This document shows, piece after piece, positions 1 to 64,000 of a DNA stretch of 64,000 bases. The translations under genes and the position numbers were made by a program. Every line of letters starts with the position of its first letter. Position 1 is the first letter of the stretch. The stretch covers positions 1 through 64,000 of the forward strand of contig JBBRLJ010000011.1 of the NCBI GenBank assembly GCA_038231435.1. The letters are read 5' to 3'. This DNA is from Planctomycetota bacterium. GTDB lineage: Bacteria > Planctomycetota > UBA11346. Below the pieces are notes generated by a model, which made no database searches, had not been told where the DNA came from, and saw only the letters and a program-made list of their open reading frames with translations.

Positions 1-137
1 ATAGCGTCTTCAGCGGACATCGGCGGTCTCCGGTTGCGGTTGTTGGCGTGGTAACCACAACCTGCCGCCCTGGCCGCCGATGTCCTTTTCTATCCCGCTC
101 TTAGAGCTCGATTCCCGATATTCCGTGAAGAACCAAA

Positions 138-207
138 CTTTCTGGCCGCCCGGCGGACAGAAAGAAGGGCGACAAAGGCCGTGGGGGGTTTGGGGGCGGA
201 GCCCCCG
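138..207. repeat. Hairpin plus partial REP-like element downstream of pilin cassette A
   Basis: CTTTCTGGCCGCC-C-GGCGGACAGAAAG hairpin, then CGACAAAGGCCGTGGGGGG...GGGGGCGGAGCCCCC, which resembles the right arm of the 18481-18832 element. Confidence 0.5.
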
Positions 208-216
208 ACTATCAGC

Positions 217-852
217 TCACGGCGACCAGAAGCTCGTCGGCATGGTCGGAGGAGGATCCGTCACGTCGGCGATCGCGTCGCCGTAGGACATCTTCAACCA
301 CTGTCCATTGGCCATGGTCAGGCGCATGATGATATCGTCGCGAGGCTGATCCGGGGTGCCCACCGCTGAACGCAACCAGATCTGGTCGGTGTAGGTGTAC
401 GCGCCCGCGCCACCGCTCTGCTTGTTGATGATTCGCCACACCAGATGGTTGCTGCGGTCGGCGATGGTGTAGGTGTCGAGCACTTGGTCGGAGTCAGCTT
501 GCGTGCCCTTGTCGAAGGGCCCGGGCGGGACGCCCCTGGCCAGGGATTTCTCAGGCAGATCGATGTATGGGACTTTACCGGCCAAGAGCGGATTACGACC
601 GAGGTAAGTCCACGGCGAATCGACGAACGACTGGCTGTATTGCCCGGGCAGATCGCCGATGATCGGGTACGTGCCCAGGTAGTCGTTGAGCGCGACCGTG
701 AGCTGGCTCATCAGGCTGGTGGTCGCCACCTTCTTCTGCTGGCGCTTGAGCATGTTCAGCACGCCGAAGAGCATGCCGCTGAGGATGGCGATGATCGAGA
801 TCACCACCAAGAGCTCGATCATGGTGAAGCCGCGGCGTGGATTGTTCGTCAT
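217..852 (-). CDS. Prepilin-type (class III signal) protein A8, 211 aa
   Basis: MTNNPRRG|FTMIELLVVISIIAIL; ATG overlaps the stop of the upstream gene (ATGA at 849-852). Confidence 0.9.
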   Translation of the reverse strand: MTNNPRRGFTMIELLVVISIIAILSGMLFGVLNMLKRQQKKVATTSLMSQLTVALNDYLGTYPIIGDLPGQYSQSFVDSPWTYLGRNPLLAGKVPYIDLPEKSLARGVPPGPFDKGTQADSDQVLDTYTIADRSNHLVWRIINKQSGGAGAYTYTDQIWLRSAVGTPDQPRDDIIMRLTMANGQWLKMSYGDAIADVTDPPPTMPTSFWSP

Positions 853-2231
853 TTGACCTCGTTGGGCGCAGTGACCAGGCATTTCACTCCACTCTTTTTA
901 CGCAACCGGATGCCGTCCCAAGGGGGAGACGCGAACGCGTTCTCGTTCCAATCCTTGGCGTCAGTGACGAAGCGGATCTGCTTCCAATAATCGCGCAGGG
1001 TGATGGCGTCGTCGCTCGCGATCCACGTCTTCGGCAGGACCAGGCCCGCGACGGCCGGAGTCAGGTCTGGACCAGGATCGCCGACGGCGAGATAGATGGA
1101 GCGGTTGTACTGATACTCCTTCATCGCGCCCCTCATCAGGAAGTCGCGGCGATTCTGGCCGTCGAAGGTGCGCACGAAACGCTCGGGCTGGAACATCGCG
1201 TAGGTGACCACCAATGGATTGCCCCAGGCGTCGTTCCACGGCGACGAGGGCTTGCGGCCCGAGCGGTAATCATCTTCTCCGACGGTGCCAGGCTTGAGCA
1301 CGTCCGCCGCCTGGAGTAGACGGATAGTGGCCAATGGCGACATCCAACCCATGTCGAAGGGCATCGCCACGTTGCTGTTGTGCATGCTGTCCGCGGGGAC
1401 GTAGGCGTTGCCATCGCTGCGATTGCAGGTGGTGATCTGTACATCGGCAGTCTCGGCGGGGCTCGAAGTCGACCACGTCCAGAGACGCGTGGAGACAGGC
1501 GACCCGCAAGTGACCCAGCGGTTCATGATCTGCGGCGAGGACACCACGAAATGGTGACCGGCGTTGATGAACCCTTCGCTCACGGTCTTGCCGGTGTTGG
1601 TCGAGTCGGCATTCGGGTCGCACAGGGTCGCGTCGATCCTGAGTCCAGGTTTACCCCAGGGAAAACGCAGTATCGGAGGATTGCTTCCTGGAGTCGCCAG
1701 GTCCCAATCGGTTTCCGGCCACTGGGAAGGCCAATAAGTGGTGTAGTCCGTGGAAGCCCAAGATCCGACGCCGGGAATCGGCATGACCTCGAACACCTCA
1801 TCCGTGAGCCGTCGCCAGATCGCGAGCCTCTCGGGATCGGTATTGTAGTTGGAGGAATCAACCGTCACGTTCCACGTGGTGGCCGGCGGACCTGGATTTC
1901 CATACCATTCGATGAAGCCAGCCGGCTTGGCGAAAGCCGGCGGATTCGAATCGAGCAGGTTCTTGACCGTCGCGAATGTTTGAACACCGCCGAGATTCAA
2001 CTTCGTCTGCAGACCAACCACCGGGCTGCCGTCGCCGCTGGAATACTGAACGAGGCCATTGAGCACCGCCTGCATGCGCGACTGGGTCGACAGGTCCTTG
2101 GCGCGCTCCTTGACCATGATGATCACGCCGAGCGTCATGCCGGCTAGAATCGAGATGATGGCAATGACGATCAGCAGCTCGATCAGCGTAAAGCCGCGCG
2201 CTACCGCTTGCTGACCGCCGCGCACGATCAC
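849..2231 (-). CDS. Prepilin-type protein A7, GspG-like with large insert, 460 aa
   Basis: ARG|FTLIELLIVIAII; late NDAWGNPL...GDPGPD motif; paralog of 41382-42782. Confidence 0.9.
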   Translation of the reverse strand: MIVRGGQQAVARGFTLIELLIVIAIISILAGMTLGVIIMVKERAKDLSTQSRMQAVLNGLVQYSSGDGSPVVGLQTKLNLGGVQTFATVKNLLDSNPPAFAKPAGFIEWYGNPGPPATTWNVTVDSSNYNTDPERLAIWRRLTDEVFEVMPIPGVGSWASTDYTTYWPSQWPETDWDLATPGSNPPILRFPWGKPGLRIDATLCDPNADSTNTGKTVSEGFINAGHHFVVSSPQIMNRWVTCGSPVSTRLWTWSTSSPAETADVQITTCNRSDGNAYVPADSMHNSNVAMPFDMGWMSPLATIRLLQAADVLKPGTVGEDDYRSGRKPSSPWNDAWGNPLVVTYAMFQPERFVRTFDGQNRRDFLMRGAMKEYQYNRSIYLAVGDPGPDLTPAVAGLVLPKTWIASDDAITLRDYWKQIRFVTDAKDWNENAFASPPWDGIRLRKKSGVKCLVTAPNEVK

Positions 2232-3322
2232 CTCAGCCCGGTCAACAGGTTGTCGCGCAGCGCATCGTGATCGTCGCCGCCGGCGGTATCGGATTCCGCG
2301 TTCGTCTGATAGGTGCCATCATCGCCGGGGGTCCAACGGAAAAAGCCGTCGCGCCCGGCGCTCTCCATGACCAGATTGCCGTTGGACGAGTTGTAGCATA
2401 GGATCTCGTGCCCCCAGGCATCGTAAATCGCCGGTCCGCGCAGCCGGTACGGTTTCCAAGCGGAATCGGTATCGAGCACCAGGGATCCGTCGCGCGCGAG
2501 CTGCGAGTTCCATGACGGCACACTCGGCCCCCACGAGCGCAGGCGATTGTTGCAGATCAACGCAGAGCCACCGACAGCGGTGTTGCCGGTATCGGTGTCC
2601 GCGGTGCGAATGCCTTGCAGCGAGGTCATCTCACTGAGCACTTCGGGTCCGAGAATGTAATCGAAGAGCTTCTTCTGTTCGATCTCGAGCTTGGCCAGGT
2701 CGGTGAGATCGCCCTGGGCCTCGTCGAGGGTGTTCGGGTAATTGATGTTGGTGTATGGAGCACCATCGAGATGGCCATCAGCGGGGCTGCGGTCGTTCTG
2801 CGGCGAGAGCGCCGGCATTCTGCGCACCGAATGGAGACCGAAGCCGGTACCCAGCACGGTCAGGTAGCGGCGCTCCATGCCATAGAGCATCGGCGAATCG
2901 GGAGCGGTGCCGGCATTGCCGCGGTAGCGGTCGGTGGGCATCAGGACGTTGGCCGCCTCGCTCGGATCGATGGTCAACGGGTCGGACGTGCGCAGCGCCT
3001 GTCCGGTGGTCGAGACCGCATCCCCGATGGCGTACAGACCGGTGACCACCACCGAGCGCACGAATTCCGAACGCGGCATGCCCGCGAGTGCGAGGCTGTT
3101 GGCCAAGGGGTGCTCGACCGGCGAGATGTTGACGTTGGTGCGCATCGCCGTGGTGCTGACGCCGACCAGCGCGCCGCCCATGATCGCTTTGGTCTTGTTG
3201 ACCTTGGCGTTCTCGCGCACGTAATTGATCACCGACAGGATCATCCCGGCCAGGATCGCGATGATGGAGATGACCACCAGCAACTCGATGAGGGTGAAAG
3301 CCGCGCGAATGCGTTTGCTCAT
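2228..3322 (-). CDS. Prepilin-type protein A6, GspG-like with insert, 364 aa
   Basis: MSKRIRAA|FTLIELLVVISII; C-terminal DAWG...ESAGRDG...DN motif typical of GspG-like pseudopilins. Confidence 0.9.
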   Translation of the reverse strand: MSKRIRAAFTLIELLVVISIIAILAGMILSVINYVRENAKVNKTKAIMGGALVGVSTTAMRTNVNISPVEHPLANSLALAGMPRSEFVRSVVVTGLYAIGDAVSTTGQALRTSDPLTIDPSEAANVLMPTDRYRGNAGTAPDSPMLYGMERRYLTVLGTGFGLHSVRRMPALSPQNDRSPADGHLDGAPYTNINYPNTLDEAQGDLTDLAKLEIEQKKLFDYILGPEVLSEMTSLQGIRTADTDTGNTAVGGSALICNNRLRSWGPSVPSWNSQLARDGSLVLDTDSAWKPYRLRGPAIYDAWGHEILCYNSSNGNLVMESAGRDGFFRWTPGDDGTYQTNAESDTAGGDDHDALRDNLLTGLR

Positions 3323-3332
3323 GGCCAGCGCC

Positions 3333-4847
3333 TCACCAATTGGGTGGTTCGTGATCGAGACGTTGGACCCAGCGGAAATTTCCGCCGTTGGTCTTGGGCG
3401 CACTGTAACGCAGGCCTTCGGCCGAGCCGCCAGGGCTGATGCCGAAGATGCGGTCCGAATTCTCGTTCTCGGGAAACTGGTTCCGGTGCGCGTCCCAGCC
3501 CGGGAAGGGGCGGACGCTCATCAATGGCATCTGGGGGCGATTGTACACGCGGCTGCCGGACCACGAGTATTTCTCAGGAATGAATCCGCCGCCTTGCAAT
3601 GGCGACCATTCGACACGGTACCAGACCACGCGCGTGGAAGCGCGAGCGGCGTTGAAGTCCGCTTGGCTCACGAACAGGCCCGAGGTGGATGCGAATTCCT
3701 GGCCGAGGCTCACCTGACTGGCGGCCAACCCGTTCGCCGTGCGCCAAGTGTTGAGGTCGGACAGGTCCCAGAAGCGATAGCCGCGCGTGGAACCGACGCC
3801 GCAGGCGACAATGAAGACATTCCAGTTCCTGAGATCGGGGTTCTTGCGGTCCCACATCACCACGCGGTCGTAGGCAGGAGATCCATCGCCATCGTGATCG
3901 GCCTGGATCTCTCGATAGACACGGAACCAGCAGACGTTCTCGCTGCCTGGACGGACCTTCAACTGCACGCTGGTGCGCGTGATCCCGTCATCGACGACAT
4001 GTTTCCAGTCGCCTACGGCGACACCTTGCTGGATTGCGCCGGAGATGAAGTCCGGTTTCTGGCCCGGTGCGCCGGTATACGTGGCATCGTGCCACACATC
4101 GGCCTGCGGCTGGGGATCGAGCGATGCAGTGGCGCCGGACTGTGGCGAGAAGATGGTGTCGGTCCAGGCGATGGGCCAATAGCTGGCCGTAGTCATGGGC
4201 ACTCCGCCAGTACCCGGTTTCAGCAGGATCGGATCGTTGCCGAGGGCCGCGGGCACCCAGGGATTCTCATAGTTGGGCTGACCGTACGGGATCGATCCCT
4301 GTGGCGCGTTCACCGGGTTGTAGGCATAGGTCAACTGGGTCGCGTACGGCGGTTGCACAGGAACCGCCATCGGGAAGCGGCCCACGGCACCCGGACAGGG
4401 CCAGGTGCGCGTCGAGTCGGCGCGCCACGTGCTGTCATCCATGGTCGGGGTGCCGACGTACGCGCCCCATGATCCCTTCCACCAGCTCGGCTGAGGGATG
4501 ACGCCAGTGGCGCCAGTGCTCACGTCGCGCGCGGGGCGCGGCCCGAGCGAGCCATCGCGCACGTCGGTCCACCCGAAGGTCTCTTCGCCCCAGCCGAGTC
4601 GGGACTCTTCCTGGATGAACATCAGGCCGGCATGCAGCATCAGGCGCGCCTGCGCCTCAGCCACAACGATGCGCGTCTCCTGGCTGTCGGCGCGCATGCG
4701 CAGCATGAAGGTCATGGCGATTCCGAGCAGGACCATCGCGAGGCCTGTGACGATGATCAGCACCGCGCCCGCGCGCGTCGCGCTGCTCGCGGCCGCAAGA
4801 CCGGTCGGCATGTCGATGAAATCGTCGAATGGCTTCTCACGGGACAT
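3333..4847 (-). CDS. GspK/PilX-like protein A5, 504 aa
   Basis: RAG|AVLIIVTGLAMVLLG with no Glu5, followed by QARLMLHAG, as in the PilX/GspK N-terminus; paralog of 39866-41344. Confidence 0.85.
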   Translation of the reverse strand: MSREKPFDDFIDMPTGLAAASSATRAGAVLIIVTGLAMVLLGIAMTFMLRMRADSQETRIVVAEAQARLMLHAGLMFIQEESRLGWGEETFGWTDVRDGSLGPRPARDVSTGATGVIPQPSWWKGSWGAYVGTPTMDDSTWRADSTRTWPCPGAVGRFPMAVPVQPPYATQLTYAYNPVNAPQGSIPYGQPNYENPWVPAALGNDPILLKPGTGGVPMTTASYWPIAWTDTIFSPQSGATASLDPQPQADVWHDATYTGAPGQKPDFISGAIQQGVAVGDWKHVVDDGITRTSVQLKVRPGSENVCWFRVYREIQADHDGDGSPAYDRVVMWDRKNPDLRNWNVFIVACGVGSTRGYRFWDLSDLNTWRTANGLAASQVSLGQEFASTSGLFVSQADFNAARASTRVVWYRVEWSPLQGGGFIPEKYSWSGSRVYNRPQMPLMSVRPFPGWDAHRNQFPENENSDRIFGISPGGSAEGLRYSAPKTNGGNFRWVQRLDHEPPNW

Positions 4848-6723
4848 AATAGGGCCCTGCGCCGGTGTCGTAGAAATCGCCGATGCAGGCATCGCTGCTG
4901 TTCGCGAAGCGATGACCTGGGGCGATCGGGCCCTGCGGAGTCAACGGCGCGCTGTACAGGCGCCAATGCTGGCGCGCGCCGCGGAAAGTGGTGCCGAATG
5001 GCATGCAAGTCAGCTCGACCTTCCTGGCGGTGACCGGATCCTCGACGGTGACGCGGGTGACGGTGAGATCCTGCGAACCCGCCACGCGACCGTAACGCAT
5101 GATGCTGGTCTTCATCACCGGCGCCTGGATGGGCTTGGTGGTGTAATCGAGGGGCCTGATCTGGGCAGTCACGTCGGTAGTTGGAGCGGTGGAGGTGCCG
5201 CCGATGGGATCGCAACGCTCGTAATCGGTGGTGTTGTACGGCAGCCACACCGTGGTCGATGTCGACGACACGTCCGAGCGCGTCATGTCCGCGCGCTCCA
5301 TCACGAAATTGATGCCCATCAGCCAGCGCATGTTCTCGTTCGCCGCTTCGGAGCTCGCGTTCCAGTCGAAATCGCCCGTGCCGAGCAGGATCGCGAACGG
5401 CGAGCGGTAAGCCCAGCGATCGAAGCAGCCCTGGTCATAGGAGCCATTCAGCACCGGATAGCAGGGCGGAAGCGGGATGGCCTCGGGGGTGCGGGCATCG
5501 CGCCCGCCATTCGCTGGCGCTGCCATGAAGCGCTCGCCCATGCGCACCGCGAGATCGCACGTGCCGAGATTAAAGCAGTAGTCCCCATTCATTACGTATT
5601 GGAACCAATTCGCACCTTGCGGCTGGAACTGGCCGTTGCGACGGTAGGTGAATGGCGGGAGCGGCAAGGTGGCGAGATTGGAAGTAGTGCCATGGCGGTC
5701 CGTCCACAACAGCGCTGTCCCGGGAGTCATGTACTCGAAAGCACCGAAATAGTTCAAGCGTTGGAAGAGGCTGGTCCACAGCAACGGTTGGTACATGCCC
5801 CAGCCGTTGTCCAATGGGATGTCGATGGTGTTGGTCGTGGTGTCGGCAACCGCGCCCGGCGCCAAGGCGAACTCGAAGTTCTTGATGGTCGTGAGGCCGG
5901 CGGGCGCTGGATCATTGATCGGATAGCGCTTCTCCACGCCAGCTAGCGCCGGATCGCGCATGTCGGTGGCGCTCACCAGCGCGTAATCGCCAATGGCGAG
6001 CCTGGTGTACCCCATGCGCGTCCCGCCGTAATGCAGCACGTGGTAGGGATTGGATACGGTTCCCGAATTCTGGACCTGAGGAGGCAAGGGGGACATGCGG
6101 GAGTACGACCTGGGATCGTGCGCGAGCATGGAATTCGGATTGGGGAGGTAATCGTTCCGGTTGTACGGCTCGGAAAAGTAGTCCTCCTTGATGTCGTTAT
6201 CCCACTCGGGTCTCGCTGCAACCGTGGGCAGGGCATCGTTGTAGTATCCGCAATCGCGCGCCACGCCGGTGAACGGCGCAGCCTCGGCAGGGAAGGGATC
6301 GCGCTCCGCGGTATCGGTGCGGGGCGCATAGCGCACCGGCTGGAAGGGACGTCGCCAGGTGTTCTCGCAGATCGAATCCCCACCGCCGTCATTGGTCGCC
6401 GGGTTGTCGAGACGCGCCTGCTGGCGCATGAATCCCTTGTTGTACGGCGCGTTGGCGTCCGCGTGCGAGTGCCAGTAATCCACGTCCTGGATCGCTAGGA
6501 GGAAACCGGAGCGTAGCAGCGAGTTCTCGGTGCTCAGGGTGTTCGCCGAAGCGATCGCCTTGGTCACCATGCGGAAGCATGACACTGCGGTCAGGACGAT
6601 GATCGAGGAGATCGCCACCGCGACCATTAGTTCGACCAGGGTGAACGCGGACAGGTGCTTGCGCCTGGCAATCGCGGCGAGCGTGGGGACGAGCAGTGCT
6701 GGATGTCGATCGGCTCGTGTCAT
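4837..6723 (-). CDS. GspJ/PilW-position prepilin protein A4, 628 aa
   Basis: LSA|FTLVELMVAVAISSII; paralog of 38050-39876. Confidence 0.9.
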   Translation of the reverse strand: MTRADRHPALLVPTLAAIARRKHLSAFTLVELMVAVAISSIIVLTAVSCFRMVTKAIASANTLSTENSLLRSGFLLAIQDVDYWHSHADANAPYNKGFMRQQARLDNPATNDGGGDSICENTWRRPFQPVRYAPRTDTAERDPFPAEAAPFTGVARDCGYYNDALPTVAARPEWDNDIKEDYFSEPYNRNDYLPNPNSMLAHDPRSYSRMSPLPPQVQNSGTVSNPYHVLHYGGTRMGYTRLAIGDYALVSATDMRDPALAGVEKRYPINDPAPAGLTTIKNFEFALAPGAVADTTTNTIDIPLDNGWGMYQPLLWTSLFQRLNYFGAFEYMTPGTALLWTDRHGTTSNLATLPLPPFTYRRNGQFQPQGANWFQYVMNGDYCFNLGTCDLAVRMGERFMAAPANGGRDARTPEAIPLPPCYPVLNGSYDQGCFDRWAYRSPFAILLGTGDFDWNASSEAANENMRWLMGINFVMERADMTRSDVSSTSTTVWLPYNTTDYERCDPIGGTSTAPTTDVTAQIRPLDYTTKPIQAPVMKTSIMRYGRVAGSQDLTVTRVTVEDPVTARKVELTCMPFGTTFRGARQHWRLYSAPLTPQGPIAPGHRFANSSDACIGDFYDTGAGPYYVP

Positions 6724-6725
6724 CC

Positions 6726-9700
6726 TCAATTTCCCGAATGGAGCCGGAGTACCGGATCATAGAACTCGAAATCCGCCACGCGGACGGCCTTCATGCGCGC
6801 TGAACGTGGAACGGGCCCGAGGTCGAGCACGCCGTTGCCGTTGCGGTCAGCACCCCAATGGCCGAGATGCACGTCGGCGGTCACTGGCTGGCCATTGGTC
6901 GGATCCGCGTCGGCGGTGTCCACGTCCGCGGGCAAGGCCGGATATCCGCCGACCGCCCAATCTGGATATTGCTTGTTCAGACCGGAACGCGGCTTTCCGA
7001 GCGCGCCCACCCAATTCTGGTAGAGGTAGCCGGCGCTCTCACCGCCAACGACATCGACGTAACGCTGTTGCCGCGATGGGTCGGTCCACATGTACAACGA
7101 CTCAGGCGGACCTACGAGCGGGCTGTGACCGAATTCGACCCACGGTGCGATGAAATCGTAGTTGTTGAGCGCGGTGCTGTGCCGCAGATGCCGGCCGTGC
7201 TTGGCGAAATCGATCGGAGCGCTCGGAGCGGTCTCGGCGTCTTCGTAGGATTTCCAATCCGCCGACCAGAAGGTGAGCGACCGGCAGCGGTGGAAGGGCT
7301 CGAAGGCCTTGGTCAGCCAGAAACGCTTGTTGTCATTGCTCGCCGTCGGGGGCGAGAGCTGATTGTTGTAGACCATCTGCTCGAAGAAATCCTGACGGTC
7401 CTCGCCGGGACCGAGGTGGGTCATGGCCCGGTGGCCAGCCGTTGGCGGGGCGGGATAGAACCAGGCGTCCGGCACAGGGTTGTTGGGCACCATCCAGCGG
7501 TAGAAGGATTCCGAGCGACGCGCATCCAACGCAGCGACCGAGCCATCCTGGGTCGGCGGATGCTGGGGGCGGCGAACGGCCTGGCCATCGCTGCTCGAGG
7601 TACCGGCGTCGTAGAAGAGGTCGTACAGCGCGAGCGGCTTGTCCATCATGATCTGGCGATTGGCCGGACGCGGCGCGCCGCAATCGCCCGGAGTCTCCGC
7701 CGCGTAGGCAGCGGCCCACTCGAGGGACATCTCATAGACCTTCCGCGCGAAGGCCATGTCGCGGGGATTCGCCACGCGACGAACCAGGGTGTCTTTGTGC
7801 AGCGACACCGGATCCAAGTCCACATCCGGGACAATCTCGCGCGCGTCGTTGTACTGCAGCGGATACCGCGGAAGGGGTGGAGTGATCTCGATGGTCATGA
7901 CGTTGGCGGGGCCGCCTGGGATCGCCGACGGCAGCGGGCCGCCTTCGCCCACGCCGTTCACCGACTTCACATGGAAGGTCTGGCACTTGTACATGAGGTT
8001 GGGGTACTTCGATCCGGGCGGACCCGGATCCCACGTCCACCAAGCGCCAGGGCCATCGGGATCGTAGCGCCCGTCCCATTCGTCTTTGGGATCATCGTGG
8101 CTCCACATATAATTTTGTATGCAGCGCGACCGCGCGTTGGGATTGGATGAGTCGCCCGTCTTGGGGGTGTAGATACTGGGACGGCCGTAACGGTACCACC
8201 ACTGGTAATAACTGATCTGCAAGACGATCTCGTCGCCTGGGTAGACCACCCAGGAATGATTGGTGTCATTTTTGAGATGGATGAGGGTCGCTCCCGGGGC
8301 TTCGTTCTGGGCCAAGACCAGGGCATCCTTGGTGATGCCCTGGGTCGGTACCGGCTGAGAGATGGGCCACTGCTGGATCCAATTGTTGTCCCACATCCCA
8401 CCGACCCAGTGATTCCATGCGAATGGACGCTCCCAATCCTGGATGGTCGGATCGGTGATCGGCGGGACGGCGGCCAGGCCTGGAGGCACGCCTCCGACCG
8501 GGATCGCCGCGCCGGAGGTGGCCGGCAGGACTCGGGTATCGACGTTGCTTGAGTAAGGGGCGCTGGCTAATTGCCCGAAATTCAAGGGCCCGCCGCCTGG
8601 AGCGCCATAATTCTTCCTCAGCGCCGTGCCTCGCTGTGTCGCCCATAGGCTCGTTTCAACGCTACCCGGCAGATCGAGCGACACGTCGTAGGTCCAGTTC
8701 AGGCATTCCCACGGCACTTTCATGACGTCCATGCGGCCTTTGTCCGAACTCTGCTGCACGTCAGCGGCGAACGGCGGCGAATACCCGGTGACCATCATCG
8801 CCGCGTGCGCGAGATAGCTCAGCGCCAGGACCTGGGCTGGGTGGATCGGCAAGTCGCGGGGATCGAGATCCTTGGGATGGATGAATTTGAACTTGTCGAG
8901 CTCGGTTGGAGCGAATTCATACTTGTTGCAGTCGACCTCGGTCCCACCGTCGCCATCATCGACCAACGCTCCACCGTTCTTGCGCATCTCGTCGAGTGGG
9001 GTGGTCGAGAATCGCGGCATGACCGCTTGCCACAGGTCGATCGCGCGATCGCGGTAATTGGCGCGCATCTCATACGTCGCCGGCGGCATGACCGTCTTCG
9101 GGGCCCCGGCCTTCCACGTGAGGTTGACCAAGTCATCCGGGGTCCAGATGCTGCAGTTCGGTCCTGACGGGTGCTTGGAGAAGTATTCTCCATCGCCAGG
9201 GCCTGGGTTCCATGGACCCGGGTGGGATGTCCTCCACGGAAAAGCCCACGGTTCCCACAAGTAGGATCCAGCCATCTCCCAGAACTGCATGTTCTGCAGT
9301 CCCTGATAGGATTGGAAATCGGGATTCGTCAGCATCGCGCGCACCGGCAGCCACCCTGAACGATGATAGATCCCAGAATAGCCGTTGCGCGATTGCGTGG
9401 TCAGCAACGCGTCATTGCCACCGGCCAGCTTCTGAAACGCGAGCCAGGCGCAGTTCGGGACCGTGGGCGATACCGTACCGTCCTTCCAGATGCTGCTTCC
9501 GAGCTTATTGGCGAAGAACCGCCAGTTGCGGCCCTGCCAAAATCCATTGCCGTGGTACTGCGAATTGCCGGTGTTGAGCACATCGTAGTTCAGGTAATCG
9601 TGATCCCAGTCCGGATGATCGATCGGATTGTTCGGGAAGTAATTGTCCTGCTCCTGCCCGGGGCGCATCGGTTTGCTGAACCGTACCGGCTCATAGCGAC

Positions 9701-10649
9701 CGTGACCGCCATCATCGAAGGAGAGGATGCCAGCGGTAATGCCCCACTCGGAGGACGCCGCGCCGCAAATGGTCATGCCGGTAGTCTTGAACCCCGCCAA
9801 CGGCCCATACTGCTGGTCAACCCACGGCCATGCTGGTGGACCATTCCAAGCTGGCCACCCGCCCCGCGCCTGACCAGAAAAAAAACACGAACCATTGTAA
9901 GGGGCCCAGGGATTGGGGTAGAAATAATTATCCACGCCTTCGGCACCACCCGCACCCACCAGGCGCCGGGTTTCGCGGCCGAAGGACTGCATGGACAACC
10001 ATTCCGGCGGAAAGGGATAGATCTCGTACCACGGCAGGCTTTCAGCGGGATTGGAGCTCAGCGCGTTCTGCTGCGGCAGGCTGGTCACCGCGAAGACCAG
10101 CTTCTGCACTTCTGGTGCCGGTAGCACCTGCATGGTCTTGTCCATCGCCGCGCCCTGATTCAGGCCCATCATGAAGTTCGGATCCGGGTAGAGCAGCACC
10201 CCCCCTTGGTCGAGCAGGTTCTGGATCTCGTCGTTGTTGGAGTCGAGGCGGCGGGCGATCTCGGTGGGCACCGGCAGCACGCCGGTGAGCCATCCCGCCT
10301 GCTGCTCGAGGTTGGGCTGATACGGCGACGCTTGGATCAGCTCGTCGCGGATCTCGCCCGCCCAGCCGGTGTAGGGTAGCGCAGCGCGCACGGTGGTGTC
10401 GGTGCCCGGGGTGCCCGCGTAACTGGGAGCCAGGCGCGAGATGCCCTCGAACTTATCGACCGGGGTATGGAAATTGTTCATTAGCGTCATCGCGGCTGAC
10501 GACGCGAACATCTGGCTGCGCGACAATTGCTGGGCGCGGATGCCGACCGGCAACAACGCGATGGTCGAGATGATGGCGGTGGTGAGGACCAGGAGGCTGA
10601 TCATCACCTCGAAGAGGGTGAAACCGCTGGCGTTTCCGGCGCGTGCCAT
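6726..10649 (-). CDS. Giant GspI/PilV-position prepilin protein A3, 1307 aa
   Basis: ASG|FTLFEVMISLLVLTTAIISTIALLPVGIRAQQ (PilV/GspI-like start); W/P/G/Y-rich body; paralog of 34713-38045. Confidence 0.9.
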   Translation of the reverse strand: MARAGNASGFTLFEVMISLLVLTTAIISTIALLPVGIRAQQLSRSQMFASSAAMTLMNNFHTPVDKFEGISRLAPSYAGTPGTDTTVRAALPYTGWAGEIRDELIQASPYQPNLEQQAGWLTGVLPVPTEIARRLDSNNDEIQNLLDQGGVLLYPDPNFMMGLNQGAAMDKTMQVLPAPEVQKLVFAVTSLPQQNALSSNPAESLPWYEIYPFPPEWLSMQSFGRETRRLVGAGGAEGVDNYFYPNPWAPYNGSCFFSGQARGGWPAWNGPPAWPWVDQQYGPLAGFKTTGMTICGAASSEWGITAGILSFDDGGHGRYEPVRFSKPMRPGQEQDNYFPNNPIDHPDWDHDYLNYDVLNTGNSQYHGNGFWQGRNWRFFANKLGSSIWKDGTVSPTVPNCAWLAFQKLAGGNDALLTTQSRNGYSGIYHRSGWLPVRAMLTNPDFQSYQGLQNMQFWEMAGSYLWEPWAFPWRTSHPGPWNPGPGDGEYFSKHPSGPNCSIWTPDDLVNLTWKAGAPKTVMPPATYEMRANYRDRAIDLWQAVMPRFSTTPLDEMRKNGGALVDDGDGGTEVDCNKYEFAPTELDKFKFIHPKDLDPRDLPIHPAQVLALSYLAHAAMMVTGYSPPFAADVQQSSDKGRMDVMKVPWECLNWTYDVSLDLPGSVETSLWATQRGTALRKNYGAPGGGPLNFGQLASAPYSSNVDTRVLPATSGAAIPVGGVPPGLAAVPPITDPTIQDWERPFAWNHWVGGMWDNNWIQQWPISQPVPTQGITKDALVLAQNEAPGATLIHLKNDTNHSWVVYPGDEIVLQISYYQWWYRYGRPSIYTPKTGDSSNPNARSRCIQNYMWSHDDPKDEWDGRYDPDGPGAWWTWDPGPPGSKYPNLMYKCQTFHVKSVNGVGEGGPLPSAIPGGPANVMTIEITPPLPRYPLQYNDAREIVPDVDLDPVSLHKDTLVRRVANPRDMAFARKVYEMSLEWAAAYAAETPGDCGAPRPANRQIMMDKPLALYDLFYDAGTSSSDGQAVRRPQHPPTQDGSVAALDARRSESFYRWMVPNNPVPDAWFYPAPPTAGHRAMTHLGPGEDRQDFFEQMVYNNQLSPPTASNDNKRFWLTKAFEPFHRCRSLTFWSADWKSYEDAETAPSAPIDFAKHGRHLRHSTALNNYDFIAPWVEFGHSPLVGPPESLYMWTDPSRQQRYVDVVGGESAGYLYQNWVGALGKPRSGLNKQYPDWAVGGYPALPADVDTADADPTNGQPVTADVHLGHWGADRNGNGVLDLGPVPRSARMKAVRVADFEFYDPVLRLHSGN

Positions 10650-10650
10650 G

Positions 10651-11394
10651 TCAGAGTTCCTGGGAGGCGGTGAAGCCTGCATGGTAGAGCGAGAAGCTCG
10701 TGGCGTATCCGCGACGCGCAGGGGTGGCCTCGAAGTCCATCGTCTGCAACCGGATGACTGGACAGACCGAGATCGGCGTCGCGGCGACGCTCCAAACGCC
10801 CATGCTCGAGGGCGCGGCGATCAGGCCATGGTTGCTCGCCACATCGTTCGGCGTGATTGGCAGACCGGTGCCATATTGAGCATAGATCAGGATGCAATTG
10901 TCGGACGTGGTCGGGATCGGCGCCGGAGCCCCAACTGCCGGTGCCGGAACCGGGGTACCATCAGTGGACGGCGCGCTAGCGATCATCACGTTGCGGTTGA
11001 AGCGGTAGAGCGTGATCGGCGTGCCGCCGGCGCTGTAGGTCGACGCGTCGAGCGGGTCCTGGCCCTGCATCAACAGTTTCGCCGGACCGGTGCGCACATT
11101 GTCGAAGACGACGGCGACATACGCCTGCTGTCCGGCAGTCTGCTGGATCATGATGCCGAAATGCGGCGGGGTCGGGCCAGCCGGGGGGATCGCCAACATG
11201 GCCATCGCGCGCGCTTGCCGCCACGCGCCGGTGATGTCGTTGACCGCGGAATTGATCTTCCCGCGCCGCAGCGCCGGCATCATCGTGGGCACGGCAATGC
11301 CGAGCAGGATCATCATGATGCCGATCACGACCAGCAATTCGATGGCGGTGAAGCCGGAGCGGAGATGGGGATGAAGCTGACCCTTACTGGTCAT
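10651..11394 (-). CDS. GspH/FimT-like prepilin protein A2, 247 aa
   Basis: RSG|FTAIELLVVIGIMMILLGIAVP...AVNDITGAWRQARAMAM (FimT/GspH-type ARxxA helix); paralog of 33956-34687. Confidence 0.9.
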   Translation of the reverse strand: MTSKGQLHPHLRSGFTAIELLVVIGIMMILLGIAVPTMMPALRRGKINSAVNDITGAWRQARAMAMLAIPPAGPTPPHFGIMIQQTAGQQAYVAVVFDNVRTGPAKLLMQGQDPLDASTYSAGGTPITLYRFNRNVMIASAPSTDGTPVPAPAVGAPAPIPTTSDNCILIYAQYGTGLPITPNDVASNHGLIAAPSSMGVWSVAATPISVCPVIRLQTMDFEATPARRGYATSFSLYHAGFTASQEL

Positions 11395-11929
11395 TGTTCT
11401 TCCAGCTGCAGATGTCATCGGCAGGTGACCCTGGTGGCGTCAGCACCGCATCCCGCCCCTCGGACCAGATGCCGAAATCGCTCGATCCGTAGGTGTGCGC
11501 GGCCCACGCGATGTGCAGCGGCTTGCTCCAGCGATCCTTCAATTGTCCCGCCGAGGTCAGGCCGGTCTTGCTGGGGACATTGAAGCCCGTCATGTACACC
11601 AGGCCGAGGTACCAGTCCGGCGAGCGCAGGGTGACCAGCGGATACTGAGGGTGGGTGGTAGCATACATCCGCGGATCGCCATCGATCTCGCTCGGGTTGG
11701 TGATGTCCTGGAACAACGCCCACGCGTGCCGGATGACGCCGTCCTTGCAGGTCACGGTCTTGATCTGGTAGGATTCGATGGCCGCGGCGACCGTGCTCAC
11801 CAGCTGCGTGGTGGCGCTGATGTCGGCCTTGTTCTTGATGCTCACCAACACCGGGTAGGACATCCCGGCGAGCGCGGTGATGACAGCGACGACGACGAGC
11901 ATCTCGATGAGGGTGAAGGCGTAACGCAT
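11384..11929 (-). CDS. GspG-like major pseudopilin A1, 181 aa
   Basis: GGAGG RBS; MRYA|FTLIEMLVVVAVI; C-terminal DRWSKP...SEGRD...DDICSW matches the GspG pattern. It is the 3' part of track ORF 11384..13114. Confidence 0.88.
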   Translation of the reverse strand: MRYAFTLIEMLVVVAVITALAGMSYPVLVSIKNKADISATTQLVSTVAAAIESYQIKTVTCKDGVIRHAWALFQDITNPSEIDGDPRMYATTHPQYPLVTLRSPDWYLGLVYMTGFNVPSKTGLTSAGQLKDRWSKPLHIAWAAHTYGSSDFGIWSEGRDAVLTPPGSPADDICSWKNNDQ

Positions 11930-12301
11930 CGATGCTCCTCCGGACCGCTCGGTCGGGTCATGCTGAGACGGCGGCGCTCGTCGACAACCGGACAAGCGTG
12001 ATCGTAAGCCGTAGCGCCAGCAATAGTCTGGGGCCAAAATGCCCATCCCTGCTAGGTCGTCGACACGAGCCGATTCGGGGCGTGTGCGACACGCCGGCTC
12101 TCCAGGGCTGTCCAATCGTTCCGACTGTCGACAATGCGCGCCGCAGCCGGTGGACCGTTGGGCTGGTTCAGGGTAGTTCTGCGGCACTTGTACGACGCGG
12201 ATTTCCCCTTCGGTCCGGATCCCGCCGCAGGTGACGTCGGTCCTCTGGTCAATCCGATCACCTCCATACAGTCCCGCGGCACGGCCTCGTGAAGGAACCT
12301 C

Positions 12302-14731
12302 ATGTCCCGCCCAACCATAGCCGTCGTCGCCATCGCCGTCGTCGCCATCGCCGCGTGCTCGGCCGCGGTCATGCTTTTCCACAAACCCGCGGGCTGGGTC
12401 GCGGACTCCGTGCATGTCGGACCAACTCCACATGCACCGGCGAAGCCCTCGATACCTTCGTCGCCATCGCCGATGCCCCAGGCCACGGCCGACCAGATCA
12501 TCGCGGATCGCGACCGTCTCGATCAGACCGTCTGGTCCAAGGAGGTGAAGGCGCAGGAATACGAGGAATCGTTCGTCGCGCTGTGGGACGCGATGCGAGC
12601 CAAGAAGGTGGACCAGCACTCCCTGCTCTCCTCGTTCCCGTTCGATGAGTTGACCATCCGGGATTTCGGCCCACCGAAACGCCATCCTTGGGGCATCGAC
12701 GTGTCGACCATGGCAGGGGAATCGCGGCATCTCGATCACGATGGCTGGAGAAACCTCGTCTCCGCCGTGGCGGAGCGCGGCTATCGCATCGAGCACTGCG
12801 AATTCCACCATGCCGCATTCGACCTCGAGCCCAACGGCAGCGCGCGCTCGAAGATGACGATGAAGCTGTTCATGGTGCAGCCGGCGATGAAGGTCCGGAT
12901 GGTGCTCTCCGGTGCCATCTCGGTCGATTGGACCCGTGAACTGGACGAATTCCGACACCATGTCGCCGGAGCGATCCACGCGACCGACATGAGCCTGACT
13001 GCCCGGACCGGCGACGACGCCTTTGCCGAGGCCGCGCGGATCTCGCCATCCGATCTCGGGTTCGCCAGCATCCCAGGCGACATGGATCCGATCCTGGTCT
13101 ACGACATCGACCATGACGGCCGCGACGACATCCTGATCCCCTCCCTCAACCGCGTGCTCCGCAATCGCTCGAGTCCGGGCACGATCTCGTTCGCTGCTGA
13201 ACCCCTGTTCGCCAGGCCGGTATCGGATCGGCCGGGCGTCCCCGGAGCCATCATCTCGGCAGGCTTAGTCGCGGATCTCACGGGCGATGGCAACGCGGAC
13301 GTTCTAGTGTGCGGGATCGACCTCGCGCCGACCCTGTTCATCGGCGACGCCGCTGGCCATTTCCCGGACGCCGGGAAGCCGATCGCCGGACTCGCCGGCG
13401 CACGCTGGGAATTGCCGATGTCGGTGACAGCCGGGGATGTCGACGGTGATGGACTCATGGACCTGTGGATCGGCCAATACCGCCCGCCGTACCAGAAAGG
13501 GAACCTGCCCTACCCGTACTGGGACGCGAAGGATGGCCCGCCGTCGTTCCTGCTGATGAACAACGGAAATGGCGTCTTTCGCGACGCCACCGAGTCCTCG
13601 GGGTTGTCGAACAAGCGTACCCGCCGCAACTACAGCGCCTCGATGATCGATCTCGATGGTGACGGCGATCTCGATCTCGTGACTATCAACGACTTTTCAG
13701 GCGTCGACGTGTTCCTGGGCGATGGCCATGGTTCGTTCACGGATGCCAGCGACACGCTCGTCGATGAGCGCAGCACCTTCGGTATGGCCCACGCGATCGC
13801 GGACTTCGACGGCGATGGACGGATCGACATCTTCGTGGCTGGGATGGGCTCCACCACGGCGCGACGGCTCGAGTACATGAAATTGGGCAGGGAGGAATTC
13901 CCGGATCAACAGAAGATGCGCATGAAGATGGGCTACGGAAATCGCATGCTCCTCGGTACGGCCGCGCACGGGTATCGGCAGGCACCCTTCAACGATCAGA
14001 TCGCCCGTACTGGATGGTCCTGGGGATGCACGGCGTTCGACGTGGCCAACGACGGCAACATGAGCATCTACGTGGCGAATGGCCAGCGCAGCGCGCGCAC
14101 TGCCAAGGATTATTGCAGTCGTTACTGGACCCAGGACATCTATACCGCCGCGCCTGAACGGAACGATGAACTCCTCAAGGTGTTCAAGACCGAGCAGGGC
14201 CGCGACCAGGGCGTATCCTGGAACGGATTCGAGCACAAGGCGCTGCTGATGAATGAAGGCGGGAAAGCGTTCCGCGACGTCGCGTATCCCATGGCACTTG
14301 GCTTCGAATGGGATGGCCGTTCGGTGGTGAGCTGCGATTTCGACGGCGATGGCCTCATGGATCTCCTGGTGGTGGACGTCGACATGGTTCCCGTGGATGG
14401 ACAGCCCAGGACTGAAACCGTGCGCATCTATCGTAACGGCATGCCGAGCACCAACCATTGGATCGGCGTCCGTCTCCAGGATGAACCAGGACACGCGCCG
14501 ATGGGAGCGGTGATCAGCGTCGAGGCAGGCGGGCGGACGTACATCGGGGTCATTGTCAGCGGCGACTCCTATCGGTGCCAGCATCCCCTGTGTAAGCACT
14601 TCGGCCTGGGGGCGGTGGACACGGTGGCCACCCTCGAGGTCGCTTGGGCCGACGGGACGAAGACGATGATCAAGGCTCCTGCCATCGACCATGAAGTGCT
14701 GGTGCGGCCACCAGCCACGCCGATTCACTGA
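12302..14731 (+). CDS. CRTAC1-like FG-GAP repeat / ASPIC-UnbV protein, 809 aa
   Basis: N-terminal hydrophobic anchor; repeated DxDGDGxxD motifs; GWSWG; C-terminal GDSYRCQ...HFGLG...VAWADG (UnbV). Confidence 0.9.
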   Translation: MSRPTIAVVAIAVVAIAACSAAVMLFHKPAGWVADSVHVGPTPHAPAKPSIPSSPSPMPQATADQIIADRDRLDQTVWSKEVKAQEYEESFVALWDAMRAKKVDQHSLLSSFPFDELTIRDFGPPKRHPWGIDVSTMAGESRHLDHDGWRNLVSAVAERGYRIEHCEFHHAAFDLEPNGSARSKMTMKLFMVQPAMKVRMVLSGAISVDWTRELDEFRHHVAGAIHATDMSLTARTGDDAFAEAARISPSDLGFASIPGDMDPILVYDIDHDGRDDILIPSLNRVLRNRSSPGTISFAAEPLFARPVSDRPGVPGAIISAGLVADLTGDGNADVLVCGIDLAPTLFIGDAAGHFPDAGKPIAGLAGARWELPMSVTAGDVDGDGLMDLWIGQYRPPYQKGNLPYPYWDAKDGPPSFLLMNNGNGVFRDATESSGLSNKRTRRNYSASMIDLDGDGDLDLVTINDFSGVDVFLGDGHGSFTDASDTLVDERSTFGMAHAIADFDGDGRIDIFVAGMGSTTARRLEYMKLGREEFPDQQKMRMKMGYGNRMLLGTAAHGYRQAPFNDQIARTGWSWGCTAFDVANDGNMSIYVANGQRSARTAKDYCSRYWTQDIYTAAPERNDELLKVFKTEQGRDQGVSWNGFEHKALLMNEGGKAFRDVAYPMALGFEWDGRSVVSCDFDGDGLMDLLVVDVDMVPVDGQPRTETVRIYRNGMPSTNHWIGVRLQDEPGHAPMGAVISVEAGGRTYIGVIVSGDSYRCQHPLCKHFGLGAVDTVATLEVAWADGTKTMIKAPAIDHEVLVRPPATPIH

Positions 14732-14959
14732 AACAGGGGTCGGTTTGGCCCCATGTGGGACTGGGGATTCCCCGGAACCAACGTCGATGCGAGTAGCGGA
14801 ACGTTCGACTATCAATCCGCCGCGCCTTGCTAGGATGCCGCCTCGCTTGGCTGCCCTGTCGGCACCGAGTGTTTCCGACGTCCAGCGGTCCAGCCGATGT
14901 GCGTCTTACTCGACGCCATCCGGCGTCCTCGGACGCTGAGCGTCCATTCGAGGTATTCT

Positions 14960-15301
14960 GTGGAACTGTACGTAGGCAATCTCCCCTGGTCGATGACCGA
15001 CGAGGAACTCTCCTCCCTCTTCTCCACCCATGGCACCGTCGAACGCGCCAAGGTTGTGATGGATCGCGACACCGGCCGTAGCCGTGGTTTCGGCTTCATC
15101 ACCATGCCGAACGACGCTGAAGGCCAGGCGGCGATCACGTCGCTCAACGGCTCGCAGCAGGGTGGACGCGCCATGAACGTCCGCGCGGCCGAGCCGCGCA
15201 CGTCGAACGGCCCCCGCCAGGGCGGCGGCGGCGGCGGCGGTGGTGGTTACGGCGGCGGCGCCGGCGGCGGCGGCGGTGGTCGCGATCGCGATCGTCGCTG
15301 A
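14960..15301 (+). CDS. RRM (RNP-1) RNA-binding protein with Gly-rich tail
   Basis: LYVGNL (RNP2), RGFGFI (RNP1), poly-Gly C-terminus; GTG start after GAGG. Confidence 0.93.
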   Translation: MELYVGNLPWSMTDEELSSLFSTHGTVERAKVVMDRDTGRSRGFGFITMPNDAEGQAAITSLNGSQQGGRAMNVRAAEPRTSNGPRQGGGGGGGGGYGGGAGGGGGGRDRDRR

Positions 15302-15366
15302 TCGAAGCTGCTCATCGAAGCTGAAGTAGCTGAAAAGACGCCCTGCGCTTAGCCGGGCACGCTCTG

Positions 15367-15396
15367 CCAGGCCTCCTCACGGGGGCCTGGTTTTTT
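15367..15396 (+). terminator. Intrinsic terminator
   Basis: CCAGGCCTCC-TCAC-GGGGGCCTGG followed by TTTTTT. Confidence 0.85.
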
Positions 15397-15487
15397 CTTG
15401 GTACCTCTCAATGACGACGGTTGGCTACGCTTGTCTGTCAGCGTCAGATGGTAGAGTACCGTGCGCCCGCCCAGGATCCGCACCCTC

Positions 15488-15727
15488 ATGAACAACCACG
15501 GCGTGTTCCACCCCAGTATCGACGCGCTCGTCGCGAAGATCCAGGACGACACGCGGGACCGCTCCCCGACCGAGACCGAAGAGCTCCGCGACGTCTGCCG
15601 CAAGAAGCTGCGCTCGTACGCGCTCGAAGCGTACGTGAAGCGCTACTCGACTCCCGCCGAGCAGCTCGCGGCCACCGAGCGCTGGGAAACGGTGAACGCC
15701 TTCGCCCACCGCCACGGACGAGTGTGA
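15488..15727 (+). CDS. Small hypothetical protein, 79 aa
   Basis: Protein-like helical composition, GC-rich third codon positions, followed by a terminator-like hairpin. Confidence 0.6.
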   Translation: MNNHGVFHPSIDALVAKIQDDTRDRSPTETEELRDVCRKKLRSYALEAYVKRYSTPAEQLAATERWETVNAFAHRHGRV

Positions 15728-15789
15728 CCGCTCGGAGTCCGACCGGCTGGCCACCCCATCCAGACCGCCAGCCTCGCGCGCGCCACTAG

Positions 15790-15812
15790 ACCACGGCACG
15801 GCCGTGGTTTTT
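15790..15812 (+). terminator. Probable intrinsic terminator
   Basis: ACCACGGC-ACG-GCCGTGGT followed by TTTT. Confidence 0.55.
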
Positions 15813-15847
15813 CCGTGGTCAGGCAGGAAAAATCGGACAATTCACAT

Positions 15848-15923
15848 TGGTAGCGCTGGGGGGAATCGAACCCTCGACCTAAGGCTTATGAAGCCTCCGC
15901 TCTAACCGCTGAGCTACAGCGCC
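15848..15923 (-). tRNA. tRNA-Met(CAT), probably elongator
   Basis: GGCGCTGTAGCTCAGCGGTTAGAGCGGAGGCTTCATAAGCCTTAGGTCGAGGGTTCGATTCCCCCCAGCGCTACCA: 76-nt cloverleaf, CAT anticodon, encoded CCA. Lacks the initiator GGG:CCC anticodon stem; Ile2 cannot be fully excluded. Confidence 0.93.
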
Positions 15924-15979
15924 GTGCAACGATCGCAAAGCGCGGGGACGATATGGCCTCTGGGGCGACGGGCAAGCCG

Positions 15980-17173
15980 TCACGGCTCCGTGGTGGATTC
16001 GGGCGTAGCGCCCACGGGCTCTGGCGTGGGCGCAATTCCGGGAGCGTCGCCATCGGACGGCGGCTCGGCGGCATGGCGTTCGGCCAGGAAGGCGACGAAG
16101 CTCCCTTCGAGGTCCGCCACGCGGCCGATGACGGCCTCGACGGCGCAGGCCTCCTCGAGTTCGCGCAGGAAGCGCTGCTCGTCGCTCTCGACCACCTCCT
16201 CGGCGACTTCGTCCTGGTCCGTGCCGGCCTCGTCGGCCCCGGGTTGCCCGGCGGCCGAGGCATGCCAGGTCGCGAGCGGTGGGCGGCGCCGGCGATGGCG
16301 CGGCTCTTCGTTGTCACCCGCGGCCGGCGTCGGCGAATCCGAGATGGCGACCGGGTCGTGGTAGCGCAGGAATACCTCGCCGAACTGCTCGTGCTGCAGC
16401 GCCTCGATGAAGCGCTGACGAGCGCATTCGAGCGTCGCCATGAGGATGCCGACGCGGCCGACGCGATTCGGTTCGGCGGCGAACAGCCAGCTCAGCCGCG
16501 CCTCGCCGGAAGCACGAAGATTCTCGATCAGGCTGGTGATGCGGCCCTCGATGGGCTGGTCGTCGTTGATGACAGTGCGCGGCCCCAAGCCGTTGATGCG
16601 GATCAGCACGGATTCCCAGAGCGACCACAACGCTCCGGGATCGCAATTCTCGAGCGACATGCCCTCGAGTTCGTCAGGATCGTCAGGGATCAGCTCGCGC
16701 AGCTGGCGCGCGCAGCGCTGGGTCTGCGCCTGCTCTGCCGCGGTCAGCCACTGCGTCGCCTCTTTGCAGCGCTGGTAGGCGAGCAGCTGCCGGATCAGGC
16801 CCGAGCGCGGATCCAGCGCGTCCATGTCGTCCTCGGCCTGCTCTCCTTCCGGCGCTTCCGGCGGTGGCGCGACCATGCGGCTCTTGATCTCGAGCAGCGT
16901 CGCCGCCATGAGGATGAAATCCCCAGCCATCTCGAGATCCATGTCCGCCCACGACGACACCGCCGCGACGAACTGGTCAGTGATATCAGCGATGGAGATC
17001 TCGGCGATGTCGACTTCGGCGCGCCGCACCAGGTAGAGCAACAGATCGAGCGGACCGGCAAAGCTGTCGAGGCTGACCTGGTGAGTGAGGTCGACCTCGC
17101 CGGCCGCATTCATCGCGCTCGGGGCGATAGCCACCGACTCGACGATCTCGCCCTCGTGATCAGCGCCAGCCAT
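15980..17173 (-). CDS. scpA: Segregation and condensation protein A (kleisin) with acidic C-terminal extension
   Basis: FAGPLDLLLYLVRRAEVDI...AGDFILMAATLLEIKSRM; ATLECAR...QHEQFGEV. Confidence 0.9.
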   Translation of the reverse strand: MAGADHEGEIVESVAIAPSAMNAAGEVDLTHQVSLDSFAGPLDLLLYLVRRAEVDIAEISIADITDQFVAAVSSWADMDLEMAGDFILMAATLLEIKSRMVAPPPEAPEGEQAEDDMDALDPRSGLIRQLLAYQRCKEATQWLTAAEQAQTQRCARQLRELIPDDPDELEGMSLENCDPGALWSLWESVLIRINGLGPRTVINDDQPIEGRITSLIENLRASGEARLSWLFAAEPNRVGRVGILMATLECARQRFIEALQHEQFGEVFLRYHDPVAISDSPTPAAGDNEEPRHRRRRPPLATWHASAAGQPGADEAGTDQDEVAEEVVESDEQRFLRELEEACAVEAVIGRVADLEGSFVAFLAERHAAEPPSDGDAPGIAPTPEPVGATPESTTEP

Positions 17174-17247
17174 GCCCGCAGCCTAACTACCAGAGGGCAA
17201 AACGAAACCACAGCAGGGACGGCGGGATCGTCCGTGGGGCCATGAGC

Positions 17248-18108
17248 TCAATGCGCGGGCGCGCCCGACGTCATGTCGCGGATGGCGGCGTGGACGGCCT
17301 CGATCACATCCTGCGGGGTGCTGGTCCCGGCGGTGATGCCGACATGGGTCTTAGCCACGAACCAGGCGGGGTCGAGATCCTCGGCGCGTTCGATGTGGTG
17401 GGCTTCGATGCCGCGGTCACGCACCAGCTCCATCAATTTCCGGGTATTCGCGCTGTTCGCTCCGCCAATGACGATGCCCAAGTCGATGTCACCCGCCAGC
17501 AGGTCTTGAATCGCCTGCTGGCGTTCCTTCACCGGTTCGCAGATGGTGTCGATGAAACGCACGTCGACCACCCACGGCAGCGCGCGGATGGCGGCGACGA
17601 TCTTCTGGACTTTTTCGAGGCGATTGGTGGTTTGGCTCACCACGCCGACCCGCGGGTGGCCGGCGAGCATCGCGAGATCGTGCTCGTCGTTGACCACTGC
17701 GGCGTGGGTCAGGTTCCCGACCACGCCACGGACCTCGACATGGCTCGCCTCACCCACGATGACGGTGAAGTACCCTTGGCGTTCGAGGAAGCGTGCCAGC
17801 TTGTGCAGGCGGATGACGAGCGGGCACGTGGCGTCGTAGACCACGAAGCCGCGGGCCTTGAGATCCTGCTTGGTGGTGTCCGAGGCTCCATGCGCGGTGA
17901 TCATCACGGACTCTGTGGTGATCGAATCGATCTGGTCACGCTCGACTATGCGAACGCCATTGGCGCGCAGGCGCTCCATGGTCTGCGGATTGTGCACAAG
18001 CTGTCCAACCACGGTCAGCTTGTCCCTGAATTCGGGCTGCAACGCCATGTCGATGGCATCTTGCACACCAAAGCACGTACCCATGGCCTGGGCCAAGGTG
18101 ATGCGCAC
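17248..18108 (-). CDS. ispH: 4-hydroxy-3-methylbut-2-enyl diphosphate reductase
   Basis: GTCFGV, LVHN, AHG, DATCPLV, HVEV, QTT, DTIC, SANT, GITAGTSTP; GTG start after GGGGAG. Confidence 0.95.
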   Translation of the reverse strand: MRITLAQAMGTCFGVQDAIDMALQPEFRDKLTVVGQLVHNPQTMERLRANGVRIVERDQIDSITTESVMITAHGASDTTKQDLKARGFVVYDATCPLVIRLHKLARFLERQGYFTVIVGEASHVEVRGVVGNLTHAAVVNDEHDLAMLAGHPRVGVVSQTTNRLEKVQKIVAAIRALPWVVDVRFIDTICEPVKERQQAIQDLLAGDIDLGIVIGGANSANTRKLMELVRDRGIEAHHIERAEDLDPAWFVAKTHVGITAGTSTPQDVIEAVHAAIRDMTSGAPAH

Positions 18109-18277
18109 GAGAACTCCCCGCCCGCGGGCGAACCCGCATGCTAGCCTGGGACGGTGGCATGGGAACGGATATGCGGATAAAAGCAGCGAATCTTCCATCC
18201 TGCGCGACAGTCCGGCAGGCGTCTCGCAGAGTACGCGTATGGATGGAAAGGGCTCGCGGCCTCGCTATAAGAGTCAT

Positions 18278-18430
18278 GCTTCTGCTGTGTTCGAGGTCCG
18301 GCCGCAGCCCCTGGCCTTTCTTCGCTAATGGGGACCTGATACTCCCATTCGGGCCATGCCCATATGGGGAGGTTCCCACCTGAACATCTAGGTTCAGGGC
18401 ACGCCGCTGGACACGGCACGAGTGGAGGCT
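18278..18430 (+). ncRNA. ssrS: Probable 6S RNA
   Basis: Terminal stem GCTTCTGC/GTGGAGGC; 5' TGTTCG...GGCC...CCCCTG and 3' CACCTGAAC...GGTTCAGGG...CGGCA resemble the 6S consensus; TATAAG -10-like box at 18266; strong terminator downstream. Confidence 0.72.
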
Positions 18431-18437
18431 TTTTACA

Positions 18438-18479
18438 AAAAAGACGAAGCCGGCCCGAGAGGGCCGGCTTCGTCTTTTT
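18438..18479. terminator. Bidirectional intrinsic terminator
   Basis: AAAAAGACGAAGCCGGCCC-GAGA-GGGCCGGCTTCGTCTTTTT, a perfect stem. Confidence 0.9.
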
Positions 18480-18480
18480 A

Positions 18481-18832
18481 AGGGGCTCCGCCCCTACGGC
18501 CCTGGCGGGCCTACCCCACGGGCTTTGTCGTGGCTCGTTTTCGCCCGGGGGCCGGGCGAAAACGTGGGCGGATCGGCTACGCCCATTGTATCCGCCCACC
18601 ACCACTCGGCGCCCGGTCGCTTCGCTCCGGTTGGATTGTGAGGTAGGGCCCCTGAGAAAATCCGCGCCATGACCGGGGGCCCCGTCGCTCCGCGATGGGG
18701 CGGGCGCCGAAGGGTGATCGGCGGATATAATCGGCGACGCCGATCCGCCGACGGTGTCGCCGCCCGGCGGCGACACCGAAACCCGACAAAGCCCGTGGGG
18801 TAGGCCCGATAGGGCCGGAGGGGCGGAGCCCC
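18481..18832. repeat. REPIN/MITE-like element with about 49-bp terminal inverted repeats (family 1)
   Basis: AGGGGCTCCGCCCCTACGGCCCTGGCGGGCCTACCCCACGGGCTTTGTCG at the left and its near reverse complement at 18784-18832; related copy at 49083. Confidence 0.85.
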
Positions 18833-18835
18833 TCA

Positions 18836-20893
18836 CTAAACAGCAATAGCATCCTCGGGTTCCATCCCAGCGATGGTGGCCAAGAAGGCGCGGCCGTAAC
18901 GCTTGAGCTTGTGCTCGCCGACGCCCTTCACCGACAGCATCGCCTCGAGCGTCGTCGGGCGCGTCGCCGAGAGTCCATGCAGGGTCGCATCGGCGAAGAT
19001 GACATAGGGCGGCAGCTGATGCCGTTCGGCGAGCAGCTTGCGCAGACGACGCAGGCGTTCGAACATCGGCCGGTCCGCTGGCGTCGCGCCCGCGGCCGCA
19101 GCCGCGGCCGCGCGCTTCGAGGTGGACTTGCGTTTCGGCGCGAGCACCGAACCGAGCCTGACCACCCCCTCGCCCTTGCAGAGCGCTTTCCCAGAGGGCG
19201 TCATGGTCAGCAGCGGATAATCACGTTCCTCGGTGATCTCGAGGTAGCCTTGGACCACCAGCTGATCGATCCAGGCGCGCACGCTCGACTCGCCAGCCGC
19301 CTTGAGCATGCCGAAGAGAGCCAAGCTGTCGTGCCCGAGCCGCGCGCTGCGGTCGTTCGATTTGCCCACCAGGATATCGGTCACGTGGCCGCCGCCGAAG
19401 CGGCCGCCGGTCCGCCACACCGTGCTGATGATCTTCTGGGCGGTGACCAGCGCCTCCTCGGCGGGCAGCTCGCCGGTCTCGCCGAGGCAGACGTCGCAGG
19501 CGCCGCAGCCTTCTGGCGATGTCGGCTGGTACTGCTGCCCAAAATGCTCGGTGAGCAGGCGGTGCCGGCAAACCGGGGCGACGGCGAAGCGTCCCACGTC
19601 GCGCAGCTGACGGTCGAGGGCGCGAGTGCGTTCCGGGGACAGCGCTCCGTCCCTGAGCGCCAGCGAGCGGTGGGTGGCGAGATCCCCGGCGCTGAACAGC
19701 AGCACGCACTCGGCGGCCTCACCATCTCGGCCGGCGCGGCCGGCTTCCTGCTGGTAGTGCTCGATGGACTTCGGGGCGTTGGCGTGCACGACGAAGCGCA
19801 CATTGCTGCGATCAATGCCCATGCCGAAGGCGATGGTCGCGACCACCACGGCCAGGCGTTCGTTCACGAAATCGGACTGGACCTTTGCACGCACCCGCGC
19901 GTCCATGCCGGCGTGGTAGCCGGCGGCCTGGATGCCGGCCTGCTGGAGCGCGTGGGCGAGGCGTTCGACCTCCTTGCGGGTCTGGGAGTAGACGATGCCG
20001 CCTTCGCCTGGGTGCCTGAGCACCACCTCGATCACCTGCTTGGTCCCCCCCTGACGGGGCAAAGCGCGGTACACCAGGTTCGCGCGATCGACATGGCCGA
20101 TCAGGCGCAACGGCTGGCGCAGACCCAACTGCGCGCAGATATCATCCTGCACCTGCGGTGTCGCGGTCGCGGTGAGGCCCATGCGCGGGATCGACGGGAA
20201 ACGGTCGAACAGCGGTCCGAGTTGGCGGTACTCGGGACGGAAGTCGTGCCCCCAGTGCGACACGCAGTGCGCTTCATCCACCGCGACCAGCGCCAGGCGT
20301 TCGCCGAGTTGCGCCATCAGATCGGCCACCATCAGGCGCTCGGGGCTGACATAGAGCAGATCGAGCGATCCATCATCCAGCTGGGCGCGCACCGCGCGCC
20401 GTTCGGCGTCATCGATGTTGCTGTGCATCGCACCGGCCGACAGACCGGCCTCGCGGGCGGCGGCCACCTGGTCATCCATCAGCGCGATCAGCGGAGAGAC
20501 CACCAGCACCAGGCCGGCTCCACAGGCGGCGGGCACCTGGTAACAGAGGCTCTTGCCGCCACCGGTCGGCAGCACCACCAGGCTGTCGCGGCGCCCGAGG
20601 GCCGCCGCGACCGCATCCTGCTGCAACGCGCGGAAGCCATCGAAGCCCCAGAAGCGGCGCAGCGCCGCAAGGGGTTCGAGCCGCTCCCTGATCTTGCTGA
20701 TGCCGCCGAGTCCATCGCGGAGCTGCTGGAGCGAGCGTACCGGGGCCATGCCGTCCACATCGGGGAGCTGGGATTCTCCCTCGAATCCTTCCATTCCGGC
20801 ATCGAAGCCGTCGGTGATTCCACGCTGCCCACGTTCGACGGTTCCACCGGTAGATGGCGCTGGATGAGGGATTGGCGCGGAGCTGTCGGACAC
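18836..20893 (-). CDS. recQ: ATP-dependent DNA helicase RecQ
   Basis: PTGGGKSLCYQ, DEAHCVSHWGHDFRPEY, TATAT, ATIAFGMGID, QEAGRAGRDG, Zn-binding Cys, RQC and HRDC domains. Confidence 0.96.
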   Translation of the reverse strand: MSDSSAPIPHPAPSTGGTVERGQRGITDGFDAGMEGFEGESQLPDVDGMAPVRSLQQLRDGLGGISKIRERLEPLAALRRFWGFDGFRALQQDAVAAALGRRDSLVVLPTGGGKSLCYQVPAACGAGLVLVVSPLIALMDDQVAAAREAGLSAGAMHSNIDDAERRAVRAQLDDGSLDLLYVSPERLMVADLMAQLGERLALVAVDEAHCVSHWGHDFRPEYRQLGPLFDRFPSIPRMGLTATATPQVQDDICAQLGLRQPLRLIGHVDRANLVYRALPRQGGTKQVIEVVLRHPGEGGIVYSQTRKEVERLAHALQQAGIQAAGYHAGMDARVRAKVQSDFVNERLAVVVATIAFGMGIDRSNVRFVVHANAPKSIEHYQQEAGRAGRDGEAAECVLLFSAGDLATHRSLALRDGALSPERTRALDRQLRDVGRFAVAPVCRHRLLTEHFGQQYQPTSPEGCGACDVCLGETGELPAEEALVTAQKIISTVWRTGGRFGGGHVTDILVGKSNDRSARLGHDSLALFGMLKAAGESSVRAWIDQLVVQGYLEITEERDYPLLTMTPSGKALCKGEGVVRLGSVLAPKRKSTSKRAAAAAAAGATPADRPMFERLRRLRKLLAERHQLPPYVIFADATLHGLSATRPTTLEAMLSVKGVGEHKLKRYGRAFLATIAGMEPEDAIAV

Positions 20894-20985
20894 CTCGACA
20901 ACCTAGAATCCGCAGCGCCGTCCACAAGGCCCGGCGCTCCGCTATCGATCTTGGATATCGTGCTCGGGGTTTTCGTGCTTACGGA

Positions 20986-21219
20986 TCAGGCGTGTTGGAC
21001 GAAGCGGATCCTGTCGTCGTAGCGCATCAGCACGTCGCGCAGGACCATGATCATGGGCTGCACAGGTGGCGGAACTTGACCGAAGCCGAAATCTGGATCG
21101 TAACGCATGGTGCCGATCAACGATCCCTCGCGCAGCAGTTCTACTTTCCCGGTCACCGCCTCGATGATCACGGTCCACGAAACCAGCGCGTACCTGAAGG
21201 GGATCATGAGCGGTTTCAT
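20986..21219 (-). CDS. Small hypothetical protein
   Basis: GGGAG RBS before MKPLMIPF; plausible composition; start uncertain. Confidence 0.45.
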   Translation of the reverse strand: MKPLMIPFRYALVSWTVIIEAVTGKVELLREGSLIGTMRYDPDFGFGQVPPPVQPMIMVLRDVLMRYDDRIRFVQHA

Positions 21220-21440
21220 GCAACTCCCAGTATACTCGAGCCCTGGCACGCGGAAGTCTAGTAACTGTGCAACTCGGCCCAATCGGAGGGAGACGAGAGC
21301 TTTGTCGAATGTCGAGATGGATTGGAGCACCATGGTAATGGGGGACACGGATAATCGTCCGATCGGCTTACATAAAAAAGAGGTCTCGCCCCCACCCCAT
21401 CAGGCACATCCTCATCGTCACGTCGCTATCGGAGGCTTTC

Positions 21441-21713
21441 ATGGCAAATCGCTCCCTCGCTCTCATCGCCCTGGCCATCGGCATCATCGGCTTAGCCGCA
21501 ACCCTCTCGCCGGGTATGGTGGACAGTTCAAATACGATCGGCTATCTGCGAGGGACCGAGCACGGCCGTCGCTCGCCAACGACTTCGTACGAGAGTCCCT
21601 GGCTGTTACCCGCGCATCGCTGGGGCAATGAAGCCGCCGCGATGGGCTCGAGCGAGTCGGGTGGACAGATCGAAGCCGTGCTGCCGGACAACGCCGGCAG
21701 CGAGTTCCACTGA
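21441..21713 (+). CDS. Small exported or membrane-anchored hypothetical protein, 90 aa
   Basis: GGAGG RBS; N-terminal hydrophobic signal MANRSLALIALAIGIIGLAA. Confidence 0.6.
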   Translation: MANRSLALIALAIGIIGLAATLSPGMVDSSNTIGYLRGTEHGRRSPTTSYESPWLLPAHRWGNEAAAMGSSESGGQIEAVLPDNAGSEFH

Positions 21714-21745
21714 TTTCCACCCTTCGCCTGAGTAAGGAGCGCACC

Positions 21746-21856
21746 ATGCACGCACTCGTCATCTACGCTGCCATGTCCCTGCCCTCGCTCCTCATCGTGG
21801 GAGTCTTGGGAAGCATCATGTACTATTGCGGGCGCCATCGATCGGTCGAAGAATGA
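21746..21856 (+). CDS. 36-aa single-TM small protein (not in ORF track)
   Basis: AAGGAG RBS; MHALVIYAAMSLPSLLIVGVLGSIMYYCGRHRSVEE*. Confidence 0.55.
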   Translation: MHALVIYAAMSLPSLLIVGVLGSIMYYCGRHRSVEE

Positions 21857-21886
21857 CAAGCCACTCGGATTGGACCTGAGTCAGGC

Positions 21887-22381
21887 CTACCTGGGGTACA
21901 AGGAGGCACTACTGCCTGGAGCAATGATTGGATTGCCCTCGGTCACCTTCCCCTCCGGAGTGACCACGAATATCCGGGCCATGATCCCCGCGGTCTCTGG
22001 TGAAACGGATCCTGGGTCCGTCCCTGGATCACCGTTGACGTGAGAACCCACGACCGGGATCAATACCCGCCAACTTCCAGGAGGCGGAGAACCAGGCCCG
22101 GGTGGTCCACCCGCCTTCAAGTTTTCGCTGATGAAGTTGGCCTTGGCGTGCTCGTAATCCAACTGCTTGTTCTTGTACTTGTCGCGGGCGAAGGCCACCC
22201 CGCTGGCGATTGCCGACTGCATGTGATTGTTGCTGCTCGGTGGCTCCGCGACCGGCGGCCTGGGCTTCGGCGGCCCATTGGGCTGCGAAGCAACATGGCT
22301 CTGCCCCCCACCGCCACCACACCCACTCAGGCATGCTGTGCAGATGGCGATTGCTAGCGCGATGAAAAGGCTCTTCGGCAT
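21887..22381 (-). CDS. Pro-rich lipoprotein
   Basis: Lipobox LSG|C; shares motif blocks with 32909-33550. Confidence 0.75.
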   Translation of the reverse strand: MPKSLFIALAIAICTACLSGCGGGGGQSHVASQPNGPPKPRPPVAEPPSSNNHMQSAIASGVAFARDKYKNKQLDYEHAKANFISENLKAGGPPGPGSPPPGSWRVLIPVVGSHVNGDPGTDPGSVSPETAGIMARIFVVTPEGKVTEGNPIIAPGSSASLYPR

Positions 22382-22506
22382 TGGGCTTACCTTGAATATG
22401 CAGGACGAACTGCTGCAAAGCAATCCGGACATCCGATCCTGGACAATCCTGACGGATCAGGCGATGCGAGGGAAGGGCACCGAGTCATCCAGCTGCAGCA
22501 AATGGT

Positions 22507-23481
22507 TCACCACGGATTGGGTCCGGGCCCCTCGCATCCAAACCATTCCCGGGACGTCACCGACAGTGCGGCCTCTTCCGCGGCCTGACCAGGATACACG
22601 CAGTGCCCCCCGGTCATCACCACCAAGCGCTTCACGGGCAGGGCATTCGCGACCGCGAACTGTCCAGGCGGAGGCACGGCCGGATCCGCGAGCGCGGGCG
22701 CTACCAGCACCGGGATGCGGATGCGTGCGGCCGCGATGGCCGCATCGTAGTACGGCAACAACCGCTCCACCTCTGGATGAGCGGAATGGTGGCGACGCAC
22801 CGCCTCTCCGCTGCCCACGCACGGACAGCGCAGCCGCAACGGATGGTGGCCGAAGGTCGGAACGACGAGGAAGGCTTTGGCGACGCGCTCGTCCCAGGGC
22901 AGCGCGAGGGCGCCGAGCCCACCTCCGAAACTGGCTCCGGCGTAATGCAGGTTTCCCGAGACCTCCGGACACAAGTCGAGCAGGGCGTCCATCGCCGCCC
23001 ACAGCGAGGCCACGCACGCGCGGATGAGGTAGGTCTCGCGCGACCTGATGCCGTGCAGGACATGGCGATCGGAGCTGTCCGGGACGTCCGCGCGTGCCGA
23101 CAGATGGAAACCCGGAGCGCATGGGTACAGCACGGCCTCGTCGAGCTCGCCGATCGGCTCGGGTCTTTCCCCCCTGCCGCCGTATCCGTGCCCCACCACG
23201 ATGCCTCGCGACGCGCGCCTTCCGCGGGGCCGCGCGAGCCATGCGCCGATCCGGAATCCGCCCCACCCGTCGAAACGCACCTCCAACAACTCGACGCGCG
23301 GATTGGCGAACGGCAGCGGTTCGACCTCCAGGCGCAGCGGGATCGATGATGCTTCCGCCCGGGTCGCGCGCCAGAACGCGCCGAAGTCCGTGGGCTCGGG
23401 AGGCGGCTCGATCGCGAGCAAGTGTTCGCGGTCGTAGCCGTACGTGGGATCGATCGTGGCGGGATCGATGGGGCCGATCAT
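22507..23481 (-). CDS. Acetyl xylan esterase / cephalosporin-C deacetylase (CE7-like)
   Basis: PTDFGAFW, HGYGG, GASFGG nucleophile motif, DPAVPPPGQFA, GGH; ATGA overlap with the kinase stop. Confidence 0.88.
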   Translation of the reverse strand: MIGPIDPATIDPTYGYDREHLLAIEPPPEPTDFGAFWRATRAEASSIPLRLEVEPLPFANPRVELLEVRFDGWGGFRIGAWLARPRGRRASRGIVVGHGYGGRGERPEPIGELDEAVLYPCAPGFHLSARADVPDSSDRHVLHGIRSRETYLIRACVASLWAAMDALLDLCPEVSGNLHYAGASFGGGLGALALPWDERVAKAFLVVPTFGHHPLRLRCPCVGSGEAVRRHHSAHPEVERLLPYYDAAIAAARIRIPVLVAPALADPAVPPPGQFAVANALPVKRLVVMTGGHCVYPGQAAEEAALSVTSREWFGCEGPGPNPW

Positions 23482-26400
23482 CGCTTCCCTGGCGTCAGCT
23501 GCCGGAGTCTCCACTCCATGTAGAGGTCTTGAATGTCGCGCGTGTCATGGCGGTTGAACGGCTCGTCGATGCATGCGCGGCACGCAGCGATCGAAGCCGA
23601 TGCGTCGCCCGTCAGCTCCGCCTCGATCAGCTTGGCCAGCAGCAGCCGGTCTTCGCGGTAATTGCGGTATGGCTGGGCGAGGAATTCTTCGTCATTCATG
23701 GCCCCCAACGCGCGCTGGGCGATGTACCACAACTGCTGACGGTACGAGTACCGGTTGCGGGTCGCGATTTCGGCGAGCTTGCGTTTGGCGGCAGCGCGAT
23801 CGCCATCGATCGCTATCATCAGCAATGGCAGCAAATGCTGGCAGAAGATGCGCTGGTCATCCAGACAGTCCGGCTCGGCATCGGCAAGCTTCGCGAACAG
23901 CTCGCGGCCGCGCGCGAGCTCGCCATCGATGAGCAGGTGCATGGCGACCGTGTAGCCCGATGGGATCGATTCAGGCGCCTCCGCCAAGGCTTCGTCATAA
24001 CGACGCATCGCGATGTAGGCCGCAGCTCTCACGCTCCTGCTCGTCGACTCCTCGAGCACCTTCTCCGGCTTGCCCAGCACCAGCCAGGCGCGCATGCGTT
24101 GGCTAGTGTCGAAGCTGTTCTCGCGCGGGCTCGATGGAACCAGCTTGAGCACATCCTCGGCGTGTCCGGTATTGAGCATGGTGAGCTGCCCTTGCCATGA
24201 CTGCGCGCCCTTCTGCATCAGCTCATCGAACTTGCCCAGGATGAAGAGCATCCAGTTCGGATCGGAATCGATGGTGCCTGAAGCGAGATCGTCGTACGAG
24301 ATCTGGTCGTGGTCGACGCGGGCGTGGAGTCCGTAGTTGGTGATGAAATCATCCTTGATGAGGTCGTACCTGCCCATGTTGGCGTAGGCCTCGCCACGCT
24401 CCCGGCTGTGCGGCGGAAAGGTCGACAGGATGTCGTCGAAGCGGCCGTAGCGCATCAGCAGTACGCTCGATTCGTGCATGAACGGATTCGTCTGCCAGGG
24501 AGTATGATAGGCCTCCGACCAGCGCTTGAGCTCGCGGTGCGTCGCTTCGATGCGCGCGACGATGTCGTCCGGGTAGCAGTGTGCGCCAGGACCGGTGATG
24601 TTCCTCGGCTTGAGCATCGCTAGCCGTTCCTCGCCCAGTTCGCGTAGGACTGTCCAAGCGATTGGATTGCCCGGGAAGCGCGCGAGCGCGAGGCGGATGC
24701 GTTCCTCGCGAGGCAGGTCGCCAGATGCATGGGCAAGCTTGAGACGTTCGTGCAACGAGAACGGAACCAGCTCGTGATCCGGATTCATGCTCTCGAAATC
24801 GGCGAGCAGGGACAGTCCCCGGTCCGCGTCGCCGGTGCGGATGGCGCACATCCCCAGCCAGAAATGCGCGGTCCGCGCCAGCTCGCTTCCGGGATAGGCG
24901 GAGAGGATCTCCTCGTATTGACGCTTGGCCTCCGGGAAATTCTTCGTCTGGTACAGCTTATCCGCGACCGCGAGCGGCGAGATCTTCTGGGGCAGCGGTT
25001 GGTGGTAGATGCGGATGTTGTCGATCGTCCAATCCGATCCTGAGAAGCAGTCGAAACCGAACGATTGCGGCAGGGCGTCCTCGAGGTCCATGTACTCGAG
25101 CACTTTGCGGCCATCGATAGACAGCCGAGCATGCTGATCGTTCCGCTCCATCGAGAAATGATAGGTGCGCTTGAGTTCCAGCGGCTGCTCGGCGACGAAC
25201 ATGTCCACGATCAGGTAGGCTTCCCCCTTGGTCATCACCATGTAGGTGTTGTCGCCCCAAGCGGCGATGTGGAAGGTGAAGCCGTCGGTGCGATTGTCGC
25301 CGAGGAAGCAGTTGAGGTTCACGCCGGCGAGGGTCCGGTAGTCCCATTCGATCCGCACGTTGCCCGGGATCTTCCTCGTCGACACCAGATCCATGATCTC
25401 GCCCTTGGATGTCGCTTTCAGCCGGCCTTCCTCAATGAGGAAATTTCCAGCATCCATCGCCACCTGGTCGTAGGTGCCAGGACCGAACACCTGCCTGGTC
25501 TGCACCGTCCAATCCTTGGCGAGGGCCGGCAGCGTCGTGTGCTCGAAATCCTCCTCGCTCACCAGCTTCCAGACCTGCTGTTCCTTCATCTTCTCGCGCC
25601 ACAACACCGAGGCGACGGTGAGGATCAGCGCCAACGCCGTGGCCGAGACCCAGAAGAGCTTGGCATTGCGCGCATACCAGCGCGCGAGCATGCGCAGCAG
25701 CGATTCACGATGTGCGCTCACCGCCAGGCCTGCCTGGTAGCGTTCGAGATCGTCTCGCATGGCGTCGACCGATTGATAACGCCTCTCCGGTTTCGCCTCG
25801 AGCGCCTTCAGCGCGATGTCGAGCAGGGCCGGAGGCACGTCGCGCCGCTCCTCGACCGTGGGCGCGTCGATGTCACCGCACTTCTTCATGGTCCAGAAAC
25901 GTTCAGCCTCGTCGGACCAGGTCGGGTAGCGCAGGGTGAGGGCGTGGAACAGCGTCCCGCCCAGGCAATAGACGTCGCTCAGCGGTGTGACTCCTTCGCG
26001 ACGAGCCTGCTCGGGGCTCATGTAGATCGGAGTCCCGTACAGCCTGACTCCCTGGCCATCCTTCTCGCCGTCGCCATGCATGCGCGCGGCGCTGCCCCAA
26101 TCGAGCACCAGCACTTCCCCGAAATTGCCGAGCAGGATGTTGTCCGGCTTGATGTCCTGATGGACGATATCCTTGTGGTGGGCGTAGGCGATGGCGTTGC
26201 AGACCGAGATGAACACGCTGACGACGGCGTTGAAGGAGCCGATCTTCGCATCGCGGGCATCGGGGGACGATTGCGAGATCGCGTCGCCGAGCGAGAGCCC
26301 GGCGATCTTGTTCATGGTGAAGTAGAAATGTCCCTGGGGTGTGACGTCGATCTCGTGCACGGGCAGCACGTTCGGGTGCTGCAGCGACGCGGTGATGCGC

Positions 26401-26846
26401 GCCTCCTGGATGAACGAGCCGACCTCTTCGGCATTGGCCGCGGTCGCGGTCTGGCTCTGCACCTTGACCGCGATCTCGCGCTGGAGGTTGTGGTCGACGA
26501 CCGAAAATACCCGGCCGGTCGCGCCCATGCCTAGCATCTGCTGCAGCTGATAGCGGCGGGCTCCGTCGCCGGCTGAACAGCCGGCCTCGCGGAGATGGCG
26601 ATCAAGATGGTCACCCCGCAACTCCACGACGAGGTCCGCGCCATCGTCCGCACTGACCCTCGAACTGTCCGCTGCGGTGGCCGAGAGAGGGTCGGCGCCG
26701 CTGACCACCGTCTTCCTGGCTTCGTCGAGGCGCGCGCTGGCCGCCCGCGACGACGCTCCCCCCGCTTCGACCCTGGAGGGCCGCGCTGCGGCGGATGCCG
26801 GACCAGCGGTGTCCGCGGTGGATGACGGAGGCTCGTCGGATGTCAT
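23478..26846 (-). CDS. Membrane Ser/Thr protein kinase with predicted ConA-like beta-sandwich and TPR region, 1122 aa
   Basis: LGMGATGRV, AVK, HQDIKPDN, DWG, GTPIYMSPEQ; TM LFWVSATALALILTVASVLW; ...IDNIRIY beta-sandwich; TPR-like helices. Confidence 0.92.
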   Translation of the reverse strand: MTSDEPPSSTADTAGPASAAARPSRVEAGGASSRAASARLDEARKTVVSGADPLSATAADSSRVSADDGADLVVELRGDHLDRHLREAGCSAGDGARRYQLQQMLGMGATGRVFSVVDHNLQREIAVKVQSQTATAANAEEVGSFIQEARITASLQHPNVLPVHEIDVTPQGHFYFTMNKIAGLSLGDAISQSSPDARDAKIGSFNAVVSVFISVCNAIAYAHHKDIVHQDIKPDNILLGNFGEVLVLDWGSAARMHGDGEKDGQGVRLYGTPIYMSPEQARREGVTPLSDVYCLGGTLFHALTLRYPTWSDEAERFWTMKKCGDIDAPTVEERRDVPPALLDIALKALEAKPERRYQSVDAMRDDLERYQAGLAVSAHRESLLRMLARWYARNAKLFWVSATALALILTVASVLWREKMKEQQVWKLVSEEDFEHTTLPALAKDWTVQTRQVFGPGTYDQVAMDAGNFLIEEGRLKATSKGEIMDLVSTRKIPGNVRIEWDYRTLAGVNLNCFLGDNRTDGFTFHIAAWGDNTYMVMTKGEAYLIVDMFVAEQPLELKRTYHFSMERNDQHARLSIDGRKVLEYMDLEDALPQSFGFDCFSGSDWTIDNIRIYHQPLPQKISPLAVADKLYQTKNFPEAKRQYEEILSAYPGSELARTAHFWLGMCAIRTGDADRGLSLLADFESMNPDHELVPFSLHERLKLAHASGDLPREERIRLALARFPGNPIAWTVLRELGEERLAMLKPRNITGPGAHCYPDDIVARIEATHRELKRWSEAYHTPWQTNPFMHESSVLLMRYGRFDDILSTFPPHSRERGEAYANMGRYDLIKDDFITNYGLHARVDHDQISYDDLASGTIDSDPNWMLFILGKFDELMQKGAQSWQGQLTMLNTGHAEDVLKLVPSSPRENSFDTSQRMRAWLVLGKPEKVLEESTSRSVRAAAYIAMRRYDEALAEAPESIPSGYTVAMHLLIDGELARGRELFAKLADAEPDCLDDQRIFCQHLLPLLMIAIDGDRAAAKRKLAEIATRNRYSYRQQLWYIAQRALGAMNDEEFLAQPYRNYREDRLLLAKLIEAELTGDASASIAACRACIDEPFNRHDTRDIQDLYMEWRLRQLTPGKR

Positions 26847-26874
26847 CGGCCCTGGCGCACCTGGAGCATCCCGA

Positions 26875-26904
26875 AGGATACCATGCCCGGGGTGGTCCGT
26901 GCAA
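26875..26904 (-). promoter_or_regulatory. Sigma70-like promoter of the kinase
   Basis: TTGCAC-N18-TATCCT with an extended TG; same architecture at 45421-45450. Confidence 0.6.
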
Positions 26905-26953
26905 CACGTCGATGCCACGCCCTGCGGGTGCGTGGTTGGCGCCCGACCCCGGA

Positions 26954-29431
26954 TCAGGGGCGGACGAACACGACTTGGTCGATTCCCGGCGATTCGACCC
27001 GCTTAGTCGTGCCGTCGGCCCAACATACCTCTACGGCATCGACATGATCGCGTGAGCCCAGGCCGAAATGCTTGTCGGTGGCGTGTTGGCAGCGGTACGA
27101 ATCGCCCGAGACGATCACCGCGACCTGCGTGGACGTGCCGGCGGTGACGGTGATGCGGGCCCCCATCGGCGAATGTCCTGGTTCATCCTGCAGGCGCACC
27201 CCCAGCCAATGGTTAACGCGCGACATGTGGTTGACGGCCAAGTGCAACACGGGGTGCAACGGCAGATACGGATGGGTCCCCATGCGCGTCTCGACGAGCA
27301 GTAGGTCAGCCAGACCATCGCCGTCGAAATCCTCGCTCACCGCCTGCCGGCCGTCCCACTCGAAGCCGACGCCCATCGGATAGGCGACATCGCGGAAACC
27401 CTTCGCCGCCGCTCGCGTCTCGTTCATGAGCAGCGCCTTGTGCTCGAATGGATTCCAGGAGTAGCCGGCCAGTCCGTCAGCCTCGCCTTGGAAGAACGCC
27501 GCAACCTGGTCCTTCGCCATCGCCGGGCTGGCATAGATGTCATGCGTCCAGTAGCGCGTGCAGTAATCCTTGGCGGTGGATCTGCTCATGTTGCCGTTGG
27601 TCAGGAAGAGGTCGAGCATCCCTTCGTTGGCGACATCGAGCGCGGTGCAGCCCCACGACCAGCCGGTGCGCGCCACCTGGTCGTTATAGGCAGCCTGACG
27701 GTAGTGGTGGTCAGAGGTGCCCAGCAAGAGCCGGTTGCCGTAGCCCATCTTCATGCGCTCGCGTTGGTGCTCCGGGAAATCCGCGCGCCCGAGCTTCATG
27801 TATTCGAGCCGGCGCGCGGTGGTCGAGCCCATGCCGCTGACGAAGATGTCGAGGATCCCATCGCCATCGACATCGGCGATGACGTGCGACATGCCGAAGG
27901 TAGCGCGTTCGTCGATCATCGCGGCGGTGGTATCGGCGAACCCGCCCTTGCCGTCGTTGCGGAAGAGATCGACTCCCGAGAAGTCGTTCACCGTGACCAG
28001 ATCGGCCTTGCCGTCGCCATCGAGATCGACGATGGAGGCGCTGTAGTTGCGGCGGTTGCGCTTGCCCGCCAGGCCCGCCGACTCGGTGGCGTCGCGGAAG
28101 ATGCCGCCGCCGGCATTCAGCAGCAGGAACGATGGCCAGCCGTCGTCGGCGTCCCAGTACGGCGTAGGCAGGTTCCCGTCCTCATACGGCCTGCGGTACT
28201 GGCCGATCCACAGGTCGAGGTTCCCGTCTCCATCCACGTCGCCGGCGGTCATGCACTCGGGTAGCCGGAATCGTTCCCTCGCCAGACCCGCCAGCGGTAT
28301 GCCCGGGGCGGCGAAGGCGCCTCCGGCGGAGCCGTGGAACAGGCACGGAGGCAGATCCGGTCCGGCGACCACCAGGTCTGGCAGGCCGTCGCCGGTGAAA
28401 TCGCCGATGACGCCAGCGGTGATGTAGGGCCGTGGATCGTTAGAGTTGGCATTGAGCGGAACGGCGCACAGCGGGCGCCGCTCGAAGGCGATCTCGCCGG
28501 GACGGCTGCGATTGAGCAGCAGCGCATTGATGCTCGGCAGGGCGATGTCTGGGGCTCCGTCGCGATCCACGTCGTAGACCAGTACCGGATCGATGGTGCT
28601 ATCGGCATCGGCGCCCAGCTCCGCTGGGGATCTGGTCCAGGCGTCGACGAAGGCATCGTCGCCGATCCGCTCGGTGAGGCTCAGCTGGGTGGCGTCGATC
28701 GCGTCCGCCACATGATGGACTGGGAGGCTGCCCGTAACCCGTCGTCCGTCGTCCGTCGTCGGAAGCACGCCATCGGCGTCGATTCTTCCACCCCAGGTGA
28801 TCTTGATCACGCCGTGGACGACGAGTCGGCGGTGCTGGACGGGATGGGTGATGAACAGCTTCATCGACACCGTGGACCGTGCCGTGCCATCCGGGTCGAG
28901 ATCGAAAGTGGCGTGGTGCCACTCGCAGTGCTCGAGCCGGTATCCATCGGCGACGGCCTTGTCGACCACGTCCCGCCATGCGGTCTGATCGAGCGTGGCG
29001 GGCGCTCCGGCCATGGCGGTCACCGTAATGCCCCAGGAGTGGGCTGAGGTCTCGGCGAATGGCCTGATCGCGAGACTGGTGAACGCGAACGAGGCGAGGT
29101 CCTCGTGCTGGCGTTCGCCGTGGGCGCGCATGGCGTCCCACAGGGCCACGAAGGTCTGCTCGTACTCCTGGGCCAGCACCTCCTTGCCCCACACGGTCTG
29201 GTCGAGGCGTTGGCGTTCCGCGCGCATCTCGGCGGCGGTACGTGGCGCCTTGGGCTGCGCCGCTGGCGGTGCGGGCTGACGCTCTGCGCCGCTCGGCGCC
29301 GTTGGCGCCTGGGATGGCGATCGCATATCGCCGTGGGCGATCCAGAAAGCGGCGACGATGATGCAGGCGGCGACCGCGAGGATGCCAACGACCGCAACGA
29401 TGACCGTCCGGCCCGGTGCCTGATCAATCAT
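26954..29431 (-). CDS. CRTAC1-like FG-GAP / ASPIC-UnbV protein
   Basis: Close paralog of 12302-14731 (RLDQTVW-KEV-AQEYE, GMGSTTARRLEYMKLGR, GDSYRCQH). Confidence 0.9.
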   Translation of the reverse strand: MIDQAPGRTVIVAVVGILAVAACIIVAAFWIAHGDMRSPSQAPTAPSGAERQPAPPAAQPKAPRTAAEMRAERQRLDQTVWGKEVLAQEYEQTFVALWDAMRAHGERQHEDLASFAFTSLAIRPFAETSAHSWGITVTAMAGAPATLDQTAWRDVVDKAVADGYRLEHCEWHHATFDLDPDGTARSTVSMKLFITHPVQHRRLVVHGVIKITWGGRIDADGVLPTTDDGRRVTGSLPVHHVADAIDATQLSLTERIGDDAFVDAWTRSPAELGADADSTIDPVLVYDVDRDGAPDIALPSINALLLNRSRPGEIAFERRPLCAVPLNANSNDPRPYITAGVIGDFTGDGLPDLVVAGPDLPPCLFHGSAGGAFAAPGIPLAGLARERFRLPECMTAGDVDGDGNLDLWIGQYRRPYEDGNLPTPYWDADDGWPSFLLLNAGGGIFRDATESAGLAGKRNRRNYSASIVDLDGDGKADLVTVNDFSGVDLFRNDGKGGFADTTAAMIDERATFGMSHVIADVDGDGILDIFVSGMGSTTARRLEYMKLGRADFPEHQRERMKMGYGNRLLLGTSDHHYRQAAYNDQVARTGWSWGCTALDVANEGMLDLFLTNGNMSRSTAKDYCTRYWTHDIYASPAMAKDQVAAFFQGEADGLAGYSWNPFEHKALLMNETRAAAKGFRDVAYPMGVGFEWDGRQAVSEDFDGDGLADLLLVETRMGTHPYLPLHPVLHLAVNHMSRVNHWLGVRLQDEPGHSPMGARITVTAGTSTQVAVIVSGDSYRCQHATDKHFGLGSRDHVDAVEVCWADGTTKRVESPGIDQVVFVRP

Positions 29432-32400
29432 CTTTCGTCCCGGCCTTCGCCCCATCCTCCTCGACGACGTCGATGATGGCTCCGGCCTTCAGCGGTCCCC
29501 GCACGCGTTGCTCGTGGTTCCCCGGCCACACCACGGTGAGCTCTGGTGCGCTCGCGCTGGCGCCGAGTCCGAAGGTCAGCGTGGTCTCGTCCTGAGAAAG
29601 GTAGTTGGCGCCGCAGTTCACCTGCTTGGCGGAACTCGCGCCGCCGTCGCGCGCCAGCCGAACCACCGCGCCGATGCCGAAACGATTGCTGCGCGTCCCC
29701 CGCAGCCTGACCTTCACGTAATGGTTGTCGTTTGCGCAGGCGTTCGCCAGCAGCCGCGGCCGAGCGCCGTAGTCGTTCACGATCACATCGATGCGCCCGC
29801 TGCCGGTGAGGTCGGCGGCGGCGGCACCGCGGCTGTTGCCAACATAGGATTCGGGACCCGAGGCGTCCGCGAGATAGAAGCGCCCGCCGTCACGGACGAA
29901 GAACTGGTTCGCCTGATTCGCAGCGGGAGTGTCGGCGACCCAACCGTTGGTGAGGTACATGTCCTCGTCGCCGTCGTTGTCCACGTCGAGGAAGTTCCCG
30001 CTCCACGACCATCCCCGGTCGCCCGGCTCGACCATGCGCTCGTCGACCGACACGAAACGCCGGCCATGGTCGTTGTGGAAGAGCTTGTTGCCCGAGATGT
30101 AGAAAGTCGAGGCGAGGATGCGCTTATTGATGGTGATCTGGGAATCGGCCTGGGGAAAGACCCAGCCGAGGGACTTGGAGAACATATCGATCTGGGTGAT
30201 GTAGAGGTCCATCCAGCCGTCGTCGTCGAGGTCCACGACGCTTGCGTTCATCGAACTGCCGCGGTCGTCCACGCCGAAGGAGCGGGCGCGATCGACGAAG
30301 GTGCCGTCGCCCTGATTGATGAACAGCTCGCAGCGGCCGTAGTCATTGGCCACGAACAGATCCATCCGCCCGTCATGATCGACGTCGATCGCCGCACTCG
30401 CCAGCGTCCAGCCGGTGCTGCCCACGCCAGCCCGGTCGGTGACGTCCGCGAAGCGGCCGCCGCCGAGATTGTGGAAGAGGCGGTTCTTCCCGCCATTGCG
30501 CCCATCAAGCGACGGATTGATCACGCCGTAATGGCCGACGTAGCAATCGAGCAGGCCGTCGTCGTCATAGTCGAAGAACACCGCGTCGTGGGCCGCCTCC
30601 CCGGTGGCGATCCCGCAGCTGGCGGTGACGTCGGTGAAGCGCCCATCCGCTTCCTGGTGGAACAAGCGCGAGGGTTTCTCGGAATGGACGACGAACAGGT
30701 CGAGTCGCCCATCGTTGTCGTAGTCGACGAATAGGGCGTGGTGCGCGTCCAGGACTCCCTCATCGGCGATTCCCCGTGCGGCGGTGACATCCTCGAAGCG
30801 GCGCCCGCCGAGATTGCGTAGCAATCGGTTGCCTCCATCGCCAGGCAGGAAGAGGTCGGGCAGGCCGTCGCCATCGAAGTCGCCGACGGCGACTCCCGAC
30901 CCGGTGAGGGTGATGGCCTGCACCACGCGCTTCTCACTGCCTTTCGCGCCGAATCCCTCGCGCGCAACGGCCGCGACCGCCGGCAGCCCGCTGGCGTCGC
31001 TCGCATCGGTGAAGAGATGGCCCGGATACGTGGCAAGCACGCGCGACTTCCCGGCGATCTCGGCGGCGGCCCAGGCGGCGTTCTCGCGCGGCGGGACCGC
31101 GAACTGGACGTCCATCAGCATGTTGTTGCAGATCTTCTCGGTGATCCTCGGCCGCAGCTGGCGCACCGCGGCTTCGTCGGCGGTGCGGATGAACAGCAGC
31201 GCGAGCTCGGACATGCGGTCGGCGAGCAGTTCGAGCGCGAACGGATCAGCGGGGCGAGCCTCGGAGGATTTCCACGCCGATTCGATCAGGCTCCAGTGCA
31301 GCGTGGTGTCACGCAGGGCGTCGAGCTCCCAATCGAGCAGCTGCATGCGTTCATGGCGGATGGCGACAGGCACGCCTGGATTGCCCATGATCTCGATGGT
31401 GACGTCGCCATTGGCGGCGATCGAGCGCGGGAAGAGGTTCTCGAGGGCGTTCGCCGCCCACGCCAGGTCGATGTACGGCCTGCGCTCGGCGAACGGCGGA
31501 GGTTGGTGCAGGATTTGGCCATTCACCGGTGTCCAGAAGGCATTGTGCTGCATCGGCGCAACGCCACGCGCCAGGTAGTCGACGTAATGAACGAGTTTGG
31601 CCTCAATCGCTGCAAACGATTCGCGATCGAAACCGACCTTGGTCATGCGGTTGACCAGCTCCATCTGGCGCTGCTCCGGGTCGGTAGCGTCGCTCCACAC
31701 CTTCGCATTCCAGGAGCGCAGCGCGGCGATCTTGCCGGCGATGGCGCGGCGCGTGTCAGCGAGCAGCTCGATGTCGGCGACCGGGCCGCGCTCCGACCGC
31801 ACCGCGCCGACCGGAGCGCTGGCGGACGATGGCCCGGCAGCGGCGGCGTCGGCCGTCGGCCCGAGCGTCGCAAGTACGTGTGCGAAGGCCTGGCGCACGT
31901 CCTCGTCATCGATGGCGCGGTGCTCGCGCTCCTGGGCGCTCGTGGCGCAGGCGGTCAGGAAGTCAGTGGTGATGACGGTCGCGACCGCCGCGAGGGATCT
32001 GATGCCGGATTCGCTCAGTGGTTTCAGGTCGACCGCGCGCTGTTCGAACAGGCCAACGCCCTCGATCGCTTCGGCGATGATCGCATGCAGATAGCGTTTG
32101 TTCTCTGTGACGCGGTGGTAATCGCGGTTCATCACCGAGCGCACCGGATCCCCGCCGAACTGCGGATCGACCGCGACCATGAGCGCCACCGCATCGCGCA
32201 ATGCGCTCGGTAGCGGTTCCACGACATCATCGCCCCCGAGGGTGGCATTGGCGGGGGTACGAGCGGAGGCGGATCGCCAGACATCATAGACCAGGGTCTT
32301 GCACGCCTCGATCTTGAGCAATGCGATCGGATCGGGCACCTGCCTGCCGGTAAAGTGCGCGTCCATCATGCGCACGGTCGTCCAGCAGGTGGCATCCTTG

Positions 32401-32582
32401 CCGGATTCCTGGCTGATCGTCTCTGCCTGCAGCGTCTGCAGGGTGCGCTTCAGCCGATCGGCAGAGGGAGAGCGTACCGAGGAAGCATCCGGACCTGCCA
32501 GGCGGGGGGGCGAGCGCGTCGCGACCGCCAACGCGATGGCGACCACGGCCAGCGCCACGACCGCCAGGATGACTCGACTCAT
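29424..32582 (-). CDS. Exported protein: helical N-terminal half fused to FG-GAP / ASPIC-UnbV, 1052 aa
   Basis: Signal anchor; DFDGDGLPD, DYDNDGRLD, GWSWSG, NYLSQ...FGLG; N-terminal half has histone-fold-like segments. Confidence 0.9.
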   Translation of the reverse strand: MSRVILAVVALAVVAIALAVATRSPPRLAGPDASSVRSPSADRLKRTLQTLQAETISQESGKDATCWTTVRMMDAHFTGRQVPDPIALLKIEACKTLVYDVWRSASARTPANATLGGDDVVEPLPSALRDAVALMVAVDPQFGGDPVRSVMNRDYHRVTENKRYLHAIIAEAIEGVGLFEQRAVDLKPLSESGIRSLAAVATVITTDFLTACATSAQEREHRAIDDEDVRQAFAHVLATLGPTADAAAAGPSSASAPVGAVRSERGPVADIELLADTRRAIAGKIAALRSWNAKVWSDATDPEQRQMELVNRMTKVGFDRESFAAIEAKLVHYVDYLARGVAPMQHNAFWTPVNGQILHQPPPFAERRPYIDLAWAANALENLFPRSIAANGDVTIEIMGNPGVPVAIRHERMQLLDWELDALRDTTLHWSLIESAWKSSEARPADPFALELLADRMSELALLFIRTADEAAVRQLRPRITEKICNNMLMDVQFAVPPRENAAWAAAEIAGKSRVLATYPGHLFTDASDASGLPAVAAVAREGFGAKGSEKRVVQAITLTGSGVAVGDFDGDGLPDLFLPGDGGNRLLRNLGGRRFEDVTAARGIADEGVLDAHHALFVDYDNDGRLDLFVVHSEKPSRLFHQEADGRFTDVTASCGIATGEAAHDAVFFDYDDDGLLDCYVGHYGVINPSLDGRNGGKNRLFHNLGGGRFADVTDRAGVGSTGWTLASAAIDVDHDGRMDLFVANDYGRCELFINQGDGTFVDRARSFGVDDRGSSMNASVVDLDDDGWMDLYITQIDMFSKSLGWVFPQADSQITINKRILASTFYISGNKLFHNDHGRRFVSVDERMVEPGDRGWSWSGNFLDVDNDGDEDMYLTNGWVADTPAANQANQFFVRDGGRFYLADASGPESYVGNSRGAAAADLTGSGRIDVIVNDYGARPRLLANACANDNHYVKVRLRGTRSNRFGIGAVVRLARDGGASSAKQVNCGANYLSQDETTLTFGLGASASAPELTVVWPGNHEQRVRGPLKAGAIIDVVEEDGAKAGTKDD

Positions 32583-32908
32583 GGGATGCTCGAGCGCGGA
32601 TAGTGCCTCGGTGCGTGCGTAGACTTCGACACGGCCCCACCGCCGTGGTGACCGACGACGGAGGAACGCGCGCGTCTGGTCACGAACCGCATCGCCGTCA
32701 CTGTTGAACCGCTCGGTTCGCTGTCCATCGTGAGATGGGCATCGAGCCCGGTCCTGTCATGCCAACCTGCACGGCGTGTTTCACATCCTTCGTCGAGCCG
32801 CGACGCGAGGGGATGCCGAGGTTGCGCGGGGCATGGATGATCGCTGGCGTCGGGCACCCCGGCTACGCCCGACCGCTGCTGATCGTCCGTACCTCGGGGA
32901 AGGATCTC

Positions 32909-33550
32909 ATGAGACATGCCTGCTCGCTCGGAGCCATCGCACTCGGAGTGCTGCTGCTGTCGGTGACGGCCTGCGGCAGCAAGCCGGCCCCTGCGGTAGC
33001 GACGACGACATCCTCCACCGACCTGCCGGCTCGGGCCCCTTCGGCGCCACCGGCTCCAAACGGGCCCGAGGCCCAGAAGGCGGCGATCGAACATGCGATC
33101 GCCTTCGCGCAGAGCAAATACTCGGGAAAATTGAACTTTTCAGACCCCGTGGCGGTGTTCGAGCCTGCGCCTCCAGCCAGCACGGCCACCACCGCTCCGC
33201 CGCCGATGCCGCCACGCGGCTCCAGCAATCCCAGCCTCGCGCCCTCACCGCCTCCGACCGCGGCCGAACTCGAGGCGATGGGATTGAAACCTCCGACCGG
33301 ATACGATCCTGCCAAGGCGCCTCCACCCGTCGGCGGGCTCGCACCGCCAGTCCAGCCGGCACCGCGCACGGATCCGAAGAGCTATTGGCGGGTGATGTTC
33401 CGCCTGATCGCCCCGGCCAGCAGCGATTCCGGAACCCCTCCCATGACCACTCGCGTGTTCGCCGTCTATCCGAGCGGGAAGGTGGTCGAGCTGGAGCCGC
33501 TGTCGATCCCGGTGAACGTCCGGATCGGCGTGCATCCTCCGACCCCCTGA
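32909..33550 (+). CDS. Pro-rich lipoprotein
   Basis: AAGGA RBS; lipobox VTA|C; paralog of 21887-22381. Confidence 0.8.
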   Translation: MRHACSLGAIALGVLLLSVTACGSKPAPAVATTTSSTDLPARAPSAPPAPNGPEAQKAAIEHAIAFAQSKYSGKLNFSDPVAVFEPAPPASTATTAPPPMPPRGSSNPSLAPSPPPTAAELEAMGLKPPTGYDPAKAPPPVGGLAPPVQPAPRTDPKSYWRVMFRLIAPASSDSGTPPMTTRVFAVYPSGKVVELEPLSIPVNVRIGVHPPTP

Positions 33551-33695
33551 AGCCGTCCAGATCGCGCGCCGCCGCCTGCAACCCTGCGCTCCTGCGAATG
33601 CCATCCGAGCCCGCGGTCACCGCGCGACGAAAGGGGTGTGACGAACTGGCGTCGGCCACCCGCCGATCTCCTTGGCTGGCGCGAGACGCGGTATA

Positions 33696-33739
33696 TGATT
33701 GGAGCCGCTCATATCGCTTGATCGGAGCCGCTCATATCG
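33696..33739. repeat. 21-bp tandem direct repeat (period 23) upstream of cassette B
   Basis: TGAT(T/C)GGAGCCGCTCATATCG x2, one mismatch. Confidence 0.85.
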
Positions 33740-33900
33740 ACGGGCCCCCTGCGCGGCGTGACGGAACATTCGCCGTTCGTTCATCGCCGTCAGAGGATGT
33801 TCCATCCCATGCACTTACGTGAACGCGTCCAGGGACGGGCAGGGACTGCCCCGAGTGCGGCGAGAGTCCGCTCGAGGCACCTGGGGAACTCAACGTTAAT

Positions 33901-33938
33901 ACGATTCAGCGCCGTCCGGTTGTCATTTGCTGAATCGT
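33901..33938. promoter_or_regulatory. 10-bp perfect inverted repeat just upstream of cassette B
   Basis: ACGATTCAGC-N18-GCTGAATCGT, ending 17 nt before the ATG at 33956. Confidence 0.5.
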
Positions 33939-33955
33939 CTCAATCTGGGGCAAGC

Positions 33956-34687
33956 ATGCGGCAGCGAAGCGACGATCGGATCCCACCACCACCCCTCGCC
34001 CTCCCCGGGACGCATCGCCGGGGATTCACCGCCATCGAACTGCTCATCGTCATCGGCCTGATGCTCATCCTCATGGCCGTGGCGGTGCCTTCGGTGATCC
34101 CGGCCCTGCGCAAGGGAGCACTCAACAACGCGGCGACCGACATCACCTCGTGCTGGCGCCAGGCCCGCTACCTGGCGATGACGACCGCCATACCGAGCGG
34201 AATCAATCCCCCGCACTTCGGCATGATCATCCGCCAGGTCGCGGGCACCCGTCCTTACGTCGCCCTCATCTACGACAATGTCGACGCCTCGGGTCCGCCG
34301 AAACTCCTCACCACCGGAGAGGACCCCGACGATGTGACCACCTACGACTCGTCCAAGCCGCCGGTCGTGCAGTCCATCTTCAACCGCAATGTCATCGTCG
34401 CGAGCGCGGCACCCTCCGGTACCGTCGACACCAGCGACCGCACCATCGTCGTCTACGCGCAATACCAGACAGGCCTGCCGATCGCGCCGGCGGACGTGGT
34501 CGCGGGCCGCGGGATGGTCGCGGCGCCGACCAGTCTCGGCGTCTCGGCACCGTCGGCGAGCGCGTCCACGGTGTGCCCGGTCCTGAATCTGCAGACCCTG
34601 GATTATACCCAGGGCCTGCGAGGATACTGCCTCGGCCTCTCGTTGTATCATGCCGGCGCCATCGCGACCCGGTCCGTCCAGGAGTAG
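33956..34687 (+). CDS. GspH/FimT-like prepilin protein B1, 243 aa
   Basis: RRG|FTAIELLIVIGLM; paralog of A2 (PPHFG, FNRNV, YAQY-TGLPI, SLYHAG). Confidence 0.9.
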   Translation: MRQRSDDRIPPPPLALPGTHRRGFTAIELLIVIGLMLILMAVAVPSVIPALRKGALNNAATDITSCWRQARYLAMTTAIPSGINPPHFGMIIRQVAGTRPYVALIYDNVDASGPPKLLTTGEDPDDVTTYDSSKPPVVQSIFNRNVIVASAAPSGTVDTSDRTIVVYAQYQTGLPIAPADVVAGRGMVAAPTSLGVSAPSASASTVCPVLNLQTLDYTQGLRGYCLGLSLYHAGAIATRSVQE

Positions 34688-34712
34688 CGGCATGCACGGC
34701 GCGAGGATACGG

Positions 34713-37700
34713 ATGTCGCGTGGATTCACGCTCTTCGAGGTGATGATCAGTCTGCTGATCCTCACCGTCGCGATCCTGTCGACGCTGGCCCTGCTGCCGG
34801 TTGGGCTCAAGGCGCTGCAGCTGTCGCGCAGCCAGATGTTCGCGGCCGCGACCGCGATCAATCTGGGCAACAGCTTCCACAATGCCGTGCCCAAGCTCGG
34901 TCTCGGCCAGATCAGCCCCACCTACGTCATCCGCGCTGGCGCCCCGGCCAGCACCGTGGCGCCTCCCTCGACCGTCCCCGATTGCGGGTGGGCAGCGCAG
35001 ATGCGCAACAGCATGCTCCAGTCGTCGCCGTACCAGTACAACGCCGAGCAGGATCTCGGCGGCTGGTTCAAGGGCGTATTGCCGGTACCCATCCAGATCG
35101 CCCGTCGCCTCGACTCGACCAGCGACGAGATCCAGAACCTGCTCGATCAAGGCGGCATGCTCTGGTATCCGGATCCGAATTTCATGACCGGTCTCAATAG
35201 CGGCGCCGCCCTGGACAAGACCCTGCAGACCATGCCCAGCTCCGAGATCCAGAAGCTGGTGTTCGCCTTCGCCAGCCTGCCGCAGCAGAACCTGCTGACC
35301 TCGCATCCGGTCGAGAGCCTGCCGTGGTACGAGGTCTATCCATTTCCCCCGGCGTGGCTGTCCATGGAGGCGAAGGGCATCGAAGCGCGCAGGCTCGGCG
35401 ACTGCGCCGGACCCATCGGCGTCAAGACCGCGGTGACGGTACGCGGCCGTGGAACGGGCGATTGGACGTGGTGTGGAGGCATGGTGTCCTACGACGACGC
35501 CGGGCACTCGCGCTATGAACCGGTCTATTGGCGCGTGCCCACGCGCGAAGGCGCCGTTTCCGATCCGGTCGGCTGGGGCGCATGGTTCAACAAGGAGAAG
35601 CCGCTCGACGATCCCGCCGCATACAACGTCGGCAGCAACGGCGGCGCGAACGACTGGGACAAGGGCTGGTACCAGGGCTGCGCCTTCCACCACGGCAGGA
35701 ACTGGCGCTATTTCTCGATCAATCAAGGCGGCCTGTGGAAGGGCGGCAACGGCGTCGCCTCGGTCGATCCGTTCTATGCGGCGAACGCCGCGCAGTGGGC
35801 GTACATCTGCTTCCAGCGCCTGTCCGGTGGCGATGCGCAGTGGCTGGGCTGCCCGCGCGCCAACTATACCAGGACCATCAAGGATGATGCCGTGGGCACG
35901 CTCGAAGGAGTGCCGAACGCCTACACCACGATCATCGATCCGATCGACCCCCCACTCGCGGGCGGCGACATCGCTCCCGCCTGGAACAGCACGGTCGTCG
36001 CGGTCCCCCCCCAGAACGCATGGCCTGCGCACACGGCGGCGAAGTTCTGTAGGGCGGGCTGGCTGCCGATTCGTGGCCTGCAGGACAATCCCACCGAGGT
36101 GCGTTTCGACGACACCATGGGCAATTTCTATTTGGCGGATGGCAACCTGAACCAGGGAACCCTGGCGCGCACCATCCAGCCGCAGACCTGCAGACCGACC
36201 GCGACCTACGAGATGCGCGCGAATTACCGCGATCGCGCCATCGATCTCTGGCAGGCCGTGATGCCGTCGAACTCCGGCCTGACGACGCTCACCAAGAACG
36301 TCAACGCGCTCGTCGAGGTGGAAAAAGGCGGAACCATGGTCGATTGCGACAAGTACGAGTATCCGCCACTCGAGCTCAACAAGTTCAAGTTCATGCTGCC
36401 GTCACAGCTCGATGCGAGGGACTGGCCGATCCATCCCGCGCAGGTGATGGCGCTGAGCTACCTGGCGCACGCCGCCATGCTGGTGACCGGCTACAGCGCG
36501 CCGTTCGCGCAGGATCTCACCCAGTCGGCACAGGTGAACTCCATCAAGATCGCCTGGGAAGGGCTGAACTGGACGTACCGGAAGGGGCCGCAGGAGGCGG
36601 CCTTCACCGAAGTCGCGCCCGGGCAGGGCATCACCAAGGACGCCCTGATCGTGGCGGCCGACGCCGCGCCCGGCGCCACCACCATCACCATCAAGAACGA
36701 CACGTCCAATCCCTACGTCCTCTACCCAGGCGACGTCATCACCTTTGCCGAAAGCTACAAGCAATGGTGGTTCCGCTACGGCCTGCCGCAGCGCGGAAAC
36801 GGCGACATCTGGTCGTACCGTGAAGCTGCGACGATGGCCGGCGGCATCTACGACAATCCACCGGTGCTGTTCCCGAACATGAATTACCGGCTGCACACCT
36901 TCCGCGTGGTCTCGTTCAACGGCAATGTCGGCATGCCCAACGAGGTCGGGGGCAATTCCACGGTGAGCATCACCATCACGCCGCCGCTGCCCACTTATCC
37001 AGCGAATCTCAACGACGCGACCGCCAACCCGGTGCTGAACAACGGCGTGTCGGTGTTCGCCGGCAGCCAGATCCGTCGCTTGTGCAACGAGGCAGACCGC
37101 GCATTCGCCCGCAAAGCATACGAGATGTGCATGGCCTGGGCGCAAGCGTACTGCTCGGAAGAGCCCTACGATTGCGGCGCGCCGCGCATGGCCAACCATC
37201 AGACGATGATGGACAAGCCGATCGCCATGTTCGACCTCTTCTGGGATGCGGCCAATGGCGCTGCGAACAGCCCGAACGGCCGCGCCGTGCGCACGCCAAT
37301 GAACTACCAGCAATGGGCAAACAACCCGATGCGGTACAGCACCGAGTCGTTCTACCGATGGATGGTGCCCAACAACAATGTTCCGGATTCCTACTTTTGG
37401 AAGGGCATCGCACCGCTCCAGAATCGCCACGACATCTCGCATAGCGGCCCGACCACCTGGGGCGCTCCGGCCTGGGACATGATGACGCACAACGACCAGC
37501 TCAAGCCGCCCACTGATGGCAACGACCAGCAACGCTTCTGGGCAGTCAAGCCGTTCGCACCGTTTCACCGCTCGCGCCAACTCGCGTTCTGGTCGGTCGA
37601 TTGGAAGGCCTTCGAGGATGCTGAAGTGGTCCCCAGCGCGCCGGTCGACTACGCCAAGCAGAACATGCAGATCTACAATTACTGGTATCTGTTTCCCAAT

Positions 37701-38045
37701 GGGGGGCTGAACGCCGTGAACACCTTCTGCGGCATCCCTGAATCACTCTACGCATGGACGAATCCGCTACGCACCACGCGTTTCGTCGACGTGGCGAGCA
37801 GCGAGGAAGGCGGACAGTTGTGGCAGAACGCGCAGGGCATGGTCCCGAACGACAATCCGTGGGCCCCGCCCGGAGCGGACAAGGTCATCACCTTCGATAC
37901 GCGCATGGGCCACTGGGGCGCCGACCGCAACGGCAATGGCAAGCTCGACATCGGCCCCATCCCGAAATCTACCCGATTGAAGGCCGTCAAGGTGGCCGAC
38001 TTCAATTTCTACGATCCGATCATGCGCGTGAACGCGAGCAACTGA
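34713..38045 (+). CDS. Giant GspI/PilV-position prepilin protein B2, about 1110 aa
   Basis: MSRG|FTLFEVMISLL; shares blocks with A3 (DEIQNLLDQGG, ATYEMRANYRDRAIDLWQAVMP, GHWGADRNGNG); alternative start 34692. Confidence 0.9.
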   Translation: MSRGFTLFEVMISLLILTVAILSTLALLPVGLKALQLSRSQMFAAATAINLGNSFHNAVPKLGLGQISPTYVIRAGAPASTVAPPSTVPDCGWAAQMRNSMLQSSPYQYNAEQDLGGWFKGVLPVPIQIARRLDSTSDEIQNLLDQGGMLWYPDPNFMTGLNSGAALDKTLQTMPSSEIQKLVFAFASLPQQNLLTSHPVESLPWYEVYPFPPAWLSMEAKGIEARRLGDCAGPIGVKTAVTVRGRGTGDWTWCGGMVSYDDAGHSRYEPVYWRVPTREGAVSDPVGWGAWFNKEKPLDDPAAYNVGSNGGANDWDKGWYQGCAFHHGRNWRYFSINQGGLWKGGNGVASVDPFYAANAAQWAYICFQRLSGGDAQWLGCPRANYTRTIKDDAVGTLEGVPNAYTTIIDPIDPPLAGGDIAPAWNSTVVAVPPQNAWPAHTAAKFCRAGWLPIRGLQDNPTEVRFDDTMGNFYLADGNLNQGTLARTIQPQTCRPTATYEMRANYRDRAIDLWQAVMPSNSGLTTLTKNVNALVEVEKGGTMVDCDKYEYPPLELNKFKFMLPSQLDARDWPIHPAQVMALSYLAHAAMLVTGYSAPFAQDLTQSAQVNSIKIAWEGLNWTYRKGPQEAAFTEVAPGQGITKDALIVAADAAPGATTITIKNDTSNPYVLYPGDVITFAESYKQWWFRYGLPQRGNGDIWSYREAATMAGGIYDNPPVLFPNMNYRLHTFRVVSFNGNVGMPNEVGGNSTVSITITPPLPTYPANLNDATANPVLNNGVSVFAGSQIRRLCNEADRAFARKAYEMCMAWAQAYCSEEPYDCGAPRMANHQTMMDKPIAMFDLFWDAANGAANSPNGRAVRTPMNYQQWANNPMRYSTESFYRWMVPNNNVPDSYFWKGIAPLQNRHDISHSGPTTWGAPAWDMMTHNDQLKPPTDGNDQQRFWAVKPFAPFHRSRQLAFWSVDWKAFEDAEVVPSAPVDYAKQNMQIYNYWYLFPNGGLNAVNTFCGIPESLYAWTNPLRTTRFVDVASSEEGGQLWQNAQGMVPNDNPWAPPGADKVITFDTRMGHWGADRNGNGKLDIGPIPKSTRLKAVKVADFNFYDPIMRVNASN

Positions 38046-38049
38046 GCCC

Positions 38050-39876
38050 ATGGAATCCCACGCTCCCACGCGCCGGCTGCGCTCCCTGGTTCCGACCCTG
38101 GCACGACTTGGACGTGCTCGCAGGGCCTCCGGCGTTGAGGGCTTCACTCTGATCGAGATGATCGTCTCGATAGCCCTGGCTTCGATCCTCATCCTCTGCG
38201 CGGTGACCTGTTTCCGCATGATCTCGAAGGCAGTGTCCACCGCGAACGCCATCAACACCGAGAATACCATGCTGCGCACCGGCATGGAGCTGGCTCTCTT
38301 GGATGTCGACTACTGGCAGTCCTACGCGAACGATCGCCAGCCCTTCAACAAGGGCTGGACCCGGGTGCGGTCAGAACCGGACAATCCCGCGACGAATTTC
38401 ACCGACGAGTCGATGCGCAGACGCCCGTTCCAGCCGGTGCGCTATTCGCCGCGCACCGACTCCGCCGAACGCGACCCGTTTCCAGGAACGCACGGCAACT
38501 CGATTCCACGCCTCGACTACTCGATCTACAACTCACCGACCCCGACCCGACCGAAATGGAACGATCCCTGGGACGCGAGCGGCGACTACTGGAAAGACCC
38601 GTACAACCGCAACGACATGGTGCCGAACCCCAACGGCATGCTGGCACATGACCCGCGCTCGGTCTCACGTCAGACCCTGCGCCCGTTGCGCGTGCCCGAG
38701 TGGGAAGGCAATGACTGGGGAGCTTGCTGGCAGTTCGGATATCCGCGTCTCGCCGTCGGCGACTATACACTGGTGAACGCCTCCGACGCGCGTGACGTTG
38801 CCGGACAGCCGGATCCGCACTGGCCCGCCGGCAACAACGTCTCCATCCCGCTCGACCTCACCTCGACCGGCGCTGCCACCGACAGCTATCCCGATTCCGG
38901 CACGCTCGACATCCCGTTGGACAAGGGCTTGGCCACCTACCAGCCGCTGCTGTGGACCAGTCTCTACCACCGTCTGTGGTACCTGGGGCTGTACGAATAC
39001 ATGACGCCGGGAACGCCGATCTTCTTCAACGATGCGCGCGGCAATGCGCCCGACTGGTTCACCAGACCGATCGCGCCGATGAATCAGGCCACGTCGAACA
39101 CCTGGGGTTTCGATTACATCTGGGACCGCGACTGGCAGCTCGACAACAAGGGCTCGGGCGGCGGCAATGTCGACGTCGCGGTGCGCATGGGCGACACCTA
39201 CACGCCCACCAACGCCCTGTGGGGTGCCTCGCGCATCTCGGGCGGCTTGCCATTCCGACCGAATTGGCCCGAGACCAAGCTCTACTCCGCCAATGCCGAC
39301 GACAACCAGCACCAGTACCCGTTCAGCATCTTCTTCGGCAACAGTGGCTACTGGGGCGGCACCGAGGGCTACTCGACCGGCGTGTCGACCTGGGGCAACC
39401 TCCAGGGTTTCGAGCGTGGCGACCAGACGCGCAACGACTACGCGGTGCTCTCCAATACGGTATGGATGCCCTTCAATCCCACGGACGTGGAGCGCGCCGA
39501 TCCGGATACCGGCACAGCATTGAACCCCGGCAACAACATCCGTTCGACCCTGGGCAAGCTCGACTACGTCTCGAAGCCGCCCAACGCGCCGGTGCTGACC
39601 ACCACCATGTTTCGTTATCTGCGTGTCGCTGGGGCCGGCGATCTGACCGTGGCCCGCGTCAGCATCGACAACCCCGATGGTCACCGGGTGGAACTGACCC
39701 TGACGCCGTTCGGAACCACCTATCGCGGCGCGCGGCAGCACTGGCGCCTGTACAGCAAGGGCATTGGCGCGGACAATATCAATCCGCCGCTGCCGGCTTC
39801 ACGATTCAGCTTGGTCGACAAGACCTGCATCGGGGACTTCTACGATGAGACGAACGGGCCCTACTATGTTCCATAG
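38050..39876 (+). CDS. GspJ/PilW-position prepilin protein B3, 608 aa
   Basis: VEG|FTLIEMIVSIA; shares RRPFQPVRY, PFGTT-RGARQHWRLYS and GPYYVP with A4. Confidence 0.9.
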   Translation: MESHAPTRRLRSLVPTLARLGRARRASGVEGFTLIEMIVSIALASILILCAVTCFRMISKAVSTANAINTENTMLRTGMELALLDVDYWQSYANDRQPFNKGWTRVRSEPDNPATNFTDESMRRRPFQPVRYSPRTDSAERDPFPGTHGNSIPRLDYSIYNSPTPTRPKWNDPWDASGDYWKDPYNRNDMVPNPNGMLAHDPRSVSRQTLRPLRVPEWEGNDWGACWQFGYPRLAVGDYTLVNASDARDVAGQPDPHWPAGNNVSIPLDLTSTGAATDSYPDSGTLDIPLDKGLATYQPLLWTSLYHRLWYLGLYEYMTPGTPIFFNDARGNAPDWFTRPIAPMNQATSNTWGFDYIWDRDWQLDNKGSGGGNVDVAVRMGDTYTPTNALWGASRISGGLPFRPNWPETKLYSANADDNQHQYPFSIFFGNSGYWGGTEGYSTGVSTWGNLQGFERGDQTRNDYAVLSNTVWMPFNPTDVERADPDTGTALNPGNNIRSTLGKLDYVSKPPNAPVLTTTMFRYLRVAGAGDLTVARVSIDNPDGHRVELTLTPFGTTYRGARQHWRLYSKGIGADNINPPLPASRFSLVDKTCIGDFYDETNGPYYVP

Positions 39877-41344
39877 CGGGCCTCACGCCAGGAAACCGGC
39901 TCGCGCTCACGCCGGACCGAACCGCAGTGGCGCGGTGCTGATCATCGTGGTCGGCCTGTCGATGGTGCTGCTCGGCGTGGCCGTCAGCTTCATGGTGAAC
40001 ATGCGCTCCTCCGCCCAGGAGACGCGCTTCCTGCTCGGGGAAGCTCAGGCGCGACTGATGCTGCACGCGGCGATGATGTATCTCCAGGAATCCTCGCGCC
40101 TGGGCTGGGGCGAGGAGACCTACGGCTGGACGGACATCCGCGATGGCTCGCTCGGCCCCAGGCCGACCCGCAACTTCAAGTTCCGGACCGACTTCTCGGG
40201 TCTCGCCACCGGCACGCCCGTCGATGGCTCGCCAGACGGTAACTGGATCGGGGCCGCACCGACCGACTACAACATCCCGCCACCCAACTGGTGGAAGCGG
40301 ACGTGGCCTCGCTATCGCGCCTTCCCTGACGAGACGGACGTGCTGCAGTTTCCGCAATCGAGTTCGCGGTGCTGGCCGTGCCCGGGATCAGTCGGACGAT
40401 TCCCGATGGCCGTGCCGGTCCAGCCGCCGTACGCGACCCAGCTGCGTTACGCCTACAACCCGATCCGCCACGATCCGGCGATCCCGGAATACGGCAGCCC
40501 GGGCTGGGATCAGGTCTGGGATCCGACCTGGAACCCAGGTGACATCAATTGGTGGGCGGCCAAATCTCCCGGGTTGATCATCAATCCGACCTTCGATCCC
40601 GCGAACGGCTCGACCGGCATGCTCGATCCGCAGCCCCAGGCGGACTTGTGGCAGGATCCCGCATACGCGGGGTTGCCAGGCCAGAAGCCAGACTTCATCA
40701 CCGGCGCGATCCAGCCGGGCGTGACCCAGGGCGACTGGACGCACTTCGTCGACGATGGCTCGCCGCGTCCGCCGGTGAGCGTCCAGCTCGCGGTAAAGCC
40801 AGGCATGGAAAACACCTGCTGGTTCCGCATCTACCGTGAACTGCAGTTCGACCACGACAACGATGGCATACCCGCCTACGACCGCGTCGCTCTGTACGAC
40901 CCCAAGAATCCCGGGCTCAAGAACTACAACGTCTTCATCATCGCCTGCGGCTCCGGCGGGACGCGCGGCTACCGCTTCTGGGATGCCACCGACCTGGCGA
41001 ACTGGGAGACCAAGAACGGCCTGACGCCCGGAATAATCACGCGCGGGCAGGAATTCGCGAAGGACTCGCCACTGTTCGCCAGCAGCTTCGATGCCGAGTC
41101 GTTCCACGCGCTGCTCGCGAGCAGCCGCATCCTCTGGTACCGCGTCGAATGGACGGCCATGCAGGGCGGTGGCTGGGATTCGGCAAACTTCGGGTTCGTC
41201 GAGACCGTTGGCTGGAACGTCGCCTGGCAGAATCTCGAAGGAGCCTATCCATATGGCGGCAGCTTGCGCGGCTCGGCGCCAAAGACCTATGGTGGCAACT
41301 TCAAATGGGTGCAGCGACTCGACCACACGCCCCCGAACTGGTGA
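39866..41344 (+). CDS. GspK/PilX-like protein B4, 492 aa
   Basis: RSG|AVLIIVVG with no Glu5; shares ESRLGWGEET-like block and WVQRLDH-PPNW with A5. Confidence 0.88.
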   Translation: MFHSGPHARKPARAHAGPNRSGAVLIIVVGLSMVLLGVAVSFMVNMRSSAQETRFLLGEAQARLMLHAAMMYLQESSRLGWGEETYGWTDIRDGSLGPRPTRNFKFRTDFSGLATGTPVDGSPDGNWIGAAPTDYNIPPPNWWKRTWPRYRAFPDETDVLQFPQSSSRCWPCPGSVGRFPMAVPVQPPYATQLRYAYNPIRHDPAIPEYGSPGWDQVWDPTWNPGDINWWAAKSPGLIINPTFDPANGSTGMLDPQPQADLWQDPAYAGLPGQKPDFITGAIQPGVTQGDWTHFVDDGSPRPPVSVQLAVKPGMENTCWFRIYRELQFDHDNDGIPAYDRVALYDPKNPGLKNYNVFIIACGSGGTRGYRFWDATDLANWETKNGLTPGIITRGQEFAKDSPLFASSFDAESFHALLASSRILWYRVEWTAMQGGGWDSANFGFVETVGWNVAWQNLEGAYPYGGSLRGSAPKTYGGNFKWVQRLDHTPPNW

Positions 41345-41381
41345 TCGCCCCCTCCCCGCTCCTCCGAACGGATACCTGACG

Positions 41382-42782
41382 ATGGCCCATACTCCCCAGG
41401 ATTCGGAACGCCGGTGTACCCGCCATCAGGCCGGCTTCACGCTGGTCGAGTTGCTGATCGTCATCACCATCATCACTGTCTTGGCGGGCTTGACGCTCTC
41501 GGTCGTCAACATGGTGCGCGAATCGGCGCGTGTGCTGCAGACTTCATCGCGCATGCAGGCGATCATCAATGCCCTGACCTCCTACGGCTCGCACGAAGGC
41601 GGCGCCGCGGCGGAACTGCAGAACGCCTGCGCGCTCGGCGGCAGCGGGCGGATGGCCACCATCGCGGCGATCGTCGATAGCATCATCCCAGGCTGCGCCG
41701 CGCCGCCGGATTTCCTCTCCATGCTCAGGGCCGGCGGCAGCACCGTGTTCACAAGCTACAACATCAACAACACCAACTACGCCAGCTCGCTCTACAATGG
41801 CAACAACACCCAGAGCTCTGAGGTCATCCACCTCTATCAGCGTCTGAGCAAGCAGCTCTTCGACGTCATGCCCCCGTCCGGCGCGATGTGGACCCCTGGC
41901 GACTACACCACCAACTGGGCTTTCCAGTGGCCCGAGACCGATTGGATTCTGCCCGCGCCCGGAGCCAATCCCCCCATCCTGCCGTTTCCGTGGGGCAAGG
42001 CGGGATTGCGCATCGATGGTACGCTCTGCGACGTCTCGGTTCCGGAAGGGCTCGGGTACCCGAACGTCAGCCAATTCAACGAGGAGATGAATTCGGGCGG
42101 CGCCATCACCATGGCGAAGGAGCCGACCGGCAACAGCTGGGCGACGCTCGGCAACCTCGACGGACGCATCTGGAAGTGGACCTCGGCCAACCCGGCCCAG
42201 ACCGATTGGGTGACCCTGAACCGCGCCACCCGGTCGGACGGCATAGATCTACCCCCTGCCGCGCTCGCGGCCAACAAGCCGATGCCGTTCGATCTCGGCT
42301 GGCTCTCACCGCTCAAGAGCATCCAGCTGATGCAGGCCGCCGGCATCATTCCTCCAGGGGCCGCGGGATTGGATGCGTATCGCAACGATCGCCGCGCCCA
42401 TCAGCCATGGAATGATGCCTGGGGCAGCCCGCTGATCGTCGTCTATGCGATTTTCCAACCGCAGCGCTACCAGCGGGCCTTTGATCTGCAGAACCGCCGC
42501 GACCTGTTCATCCATGGTTCGCTCAGTTCCTACCAGTATGCGCGCTCGCTCTACCTGGCGGTGGGCGCCGCAGGATACACCCGCAACCCTGGCGTACCCG
42601 CCACCTGGATCGCCGCCGACGACGCCACCGTGCAGCGCGACTACTGGCTCCAGATCCGCGACGTCTGCAAGGCGAGCGATTGGACCGAGAGCTCCTTCAC
42701 CTCGCCCCCCTGGAAGGATGTGCGCGTGAAGAAGAAGAACGGCAAGAAGTGCCTGCTATCGACCCCGAACGAACTCAAATGA
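41382..42782 (+). CDS. GspG-like prepilin protein B5 with insert, 466 aa
   Basis: QAG|FTLVELLIV; shares QWPETDW, FPWGK-GLRID and WNDAWG with A7. Confidence 0.9.
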   Translation: MAHTPQDSERRCTRHQAGFTLVELLIVITIITVLAGLTLSVVNMVRESARVLQTSSRMQAIINALTSYGSHEGGAAAELQNACALGGSGRMATIAAIVDSIIPGCAAPPDFLSMLRAGGSTVFTSYNINNTNYASSLYNGNNTQSSEVIHLYQRLSKQLFDVMPPSGAMWTPGDYTTNWAFQWPETDWILPAPGANPPILPFPWGKAGLRIDGTLCDVSVPEGLGYPNVSQFNEEMNSGGAITMAKEPTGNSWATLGNLDGRIWKWTSANPAQTDWVTLNRATRSDGIDLPPAALAANKPMPFDLGWLSPLKSIQLMQAAGIIPPGAAGLDAYRNDRRAHQPWNDAWGSPLIVVYAIFQPQRYQRAFDLQNRRDLFIHGSLSSYQYARSLYLAVGAAGYTRNPGVPATWIAADDATVQRDYWLQIRDVCKASDWTESSFTSPPWKDVRVKKKNGKKCLLSTPNELK

Positions 42783-42788
42783 CTTTTG

Positions 42789-43043
42789 GTTGGGGGGCTA
42801 CTTCTTTCAGTTGGGGGGCTACGGCCCCCCAACATCGCGCTCCGCGCTGCCCCCCAGGAAGAAACGGCCTGTAAGGTTTGGAAGCAGGCGCTGCGCGCTG
42901 CTCAATCGCCTTGCGAATACGTGAATCGGTAGGCTGACACGTACGGCAGCGAACAGCGCCTTGGCGCCTGTTCCCAACACTCGCTGTTCCCTGCCTCTTG
43001 GGGGCAGGCCGGAGGCCGATGTTGGGGGGCCGTAGCCCCCAAC
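42789..43043. repeat. Long palindromic REPIN-like element (family 2)
   Basis: GTTGGGGGGCTACGGCCCCCCAACATCG (42810-42837) is inverted at 43017-43043; inner arms also pair; lies between convergent genes. Confidence 0.8.
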
Positions 43044-43049
43044 CGAGAG

Positions 43050-45389
43050 TCAGCGCGGAGGCAGCTCTGGCATCAGCTGCTGCAGGCGCCAGCCCAGGTA
43101 CATCTCCTCGATCTCGCGCCGGTCGTGGCGGTTGAACGGCAGGTCCAGGCAGGCGCGGTAGGTGCTGATGATGGCCTCCGGATCGCCCGAGAGTTCGGCC
43201 TCGAGCGCTTTAGCCAGCAGCAGTCGATCGTCCGAATAGTTCCGGTACGGCTGGTTGAGGAACTGCTCGTCGGTGATCTTTCCGAGGGCGCGCTGGGCGA
43301 TATACCAGAACTGCTGGCGATAGGAGTAGCGGTTCGCTTCGACATCCTTCTCGAGGGCGCGGCGCGCGGCTTCGCGGCCGCCGTCGACGGAGGCCATCAT
43401 CACCGGGAGCACGTGCTGGGAGAAGATACGGTTATCGTCCATGCAGTCGGGCTCGGCCGTGGACAGCTTCTCGAACAGCTGCCGGCTGCGCTCGAGATCA
43501 CCCTCGACGCGGCTGTGGAGCGCGGCCATGTACACTCCTGGAATCCAGGCTGGTGCTAGCGTCAGGGCCTCGTCGAACCGGTTCATCGAGATCAACGCGG
43601 TGGCGCGCATCTGCGTGCTGGTCGATTCCTCGAGCACCATCTCGGGATGTCCGGTCGCCATCCACGCGTACATGCGATGGCTGCCGTCGAAGCTGCCCTC
43701 ACGCACGCTGGCGGGAATGTCGGCGAGCACCTGGTCGGCGTGACCAGTGGCGAGCATGACCGCATGCGCCCAATTGGATTTCGGGGCGCTTTCCAAGAGC
43801 TCGGGGAATTTCCCCTGCAGGAACATGCCCCACGAGGGATCCAGGTTCAACTTGCGGCCCGACTGCATGTCGGCGAACGAGATGCCGTCGTGGACCACGC
43901 GGCTCTGGAGGTTGAAGTTGTTGGGGAAATCGTTCTTGATCGCCTCATAGCGGCCCATGTCCGCCAAGGTCTCTCCATATTCACGGCTATGCGGAGGGAA
44001 GGTCTCGATGATGTAGTCGAAGCGGCCGAAGCGCTTGAGCAGCGCGCACATGTCCGGAATGAAGGGATTGTTGAGCCAGGGCGTCTGGTAGGCCTTCGAC
44101 CAGCGCATGATCTCGCGGTGCGCCGCGATGACGCGATCCACGATGTCGTCCGGGTATTGGTGATCGCCTGGGGCGGCGATCTTGCGCGGCCTGACCAGCG
44201 CCAGGCTGTCCTCACCGAGCTCGCGCAGCACGGTGCAGACGATCGGGCTGCCGGGATAGTGGGCGAGGGCCTGGCGCAGCTGCTCCTCGAGCGGCTTGTC
44301 GCCCGCCAACCGGGCGTGCTTGAGCCGCTCGTGCAGCGAGAACGGCACCAGCGCATGATCGGGGTTCTGCGCCTCGAAGTCGGTCAGCATGGCCAAGCCG
44401 CGCGGCGCGTCGCCAGTGCGGATGGCACACATCGCCAGCCAGAACCTCGCGGTGCGCGCGAGTTCGCCCTTGGGATAGGTGGCGAGGATCTCCTCGTACT
44501 GGCGTTGCGCGTCTACGTAGTTCTTGGTCTGGTAGAGCCGGTCCGCGACCACCAGTGGCGACACCTTCATGGGCAGCGGCTGGTGGTAGATGCGGATGTT
44601 GTCGATCGTCCACGGATTGCCGGCGAAGCAGTCGAAGCCGAAGGACTGCGGCAAGGCCTCCTCGAGATCCATGTAGTCGAGGACCTTGCGCTGGTCGATC
44701 GCGAGGCTCACGTGGCGGTCGCTGCGCTCCATCGCGAAATGGTAGGTACGCCCGGCCTCGATCGGCTTGTCGGCCACGAACATGTCGACCAGCAGGTACT
44801 GCCCGCCCTTGGTCATCACCATGTAGGTGGCGTCGCCCCAGGCGGCGATGTGGAAGGTGAAGCCCGATGTCCGATCGTCGCCGACGAAGCAATTCAGGTT
44901 CATGCCGACGGAGGAACGGTAGTCCCACTCGACCCGCACGTTGCCAGGGATCTTGGTGGACGACACCAGGTCGACGATCTCGGATTTGGGATCGATGTGC
45001 AGTCCGCCATCGGCGAACGAGAAGTTGGGGCCGTCGAGCCGCAGGGGCTCGAAGGAACCAGGGCCCCATGACGGCTTGGTGACCGCATGCCAGTCGGCGG
45101 CGAGTCCAGGCAGCGAGGCGTGCTCGAAATCCTCGTCGCTCACCAGCGTCCAGACTTTCTGCTCGCGCAGTTTCTCGCGCCACAGCAGCCCGCCGGCGAA
45201 CAGCAGCGCCAAGGCCGCGATCACGACCAGCGACCAGAAGACCAGGGAGTCGTTCGCGTACCAACGGCGCTTGGCGGCCGGGGCCTGACCCTTCCCGTCG
45301 GCCAGCAGCAGCCAGGGCAGCAACGGGGACGGGTGCGAGGACGGTCGTTCCGGGGACGGCTGGGCCGCCGATGGCTGTTCGCTGGTCAT
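43050..45389 (-). CDS. Kinase-less paralog of 23478-26846 (TM, beta-sandwich, TPR), 779 aa
   Basis: Colinear with the kinase from RWYA onward (KIPGNVR-EWDYR, GFTFHIAAWGD, IDNIRIYHQPLP, QPYRNY) but has no kinase domain. Confidence 0.9.
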   Translation of the reverse strand: MTSEQPSAAQPSPERPSSHPSPLLPWLLLADGKGQAPAAKRRWYANDSLVFWSLVVIAALALLFAGGLLWREKLREQKVWTLVSDEDFEHASLPGLAADWHAVTKPSWGPGSFEPLRLDGPNFSFADGGLHIDPKSEIVDLVSSTKIPGNVRVEWDYRSSVGMNLNCFVGDDRTSGFTFHIAAWGDATYMVMTKGGQYLLVDMFVADKPIEAGRTYHFAMERSDRHVSLAIDQRKVLDYMDLEEALPQSFGFDCFAGNPWTIDNIRIYHQPLPMKVSPLVVADRLYQTKNYVDAQRQYEEILATYPKGELARTARFWLAMCAIRTGDAPRGLAMLTDFEAQNPDHALVPFSLHERLKHARLAGDKPLEEQLRQALAHYPGSPIVCTVLRELGEDSLALVRPRKIAAPGDHQYPDDIVDRVIAAHREIMRWSKAYQTPWLNNPFIPDMCALLKRFGRFDYIIETFPPHSREYGETLADMGRYEAIKNDFPNNFNLQSRVVHDGISFADMQSGRKLNLDPSWGMFLQGKFPELLESAPKSNWAHAVMLATGHADQVLADIPASVREGSFDGSHRMYAWMATGHPEMVLEESTSTQMRATALISMNRFDEALTLAPAWIPGVYMAALHSRVEGDLERSRQLFEKLSTAEPDCMDDNRIFSQHVLPVMMASVDGGREAARRALEKDVEANRYSYRQQFWYIAQRALGKITDEQFLNQPYRNYSDDRLLLAKALEAELSGDPEAIISTYRACLDLPFNRHDRREIEEMYLGWRLQQLMPELPPR

Positions 45390-45420
45390 CGTGGATCCAC
45401 CGGCTTCTTGGGCATGCCAG

Positions 45421-45450
45421 AGGATACCATGGGACCGCGCCCGTGCGCAA
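45421..45450 (-). promoter_or_regulatory. Sigma70-like promoter of the kinase-less paralog
   Basis: TTGCGC-N18-TATCCT with an extended TG. Confidence 0.6.
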
Positions 45451-45471
45451 TACGGCCCTGGCCGACCCGGA

Positions 45472-46917
45472 TCAGAGAGTGACGCCCAGCTGCCGGCCGA
45501 TCTCGGCCTTCACGCCATTCGGCTCGGCCTTGCCGCCAGCGAGCTTCATGGTGACGCCGACCAGCCTGCCGACGGCGGCGAGCTTGCCGCCCTTGACGTC
45601 CGCCACGACCTTGGGCTCCTGGGCCAGGGCCTGCGCGACCCAGGCCGACAGCTGCCCGGCATCCTGGACCTGGATCATGCCCTTGGCGGTGAAGTAGGCC
45701 TCTGGCTCCTGGCCCGAGGCGAACAGCTCGGTGCATTCGGCCTTGGCCACCACGCGGGCGACCTTGCCCTGGTCGATGAGGGTTACCAGCTTGGCCATGG
45801 TCGCCACGGGCGCCGCGGCCTCGAGCGGCCGGTGGAGCTCGTTGGACAACCGGATCGCCTCCTCTCGCGTCCAGTTGGCGGCGAGCTTGGGCTTGACGCC
45901 GGCCTTCACCAGGGCCTCGAAGTAGTCGGCGATCGGCATCTCGGCCGACAGTTCGTGCGCCACCGCGCGCTCGCAGGCGAACGCCGTGATGAAGCGCTCC
46001 TCGCGCGCGCGCGGCAGCTCGGGCATGGTCATCCTGATGGCATCGACGCGCTCGGGGACGATCACCAACGGCGGCAGGTCGGGGTCCGGGAAGTAGCGGT
46101 AGTCAGCCGCCTGCTCCTTGCTGCGCATCGGGCGGGTGACCTTCTGGTCGGGATCCCAGAGCTTGGTCTCCTGCACCACCTCTGCGATGCGACCCGCGCG
46201 GTGGAGCGCGCTCTGGCTCTTGATCTCGTACTCGATCGCGGCCTCGACGGCGCGGAACGAATTCAGGTTCTTGATCTCGACGCGGGTGCCGAACTTCTCC
46301 TGGCCCTTCGGCCGGATCGAGACGTTGGCGTCGCAACGCAGGCTACCCTCTTGCATCTCGCAATCGGACACGCCCACCCACTTGAGCGCGCGCTTGAGCT
46401 CGACCAGGTACAGGTAGGCCTCCTCGGCGCTGCGCAGCTCGGGATTGGAGACGATCTCGATCAACGGCACACCGGCGCGGTTGAGATCCACTTCCGACCA
46501 CGGGCCCGAATCCTGGTGGATGAGCTTTCCGGCGTCTTCCTCCATGTGGATGCGGGTCAGGCCGATGGTCTTGGTGGTGCCATCGGGCATGTCGATGTGG
46601 ATCGAGCCGCCGATGCAGTACGGCTCGTCATACTGGCTGATCTGGTAACCCTTGGGCAGGTCGGGGTAGAAGTAGTGTTTGCGGTCGAATTTGCTGTGGT
46701 GCCGGATGTCGCCGCCAACCGCCAGGGCCGCCTTGATGGCGAGTTCGACGGCATGGGCATTGATGACCGGCAGGGCGCCTGGCAGGCCAAGGGTCACGGT
46801 GTCGACTTGGCTGTTGGGCTCGCGCCCGAACACGGTGGTCGCCCCGCAGAACATCTTGGTGGCGGTCTTCAGCTGGCAGTGCACTTCCAGGCCGATGACC
46901 GGCTCGAACTCGCTCAT
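45472..46917 (-). CDS. gatB: Asp/Glu-tRNA amidotransferase subunit B
   Basis: VIGLEVHCQL, FDRKHYFYPDLPKGYQISQ, HMEEDAGK, EGSLRCDANVS, DYRYFPDPDL. Confidence 0.97.
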   Translation of the reverse strand: MSEFEPVIGLEVHCQLKTATKMFCGATTVFGREPNSQVDTVTLGLPGALPVINAHAVELAIKAALAVGGDIRHHSKFDRKHYFYPDLPKGYQISQYDEPYCIGGSIHIDMPDGTTKTIGLTRIHMEEDAGKLIHQDSGPWSEVDLNRAGVPLIEIVSNPELRSAEEAYLYLVELKRALKWVGVSDCEMQEGSLRCDANVSIRPKGQEKFGTRVEIKNLNSFRAVEAAIEYEIKSQSALHRAGRIAEVVQETKLWDPDQKVTRPMRSKEQAADYRYFPDPDLPPLVIVPERVDAIRMTMPELPRAREERFITAFACERAVAHELSAEMPIADYFEALVKAGVKPKLAANWTREEAIRLSNELHRPLEAAAPVATMAKLVTLIDQGKVARVVAKAECTELFASGQEPEAYFTAKGMIQVQDAGQLSAWVAQALAQEPKVVADVKGGKLAAVGRLVGVTMKLAGGKAEPNGVKAEIGRQLGVTL

Positions 46918-47129
46918 GATCGCATTCCTCTTTCGACGTCGGACGGGGGCGGGGCCTCGGGAAATCGGCGGTTACAGCCTAGGGCGTCGACCGGCGAGTC
47001 CACAGCGCCCCCGCCCTGGCTGTCCTCGCGGCTGCGTCTTGGCAGCGCGTCCTCGCATCTATGATCCGGCCGCGGGCCTCGACAGGCACCGCATCCGGAT
47101 CGATGATTTCGAGCCACGAGCCCCACCTC

Positions 47130-47522
47130 ATGCCCACTGACATCGTTCCCAGCCAGCGTCCCGCGGAGGTCTTCGACCTGTTGCGTTGGAACGATCACGG
47201 CCTGGTCACGGCCGTGGCCCAGGAGGCACGCACGGGAGAGGTGCTGATGGTGGCATGGGCCGACCGCGAGGCCCTCAAGCGCACGCTCGAGACCCGCGTC
47301 GCCACCTACTTCAGCCGCAGCCGCGGAAGCATCTGGGTGAAGGGCGAGACCAGCGGCTATACGCAGACGGTGCTCGAGGTCCGCGCCGACTGCGACGGCG
47401 ATTGCCTGCTCTACCTCGTCGACGCGCCGGGGCCCGCCTGTCACCAGCTTCGCCGTAGCTGCTTCTCCAACCGCGTCGATGCCGACGGCAGCGTGCACTG
47501 CGACAAGCCGGTGATCGCATGA
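47130..47522 (+). CDS. hisI: Phosphoribosyl-AMP cyclohydrolase
   Basis: VLMVAW, YFSRSR-W-KGETSG, DCDGD, PACH---SCF. Confidence 0.95.
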
Positions 47523-47899
47523 ACTCGCTGCGCCCGTCCCCATCGGGAAGCTGGCTGATGCCGTGGGAGCCGCTGCTCTCGATCGAGGGCCTGGCACAGA
47601 AACTGTTCCCCGAGATCGGTCCGCGCCACCCCCTGCACGGCTCGATGGTGCGCCAGGTCGCGAAGCGCCTCGACTGCGACGACGTGCTCGTCGAAGTGGT
47701 GGGCAGCGAGCGGCGGCTGGCGGTGGTGCACCGCACCTACGGACTGGTGCCCGATCCTGACTCGCGCTTCCCCTGGGTGACCTGGTACGCCGATTTCGAG
47801 GCCTGGGCGGCGAACGGCATGCGCGGCGACCACAGCGAGTTCACCAGCGATGGCGACGACCCGGATGCCGGCGATCGCTTCGACGGTTCGGCGCGTTGA
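47519..47899 (+). CDS. Hypothetical protein, 126 aa
   Basis: 4-nt overlaps with both neighbours; EI---HPLHG...[10 protein letters not shown]...AVVH pattern. Confidence 0.7.
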
Positions 47900-49107
47900 T
47901 TCCGAGCCCGGACGTGAGCCTGAAGAAACTGACCGTCTCGCGCACCACCGCGCGCTTCCTCGACCAGGGTCACCCGTGGGTGCGCCCCGACCGTTTCACG
48001 CGCGGCCTCGAAGCGCTGGAACCGGGCGAGGCGGTGACGTTGGTCGATCAGCAGGGCAAACCCCTGGGCTCGGCGCTCGCCGATCCGCGCGACGAGATCT
48101 GCGCGCGCGTCTTCCATCGCAAGGCCGACGCGGTCTTCGATCCCGCCGCGGCGGTGGCGCGGGCCTGGAAGCGCCGCGCGAAGCTCCACGCCGATCCCGA
48201 AACCGACTGTTACCGGGTGGTGCATGGCGAGGCCGATTTCCTGCCCGGCATCCGCGTCGAGCGCTACGGCCGCGTGCTGGTGGTGCTGGTGCTGGCGCGC
48301 TGCGCCGCCGTGCACGCCGAAGGCGTCTGCGCGGCGTTGCATGCCGCCATGCCCTCTGCCGAGATCGTGCTCCGCGACCATCGCGACGATCTGCGCCGCG
48401 AGGACGTCGCGAGCCGCGCCTGGCAAGGCGGCCCGCTCGATCCCACCGCCGTGGCCGAGGGCCGCGAGCTCGGGGTGCGCTATCCGCTGCGTCCCTTCGA
48501 TGGGCTCGCCACCGGCATCTACGTGGATCAGCGGGCGACGCGCGCCTGGCTACGCGACCAGGCTAGCGGAAAGCGCGTGCTGAACCTGTTCGCCTATACC
48601 GGCGCGTTCTCGGTGAGTCTGCTCATGGCCGGCGCCGAGGCCGCGATCGACGTCGACCTGTCGGCGCCCGCTCTGGCACGCGCCGTGGAAACCGCAGCCA
48701 TGAACGGCGTGGCTGATCGCCACCGCATCGCCCAGGCCGATTGCGGGAAATGGCTCGAGGCCTCTCGCGACGCCTATGACATCGTCATCTGCGATCCGCC
48801 GACCGCCGCGCAGGGCGGCGATGGCTGGATCCTACGCCGCGACTATCCACGCCTGCTGCGGCTCGCCTGCGCCCGCCTGACCCCCGGTGGGCTGCTGGTG
48901 GCCTGCTGCAACACCCTCGGCGGCAAACCCTTTCCCCTGCGCGAAGCGGTGGCCGAAGCAGCCCGCGAGGCGGGCATCACAGCCCACGAGGAGCCGGCGC
49001 CAGATCTCGGCCCCGACATCCCGCTGCTGACGGGCTTCCCGGAAGGACGCCCGTATCGCCTGGCTGCGCTGCGGTTGTCATCAGGGGCTCCGCCCCTACG
49101 GCCCTGA
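47896..49107 (+). CDS. RlmI/RlmK-like SAM-dependent rRNA methyltransferase
   Basis: GHPWV (PUA), YRVVHGEADFLPG, TGIYVDQR, VLNLFAYTGAFS, DPP. Confidence 0.88.
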   Translation: MIPSPDVSLKKLTVSRTTARFLDQGHPWVRPDRFTRGLEALEPGEAVTLVDQQGKPLGSALADPRDEICARVFHRKADAVFDPAAAVARAWKRRAKLHADPETDCYRVVHGEADFLPGIRVERYGRVLVVLVLARCAAVHAEGVCAALHAAMPSAEIVLRDHRDDLRREDVASRAWQGGPLDPTAVAEGRELGVRYPLRPFDGLATGIYVDQRATRAWLRDQASGKRVLNLFAYTGAFSVSLLMAGAEAAIDVDLSAPALARAVETAAMNGVADRHRIAQADCGKWLEASRDAYDIVICDPPTAAQGGDGWILRRDYPRLLRLACARLTPGGLLVACCNTLGGKPFPLREAVAEAAREAGITAHEEPAPDLGPDIPLLTGFPEGRPYRLAALRLSSGAPPLRP

Positions 49108-49317
49108 CGGGCCTACCCCACGGGCTGTTTTATCAGGGGCTCCGCCCCTAAGGCCCTGCGGGCCTACCCCACGGGCTTTGTCGTGGCTCGATTTGTCCAG
49201 CGAACTGGCCAAATCGTGGGCGGATCGGCTACGCCGATTGTATCCGCCCACCGCCACTCGGCGCCCGGTCGCTACGCTCCGGTCTGTGCGGGGGCTCGCC
49301 CCCGTACAAAAATCCCT
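49083..49317. repeat. REP-like element, family 1 (tandemly duplicated left arm)
   Basis: Two copies of AGGGGCTCCGCCCCTA...GGGCCTACCCCACGGGCT, then strong similarity to 18520-18632. Confidence 0.85.
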
Positions 49318-50114
49318 CATTTCAAGTCGGCGAGCGCCTGCGAGAAGCGGTGGATGCAGGCCTTTTGCAGGGCCACGCGCGCGTAACGCTTGTCGTTCGC
49401 GGCGATGATGTGCCACGGAGCGTGCGGGGTATGGGTGCGCAGCATCATCTCGTCGATCGCCTCTTCGTAGCGGTCCCACTTGCGGCGATTGCGGTAATCC
49501 TCGTCGGTCATCTTCCACGCCTTGAGCGGATTCGTGGAGCGTCGCTCGAAGCGCTGCTTCTGCTCCTGCTTGCTGATGTGCAGGAAGAACTTGATGATCA
49601 CGTGTCCGTCGACCGCGAGCTGGCGCTCGAATTCGTTGATCTCGTCGTAGGCGCGCTTCCATTCATCGTTGCTGGCGTAGCCCTCGACGCGCTCGACCAG
49701 GACGCGCCCGTACCAGCTGCGATCGAACACCGCGATGCGGCCGCGTGCCGGCAGCGCGTGCCAGAATCGCCACAGGTAATGGTGGTCCTTCTCTTCCTGG
49801 GTGGGAGCCGAGATCGGATGAACGAAGTAGCTGCGCGGATCGAACTTGTTCACCAGGCGATGGATCGCGCCGCCCTTGCCGGCCGCGTCCCAACCCTCGA
49901 CCACGATCACCGTCGGCACGCGCTTGGCGCGCATCTCGAGCTGGAGCGCGATCAGCTCCTTTTGGAAGGCTTTCTTGCGCTCCTTGTATTCGTGCTTGTC
50001 GAGCTTCGGCTGCAGGTCGACCTCGCGCATCGGCACGATCGACGGCGTGGACTCGGCCATGGCCTTGTCGGCGATGCGGGCGAGCTTCGAGGCCTTCATG
50101 CCGGCGTCCCTCAT
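49317..50114 (-). CDS. ppk2: Polyphosphate kinase 2 family protein
   Basis: EGWDAAGKGG, HYLWRF, FDRSWYGRVLVERV, KFFLHIS, WK-TDED; start uncertain (50060-50114). Confidence 0.93.
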   Translation of the reverse strand: MRDAGMKASKLARIADKAMAESTPSIVPMREVDLQPKLDKHEYKERKKAFQKELIALQLEMRAKRVPTVIVVEGWDAAGKGGAIHRLVNKFDPRSYFVHPISAPTQEEKDHHYLWRFWHALPARGRIAVFDRSWYGRVLVERVEGYASNDEWKRAYDEINEFERQLAVDGHVIIKFFLHISKQEQKQRFERRSTNPLKAWKMTDEDYRNRRKWDRYEEAIDEMMLRTHTPHAPWHIIAANDKRYARVALQKACIHRFSQALADLK

Positions 50115-50263
50115 GTGGAGAGCTTCCCTGATGGAGACTCTTCCCAGGGAGCTATAGCACCGGACCGCCGCCAATGCCAGCCACTCGCCGTGCTCGCAGG
50201 TGCATCGCGGATCGACACCGCTTCCTCACGCGGTCTTCGCCCCATGGGCACCGCGCGGGAGGT

Positions 50264-51205
50264 TCAGCCCCGCGTCAGGCGCGCCGCCAGCAGGATCGCC
50301 TGGACCAGCGACCGGTGCTCCGCTTCGCCACGCCAGGCGATGTCGAAGGCGGTGCCATGGTCGACCGAGGTGCGTACGATCGGCAGGCCAAGCGTGACGT
50401 TGACGCCGTCATCGAAGGCCAATGCCTTGAACGGAATCAGGCCCTGATCGTGATAAAGGCATACCCAGCCGTCGAAGCGCTCGCGATTCTTGGGCGTGAA
50501 CGCGGTGTCTGGCGGTAGCGGCCCCTCGACATCGATGCCCAGCTGCAGGAGCTCGGCCACCGCCGGCACCACCGCCTCGTCCTCGTGGCCGAACAACCCG
50601 CCCTCGCCAGCGTGCGGATTGAAGCCGCAGATCGCCAGCCTCGCCGGCTTTCCGCGCAGACGCGACAGCGACGCATGGAACGAGCGCGCGGTGGCGACGA
50701 TGCGCGCCGGCGTGAGTTCAGCAGGAACGCTCGCGAGCGACTGATGGCAGGTGACCAGCGCCACCGCGATGCTGGGGTGGTACATCATCATGGTCTCGCC
50801 GCGCACGCCGCAGCGCGCCGCCAGCCATTCGGTATGCCCGGGAAACGGGATGCCCGCCGCAGCGATCGCGGCCTTGTTGATCGGACACGTGACCATCGCC
50901 GCGAAGCGCCCGTCGAGACAACCGGCGATCGCGGACTCGATGCACGCACCCGCCGCAGCACCGCAGCGCGCATCGATGCGGCCCGGCACGACCCCCTCGG
51001 CGGAGAATCCCGGCATCGCCGGTTCGACCACCTCGCGCGGCAGCCGCCGGCCGAGCTTATCCGCGACCCTGTCCAGGAGTCCGCGGTGGGCTATGAGGAT
51101 CGGCTGGCAGATGGCGAGCACCGCCGGATCAGCGCACGCGGCCAGCGCGACTTCGGGACCGATGCCGGCGGGGTCCCCCATGGTGATGGCGATGGCTGGG
51201 AGCAT
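50264..51205 (-). CDS. pdxA: 4-hydroxythreonine-4-phosphate dehydrogenase (PdxA family)
   Basis: TMGDPAGIGPE, GHTE, NPHAGEGG, YHDQGLIP, RTSVDHGTAFDIA. Confidence 0.93.
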   Translation of the reverse strand: MLPAIAITMGDPAGIGPEVALAACADPAVLAICQPILIAHRGLLDRVADKLGRRLPREVVEPAMPGFSAEGVVPGRIDARCGAAAGACIESAIAGCLDGRFAAMVTCPINKAAIAAAGIPFPGHTEWLAARCGVRGETMMMYHPSIAVALVTCHQSLASVPAELTPARIVATARSFHASLSRLRGKPARLAICGFNPHAGEGGLFGHEDEAVVPAVAELLQLGIDVEGPLPPDTAFTPKNRERFDGWVCLYHDQGLIPFKALAFDDGVNVTLGLPIVRTSVDHGTAFDIAWRGEAEHRSLVQAILLAARLTRG

Positions 51206-51292
51206 GGGCGCATGCTCCGCATCCTCCCTCCGTATCAACGACTTCACCTGGACGGAAGGCAATGCCCATGCTCACCCTGCTTCTTGCTTCCC

Positions 51293-51386
51293 GGGGGGCA
51301 GCGCGGAGCGCGATGATGGAGGGATCGCAAAGCGATCTCGAATGCCCTTCGGAGCATCCGCCGGCCAGAGGCAATAGCCCCCCAAC
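51293..51386. repeat. Fragment of REP family 2
   Basis: GGGGGGCAGCGCGGAGCGCGATG is the reverse complement of 42833-42855; ends TAGCCCCCCAAC like 43032-43043. Confidence 0.65.
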
Positions 51387-52147
51387 TAATACGTGGCGCG
51401 ACCGCCCGACAGATCAAACGTGAACCCGGTATTGAAGCTCGCCTCGGGCGAGACGATCCAGCACGACAACGCCGCGACCTCGTCGAGCGTTCCGGTGCGC
51501 TTCATGGGGATCTTGTCGGTCATGTAGGTGACCTGGCGCGGATCGAGGTTGTCGACCATGGCGGTGCGGATCACCGCCGGCGCGATGCCGTTCACAGTGA
51601 TACCACTCTCGGCGAATTCCTTGCCCACCGATTTGACCAGGCCGATCACTCCAGCCTTGCTGGCGGAGTACGGGCACATCCCGGCGTTCCCCTCCTTGCC
51701 GGCAATCGAGGCGAACAGCAGCACGCGGCCGTAATTGCGCGGGCGCATCAACGCGAGCGCGTGCTTGGTCACCAGGAAACTGCTGCGCAGGTTGATGCGG
51801 ATCACGCGGTCGAATTCCTCGACCGTCACGTCGGTTATGGTCTTGGCATTCGGTCCGGCGATCCCGGCGCAGTGGACCATGATGTCCAACCGCTGTCCGT
51901 GGCGCTCGGCAGCCTCGGCGATGCCAGCGCGCACCGCGGCATCGTCGCCAACGTCGACCACCGTGCCGCTCGCGCGCGCGCCCGACTTGACGAGCTCGGC
52001 GACGGCGGTGTCGATCGCAGCGCGGTCGACGTCCCACAGCACCACCGCCGCGCCCTCGCGCGCGAGGCGCGCCGCGACGTGGCGACCGATGCCGGCCGCG
52101 CCTCCGGTGATGATGGCGATCTGGCCGGTGAATCGCGTGTCGGTCAT
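51386..52147 (-). CDS. SDR family oxidoreductase
   Basis: TGGAAGIG, YSASK, FDLSGG; ATGA overlap with the FAH gene. Confidence 0.92.
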   Translation of the reverse strand: MTDTRFTGQIAIITGGAAGIGRHVAARLAREGAAVVLWDVDRAAIDTAVAELVKSGARASGTVVDVGDDAAVRAGIAEAAERHGQRLDIMVHCAGIAGPNAKTITDVTVEEFDRVIRINLRSSFLVTKHALALMRPRNYGRVLLFASIAGKEGNAGMCPYSASKAGVIGLVKSVGKEFAESGITVNGIAPAVIRTAMVDNLDPRQVTYMTDKIPMKRTGTLDEVAALSCWIVSPEASFNTGFTFDLSGGRATY

Positions 52148-52998
52148 GCGTCCTCGCAGGTCTGCTTCTGGGTTCCGAGGCCCTCGATGGAGAGTTCCAT
52201 CACGTCCCCCTTCTTCAAATAGCGCGGCACCGGCTTCATGCCCATGCCCACCCCCGGAGGCGTGCCGGTCGAGATCAGGTCGCCCGCCTCGAGTGTCATG
52301 AACTGCGACAGGTAGTGCACGATGGTGAAGACGTCGAAGACCATGGTGCTGGTGTTGCCGGTCTGGCGGCGCTCGCCGTTGACGTCCAGGCGCATGGGTA
52401 GCCTGGTCGGGTCGATGCCGTCCGCGGTGGCCAGCCAGGGACCGAGCGGATTGAAGGTGTCGCAGGACTTGCCCTTGGTCCATTGGCCGCCGCGCTCGAG
52501 CTGGAAGGCGCGCTCGGAGATGTCGTTGGACACGCAGTAGCCGGCGATGGCGCTACGCGCGTCATCCACCGTCGCGAGGTAGCGCGTATCCGCGCCGATG
52601 ACCACGCCAAGTTCGACTTCCCAATCGGTCTTCAGCCCGCCGCGCGGGATCTTCACCATGTCGTATGGGCCGACCACGGTGTTCGCCGCCTTCATGAACA
52701 CGATCGGCTCCGTCGGCACCGGCTGACCGGATTCCGCGGCATGGTCGCGATAATTCAGACCGATGCAGATGACCTTGCCCGGACGCGCCACGCAGCTGCC
52801 CCAGCGCGCGCCGGCCGGCACGCCCGGCAGCGCGGGCCCGTTCGAGCGCAGCAGGTCGCGCAGCTTGGACAGACCGCCCGTTTTGAAGAAAGCGCCGTTC
52901 CAGTCGGCGAAGTGGGCGGAGCAATCCTTGCGTTCGCCCCCATCGAGGATCACCCCGGGCTGCTCGCGGCCAGGGTCTCCGAAGCGGATCAGTTTCAC
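52144..52998 (-). CDS. Fumarylacetoacetate hydrolase family protein
   Basis: CIGLNY, DWEVEL, NDISER, KGKSCDTF, GDLISTGTPPGVG; GTG start after GAGGAG. Confidence 0.93.
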   Translation of the reverse strand: MKLIRFGDPGREQPGVILDGGERKDCSAHFADWNGAFFKTGGLSKLRDLLRSNGPALPGVPAGARWGSCVARPGKVICIGLNYRDHAAESGQPVPTEPIVFMKAANTVVGPYDMVKIPRGGLKTDWEVELGVVIGADTRYLATVDDARSAIAGYCVSNDISERAFQLERGGQWTKGKSCDTFNPLGPWLATADGIDPTRLPMRLDVNGERRQTGNTSTMVFDVFTIVHYLSQFMTLEAGDLISTGTPPGVGMGMKPVPRYLKKGDVMELSIEGLGTQKQTCEDA

Positions 52999-53049
52999 GG
53001 CAGCTCCTCGCGAAAGACGGCGTCCAGGCTTTGCGATTGCACCTTGGTA

Positions 53050-53063
53050 TTTTATTAATAAAA
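53050..53063. promoter_or_regulatory. AT-only palindrome, candidate GntR operator
   Basis: TTTTATTAATAAAA, a perfect palindrome in the divergent FAH/GntR gap. Confidence 0.6.
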
Positions 53064-53070
53064 AGCAATA

Positions 53071-54033
53071 GTGAGCCCACCGCGCCGCACCACCCCCCCC
53101 GCCGCGACGAGGTCCGTGAGCCCGCTGGTGAAGCAGACGGTCAATGGGATGCTGGCGTCGTTCGCCCACAGCCGACAGGTCCCCCGGCGCATTCCGGCGG
53201 AGGCCGAGCTCGCCGCAGCCCTCGGCGTCAGCCGCTCCACGGTGCGCGAGGCGGTGCGCATCCTGGTAGCGAGCGGGCTGCTGCGCCGCGAAGGCTCGGC
53301 CACGCTGCTCGCCCGCGCGCCCGCACGCCCCGATCGCCTCGAGGTCACGCGCGGTCCGGCGAGCAAGTCGGAGGCCTTCGACGCCTTCTTCCTGCGCAAG
53401 CTCCACCGCCGCGAGCTCGCTCCCGGAGTCCGTTTCAGCGAGCTCGAGCTCGCGCGCGCGGCGCGCTTGAACACCATCACGGTGCGCGAAGGCCTGCTGC
53501 GTTTCGCGCGTTCCGGCCTCATCCACAAGGAGCCGCGCCGGCAGTGGGCGGTAGTGGCCTTCGACGAGGCGATGATCGACGAGCTCTTCGATCTGCGCGT
53601 GCTGCTCGAGCAGGCGGCGCTGGCCAAGGCGCTCGCCCTGCCAGACGCGCATCCGCTGCGCGCCGAGTTCCAGCGCGTCCTCGACGACCATCGGCGCTTC
53701 GCGCGCTCGGCGTCCAGGCGGGTCGAGGACTTCCTGGTCCTCGACGAGCGCTTCCACGGCGCCTTGTTCAAGGCCGCCGCCAACCGCTATCTCGACGAGA
53801 TGTTCTCGACGGTATCGCTGCTCATCCATTTCCAGCTCCACCACGACGACGTCGGCAGGCGCGGCATGGATCTCGGCCTGGCCGGTCACCCGCCGGTGCT
53901 CGAGGCGATCCTGGCCCGCAACGCTGCACGCGCACGCGCGGCGCTCGACGCCCACCTCGCCAGCGCGCGCATGATCATGAAGCTCGCCGCCGGCGTGGCC
54001 CAGCTCCCCGGCGCCGCGACCGCCTCGACCTGA
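53071..54033 (+). CDS. GntR/FCD regulator with two wHTH domains
   Basis: AEAELAAALGVSRSTVREA and SELELARAARLNTITVREGL; FCD motifs LFDLRVLLE, DERFH. Confidence 0.88.
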   Translation: MSPPRRTTPPAATRSVSPLVKQTVNGMLASFAHSRQVPRRIPAEAELAAALGVSRSTVREAVRILVASGLLRREGSATLLARAPARPDRLEVTRGPASKSEAFDAFFLRKLHRRELAPGVRFSELELARAARLNTITVREGLLRFARSGLIHKEPRRQWAVVAFDEAMIDELFDLRVLLEQAALAKALALPDAHPLRAEFQRVLDDHRRFARSASRRVEDFLVLDERFHGALFKAAANRYLDEMFSTVSLLIHFQLHHDDVGRRGMDLGLAGHPPVLEAILARNAARARAALDAHLASARMIMKLAAGVAQLPGAATAST

Positions 54034-54065
54034 CCTCCTCATCACCAATCCGCACAGGACACCCC

Positions 54066-55283
54066 ATGCCAAAAGCCATGAAGATCACCGAGATCGAGAC
54101 CTACATCGCCGGAAACCCGTGGAAGAACTGGATGTTCGTGCGTGTGTTGACCGACTCCGGCCTGCACGGCGTCGGCGAAGGCACCCTCAACGGCTTCGCG
54201 CGCACCACCGAGGCGGCGGTGCACGAGATGAAGCACCTGGTGATCGGGCGGAATCCGTTCGACATCGATCCGATCGTGCTGTCGCTGACGCGCGACCTGT
54301 ACTCCGACGGCGGCCAGATCCAGCGCTGCGCCACGGCGGCGATCGAGATGGCCTGCCTCGACATCAAGGGCAAGGCGCTCGACGTGCCGGTGCACCAGCT
54401 GCTCGGCGGCAAGGTGCGCGACCGTATCCGCGCCTACGCCAACGGTTGGTACCGCTGCGACCGCGTGCCCGCGGAATTCGCCGCGGCGGCGAAGAAGGTG
54501 GTGCGCGACGGCTTCACCGCGCTCAAGTTCGACCCGTTCGGCACCGCGCACCTGCACATGTCGAAGGAGGACGAGAACCTCTCGATCGCCATCATCGCCG
54601 CCGTGCGCGCTGCGGTCGGGCCCAAGGTCGAGCTGATGATCGAGGGCCACTGCCGCTTCACCGTCGGCCAGGCGATCTCGATCGGCACCAAGCTCGCTCC
54701 CTTCGACATCACGTGGTTCGAGGAGCCCTGCCCGCACCACCGCATCGCCGACACCATCGAAGTCGCGCGGCGGGTGCCGGTGCCAGTATCCAGCGGCGAA
54801 TCGCTTTCGAGCAAGCAGCACTTCGCCGAACTCATCGCGCATGGCGCGATCGCCGTCTACCAACCCGAGATCATGGTGCTCGGTGGCATCACCCAGGCCC
54901 GCCAGGTGTGCGCGATGGCCGAGGCCGCGAACGCGGTGGTGGCGCCGCACAACGCCCAGGGCCCGATCAGCACCATCGCCTGCCTGCACCTGGCGGCATC
55001 GTGCACCAACTACCTGATCCAGGAATACTTCGACATCTACAACGTCGAGTGGGAGAAGGAGCTGGTCACCTGGCAGCCGACGCTGGACCGCGATGGCTGC
55101 CTCGACATCCCCACCGCGCCGGGCCTCGGCTGCGATCTGGACCTGAAGGTGGTGAAGGCGCATCCATACCACGAAGGCAACTACCTGCCGCTGTTCAAGG
55201 ACGCCTGGAACCTGCGCGAGGGCGACACCCAGACCAAGACCCGCGCGGCAGCGGCGAGCGGCAAGCGGCGCGGAGCGCGTTGA
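54066..55283 (+). CDS. Mandelate racemase/enolase superfamily sugar-acid dehydratase (DgoD-like)
   Basis: DIKGKALDVPVHQLLGG, YANGWY, KFDPF, EGH, WFEEP, GE, PHN, PGLG. Confidence 0.9.
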   Translation: MPKAMKITEIETYIAGNPWKNWMFVRVLTDSGLHGVGEGTLNGFARTTEAAVHEMKHLVIGRNPFDIDPIVLSLTRDLYSDGGQIQRCATAAIEMACLDIKGKALDVPVHQLLGGKVRDRIRAYANGWYRCDRVPAEFAAAAKKVVRDGFTALKFDPFGTAHLHMSKEDENLSIAIIAAVRAAVGPKVELMIEGHCRFTVGQAISIGTKLAPFDITWFEEPCPHHRIADTIEVARRVPVPVSSGESLSSKQHFAELIAHGAIAVYQPEIMVLGGITQARQVCAMAEAANAVVAPHNAQGPISTIACLHLAASCTNYLIQEYFDIYNVEWEKELVTWQPTLDRDGCLDIPTAPGLGCDLDLKVVKAHPYHEGNYLPLFKDAWNLREGDTQTKTRAAAASGKRRGAR

Positions 55284-56026
55284 TGCGGCTCCCCGACCTC
55301 GAGGGCCGCCGTGCGCTCGTCACCGGCACCTCGGGTGGCATCGGCAAGGCGGTGGCGCGGGCTCTGCTCGCGCAGGGCTGCTCGGTCCATGGCTTGGACA
55401 TCGGTCCCGATCCATCGGATCTCGGCGCCGGCTACACCCACCACCGCTGCGATCTCAGCGACGCCGCGGCGTTGCGCGCGGCGGCCAGCGCCGCGTGCGG
55501 TGACAGCGCGCTCGACCATCTGGTGAACGTGGCCGGCATCGACCCCCTGCACAGTCTCGCCGAGGGCGGCGAGCGCGAATGGGACCGCGTGCTCGATCTC
55601 GATCTCAAGGCCTACTACCTGCTCATCCACCACTGCCTGGAGCCGCTGAAACGCGGCGCCGGCAAAAGCATCGTCAACGTCTCGTCGATCAACTACCGCC
55701 TCGGCGTGCCCAAGCGCTCGATCTACGCGGCTGCGAAAGCCGGCATCCTCGGCTTGACCCGCGGCCTCGCCCGCGAACTCGGCGCCGATGGCATCCGCAT
55801 CAACACCGTGTCTCCAGGCTGGGTGTTCACCGAGCGCCAACGCGACGAGCACTTCTCTGGCGCCGCCGGCGTCGAGAAGCTCGCCTACCTGCACCGCGTG
55901 CAATCGCTTGCGCTGCACATCGAGCCCGTCGACATCGCCACCCACATCCTCTTCTACCTGTCCTCAGCCAGCCGCGCCTCCACCGGACACAACTGCGTGG
56001 TGGATGCCGGCTGGCTGCTGGAGTGA
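55283..56026 (+). CDS. SDR family oxidoreductase
   Basis: TGTSGGIG, NVAG, YAAAK, GIRINTVSPGW, VDAGW; TGATG coupling to the upstream gene. Confidence 0.9.
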   Translation: MRLPDLEGRRALVTGTSGGIGKAVARALLAQGCSVHGLDIGPDPSDLGAGYTHHRCDLSDAAALRAAASAACGDSALDHLVNVAGIDPLHSLAEGGEREWDRVLDLDLKAYYLLIHHCLEPLKRGAGKSIVNVSSINYRLGVPKRSIYAAAKAGILGLTRGLARELGADGIRINTVSPGWVFTERQRDEHFSGAAGVEKLAYLHRVQSLALHIEPVDIATHILFYLSSASRASTGHNCVVDAGWLLE

Positions 56027-56151
56027 CGTCCTATCATCGTCAACCTGGGCCTGAGCGCCCCGCGATGGGCGGTCGGCGGATGCGATGGACGAAGCCCCTC
56101 ACCCGACGATGACGCCAGCTTGGCCACATCGAGCCCCACAACGATGTGGGG

Positions 56152-56190
56152 GCTGATGGCCTCAGAGGCTTCGCCCCTGAGGCCATCAGC
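56152..56190. terminator. Strong hairpin between convergent genes
   Basis: GCTGATGGCCTCAG...CTGAGGCCATCAGC, 14-bp stem; no U-tract. Confidence 0.55.
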
Positions 56191-56452
56191 TCAAGGCGCG
56201 AACCAGGGCCAGATCGACGGTTCCGTGTAAGAAGCCGACCACCAGCAGGGCGATGGCGGCGAGCATGACGAGGCTCGCCGCGAGACCGGGGATGGGGCGG
56301 CCGTGGAGCTCGATGCCAGGCACCACGGCGGCGCTGCGCGTGGAAGGGATGGCCTGGCGTCGCGACGACGGCATGCGCTGGAAAGGATGGCTAGGGACGT
56401 ACACGTACATGGCGATCGCCTCCATTCGGACCTGTTGAACCGTGTCGCTCAT
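56186..56452 (-). CDS. Small membrane hypothetical protein
   Basis: C-terminal TM segment; GGAGG before MYVYV suggests a start near 56410. Confidence 0.5.
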   Translation of the reverse strand: MSDTVQQVRMEAIAMYVYVPSHPFQRMPSSRRQAIPSTRSAAVVPGIELHGRPIPGLAASLVMLAAIALLVVGFLHGTVDLALVRALS

Positions 56453-56527
56453 ACTCGGCGACCATCCACCTACGATGTAGATGTTATGGAGGAAATACCG
56501 TTTTTCGCGTAATTTAGGACAAACTCG

Positions 56528-57037
56528 CTACAGCAGTGGTATTCGATCGATCGTGACCAAGCCGGCGAAGCGCGATTCGCACAGTGGCACGCGAGGTCGT
56601 CTGCGCCACGTTCCCAGATCCGTCGGGGTGAGGTCGTGGACCCAGATGTCGGCGACGCCATCCGCTCCCGGCTTCGCGGTCGCGACCAGGGCGCGCAGCG
56701 CGGCGCGGTCCATACAGCGCGTTCGCCCCCCGCTCTCGACCACCAACGGCGGAGCGTTGACCAGACGCAGCGAGTGGCGCTCCTCGAAAGCGAGCAGCAG
56801 ACGCGACAGCTTGTCGTGGCTGCACCCTGACAGGGTCTCGGCACCCTGCCAGGCGAGAGCGACGATCGAGCCGTCGGCGGCGAGTTCGCTGCCCCAACGG
56901 GTGACGCGTCCCTCGCGCTCGAACTGCGTGAAGAGCTTGGCTAGGGCATCGGCCAGCGTCGTCCATTCGTCGGTCCCCAGCGGGGGATCGCACGCGATCA
57001 GGCGCATGGCACAGGCATCGTCGAGACCATCGAACAT
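56528..57037 (-). CDS. Conserved-looking hypothetical protein
   Basis: 3' part of track ORF 56528..57487; LSGCSHDKL motif. Confidence 0.65.
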   Translation of the reverse strand: MFDGLDDACAMRLIACDPPLGTDEWTTLADALAKLFTQFEREGRVTRWGSELAADGSIVALAWQGAETLSGCSHDKLSRLLLAFEERHSLRLVNAPPLVVESGGRTRCMDRAALRALVATAKPGADGVADIWVHDLTPTDLGTWRRRPRVPLCESRFAGLVTIDRIPLL

Positions 57038-57150
57038 GCGCGCATGGTAGCGTCGTCCCACGGGCGCGCAGCGGCCTTGCCAGGGAAACAGCAGTCCAGG
57101 GAAGCGGTCAGCGCGCTGGGAATCCTCGCTCGCGTCGAGAGACTGCCCCC

Positions 57151-57915
57151 ATGCGCGGAACCTTCTGGCCCATCCAGGGCCTCGGCACCTTCCTGAAGTA
57201 CCCGGCGCTGTGGCGGCGTCCGCTCGCCGCGCTGCTGGTCGGATGGGTGGCGCTGATCTGCGCCGGCGGCGGCGTGGCCTGGTGGTGGTGGCCGACCGGT
57301 CCGGCGAACTGGTGGCCCTGGCCGATGCACCTGTTCCTGGCCGTAGGGCTGGGCGTGGCCGCCACCTTGCTGGCGTGGATCCTGATCCTGCCCCTGGTGA
57401 TGAGCTTCGCGCTCGAGCACCTGGCGCGCGAGATCCAACGCCGTGCCGGTGCCCAGCCGGCAAAGGATGAATCAATGCTCTCGGCACTGGGCTCGAGCCT
57501 CGGTCTCACCATCCGCACCCTGCCCCTGCGGCTCGGTTGGACAGGAGTGGCGCTGCTGTCGTCGTTCTTCGGTCCGCTCGGACTGCTGGTGGGTGCGTTC
57601 GGCATGGCTCACCTCGCCTGCATCGACGCCTTCGACCTCGCGCTCGCGGTGCGCGGCCTGTCCGGGCCGCGCCGGCGTGAGGCGATGCGCGCGCACCGCG
57701 AGGAGATCATTCAGGGCGCGATGGCCGGGGCGGTGATGAACCTCGGGCTCGGGGTCACCGTCCTCGGCTGGATCCTGTGGCTGCCGGCCCTGGTCTCGGG
57801 CGCGGCGACGCGGGTGCTGTCGTGGCCCGAGACCGCCATGTCCGCGACGATCGAGGCCGGTCACCTGGATCCGTCCGTGGCCCCTCCCGCTCCGTCGTCG
57901 CTGCCAGCACCCTAG
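57151..57915 (+). CDS. EI24/CysZ-like membrane protein
   Basis: Several TM helices; N-terminal GL-FL--P-LW pattern. Confidence 0.65.
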   Translation: MRGTFWPIQGLGTFLKYPALWRRPLAALLVGWVALICAGGGVAWWWWPTGPANWWPWPMHLFLAVGLGVAATLLAWILILPLVMSFALEHLAREIQRRAGAQPAKDESMLSALGSSLGLTIRTLPLRLGWTGVALLSSFFGPLGLLVGAFGMAHLACIDAFDLALAVRGLSGPRRREAMRAHREEIIQGAMAGAVMNLGLGVTVLGWILWLPALVSGAATRVLSWPETAMSATIEAGHLDPSVAPPAPSSLPAP

Positions 57916-58025
57916 CTCAGGTCTGCGCGGCGCTCGACCTGCGCATCCGAGCGATATCCTCCGTCCATGACTCACGGCGCGACTACCGCATCGATGTCCG
58001 CACGCCAGCCTGCGTGGTCGCCCGC

Positions 58026-60065
58026 ATGGAGCTGACCCCGACCGACGTGCTCGGACCGGGCGGACTCCTGGCGGCACGCATGAGCGCGTACGAGAGCCGA
58101 CCGCAACAGCTGGCCATGGCGGACACGGTCTCGCAGGCGATAGCTGACGGCGGCCACGCGATCGTCGAAGCGCCGACCGGCGTGGGCAAGAGCTTCGCCT
58201 ATCTGGTGCCGCTCGCCCTGCACGCCATGAAGACCAACGCGCGCGTGGTGGTCTCGACCGGAACCATCGCGCTGCAGGAGCAGCTGATCCGCAAGGACAT
58301 CCCGCTGCTGCAGGAAGTCTTCCCGCAGCTCAAGGCCGTGCTGGTCAAGGGCCGCCAGAACTACGTCTCGGTGCGGCGCATGCAGCACGCCGCTGACGGC
58401 TCGCTGTCGCAGCAGGCGATGTTCGACACCCGCGAAGACGTGCAGTCGCTGCGCGAGCTGCACGACTGGTCGAAGACGACCACAATCGGCGACCTCGCCG
58501 ATCTCGGCTTCGATCCGCCGCCCGCGGTATGGCGCCAGGTGGTGTCCGATCGCAACAACTGCCTCGGCCGCAAATGCCCGACCTACGAGAGCTGCTTCTT
58601 CTACAACGCGCGCCGCGAGATGGAGGGCGCCCACCTGCTGGTGGTCAACCACCACCTCTATTTCAGCGACCTCGGCCTGCGCGAAGAGCACGCCGGCATC
58701 CTGCCGCCGCACGACATCGTGGTGTTCGACGAGGCCCACACCCTCGAGGACATCGCCACCGACCATCTCGGTTCCTCGGTGAGCGAGTCGCAGATCCGCT
58801 TCTTCCTCGACGGCTTGTGGAACCGCCGCGAGAAGGGCCTGCTCGCCGACGAGCGCTTCGCCTTCGCGCGCGAAGCCTGCGAATACGCCCGCGCCCAGAA
58901 CGACGAATTCTGGAAGTCGGTGCTGCTGATCGGTGCCGATGCGCGCGACGATGCGGTGAAGATGCCGAATCCGCACGCGGTCGACAACATCCTCAGCCCC
59001 GCGCTCGACCTGCTCGCGCAGCGGCTCGAGGCCTGCGCCACCCGCGCTGGCGACGATAACCTGCTGCTCGAGGTCAAAGCGCAGCAGGCGCGCGCCATCG
59101 GCTTCGCGGGCGGCATCCGCGCGATCATCAGCCAGAACATGGACGGACACGTCTACTACGCGCACGTGCCGCAGGGACGCGCCCCCGGCCGCTCGTCGTC
59201 ACCCAGCTTGTCGGCGAGCCCGCTGTCGGTCGCGCAGCTGCTCAAGGAGCGCCTCTTCGACCAGACCCGCACGGTGGTGCTGACCTCGGCGACGCTCGCC
59301 GCCGACGATAGCGACCGCTTCCTGTTCCTGCGCCGCCGGCTCGGCCTCGAGGGCGGAGCGGCGCAGCGCCTGGACAGCCCCTTCGACTTCACCACCCAGG
59401 TGAAGCTGATCCTGAACCAATCCCAGATCGACCCGAACAGCCCGCGCTACGAGCAGGCGCTGGCCAACTGGCTCGGAGAGTACCTCGCTGACGAGGATCG
59501 CGGTCGTTCGGGCGGCAGTTTCGTGCTCTTCACCAGTTATCGCCAGCTCAAGGCGGTGCACGACCTGGTGCGTCCGACGCTCGACCGCATGAACCGCTTC
59601 GTGCTGCGCCACGGCGACGGCATGGGACGCGCGCAGATGCTCGACCTGTTCAAGCGCGTCGGCGACGCGGTGCTGTTCGGCACCAGCTCGTTCTGGGAGG
59701 GCGTCGACGTGCCCGGTGACGCGCTGCGCCACGTCATCATCACCAAGCTGCCGTTCGAGGTGCCGAGCCATCCGGTGGTCGAGGCGCGCCATAACGAGAT
59801 CACCCGCCGTGGCGGCAATGCCTTCATGGAGCGCACCGTGCCCGAGGCGATCATCCGCCTGAAGCAGGGATTCGGCCGCCTGATCCGCACCAAGACCGAC
59901 ACCGGATCGGTGATCATCTGCGATCACCGCATCCTCACCAAGGCCTATGGCCGCTATTTCCTCAAGGCGCTGCCGAGCTGCGGCATCGAGGTCATCGATC
60001 TGGCGCGCTATGCCGACGGCGGCGAGCCCTCGTCGATCCCGCGGACTCCCGAGTCCGGCTTCTAG
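58026..60065 (+). CDS. DinG/YoaA-family Fe-S helicase
   Basis: EAPTGVGKS, KGRQNY, CLGRKCP...C, VVNHHL, DEAH, SATL, FWEGVD, LPF, QGFGRLIR. Confidence 0.94.
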   Translation: MELTPTDVLGPGGLLAARMSAYESRPQQLAMADTVSQAIADGGHAIVEAPTGVGKSFAYLVPLALHAMKTNARVVVSTGTIALQEQLIRKDIPLLQEVFPQLKAVLVKGRQNYVSVRRMQHAADGSLSQQAMFDTREDVQSLRELHDWSKTTTIGDLADLGFDPPPAVWRQVVSDRNNCLGRKCPTYESCFFYNARREMEGAHLLVVNHHLYFSDLGLREEHAGILPPHDIVVFDEAHTLEDIATDHLGSSVSESQIRFFLDGLWNRREKGLLADERFAFAREACEYARAQNDEFWKSVLLIGADARDDAVKMPNPHAVDNILSPALDLLAQRLEACATRAGDDNLLLEVKAQQARAIGFAGGIRAIISQNMDGHVYYAHVPQGRAPGRSSSPSLSASPLSVAQLLKERLFDQTRTVVLTSATLAADDSDRFLFLRRRLGLEGGAAQRLDSPFDFTTQVKLILNQSQIDPNSPRYEQALANWLGEYLADEDRGRSGGSFVLFTSYRQLKAVHDLVRPTLDRMNRFVLRHGDGMGRAQMLDLFKRVGDAVLFGTSSFWEGVDVPGDALRHVIITKLPFEVPSHPVVEARHNEITRRGGNAFMERTVPEAIIRLKQGFGRLIRTKTDTGSVIICDHRILTKAYGRYFLKALPSCGIEVIDLARYADGGEPSSIPRTPESGF

Positions 60066-60154
60066 CGTCCTGTCCGCCGACGGCGTACCGCGCGCCCGGA
60101 AAGCCCGCTCCATCGCCTCCTTGATCGCTGCCGGGGCCCAGCCAGCCTAGCGCC

Positions 60155-62647
60155 ATGCTCCGTGGCCTGCGCGTTTCCGATTCGACCGTCCTGCAACGCA
60201 TCTGCGGCGGCGACATGAAGCTGTTCCTGCGCGTCGGCGCGCTGCTCCAGGCCAAGCTGGCCTTCACCGAGCTCGGGCTCGAGGCGGCGGTCGCCAACGA
60301 GGAAGGCAAGAAGCTGGTCGGCGACCGGCGCCTGCGCGACGCGGTGCCCGACCAGTTCGAGAAGATCGCCGCCGACGCCGGCGCCGCCGAGCTGCGCCTG
60401 TCCATGGTCGACACCGCGGGCGGAGCCGAGGACGGCTGGCGCGTGATCGCGCTCGAGGACGAGCTGGGCAATCCGCTGCTCGACCAATCGCGCGCCAACG
60501 ATGCCGAGGCCCAGTCGCTGATCGACGCCGCGCCGACCTCGGCCCTGTCCACGATGGTGGCCGGCCTGACCCCCTCGCTGCGCGGGCCGGTCGAGGGCCT
60601 GCTCCAGGCGCGCGCCGACGACCAGCGCGCGGCGGCCCTCGAGCAGCTACGCTACGCGATGCCGCCGCTGCCGGTGGTGACCGAACTGATGCCGATGATC
60701 CTCTCCGACGGCGCCGAGCTGGTGCGCGAGCGCGCCATCGGCCTGCTGGTGGGCGCCGGCGCGAACGTCGCCGTGGTCGATCTCATCCGCGCGCTGCAGC
60801 GCAAGGACGACCACGCCCTGGCGCGCCTGGGCGAGCCGGTGTCGAAGCTGCCGGCGATGCAGCAGGATCTGGTGGTTTCAGCGGTGCTCGCGGCGATGTC
60901 GCGGGGCCATACCACCCAGGCCATCGTCACGCTCTGCGAGCATCTCGCCGCCCACCTGTCAGAGCACCGCGGCCTTGAGCGCCTGATGGAGCTGCTGCTG
61001 CCGGCGCGCCTGAGCCTCTTGGATCTGGTGCGCTCGCTGCAGGGCTTCGATCGCGGCCGCATCGATTCCATCCTCTCGCGCCAGCTCGGCATCAGCTCCG
61101 AGCGCGACGCGCACCTGGTGGTGCTGCTCGCCATGCCCGGCGCGGTCGATGCCGATGTTCCCGACCGCGACCATCTCGTGGAACGAGGCCTCGAGCTGCT
61201 GCTGACGCCCGCGGATTCGCCGCCCGAACGCATGGCGCTGGCCTCGGCGCTGCGCCGTCTCGAGCACGGCAGCAACCTCGCCCAGCGCATCGCCGACCGC
61301 GGCGCCGAGATCGCCAAGGCCTACGAGACCAGCGTCTACTGGCTGCTCGCCGAGCTCTGCCGCGACGGCTCGGTGCCCCCCGCGGCGGCCGAGGCGCTCG
61401 CCATCACCCTGCGCCGCCTGCTGCGCGAGGCCACGGGCCCGCACCTGGTGGCGATCCTCGAGCAGCAGCTGCCCGCGCTGCTGCCGGCGAGCGAGCCCGC
61501 GAAGGCGGGCCTGGTCGAGCCGATGGTCGAGACCATCGCGCGCTTCGTCGACGACCGCAGCCACGACCTGGTGGTGTCGTGCCTGACCGCCATCGGCCCC
61601 ACCGCGGTGCCGCCGCTGTGGTCGCTGCTCGAGGACCATCCGCACGAGAACGTGCGCTTGCTCAGCGCCGAGCTGCTGCCGCTGCTCCTGCGCGATGCCC
61701 CGGCCGCGGACGCCCGCGCCGCCGTCTCGCGCCTGCTCAAGGGCCTGGGGCGCGCCAGCCAGGCGCGCGAACGCGCCAGCCTGGTGACCGCGGCGGCGAT
61801 GATCTCGTGCCTGCCCGCGCTCGCCGCCGATCCTGAACCGAGCCGGCTCGTCGACGCCGCCGTCGACAGCCTCGGCACCTGGGGCATCGACGCCCTCGGC
61901 TACCTCGCCACCAGCGAGCACCTCGCCGCGCCGCGCCGCCAGCAGATCATCGAACGGCTGCTCGACGACCTGGTCGAGGACCTGCCCGACACGCCGGTCG
62001 AGAGCGTCACGGATTCGTCGAACGACGAGGTCACCTTCGTCCTCGACGAGCGCCTTGGCGCTCACACCGAGAACGTCCCCAAGCTGCTCGCCGCGCTCTA
62101 TCGCATCGGCTCGGCGCCGGCGCTCCCGGCCGAGCTGCAGCGGCGCGTGGTCAACCGCCTGTGCCTGCAATGGGGCCGCGTCTCGGGATGGAAGACCATC
62201 TGGGGCCCGGGCAACATCCAGGAGCTCGGCCGCACCCTCGGCCGCCTCGCCGAGCACCCCGAATTCCCCGGTCCGCTGCGGCTCCAGGTCTCAGAAGCGC
62301 TGCTGCCGCGCATCGCCCAGCTGACCGTGGCCCGCAGTCTGGCGCGGGTGTTCACCTCGGCCGAGGGCAGCTACCTCAGCCAGCTCGCGGGCAAGACCGC
62401 GTCCAAGCTCATCGAGCTCGCCGCCGAGAAGTACTACGCCGACGACGAATGGGAGGAACTCGCCGAGATCCTCGTCGACTACCTGGCGATCCCGCACCTC
62501 GGGCCCGACGGCCCGGCGGTGCGCCGCCGCCTGGTCAACGTCATCGGCGCCTACCGCTCGCACATGACCAGCCGCGCGCGCGCCAAGCTGCGCTACATCA
62601 TGCCGGAGCTGGACGCCGACCTGCGCACGAAGCTCGACTGGGCGTGA
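60155..62647 (+). CDS. Large alpha-helical (HEAT/ARM-like) hypothetical protein, 830 aa
   Basis: Leu/Ala-rich helical repeats such as LSDGAELVRERAIGLL and LEDHPHENVRLLSAELL. Confidence 0.75.
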   Translation: MLRGLRVSDSTVLQRICGGDMKLFLRVGALLQAKLAFTELGLEAAVANEEGKKLVGDRRLRDAVPDQFEKIAADAGAAELRLSMVDTAGGAEDGWRVIALEDELGNPLLDQSRANDAEAQSLIDAAPTSALSTMVAGLTPSLRGPVEGLLQARADDQRAAALEQLRYAMPPLPVVTELMPMILSDGAELVRERAIGLLVGAGANVAVVDLIRALQRKDDHALARLGEPVSKLPAMQQDLVVSAVLAAMSRGHTTQAIVTLCEHLAAHLSEHRGLERLMELLLPARLSLLDLVRSLQGFDRGRIDSILSRQLGISSERDAHLVVLLAMPGAVDADVPDRDHLVERGLELLLTPADSPPERMALASALRRLEHGSNLAQRIADRGAEIAKAYETSVYWLLAELCRDGSVPPAAAEALAITLRRLLREATGPHLVAILEQQLPALLPASEPAKAGLVEPMVETIARFVDDRSHDLVVSCLTAIGPTAVPPLWSLLEDHPHENVRLLSAELLPLLLRDAPAADARAAVSRLLKGLGRASQARERASLVTAAAMISCLPALAADPEPSRLVDAAVDSLGTWGIDALGYLATSEHLAAPRRQQIIERLLDDLVEDLPDTPVESVTDSSNDEVTFVLDERLGAHTENVPKLLAALYRIGSAPALPAELQRRVVNRLCLQWGRVSGWKTIWGPGNIQELGRTLGRLAEHPEFPGPLRLQVSEALLPRIAQLTVARSLARVFTSAEGSYLSQLAGKTASKLIELAAEKYYADDEWEELAEILVDYLAIPHLGPDGPAVRRRLVNVIGAYRSHMTSRARAKLRYIMPELDADLRTKLDWA

Positions 62648-62652
62648 TCAGG

Positions 62653-62900
62653 GCAGGCCATCGCGACGCGCAGCGTCGGTAGCCGCGAAGCGGCGAGCGG
62701 CAAAGCCGCCGATGGCCGTAGTGCTTGCACGAAACATCCAAGTCGCGGTGACCCGGGGGTGTCGGGGGCAGAGCCCCTGACGCGGGGGCGGTCCGGGGGT
62801 CGCGACCCCCGGATTTATCGCGAGCGCATGCGAGCAGGCCATCGCGACGCGCAGCGTCGGTAGCCGCGAAGCGGCGAGCGGCAAAGCCGCCGATGGCCGT
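62653..62900. repeat. Two identical 67-bp direct repeats around a GC hairpin core
   Basis: 62653-62719 equals 62834-62900; each is bounded by the GGCCATCG...CGATGGCC inverted pair. Confidence 0.9.
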
Positions 62901-63166
62901 CAAACAGCAGCAGGCTGATTCATCAGGCGTTCAACGAAGCCGTAGATGTCGCCCATTGTGCGCAGGGCGCGGGCTTCCTTCTCGGGGCACTTCACCTTGA
63001 AGGTCTTCTCCATCGCCGCGATCAGGTCGACGCTGTCGAGGCTGTCGAGCTCGAGGTCCTTCACCAGGTCGGCTTCGGGCACCAGACGGGCGGGATCGAG
63101 TTCGAACTCCTTGGCGAGGGCTGCATTCACGGCGCTGCGGACGGCTTCTGGTGACATCGTGGACAT
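62900..63166 (-). CDS. Acyl carrier protein
   Basis: DLELDSLDSVDL phosphopantetheine motif; 88 aa. Confidence 0.92.
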   Translation of the reverse strand: MSTMSPEAVRSAVNAALAKEFELDPARLVPEADLVKDLELDSLDSVDLIAAMEKTFKVKCPEKEARALRTMGDIYGFVERLMNQPAAV

Positions 63167-63276
63167 CTGGGAATCCTTGCTGAGGCAGGCGTGAACAGGA
63201 GGCGAAGCGTTCCAGCTTCAAGGGTACATCAGGAATCGCGCGAGTGCGGAACTTACTGGCGGTCTTCAGTCTTCGG

Positions 63277-63325
63277 TGAACGAACCTTCAATGAACGGAC
63301 CAATGAACGAACCGATGAACGAACC
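63277..63325. repeat. Four short direct repeats TGAACG(A/G)ACC
   Basis: Copies start at 63277, 63292, 63304 and 63316 in the ACP/GT2 divergent gap. Confidence 0.8.
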
Positions 63326-63628
63326 AAGAGGAGTGAGGTCTGAGCCCGGAGCAGCCACCCGGACATGGATGGGCTATCACTGTACCGCATGATCGTCGGG
63401 GACAAGTGTTTCGCCGGTAAAAACCCTCCACGGAGGCCGCGCTCGCACATTCGCTGCAATCGATTCAAATGCCGGGCACGGGCATTTTCAGCAGGAATCA
63501 CGCGGGGGTACGTCCTTCCGAGGACTCTCGGCGAGGTCTCCGAGGACAGATGTGCGGGGGAGATCGGCGCCCAGCTCGCCCCTGCCCGGTGGCCAGCTGC
63601 GAATCGCCGGCTACCCTGCGGCGCTCGC

Positions 63629-64000
63629 ATGCAGCTCATCGCTCCAGCATCCACGACCTGGCCGGCGGGCATGATCGCGCTGGTTCCGGTGTTCAACCAC
63701 CATGCCACGGTCGCCGAGGTGGTGCGTGGCCTGCGGTCACTCGGCGCACCGGTGCTGGTGGTCGACGACGGTTCGAGCGATGGCAGCGGCGAGACGGCTG
63801 CCGCCGCCGGCGCCGAAGTGCACCGGCTGCCGATCAACCAGGGCAAGGGCGCCGCGCTGCGCTGCGGCATGGAGATCGCCGCCGCCCGCGGCTACGCCCA
63901 GGCACTCTCCTGCGATGCGGACGGCCAGCACCCCTTAGTCGCGGTGGCATCGCTCGCCCGGGCGGCGAGCGATGCCACCGCGATCCACATTGGCCAACGC
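63629..64000 (+). CDS. Glycosyltransferase family 2 (partial, runs off the window)
   Basis: LVPVFNH, VVDDGSSDG, NQGKGAAL, DADGQH; alternative start 63671. Confidence 0.9.
   Translation, partial: MQLIAPASTTWPAGMIALVPVFNHHATVAEVVRGLRSLGAPVLVVDDGSSDGSGETAAAAGAEVHRLPINQGKGAALRCGMEIAAARGYAQALSCDADGQHPLVAVASLARAASDATAIHIGQR

Follow-up and report, generated by a model that had tools for sequence, protein, structure and literature searches.

The eight prepilin genes found at positions 217–11929 of the 64,000-nucleotide stretch of planctomycete DNA analysed here (hereafter the window) encode, with a probability of about 0.65, one of many alternative initiation or tip complexes for a type IV filament. 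They are best read as binding tips that do not depend on PilY1 and can be exchanged for one another on a retractile machinery common to all. The unit conserved among them is the I-J-K triplet and not the set of eight genes, which refines the first-pass annotation of this DNA.

Eight prepilin genes on one strand

The operon consists of eight ORFs (A1 to A8), all on the minus strand, and their sequences and coordinates confirm the initial description of eight consecutive prepilin genes with class III signals, seven of them starting with FTxxE and the fifth devoid of Glu5 (A5 begins with G/AVLII, the slash marking a cleavage site placed by motif). From A1 to A8, the intergenic gaps are −11, 1, 2, 25, 10, 2 and −4 nt; the packing at 10 nt or less originally claimed thus holds for six of them, but not for the A4/A5 gap of 25 nt, unless A5 is taken to begin with the ATG at position 4847, which yields a protein of 504 aa and turns this gap into an overlap. 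In Pfam, the cassette proteins match N_methyl alone, A5 being without any match.

A1 (181 aa; 11384–11929) is an accessory GspG-like pseudopilin present in 4/9 cassettes of the genome. Its profile, built from 26 homologs, has GspG as best match (E 5e-10) and also matches GspG structures deprived of the N-helix through the C-terminal motif S-x-G-P-D-G...D-D-I (E 6e-4 and 9e-4). A2 (247 aa; 10651–11394) is FimT/GspH-like by position; its N-terminal matches to Verru_Chthon D and GspH are far below the cut-off, and its match in the PDB profile search is confined to the N-helix. A4 (628 aa; 4837–6723), PilW/GspJ-like by its place between I and K, has N_methyl, while its coevolution signal is noise and its PDB matches do not extend beyond the N-helix. 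H and J should hence be taken as putative labels, given by position and the N-terminal helix only. A6 (364 aa; 2228–3322), A7 (458 aa; 849–2225) and A8 (211 aa; 217–852) are G-type pilins according to N_methyl and cassette comparison; A6 and A8 are accessory (3/9 cassettes each), and A2 and the large A7 both occur in 9/9. The bodies had been described as rich in W, Y, P, G and N, and for A3 this is true of W/Y/P/N (4.0/4.3/10.0/5.2% vs. a genome background of 1.8/2.3/5.6/2.4%) but not of Gly (8.7 vs. 8.9%), while A2 is Trp-poor.

A triplet inherited in many copies

This genome contains nine paralogous cassettes, two of which lie within the window. The second one (H-I-J-K-G7; 34025–42782, plus strand; mature starts at 34025, 34725, 38143, 39932 and 41436) was recognised by a motif scan and by its identity to the first cassette (40–50% to A2, A3, A4, A5 and A7), and its I subunit has 1106 aa; a search of the contigs that used only A3 gave no match. 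Contigs from four DNA sequencing runs of one study also match this stretch, the long pieces with 0–1 differences, so that one of these runs may be its source; no RNA run is listed as containing it. Homologs were detected in 30 of the 47 genomes of one Planctomycetota family, with up to 40 or more copies each, and in none of 375 genomes of other members of the phylum. A second cassette type, featuring a giant protein at the K position, is found in the genome on contigs C18, C19, C27 (twice) and C33.

Among the 97 sets with flanks at hand, 68 are bare I-J-K triplets and seven have the exact eight-gene order. The latter occurs again within this genome, on contig C26, as well as in five further genomes, which, along with the presence of A7 in every cassette of the genome and the likeness of A1 to GspG, could suggest that the eight genes make a self-contained special filament with a shaft of the G-type subunits A1, A6, A7 and A8. 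Such a whole pilus is nevertheless improbable, considering that the bare triplets have neither G nor H alongside, that A7 is large for a shaft subunit, and that three near-identical tandem 210-aa pilins encoded on contig C16 would look more like a major subunit. Only part of the stand-alone module first proposed is retained: its machinery is indeed encoded elsewhere (see below), but the cassette is one of nine, with a second in the same window, and what is conserved is the triplet.

In loci picked through I or K matches, J is located between I and K for 128 of the 132 distinct J genes, the remaining four being at locus ends. Glu5 is present in 79/79 I and J and in 0/79 K of the complete triplets. 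In the fetched loci, K measures 290–494 aa and I 534–1427 aa, which makes the I-like subunit, and not the K-like one, the giant, as previously noticed. I, J and K co-diverge, both over 103 triplets (rho 0.79–0.87) and among 28 paralogs of one genome (rho 0.74–0.81; permutation maximum 0.30–0.40); linkage alone explains this correlation, which is therefore not proof of binding. Altogether, I-J-K has been passed on whole, in a large number of copies that have diverged. Numerous copies, hypervariable exposed loops and a weakly phage-tail-like insert might also evoke antigenic variation, in which functionally equivalent copies diversify to escape recognition by phages or grazers. This is barely credible, as purifying selection acts on the variable regions (dN/dS 0.05–0.47 in 13 close pairs) and, in one genus, orthologous triplets are retained from species to species, within-genome paralogs being at most 31–72% identical.

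Predicted folds of the K and I subunits

A5 (492 or 504 aa; 3333–4811 or 3333–4847) is a GspK/PilX-like apical pilin in its AlphaFold2 model (pLDDT 82.9, pTM 0.78), whose pilin fold extends past the N-terminal helix. Its best structural match is GspK (3CI0; rmsd 3.1, 103 aligned), with a Z of 6.8 that is moderate, being under 8; pilins occupy every one of the ten best rows, and Thermus ComZ ranks second. Along with the C-terminal GspG motif of A1, this match is in agreement with the I-J-K assignment made initially. The alignment to GspK reaches residue 473 and includes a C-terminal strand supplied in cis (mature 464–471, consensus I-x-W-I-Q-R-L; 3357–3380, minus strand), which is a DSSP strand in the model and coevolves weakly with helix 1 and the adjoining strand. 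A5 is thus predicted to be an apical subunit like GspK, with a beta-sheet completed by a strand of its own. Foldseek searches against the PDB and viral models returned no match for the K model, and no relatedness was detectable between I and K bodies (probability 1.3%).

A3 (1307 aa; 6726–10649) is the giant I-position, PilV/GspI-like pilin, assigned through profiles (N-terminal matches to PilV and GspI, below cut-off), the model of a compact paralog, coevolution and alignment. It belongs to a family of 534–1763 aa without a name, which comprises 286 clusters at 50% identity (E up to 1e-30). The AlphaFold2 model of the compact paralog, encoded on contig C1 (pLDDT 85.5, pTM 0.84), and coevolution predict a pilin helix and a three-stranded antiparallel sheet spread over the whole chain. 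On A3 itself (mature 1298 aa), where these core elements are placed by alignment only, they correspond to a helix at 1–53 and strands near mature 177, 1116 and 1285, accompanied by a four-helix bundle and long variable loops. Coevolving pairs (149-494, 152-489, 488-651, 489-652, 42-152, 44-489, 36-493, 51-655) come from overlapping alignments and, with the secondary-structure pattern, are the basis of the fold call; core elements are joined by 10 of the 30 top pairs, vs. a background of 1.6%. The scaffold segments are fixed in length (27–29 and 17–18 residues), while the loops range from 30 to 414. According to these models, a pilin core is maintained throughout the A3 family, whose members would grow via internal insertions on a fixed scaffold.

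Structural searches of the I model (Foldseek against the PDB and viral models; VIA) did not recognise a pilin. VIA yielded TPR-like helical matches only, with a Z up to 6.3 for the four-helix bundle; rows for SusD/RagB (Z 5.1–5.5), obtained for the helical insert, appear amid generic TPR matches, and Pfam SusD has no match in 46 I-family members. An accessory beta-rich insert of A3 (mature 764–954; 7761–8333, minus strand), delimited by iterated HMM and alignment, is shared by 7/9 paralogs of the genome. One of its ten members matches the PHROG 1302 distal tail protein (E 0.036), which is a lead only; a resemblance of the insert to phage coat or distal-tail insertion domains gained no match apart from this weak one. 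ESM Atlas matches for I are all under 0.9 and fall in unnamed Planctomycetota clusters, profiles of I, K, J and the insert had no meaningful match among PDB sequences, and literature searches, covering mainly open-access papers, listed no description of the I family. Since it has neither a Pfam model beyond the N-terminal motif nor a solved relative, this family is a structural target.

Machinery, ligands and significance of the tips

Genome-wide searches for gspD/E/F/O and pilQ/B/C/D located no secretin, ATPase, platform protein or prepilin peptidase on this contig, and the machinery is found on other contigs, as had been anticipated: five secretin ORFs, platform proteins, PilM, PilB, PilC, a single prepilin peptidase and ten ATPase matches, five of which exceed the PilT cut-off. 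Likewise, PF07596 and its motif match on other contigs only, which agrees with the reported lack of an H-X9-DG (DUF1559) signature. No PilY1 was identified among the window proteins and 97 scanned cassette neighbours; the search of the genome was also without match, as was its positive control.

By analogy with T2SS and T4aP biology, the prepilin peptidase would mature the subunits, I would pair with J and K would cap both, while A2 and the G-type subunits would link this trimer to a shaft possibly made of the three tandem pilins of contig C16, with PilB extending the filament and PilT retracting it. In the weakest step, the loops that are enlarged in I (and in J and K) would provide the binding surface that PilY1 offers elsewhere, so that each cassette would give the filament a different, stably kept specificity. 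Precedents for this reading are found in PMC13533445, PMC7541494 and PMC13759059. A tip of ~260 kDa would have to pass the secretin, which counts against the tip reading.

The same bulk is more easily accommodated if the tips belong to periplasmic pseudopili (a T2SS-like piston or endopilus) that never reach the surface, where I-J-K would select cargo or pull material inward, with one cargo class per cassette. A5 is nearer to GspK than to PilX-type pilins, A1 has the GspG motif, a C-terminal strand in cis is the T2SS arrangement (PMC13533445), and the genome has several large secretins. We nonetheless deem this scenario unlikely: PilM and the five ATPases that exceed the PilT cut-off speak for retractile pili, carbohydrate-binding modules in the loops suit outside ligands, and no conserved cargo gene was found among the scanned neighbours of the cassettes.

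Such modules were identified in four of 42 long I relatives: P0310 has a CBM96 that scores above cut-off and lies within its beta2-beta3 loop, and three others have CBM5/12 (one above cut-off). No known binding domain was found in A3, in the remaining 38 long relatives or among 107 J proteins. The earlier suggestion that binding functions are built into the pilins thus finds partial support in relatives of A3, but none in A3 itself. For interchangeable tips, surface or polymer glycans would be the most likely ligand class, a tentative choice to which we grant somewhat less than even odds. Glycan functions are not enriched beside cassettes (13/97 vs. 8–11/111, Fisher p 0.17–0.52, with neighbours scanned at E 1e-10 and categories assigned by eye, after sampling of 116 of 181 near genes, 19 of which were dropped as cassette parts before the scan), which leaves a glycan locus hypothesised from neighbours unsupported. 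This lack of enrichment, extensive variable surfaces that include a TPR-like four-helix bundle and the adaptable Tad tips reportedly described in a Myxococcus study (PMC12075869) would fit tips devoted to cell contact (predation, host attachment or kin recognition), with proteins or cell walls as their targets instead of free glycans. We find this highly improbable, since the only named inserts are carbohydrate-binding modules and no toxin, immunity or secretion genes appear among 97 neighbours (E 1e-10). ASPIC/UnbV propeller proteins, considered as a substitute for PilY1, adjoin cassettes in 5/5 cases in this genome, but in 1/8 in three relatives, and have no match in two cassette-bearing genomes; they are therefore not a general partner.

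Verru_Chthon cassettes are multicopy, and their giant subunit is the K/PilX-like one. Our cassette shares with Verru_Chthon A–D (TIGR02600, 02598, 02599, 02596) the four-pilin H/I/J/K-type organisation in PVC bacteria and weak matches of its N-terminal helices to B, C and D; the best scores (D 27.1 vs. 70, B 14.3 vs. 51.4, C 15 vs. 256.5 for the cut-off) are all below threshold, and A has no match in the cassette. With DUF1559 absent from the contig, the cassette is neither a Verru_Chthon nor a DUF1559 member, and HMM searches gave no full-length match above cut-off to a known cassette family. In common with the T2SS GspH-I-J-K (3CI0, XcpVWX 5VTM), it has the I-J-K order, a K without Glu5 whose predicted fold has a cis strand, and a GspG-like neighbour. 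However, full-length matches to the GspG/H/I/J models are lacking (equivalog scores below cut-off, N-terminal only), as is linkage to gspC-O, all three subunits are enlarged (I of 534–1763 aa vs. solved GspI/XcpV head fragments of 84–89 aa), and the cassettes lie apart from the machinery, in 9 to 40 or more copies within a genome.

According to PMC7541494, the FimU-PilV-PilW-PilX-PilY1 clusters of M. xanthus are likewise alternative minor-pilin sets on one machine with PilT retraction, and its authors speculate that tips differ in specificity; M. xanthus has three sets with PilY1, whereas here there are 9–40, without PilY1 in the cassettes and with the variation inside the pilins. The two core minor-pilin complexes of cyanobacteria also combine shared machinery with distinct priming complexes, and a pilin-inserted domain is proposed to replace PilY1; in PMC13759059 this insert is a beta-solenoid in PilX (K), whereas here it is I that has the largest insertion, which matches no known fold. 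Modular pilins (S. sanguinis PilB/PilC, Thermus ComZ, the GspK alpha-domain) similarly carry a functional module, sometimes a lectin, on a tip pilin. In 10.1101/2021.01.27.428410, modular means that the module is fused after the pilin, and GspI and GspJ are termed non-modular, whereas the insertions described here split the I sheet, the last strand of which is C-terminal.

In described systems, I is a small non-modular hub, with added function on K or PilY1. Here it is expanded and variable, and the number of bare I-J-K triplets far exceeds the two or three sets described for Myxococcus and cyanobacteria. Usually the smallest subunit of the trio, I has grown several-fold through added loops and domains, which may enable a single filament machine to bear many tips that differ in binding. 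If these tips are interchangeable, they form a natural series for studying tip identity vs. function, the limit on tip size at the secretin and cognate I-J-K specificity. A fuller version, in which the family has up to 40 or more tips at its disposal, I being the ligand binder, each triplet taking a different glycan and PilT retraction bringing the polymer to the secretin, is rather unlikely as a whole; if true, this repertoire would be a pilus-based counterpart of SusC/D uptake and a candidate for polysaccharide capture in planctomycetes.

Gene content of the cassette and its copies

Re-reading of the open reading frames confirmed the strand, tight spacing and N-termini of the eight prepilin genes A1–A8 (217–11929, minus strand), as well as FTxxE in seven of them and the absence of Glu5 from A5. 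They lie at the beginning of contig C11; the genome measures 5.2 Mb and is 88% complete. A short GC-rich repeat 3′ of A8 (124–208), covered in sequencing runs by many contigs of different origin, is probably a REP-like element. N_methyl was the only Pfam match, and A5 had none. All matches to full-length NCBIfam models were below cut-off and cover the first 30–80 residues, the closest models being Verru_Chthon D/GspH for A2 (H position), PilV/GspI for A3 (the giant I, 1307 aa) and PRK10557 plus Verru_Chthon C for A4 (J). The tests run for membership in the Verru_Chthon, DUF1559 and gsp-operon families were negative.

By motif scan, the genome contains 74 Glu5-type prepilin starts; a profile search identified nine I-J-K sets. 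The cassette had been read as a stand-alone module: it is real, but it is one of nine. All nine sets include H and an A7 homolog, while homologs of the other G-type genes are rarer (A1, 4/9; A6, 3/9; A8, 3/9). Another of the nine is a second homologous cassette in the window (34025–42782, plus strand; H-I-J-K-G7, I subunit of 1106 aa), overlooked in the first pass. The cassette of contig C26 has the identical eight-gene order, and that of C1 (L006:5214–14076) is split into divergent halves, with I-J-K on one strand and G1-H-G6-G7-G8 on the opposite one. Five copies of a second type (L008, L009, L010, L011 and L012; contigs C18, C19, C27 twice and C33), which resemble Verru_Chthon in layout, combine a small I with a giant K-position protein of ~1100–1850 aa, for which a Pfam search gave no matches. 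On C27, a gap of ~20 bases separates the end of one of them from that of an oppositely oriented giant-I cassette. Moreover, the genome has five FG-GAP/ASPIC-UnbV propeller genes (window 12302–14731, plus strand; 26954–29455 and 29424–32582, minus strand; L001:14480–18998), all of which adjoin three closely related cassettes; in relatives, the proportion next to a cassette is just 1/8.

Predicted folds of K and I

The A5 model (150 sequences; pLDDT 82.9, pTM 0.78) has a helix at 2–55 and a last strand at 464–471. Among 48,161 solved chains, its best match is GspK (Z 6.8, hence below 8; rmsd 3.1 over 103 residues), the alignment reaching residue 473; ComZ, a streptococcal minor pilin and XcpX follow, and pilins fill the top ten rows, while Foldseek returned zero matches. 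Together with the missing Glu5, this modelled likeness supports the K part of the earlier G-H-I-J-K assignment. According to PMC13533445, K homologs never carry Glu5, the final strand of the K sheet is provided by PilY1 in trans or by K itself in cis, and K insertions are frequent in systems without adhesin. As modelled, A5 fits the cis type, with its own last strand, which would make PilY1 dispensable for the cassette.

For I, A3 being above the 1200-residue limit for modelling, the 662-aa C1 paralog was modelled instead (144 sequences; pLDDT 85.5, pTM 0.84), yielding a helix (3–53), three strands (148–153, 486–493, 645–653) and four helices at 225–387. Fold searches with this model did not recognise a pilin; matches to the helices were of a generic TPR-like kind (up to Z 6.3), with SusD/RagB rows at Z 5.1–5.5. 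By coevolution (273 sequences, effective number 217), the three strands pair and the helix packs on them, core-core pairs making up 10 of the 30 top pairs against a 1.6% background; since the model, built on overlapping sequences, served to define the core, the two approaches are not independent. In the 144 sequences, the segments beta1-YPSPP (27–29 residues) and helix D-WGAPR (17–18 residues) are constant in length, and the variable inter-helix loops reach up to 30–414 residues. Model and coevolution together show a pilin core split by insertions. A3 corresponds to the C1 scaffold plus ~640 residues, including a beta-rich insert (764–954) present in 7/9 paralogs of the genome and, among the 285 I sequences screened, in 18.

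Distribution, conserved unit and loop contents

Related loci came from Planctomycetota records. A3 had matches in 16/24 same-family genomes and 0/16 others; the K profile matched 30/47 family genomes (1 to at least 40 matches each) and, with four candidates per genome scored, 0/375 genomes of other families. The locus sample comprised 47 loci from the search for related loci, 20 regions chosen from the A3 genome search and 100 K-profile regions chosen among the matches listed (150 of 204). J sits between I and K for 128 of the 132 distinct J genes, the other four being at locus ends. Of the 97 sets flanked on each side by 900 bases or more, 68 (C1 included) are bare I-J-K, seven are H-I-J-K-G7 and seven show the exact eight-gene order (two in the source genome, five elsewhere). 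The triplet I-J-K is therefore the conserved unit. One relative (G015; L105–L132) has at least 40 K matches, its fetched loci being bare triplets with at most 57% identity. In three relatives, a K, I or J gene is broken into two frames (L077:10004–11015, L095:10664–11371, L103:4104–5538), through frameshift or assembly error; a reverse transcriptase gene (L077:585–1982) lies ~4 kb from a cassette.

In 103 triplets (a gap filter removed long-I and truncated sets), I, J and K co-diverge, which shows intact inheritance rather than binding. Variable regions have dN/dS of 0.05–0.47 (13 close pairs, members partly shared), and paralogs within one genome are at most 31–72% identical; the copies thus seem to be long-established and stably specialised, not fast-varying decoys.

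Binding functions had been proposed to be built into the pilins. Of the 68 I proteins of at least 840 aa, 42 were scanned, and four carry carbohydrate-binding modules: CBM96 lies between beta2 and beta3 in one (E 1e-22, above cut-off), and CBM5/12 occurs in three, once above cut-off. These modules lend the proposal partial support from relatives, but A3 is among the 38 matching N_methyl alone. The scan of 107 J proteins was empty, and 128 G/H-type and second-type pilins gave one CBM5/12 and one LamG match, both weak. No enrichment in glycan functions was found among adjoining genes (13/97 vs. 8–11/111). FecR-PA14 proteins directly adjoin four cassettes (L042, L041, L169 and L191, two being orthologs), possibly for sugar-sensing regulation.

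Machinery genes and probable role of the cassettes

The expectation that the machinery is encoded elsewhere was borne out by a genome search: contigs other than C11 carry five secretin ORFs, platform proteins, PilM, one prepilin peptidase and ten ATPase matches, five of them above the PilT cut-off. Three tandem secretins (810–850 aa, two with TPR matches) lie downstream of pilM (L015:4430–11957, C23). On C16 (L014:5816–8090), three tandem near-identical 210-aa pilins, a candidate major subunit, precede an O-antigen-ligase-like gene, a candidate glycosylation gene.

Known parallels to multiple tip sets are the three clusters of Myxococcus (PMC7541494) and the two priming complexes of cyanobacteria (PMC13759059). 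Modular pilins are another; 10.1101/2021.01.27.428410 classes GspI and GspJ as non-modular. The Akkermansiaceae pilin-like MUL2 locus (PMC13174399) is a different system. A literature search of main texts found no description of the giant-I family. The cassette is real and amounts to a new version of the I-J-K tip complex, and its tip role is well supported. A periplasmic T2SS-like role, the main rival, appears unlikely. We favour, at roughly two chances in three, an alternative initiation and tip complex for shared retractile machinery: each cassette would provide its own complex, which would form through an I-J-K trimer, be exposed at the surface and bind ligands through surfaces that the pilins themselves carry, replacing PilY1.

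Follow-up and report, generated by a model that had tools for sequence, protein, structure and literature searches.

Within the window, the whole stretch of 64,000 nucleotides of Planctomycetota DNA that was analysed, five genes on the forward strand form cassette B, and their products B1 to B5 are assigned as GspH/FimU-, GspI/PilV-, GspJ/PilW-, GspK/PilX- and PilE-like minor pilins, in the order H-I-J-K-E. The class III signal peptide with Glu5 (PF07963) scores over its cut-off in B1, B2, B3 and B5, and all Pfam and NCBIfam matches of the cassette proteins are N-terminal. B1 (33956..34687, +; 220 aa when mature) is GspH/FimU-like by this signal peptide, by its likeness to A2 of the cassette described below and by its top NCBIfam match, TIGR02596 (33 bits, cut-off 70). 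B3 (38050..39876, +; 577 aa mature) is an enlarged GspJ/PilW-like subunit by PF07963 and its position in the cassette, with weak N-terminal matches to TIGR02599 and GspJ. B5 (41382..42782, +; 448 aa mature; PF07963 at 32 bits) is an enlarged fifth pilin at the PilE position; its matches to solved structures do not extend beyond roughly the first 100 positions of the profile, and a counterpart occurs in all nine related cassettes of the genome. Matches in the ESM Atlas were to unnamed clusters of Planctomycetota prepilins, with low recognition, and neither a ligand nor an adhesin domain could be recognised in the cassette proteins.

B2 (34713..38045, +) is a giant GspI/PilV-like subunit of 1,106 aa in its mature form, and its top NCBIfam match is PilV TIGR02523 (27 bits against a cut-off of 52). 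In the predicted model (pTM 0.84) the pilin core combines a helix from the N-terminus with strands from the C-terminus, which some 1,000 residues separate. XcpV (85 of 89 residues over 26..1096, Z 4.6) and EpsI (Z 4.3) align through both ends of B2, with scores that are tied with those of unrelated rows for a model of 1,106 residues. For B2, 424 clusters were obtained at 50% identity. A small β-barrel is predicted at about residues 637-787, and its resemblance to phage tail and P22 coat I-domains (Z 4-5.8) was set aside as too weak for function.

B4 (39866..41344, +; about 470 aa mature) is a GspK/PilX-like subunit without Glu5, identified by its predicted fold; the profile search assigned it to no Pfam or NCBIfam family, and a sequence profile built on its family had no match among solved structures. 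The top fold match of its model (pLDDT 86) is ETEC GspK (3ci0_K), ranking first among 48,161 chains with 107 residues aligned in the range 29..465, an rmsd of 3.6 and a modest Z of 6.0, and pilins make up eight of the nine best rows. As in GspK, the pilin fold of B4 accommodates a large insertion. Overall the fold scores lie between Z 4.3 and 6.0, and a Z under 8 can reflect a common arrangement; Foldseek gave no match at E<=0.001 for the B2 or B4 models. The fourth tip subunit, K, typically has a hydrophobic N-terminal helix without Glu5, and all nine K proteins of this genome show a Gly followed by a hydrophobic run, with Glu5 missing. The family profiles of I and K overlap in the N-terminal helix only (probability 1.6%). 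The gene order, the Glu5 pattern and the fold of B4 suggest that H-I-J-K is a tip set.

Cassette A (217..11929, -) is an eight-gene master, A1-H-I-J-K-A6-E-A8, whose order recurs on contig C26 and in relatives. A1 (11384..11929, -) is a GspG-like pilin and a candidate shared major subunit: the profile of its family matches the GspG C-terminal motif (3g20, E 3.8e-4; 2kep, E 9.8e-4), and PF08334 is found in 6 of 13 family members at E<=0.1. The role of shared major pilin, which the original prediction had tentatively given to A1, is plausible by this C-terminus, but three tandem PilA-like genes on contig C16 compete for it. A1 and the order G-H-I-J-K are T2SS-like, and the tip could stay periplasmic, a possible snag for the explanation developed below. 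An FG-GAP/ASPIC-UnbV protein is encoded divergently from A1 (12302..14731, +) and two more, recognised by domain profiles, lie at 26954..32582 (-); the five such genes found in the genome all adjoin cassette A, B or that of contig C27. The idea of ASPIC proteins as a general substitute for PilY1 was rejected, as none was found in 45 loci of relatives. A small Pro-rich lipoprotein-like gene (21887..22387, -) has a paralogue on C27 and is 29% identical to another such gene directly 5' of cassette B (32735..33550, +).

The comparison of B with A confirms that B1-B5 correspond in order to A2, A3, A4, A5 and A7 (with 52, 50, 47, 59 and 48% of the aligned residues identical), that A1, A6 and A8 lack counterparts in B, and that three peptides are shared by both cassettes, with codons differing at 9 of 22, 8 of 17 and 2 of 11 positions. 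Furthermore, the conserved-block dS of 0.8-1.7 and a longest exact A-B match within genes of only 24 nt rule out, as had been predicted, both an assembly artefact and a duplication of recent date; runs X2-X4 contain pieces identical to B. Identity is clustered beyond chance in B2, B3 and B4 (0 of 2000 shuffles) and weakly in B5 (16 of 2000), but not in B1 (1223 of 2000). When 90 other paralogue pairs of similar identity from the genome are taken as reference, only B2/A3 (3 pairs gappier, 5 more clustered) and B4/A5 (8 gappier, 7 more clustered) are patchier than ordinary paralogues; for B1, B3 and B5, 22-53 pairs are gappier and 37-90 more clustered. The variable segments, rich in G, P, T and N, map to low-confidence parts of the models (in B2, 189 of 202 residues have pLDDT <50), a low confidence that is partly due to thin alignment.

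B is not simply a second, inverted cassette as first described, but one of nine related copies in the genome, and its orientation opposite to A has no special meaning that we could see. All five gene trees have the topology (B,(A,C27)) with support of 95-100, which places B as sister to the pair of A and C27 and indicates that each cassette is inherited as an intact unit. The family is present in 30 of 47 genomes of the same taxonomic family and in 0 of 53 others, with copy numbers from 1 to about 37. Among 45 loci of relatives, 29 are bare I-J-K trios, 5 are truncated and 11 have extra pilins; one relative (G015) has 37 near-full K genes, and 19 of its 20 regions are trios, the other being an eight-gene master. 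Since so many loci are reduced to I-J-K, the trios must borrow their other parts.

Upstream of B1, at a distance of 17 nt, lies a bipartite motif, GTCCGG-N16-CGTC (33914..33939, +). With a spacer N16/17 it occurs in the forward sense in 29 of 43 upstream regions of relatives and in reverse in 3, against a mean of 1.5 and a maximum of 6 in random windows, and 26 of 30 GTCCGG-CGTC/CATC pairs have a spacer of 16 or 17 nt. An earlier version with TACG 5' of the hexamer was rejected, the second box of the relatives being downstream. A matrix trained on the relatives only ranked 106 sites genome-wide, and seven of the top eight precede pilin cassettes, among them A (11967..11993, -; rank 2) and B (rank 8). 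The motif also lies upstream of the ASPIC gene next to A1 (12213-12238) and of the small lipoprotein-like gene (22404-22430); it is weak at the C7 cassette, lacking at those of C27, C12 and C9, weak ahead of the first C16 pilin (score 10.4) and not found ahead of the pilT, pilB, pilC, pilM, pilN and secretin genes tested (best <=4.8). Typical ECF promoters have CGT at -10 and AAC at -35 (PMC8103513); the -10 box of the cassette motif agrees with this pattern, and its -35 element differs from AAC. The motif is likely a -35/-10 promoter of an ECF sigma factor, and its distribution suggests that many of the cassettes are co-expressed by one such factor. A cognate factor that regulates itself would have the motif before its own gene; of 38 sigma genes scored, two have an upstream site of at least 15, and for one of them (C48:3858) such a site is present in 8 of 27 orthologous upstream regions, that of this genome included, compared with 3 of 500 random genes. 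The view of A and B as condition-specific alternatives does not fit with both carrying the same motif.

The proposed swapping of inserts finds no support: gene trees are congruent, MaxChi on synonymous sites gave p<=0.01 in 1 of 105 triplet tests, and no two cassette genes share an exact stretch of DNA longer than 54 nt. For A and B, inversion and phase variation were rejected, because flanking repeats are absent; no recombination-site repeats, as expected of a shufflon or a pilin antigenic-variation system, were found flanking the cassettes, exact inverted repeats of at least 20 nt are confined to the inside of paralogous genes and two local hairpin-type repeats, and the strongest 15 of 87 joints are skips compatible with paralogue contigs. 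These results bear on a reading in which equivalent tips form a repertoire against phages or predators, their exposed loops diversifying or being swapped by recombination or inversion. Pilus tips are known phage receptors, and this reading would accommodate the variable copy number, the 6 of 105 amino-acid MaxChi tests with p<=0.01, signals that we ascribe to rate variation, and the variable segments of I and K, whose evolutionary rate is about double that of the core (Fisher p 7e-7 and 1e-6). However, in the orthologues available, which are the smaller trios of relatives and not B itself, dN/dS of the variable segments is 0.14 for I, 0.13 for J and 0.22 for K (core 0.07, 0.10 and 0.09), indicating purifying selection rather than the ongoing diversification that phage evasion would involve. 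Across 16 orthologous gene pairs there are 11 gap columns, lengths are nearly fixed and dN/dS is 0.05-0.40 in every pair. In a relative from run X5, 136 of 2,137 bases are unlike those of B, over pieces of which 39-65% is variable segment, as against 140 of 1,876 bases in the flanking genes; 9 of 12 classified substitutions, a small and preselected subset, are synonymous. Together with a shared promoter, which speaks against display of one tip at a time, these observations make the evasion repertoire improbable.

We give a similarly small chance to the cassettes being redundant paralogues, expanded by dosage or drift, whose inserts would be surface loops that are tolerated and have no ligands of their own. 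B1, B3 and B5 are as gappy and clustered as ordinary paralogues, and the composition and low-confidence models of the variable segments would suit such loops. Against this stand the purifying selection on these segments and their almost complete lack of indels between orthologues, the absence of any stop codon inside the nine K matches of the genome, the repeated reduction to the same five genes, and a promoter motif that is retained even as synonymous sites near saturation. We consider it probable instead that the variable segments represent a fixed specialisation and not phage-driven variation.

The machinery for a filament is encoded elsewhere. Genome-wide, five PilT/PilU proteins and one PilM exceed their cut-offs, and matches to PF00482 (PilC), PF00263 (secretin) and PF01478 (prepilin peptidase) are all unlinked to the cassettes. 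Three PilB-like ATPases fall below both the PilB and GspE cut-offs, and the GspE and GspD models stay below cut-off in the genome. No pilY1 is present in the cassettes: B5 begins 37 nt after B4, and no cassette of this genome has another large ORF. A genome search with PF05567 (PilY1) gave 0 matches, in a genome 88% complete where the control also matched nowhere. An alternative, to which we accord a minor though real share of the probability, is that the cassettes encode tips of T2SS pseudopili, acting as periplasmic substrate-specific adaptors that would bring exoproteins, for example the neighbouring ASPIC/UnbV proteins, to a shared machine. G-H-I-J-K is the T2SS gene order, and it is found in the master, where A1 carries the GspG-type motif; the best fold matches are T2SS pseudopilins, the C30 secretin reaches 182 bits with the GspD model and 149 with that of PilQ, and the ASPIC genes adjoin A, B and C27, one of them with the motif. 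On the other hand, the five PilT/PilU, PilM and the pilT-pilB gene pairs point to retractile type IVa pili, none of the nine cassettes has gspC/D/E/F/L/M beside it, and ASPIC homologues were not found in the relatives' loci.

We propose that cassette B probably encodes one alternative tip-and-priming complex of a type IV filament. In this mechanism the prepilins would be processed, after which K, I and J would form a cognate cap, and H (and E) would link the cap to a shared major subunit, either GspG-like (A1-type) or PilA-like (C16). The inserted domains and loops of I, J and K may constitute a cassette-specific binding surface doing the job of PilY1. One ECF sigma factor would turn on many cassettes together, so that a cell or population may display mixed tips with fixed and different ligands. 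The predicted alternative tip sets, with putatively different specificities, are in this respect supported by the H-I-J-K features and by the conservation of the variable segments between orthologues. A more tentative extension, conceivable if doubtful, is that one family of uncultured Planctomycetota has a multiplexed library, in which one ECF sigma factor would co-express as many as about 40 cognate I-J-K caps for a single retractile machine; every cap would have a conserved binding surface of its own, built into a giant GspI/PilV subunit that replaces PilY1. Such a library would amount to a receptor repertoire with which many prey, host cells or polymers could be recognised simultaneously, about ten times larger than the tip sets studied. 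The sets of alternative pilus tips known so far comprise two to four members, and in this family they reach dozens; the variable payload sits in what is normally the smallest subunit, and the set appears wired to one promoter class. The cassettes also offer a natural panel for cognate minor-pilin recognition among many paralogues on one machine, and for capping and ligand binding by PilY1-free tips, and the motif a sequence-only route to further regulon members in uncultured planctomycetes. In the openly accessible literature no paper on the cassette family or the motif was found, although the promoter could be listed in the motif tables that supplement PMC7826278 or in journals under subscription.

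In PVC bacteria a prepilin cassette of four genes, Verru_Chthon (TIGR02596, 02598, 02599, 02600), is recurrent. Its models are the best or near-best weak matches of B1, B2 and B3, all N-terminal and far below cut-off (33 bits against 70, 18.5 against 51.4 and 17.1 against 256.5), and TIGR02600 has no match in B4; the long protein is at K there and at I here. Cassette B resembles the T2SS GspH-I-J-K set (ETEC GspIJK, PDB 3CI0) and FimU-PilV-PilW-PilX(-PilE) in gene order and class III signal peptides, and T2SS GspK in the top fold match of B4 and in a K without Glu5; a GspG-like gene ahead of H is present in master A and lacking in B. In contrast to T2SS and type IVa sets, the genes lie apart from those of the machinery, in 1 to about 37 copies, and cassette B lacks the pilY1 of the type IVa fimU-pilV-pilW-pilX-pilY1-pilE cluster. 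The canonical tip has its smallest subunit in I and its largest in K (PMC7248040), whereas here I is the giant (B2 1,106 aa, B3 577, B4 470). Myxococcus xanthus is described as having three minor-pilin/PilY1 clusters, several paralogous priming or tip sets on one machine (PMC8833165), and the variation there sits in PilY1, at about two per genome in Myxococcota (PMC13190605); here the variation is built into the pilins. The Myxococcus Kil pilus has four interchangeable tips with exposed variable domains acting in combination (PMC12075869), but it belongs to the Tad family. The two PilY1-free core complexes of cyanobacteria (Com and EPS) have a domain inserted in a core minor pilin (PMC13759059), namely a β-solenoid in PilX, and opposite regulation, whereas the planctomycete has many complexes that share a promoter motif and carry their largest insertion at the position of PilV/GspI.

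Cassette B (33956-42782) consists of five tightly spaced genes, all on the + strand: B1 (33956-34687), B2 (34713-38045), B3 (38050-39876), B4 (39866-41344) and B5 (41382-42782). The prepilin methylation motif scored above the Pfam cut-off in B1, B2, B3 and B5, while B4, whose hydrophobic N-terminus lacks Glu5, matched no Pfam or NCBIfam family. The genes occupy the order H-I-J-K-E (GspH/FimU-, GspI/PilV-, GspJ/PilW-, GspK/PilX- and PilE-like), and the weak NCBIfam matches track the first three positions (TIGR02596 and GspH; PilV; TIGR02599 and GspJ), being best or near-best and every one below cut-off. The correspondence with the eight-gene cassette A (217-11929) was described accurately in the original prediction: B1-B5 match A2, A3, A4, A5 and A7 at 47-59% identity, with a dS of 0.8-1.7 in the conserved blocks. 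The alternation of conserved blocks with divergent inserts goes beyond ordinary paralogues in B2 and B4 only, since 3 of 90 control paralogue pairs were gappier than B2/A3 and 8 of 90 than B4/A5; for B1, B3 and B5 it does not, 22-53 of the 90 control pairs being gappier.

A fold search of 48,161 chains with the B4 model (pLDDT 86) placed ETEC GspK first (Z 6.0), and pilins filled eight of the top nine rows. In the B2 model (pTM 0.84), XcpV and EpsI were aligned over nearly their whole length, through B2 residues between about 25 and about 1,100, with a Z of only 4.3-4.6, level with unrelated rows. This alignment suggests a pilin core divided between both ends of B2, with about 1,000 residues inserted between them. 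Mean pLDDT was lower in the variable segments than in the rest (65 versus 87 in B2, 78 versus 92 in B4), a difference to which the thin alignment contributes. Conserved D-x-[DN]-x-[DN]-G motifs, which we take to resemble calcium-binding loops, lie at approximately 37900-37950 in B2 and 40850-40900 in B4. PMC7248040 describes a canonical GspI-J-K trimer in which GspK is the largest of the subunits and GspI the smallest; in cassette B these sizes are reversed.

Cassette B was predicted to be a second, inverted partner of A, but tblastn and a motif scan counted nine cassettes in the source genome, seven of them close (A, B and those on contigs C27, C12, C30, C7 and C9) and two distant (C26 and C1). 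The eight-gene order occurs in A and C26; C1 has eight genes divided between two divergent halves, C27 six, and B and four others five. In all five gene trees B is the sister of A plus C27 (support 95-100), disagreement being limited to weakly supported nodes among C7, C9, C12 and C30. The inserts do not appear to have been swapped, as had been proposed: the five trees agree on the place of B, and mosaicism at synonymous sites was absent (1 of 105 triplet tests at p<=0.01). An I-protein tree of 70 rows groups the seven close copies in a single branch (support 100), surrounded by I genes mostly from the full cassettes of other genomes. We infer from these trees that a master cassette was probably duplicated within this lineage and that A1, A6 and A8 were lost repeatedly. 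B holds no special place as an inverted counterpart of A. The whole genome holds 87 prepilin-motif matches, mostly real genes. In a second cassette family (on C27, 15458-23908, and on C18) the giant subunit, of about 1,140 aa, stands in the K position and I is small; this family shares its upstream motif with the family of B and gave no TIGR02600 match.

Several neighbours accompany the cassettes. Cassette B is flanked on the - strand by a Ser/Thr kinase-TPR membrane protein (23478-26918) and by a 61% identical copy without the kinase domain (43050-45389); the genome encodes about 27 proteins of this family, some of them beside pilin cassettes elsewhere (C1, C18). Five FG-GAP/ASPIC-UnbV genes were detected in the genome (at 12302-14731 and 26954-32582 in the window, and at 15480-19001 of locus L001), and all of them adjoin cassettes A, B and C27 together with small lipoprotein-like genes, apparently as a block duplicated along with this clade. 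An inverted-repeat element 3' of B5 (42790-43040) shows high depth drawn from many contigs, and a similar sequence lies upstream of cassette C9 beside an apparent tRNA gene end.

Of 36 genomes from the same family, 22 contained relatives of B2, against none of 24 other genomes; for K profile matches the counts were 30 of 47 and 0 of 53. Misses are not absences, because the genomes are incomplete MAGs. The genome collection yielded 45 loci, every one with a Planctomycetota title: an I-J-K trio stands alone in 29, additional pilins are present in 11, and 5 are truncated. In one relative, G015, the K profile matched 41 times, 37 of these matches being nearly full length, and the 20 regions examined there are 19 trios and one eight-gene master; four others (G014, G018, G031 and G035) have 21, 16, 11 and 9 matches. 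Clustering at 50% identity divides the I family into 424 groups; its members are conserved at both ends, and a changing middle sets their length, which ranges from about 560 to more than 1,700 aa.

Pooled dN/dS in the segments that vary among paralogues was 0.14, 0.13 and 0.22 for I, J and K, against 0.07, 0.10 and 0.09 in the core. Variable segments outpace the core in I and K; the pairs (six I, five J, five K; dS 0.1-0.9), taken as orthologues from the I-protein tree, come from the smaller trios of relatives, not from B, and their lineages are not independent. These pairs contain 11 gap columns in total. Judged by such ratios, the variable segments are clearly constrained between orthologues. 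For B itself, a relative in sequencing run X5, which belongs to another study, shows base differences of 6.4% across three pieces of the cassette and 7.5% across three pieces of the flanks (p 0.19). Low dN/dS, few gaps and a divergence no higher than that of the flanks indicate, therefore, that inserts stay with their cassette, a pattern that agrees with fixed specificities and not with ongoing phage-driven change.

A hexamer was first seen upstream of A, B and C30. TGTCCGG is present in 18 of 43 upstream regions of the relatives' cassettes (1.6 expected), and GTCCGG-N15-18-(C/G)(G/A)TC in 29 of 43 forward and 3 reverse, random windows of the same loci averaging 1.5; the spacer between GTCCGG and the second box is 16 or 17 nt in 26 of 30 pairs. 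A matrix trained solely on the 29 relatives' sites ranked 106 sites in the source genome. The top eight lie upstream of C30, A, C26, C18, C19, C33, B and a lipoprotein-like gene (21887-22387), the C18, C19 and C33 cassettes belonging to other minor-pilin families; C1 ranked twelfth, a further cassette on C27 scored 24 with a 15 nt spacer, and 1 of 500 random genes reached 19. The scan found no motif upstream of the family cassettes C27, C12 and C9. The window has four exact matches, upstream of A1, an ASPIC gene, the same lipoprotein-like gene and B1, a number reached in 3 of 100 shuffles. In G015, 11 of 19 scored starts reached a score of 12 (three regions unscored), a test partly dependent on the training since some training loci apparently come from that genome. 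The split cassette on C1 (35213-44075) holds a palindromic stretch in its intergenic region, where the motif faces the I-J-K half only. The CGT -10 box agrees with the ECF consensus, while the -35 box differs from the usual AAC (PMC8103513, available part). A motif site accompanies the ECF gene at C48:3858 and is present in 8 of the 27 regions of its orthologues, this genome included; C22:67416 is a second candidate ECF gene. About 55% of ECFs autoregulate according to PMC8103513. The motif may be an ECF promoter, a transcription-factor site being the alternative. The genome has 38 sigma-70 region-2 matches above cut-off.

Away from the cassettes lie three PilB/GspE-like ATPases, four PilC-like genes, five secretins and one prepilin peptidase, with five PilT/PilU and one PilM above cut-off. 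On C23 (79436-91959) a pilM-like gene precedes three secretins in tandem, each of 810-840 aa, all scoring far under the named cut-offs. Because its family matches the C-terminal motif of GspG structures, A1 is a fair candidate for a common major subunit; three tandem PilA-like genes of 210 aa with near-identical N-termini (C16, 15815-18092) are alternative candidates. No pilY1 was found inside any of the nine cassettes; across the genome, which is 88% complete, PF05567 gave no match, and neither did the control of that search. We consider it rather probable that each cassette would supply a cognate K-I-J cap plus adaptors to a common machine for type IV filaments, the inserted domains being predicted to give each tip its own ligand and many tips to be turned on together. 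The main rival, a periplasmic T2SS tip serving as substrate adaptor, we regard as unlikely.

Cassette B falls under the cut-offs of the Verru_Chthon cassette. The literature searched gave no description of this pilin family, nor of its copy number, its reversed architecture, the constraint acting on its inserts or its common promoter, and the available main text of PMC7826278 and PMC11032199 mentions neither the upstream motif nor these pilins. The principle of several tips on one machine is already established: the accessible portions of the respective papers describe three clusters of minor pilins and PilY1 serving one machine in Myxococcus (PMC8833165), about two PilY1 in each myxobacterial genome (PMC13190605), two tip complexes in cyanobacteria (PMC13759059) and four Tad tips on one machine (PMC12075869).
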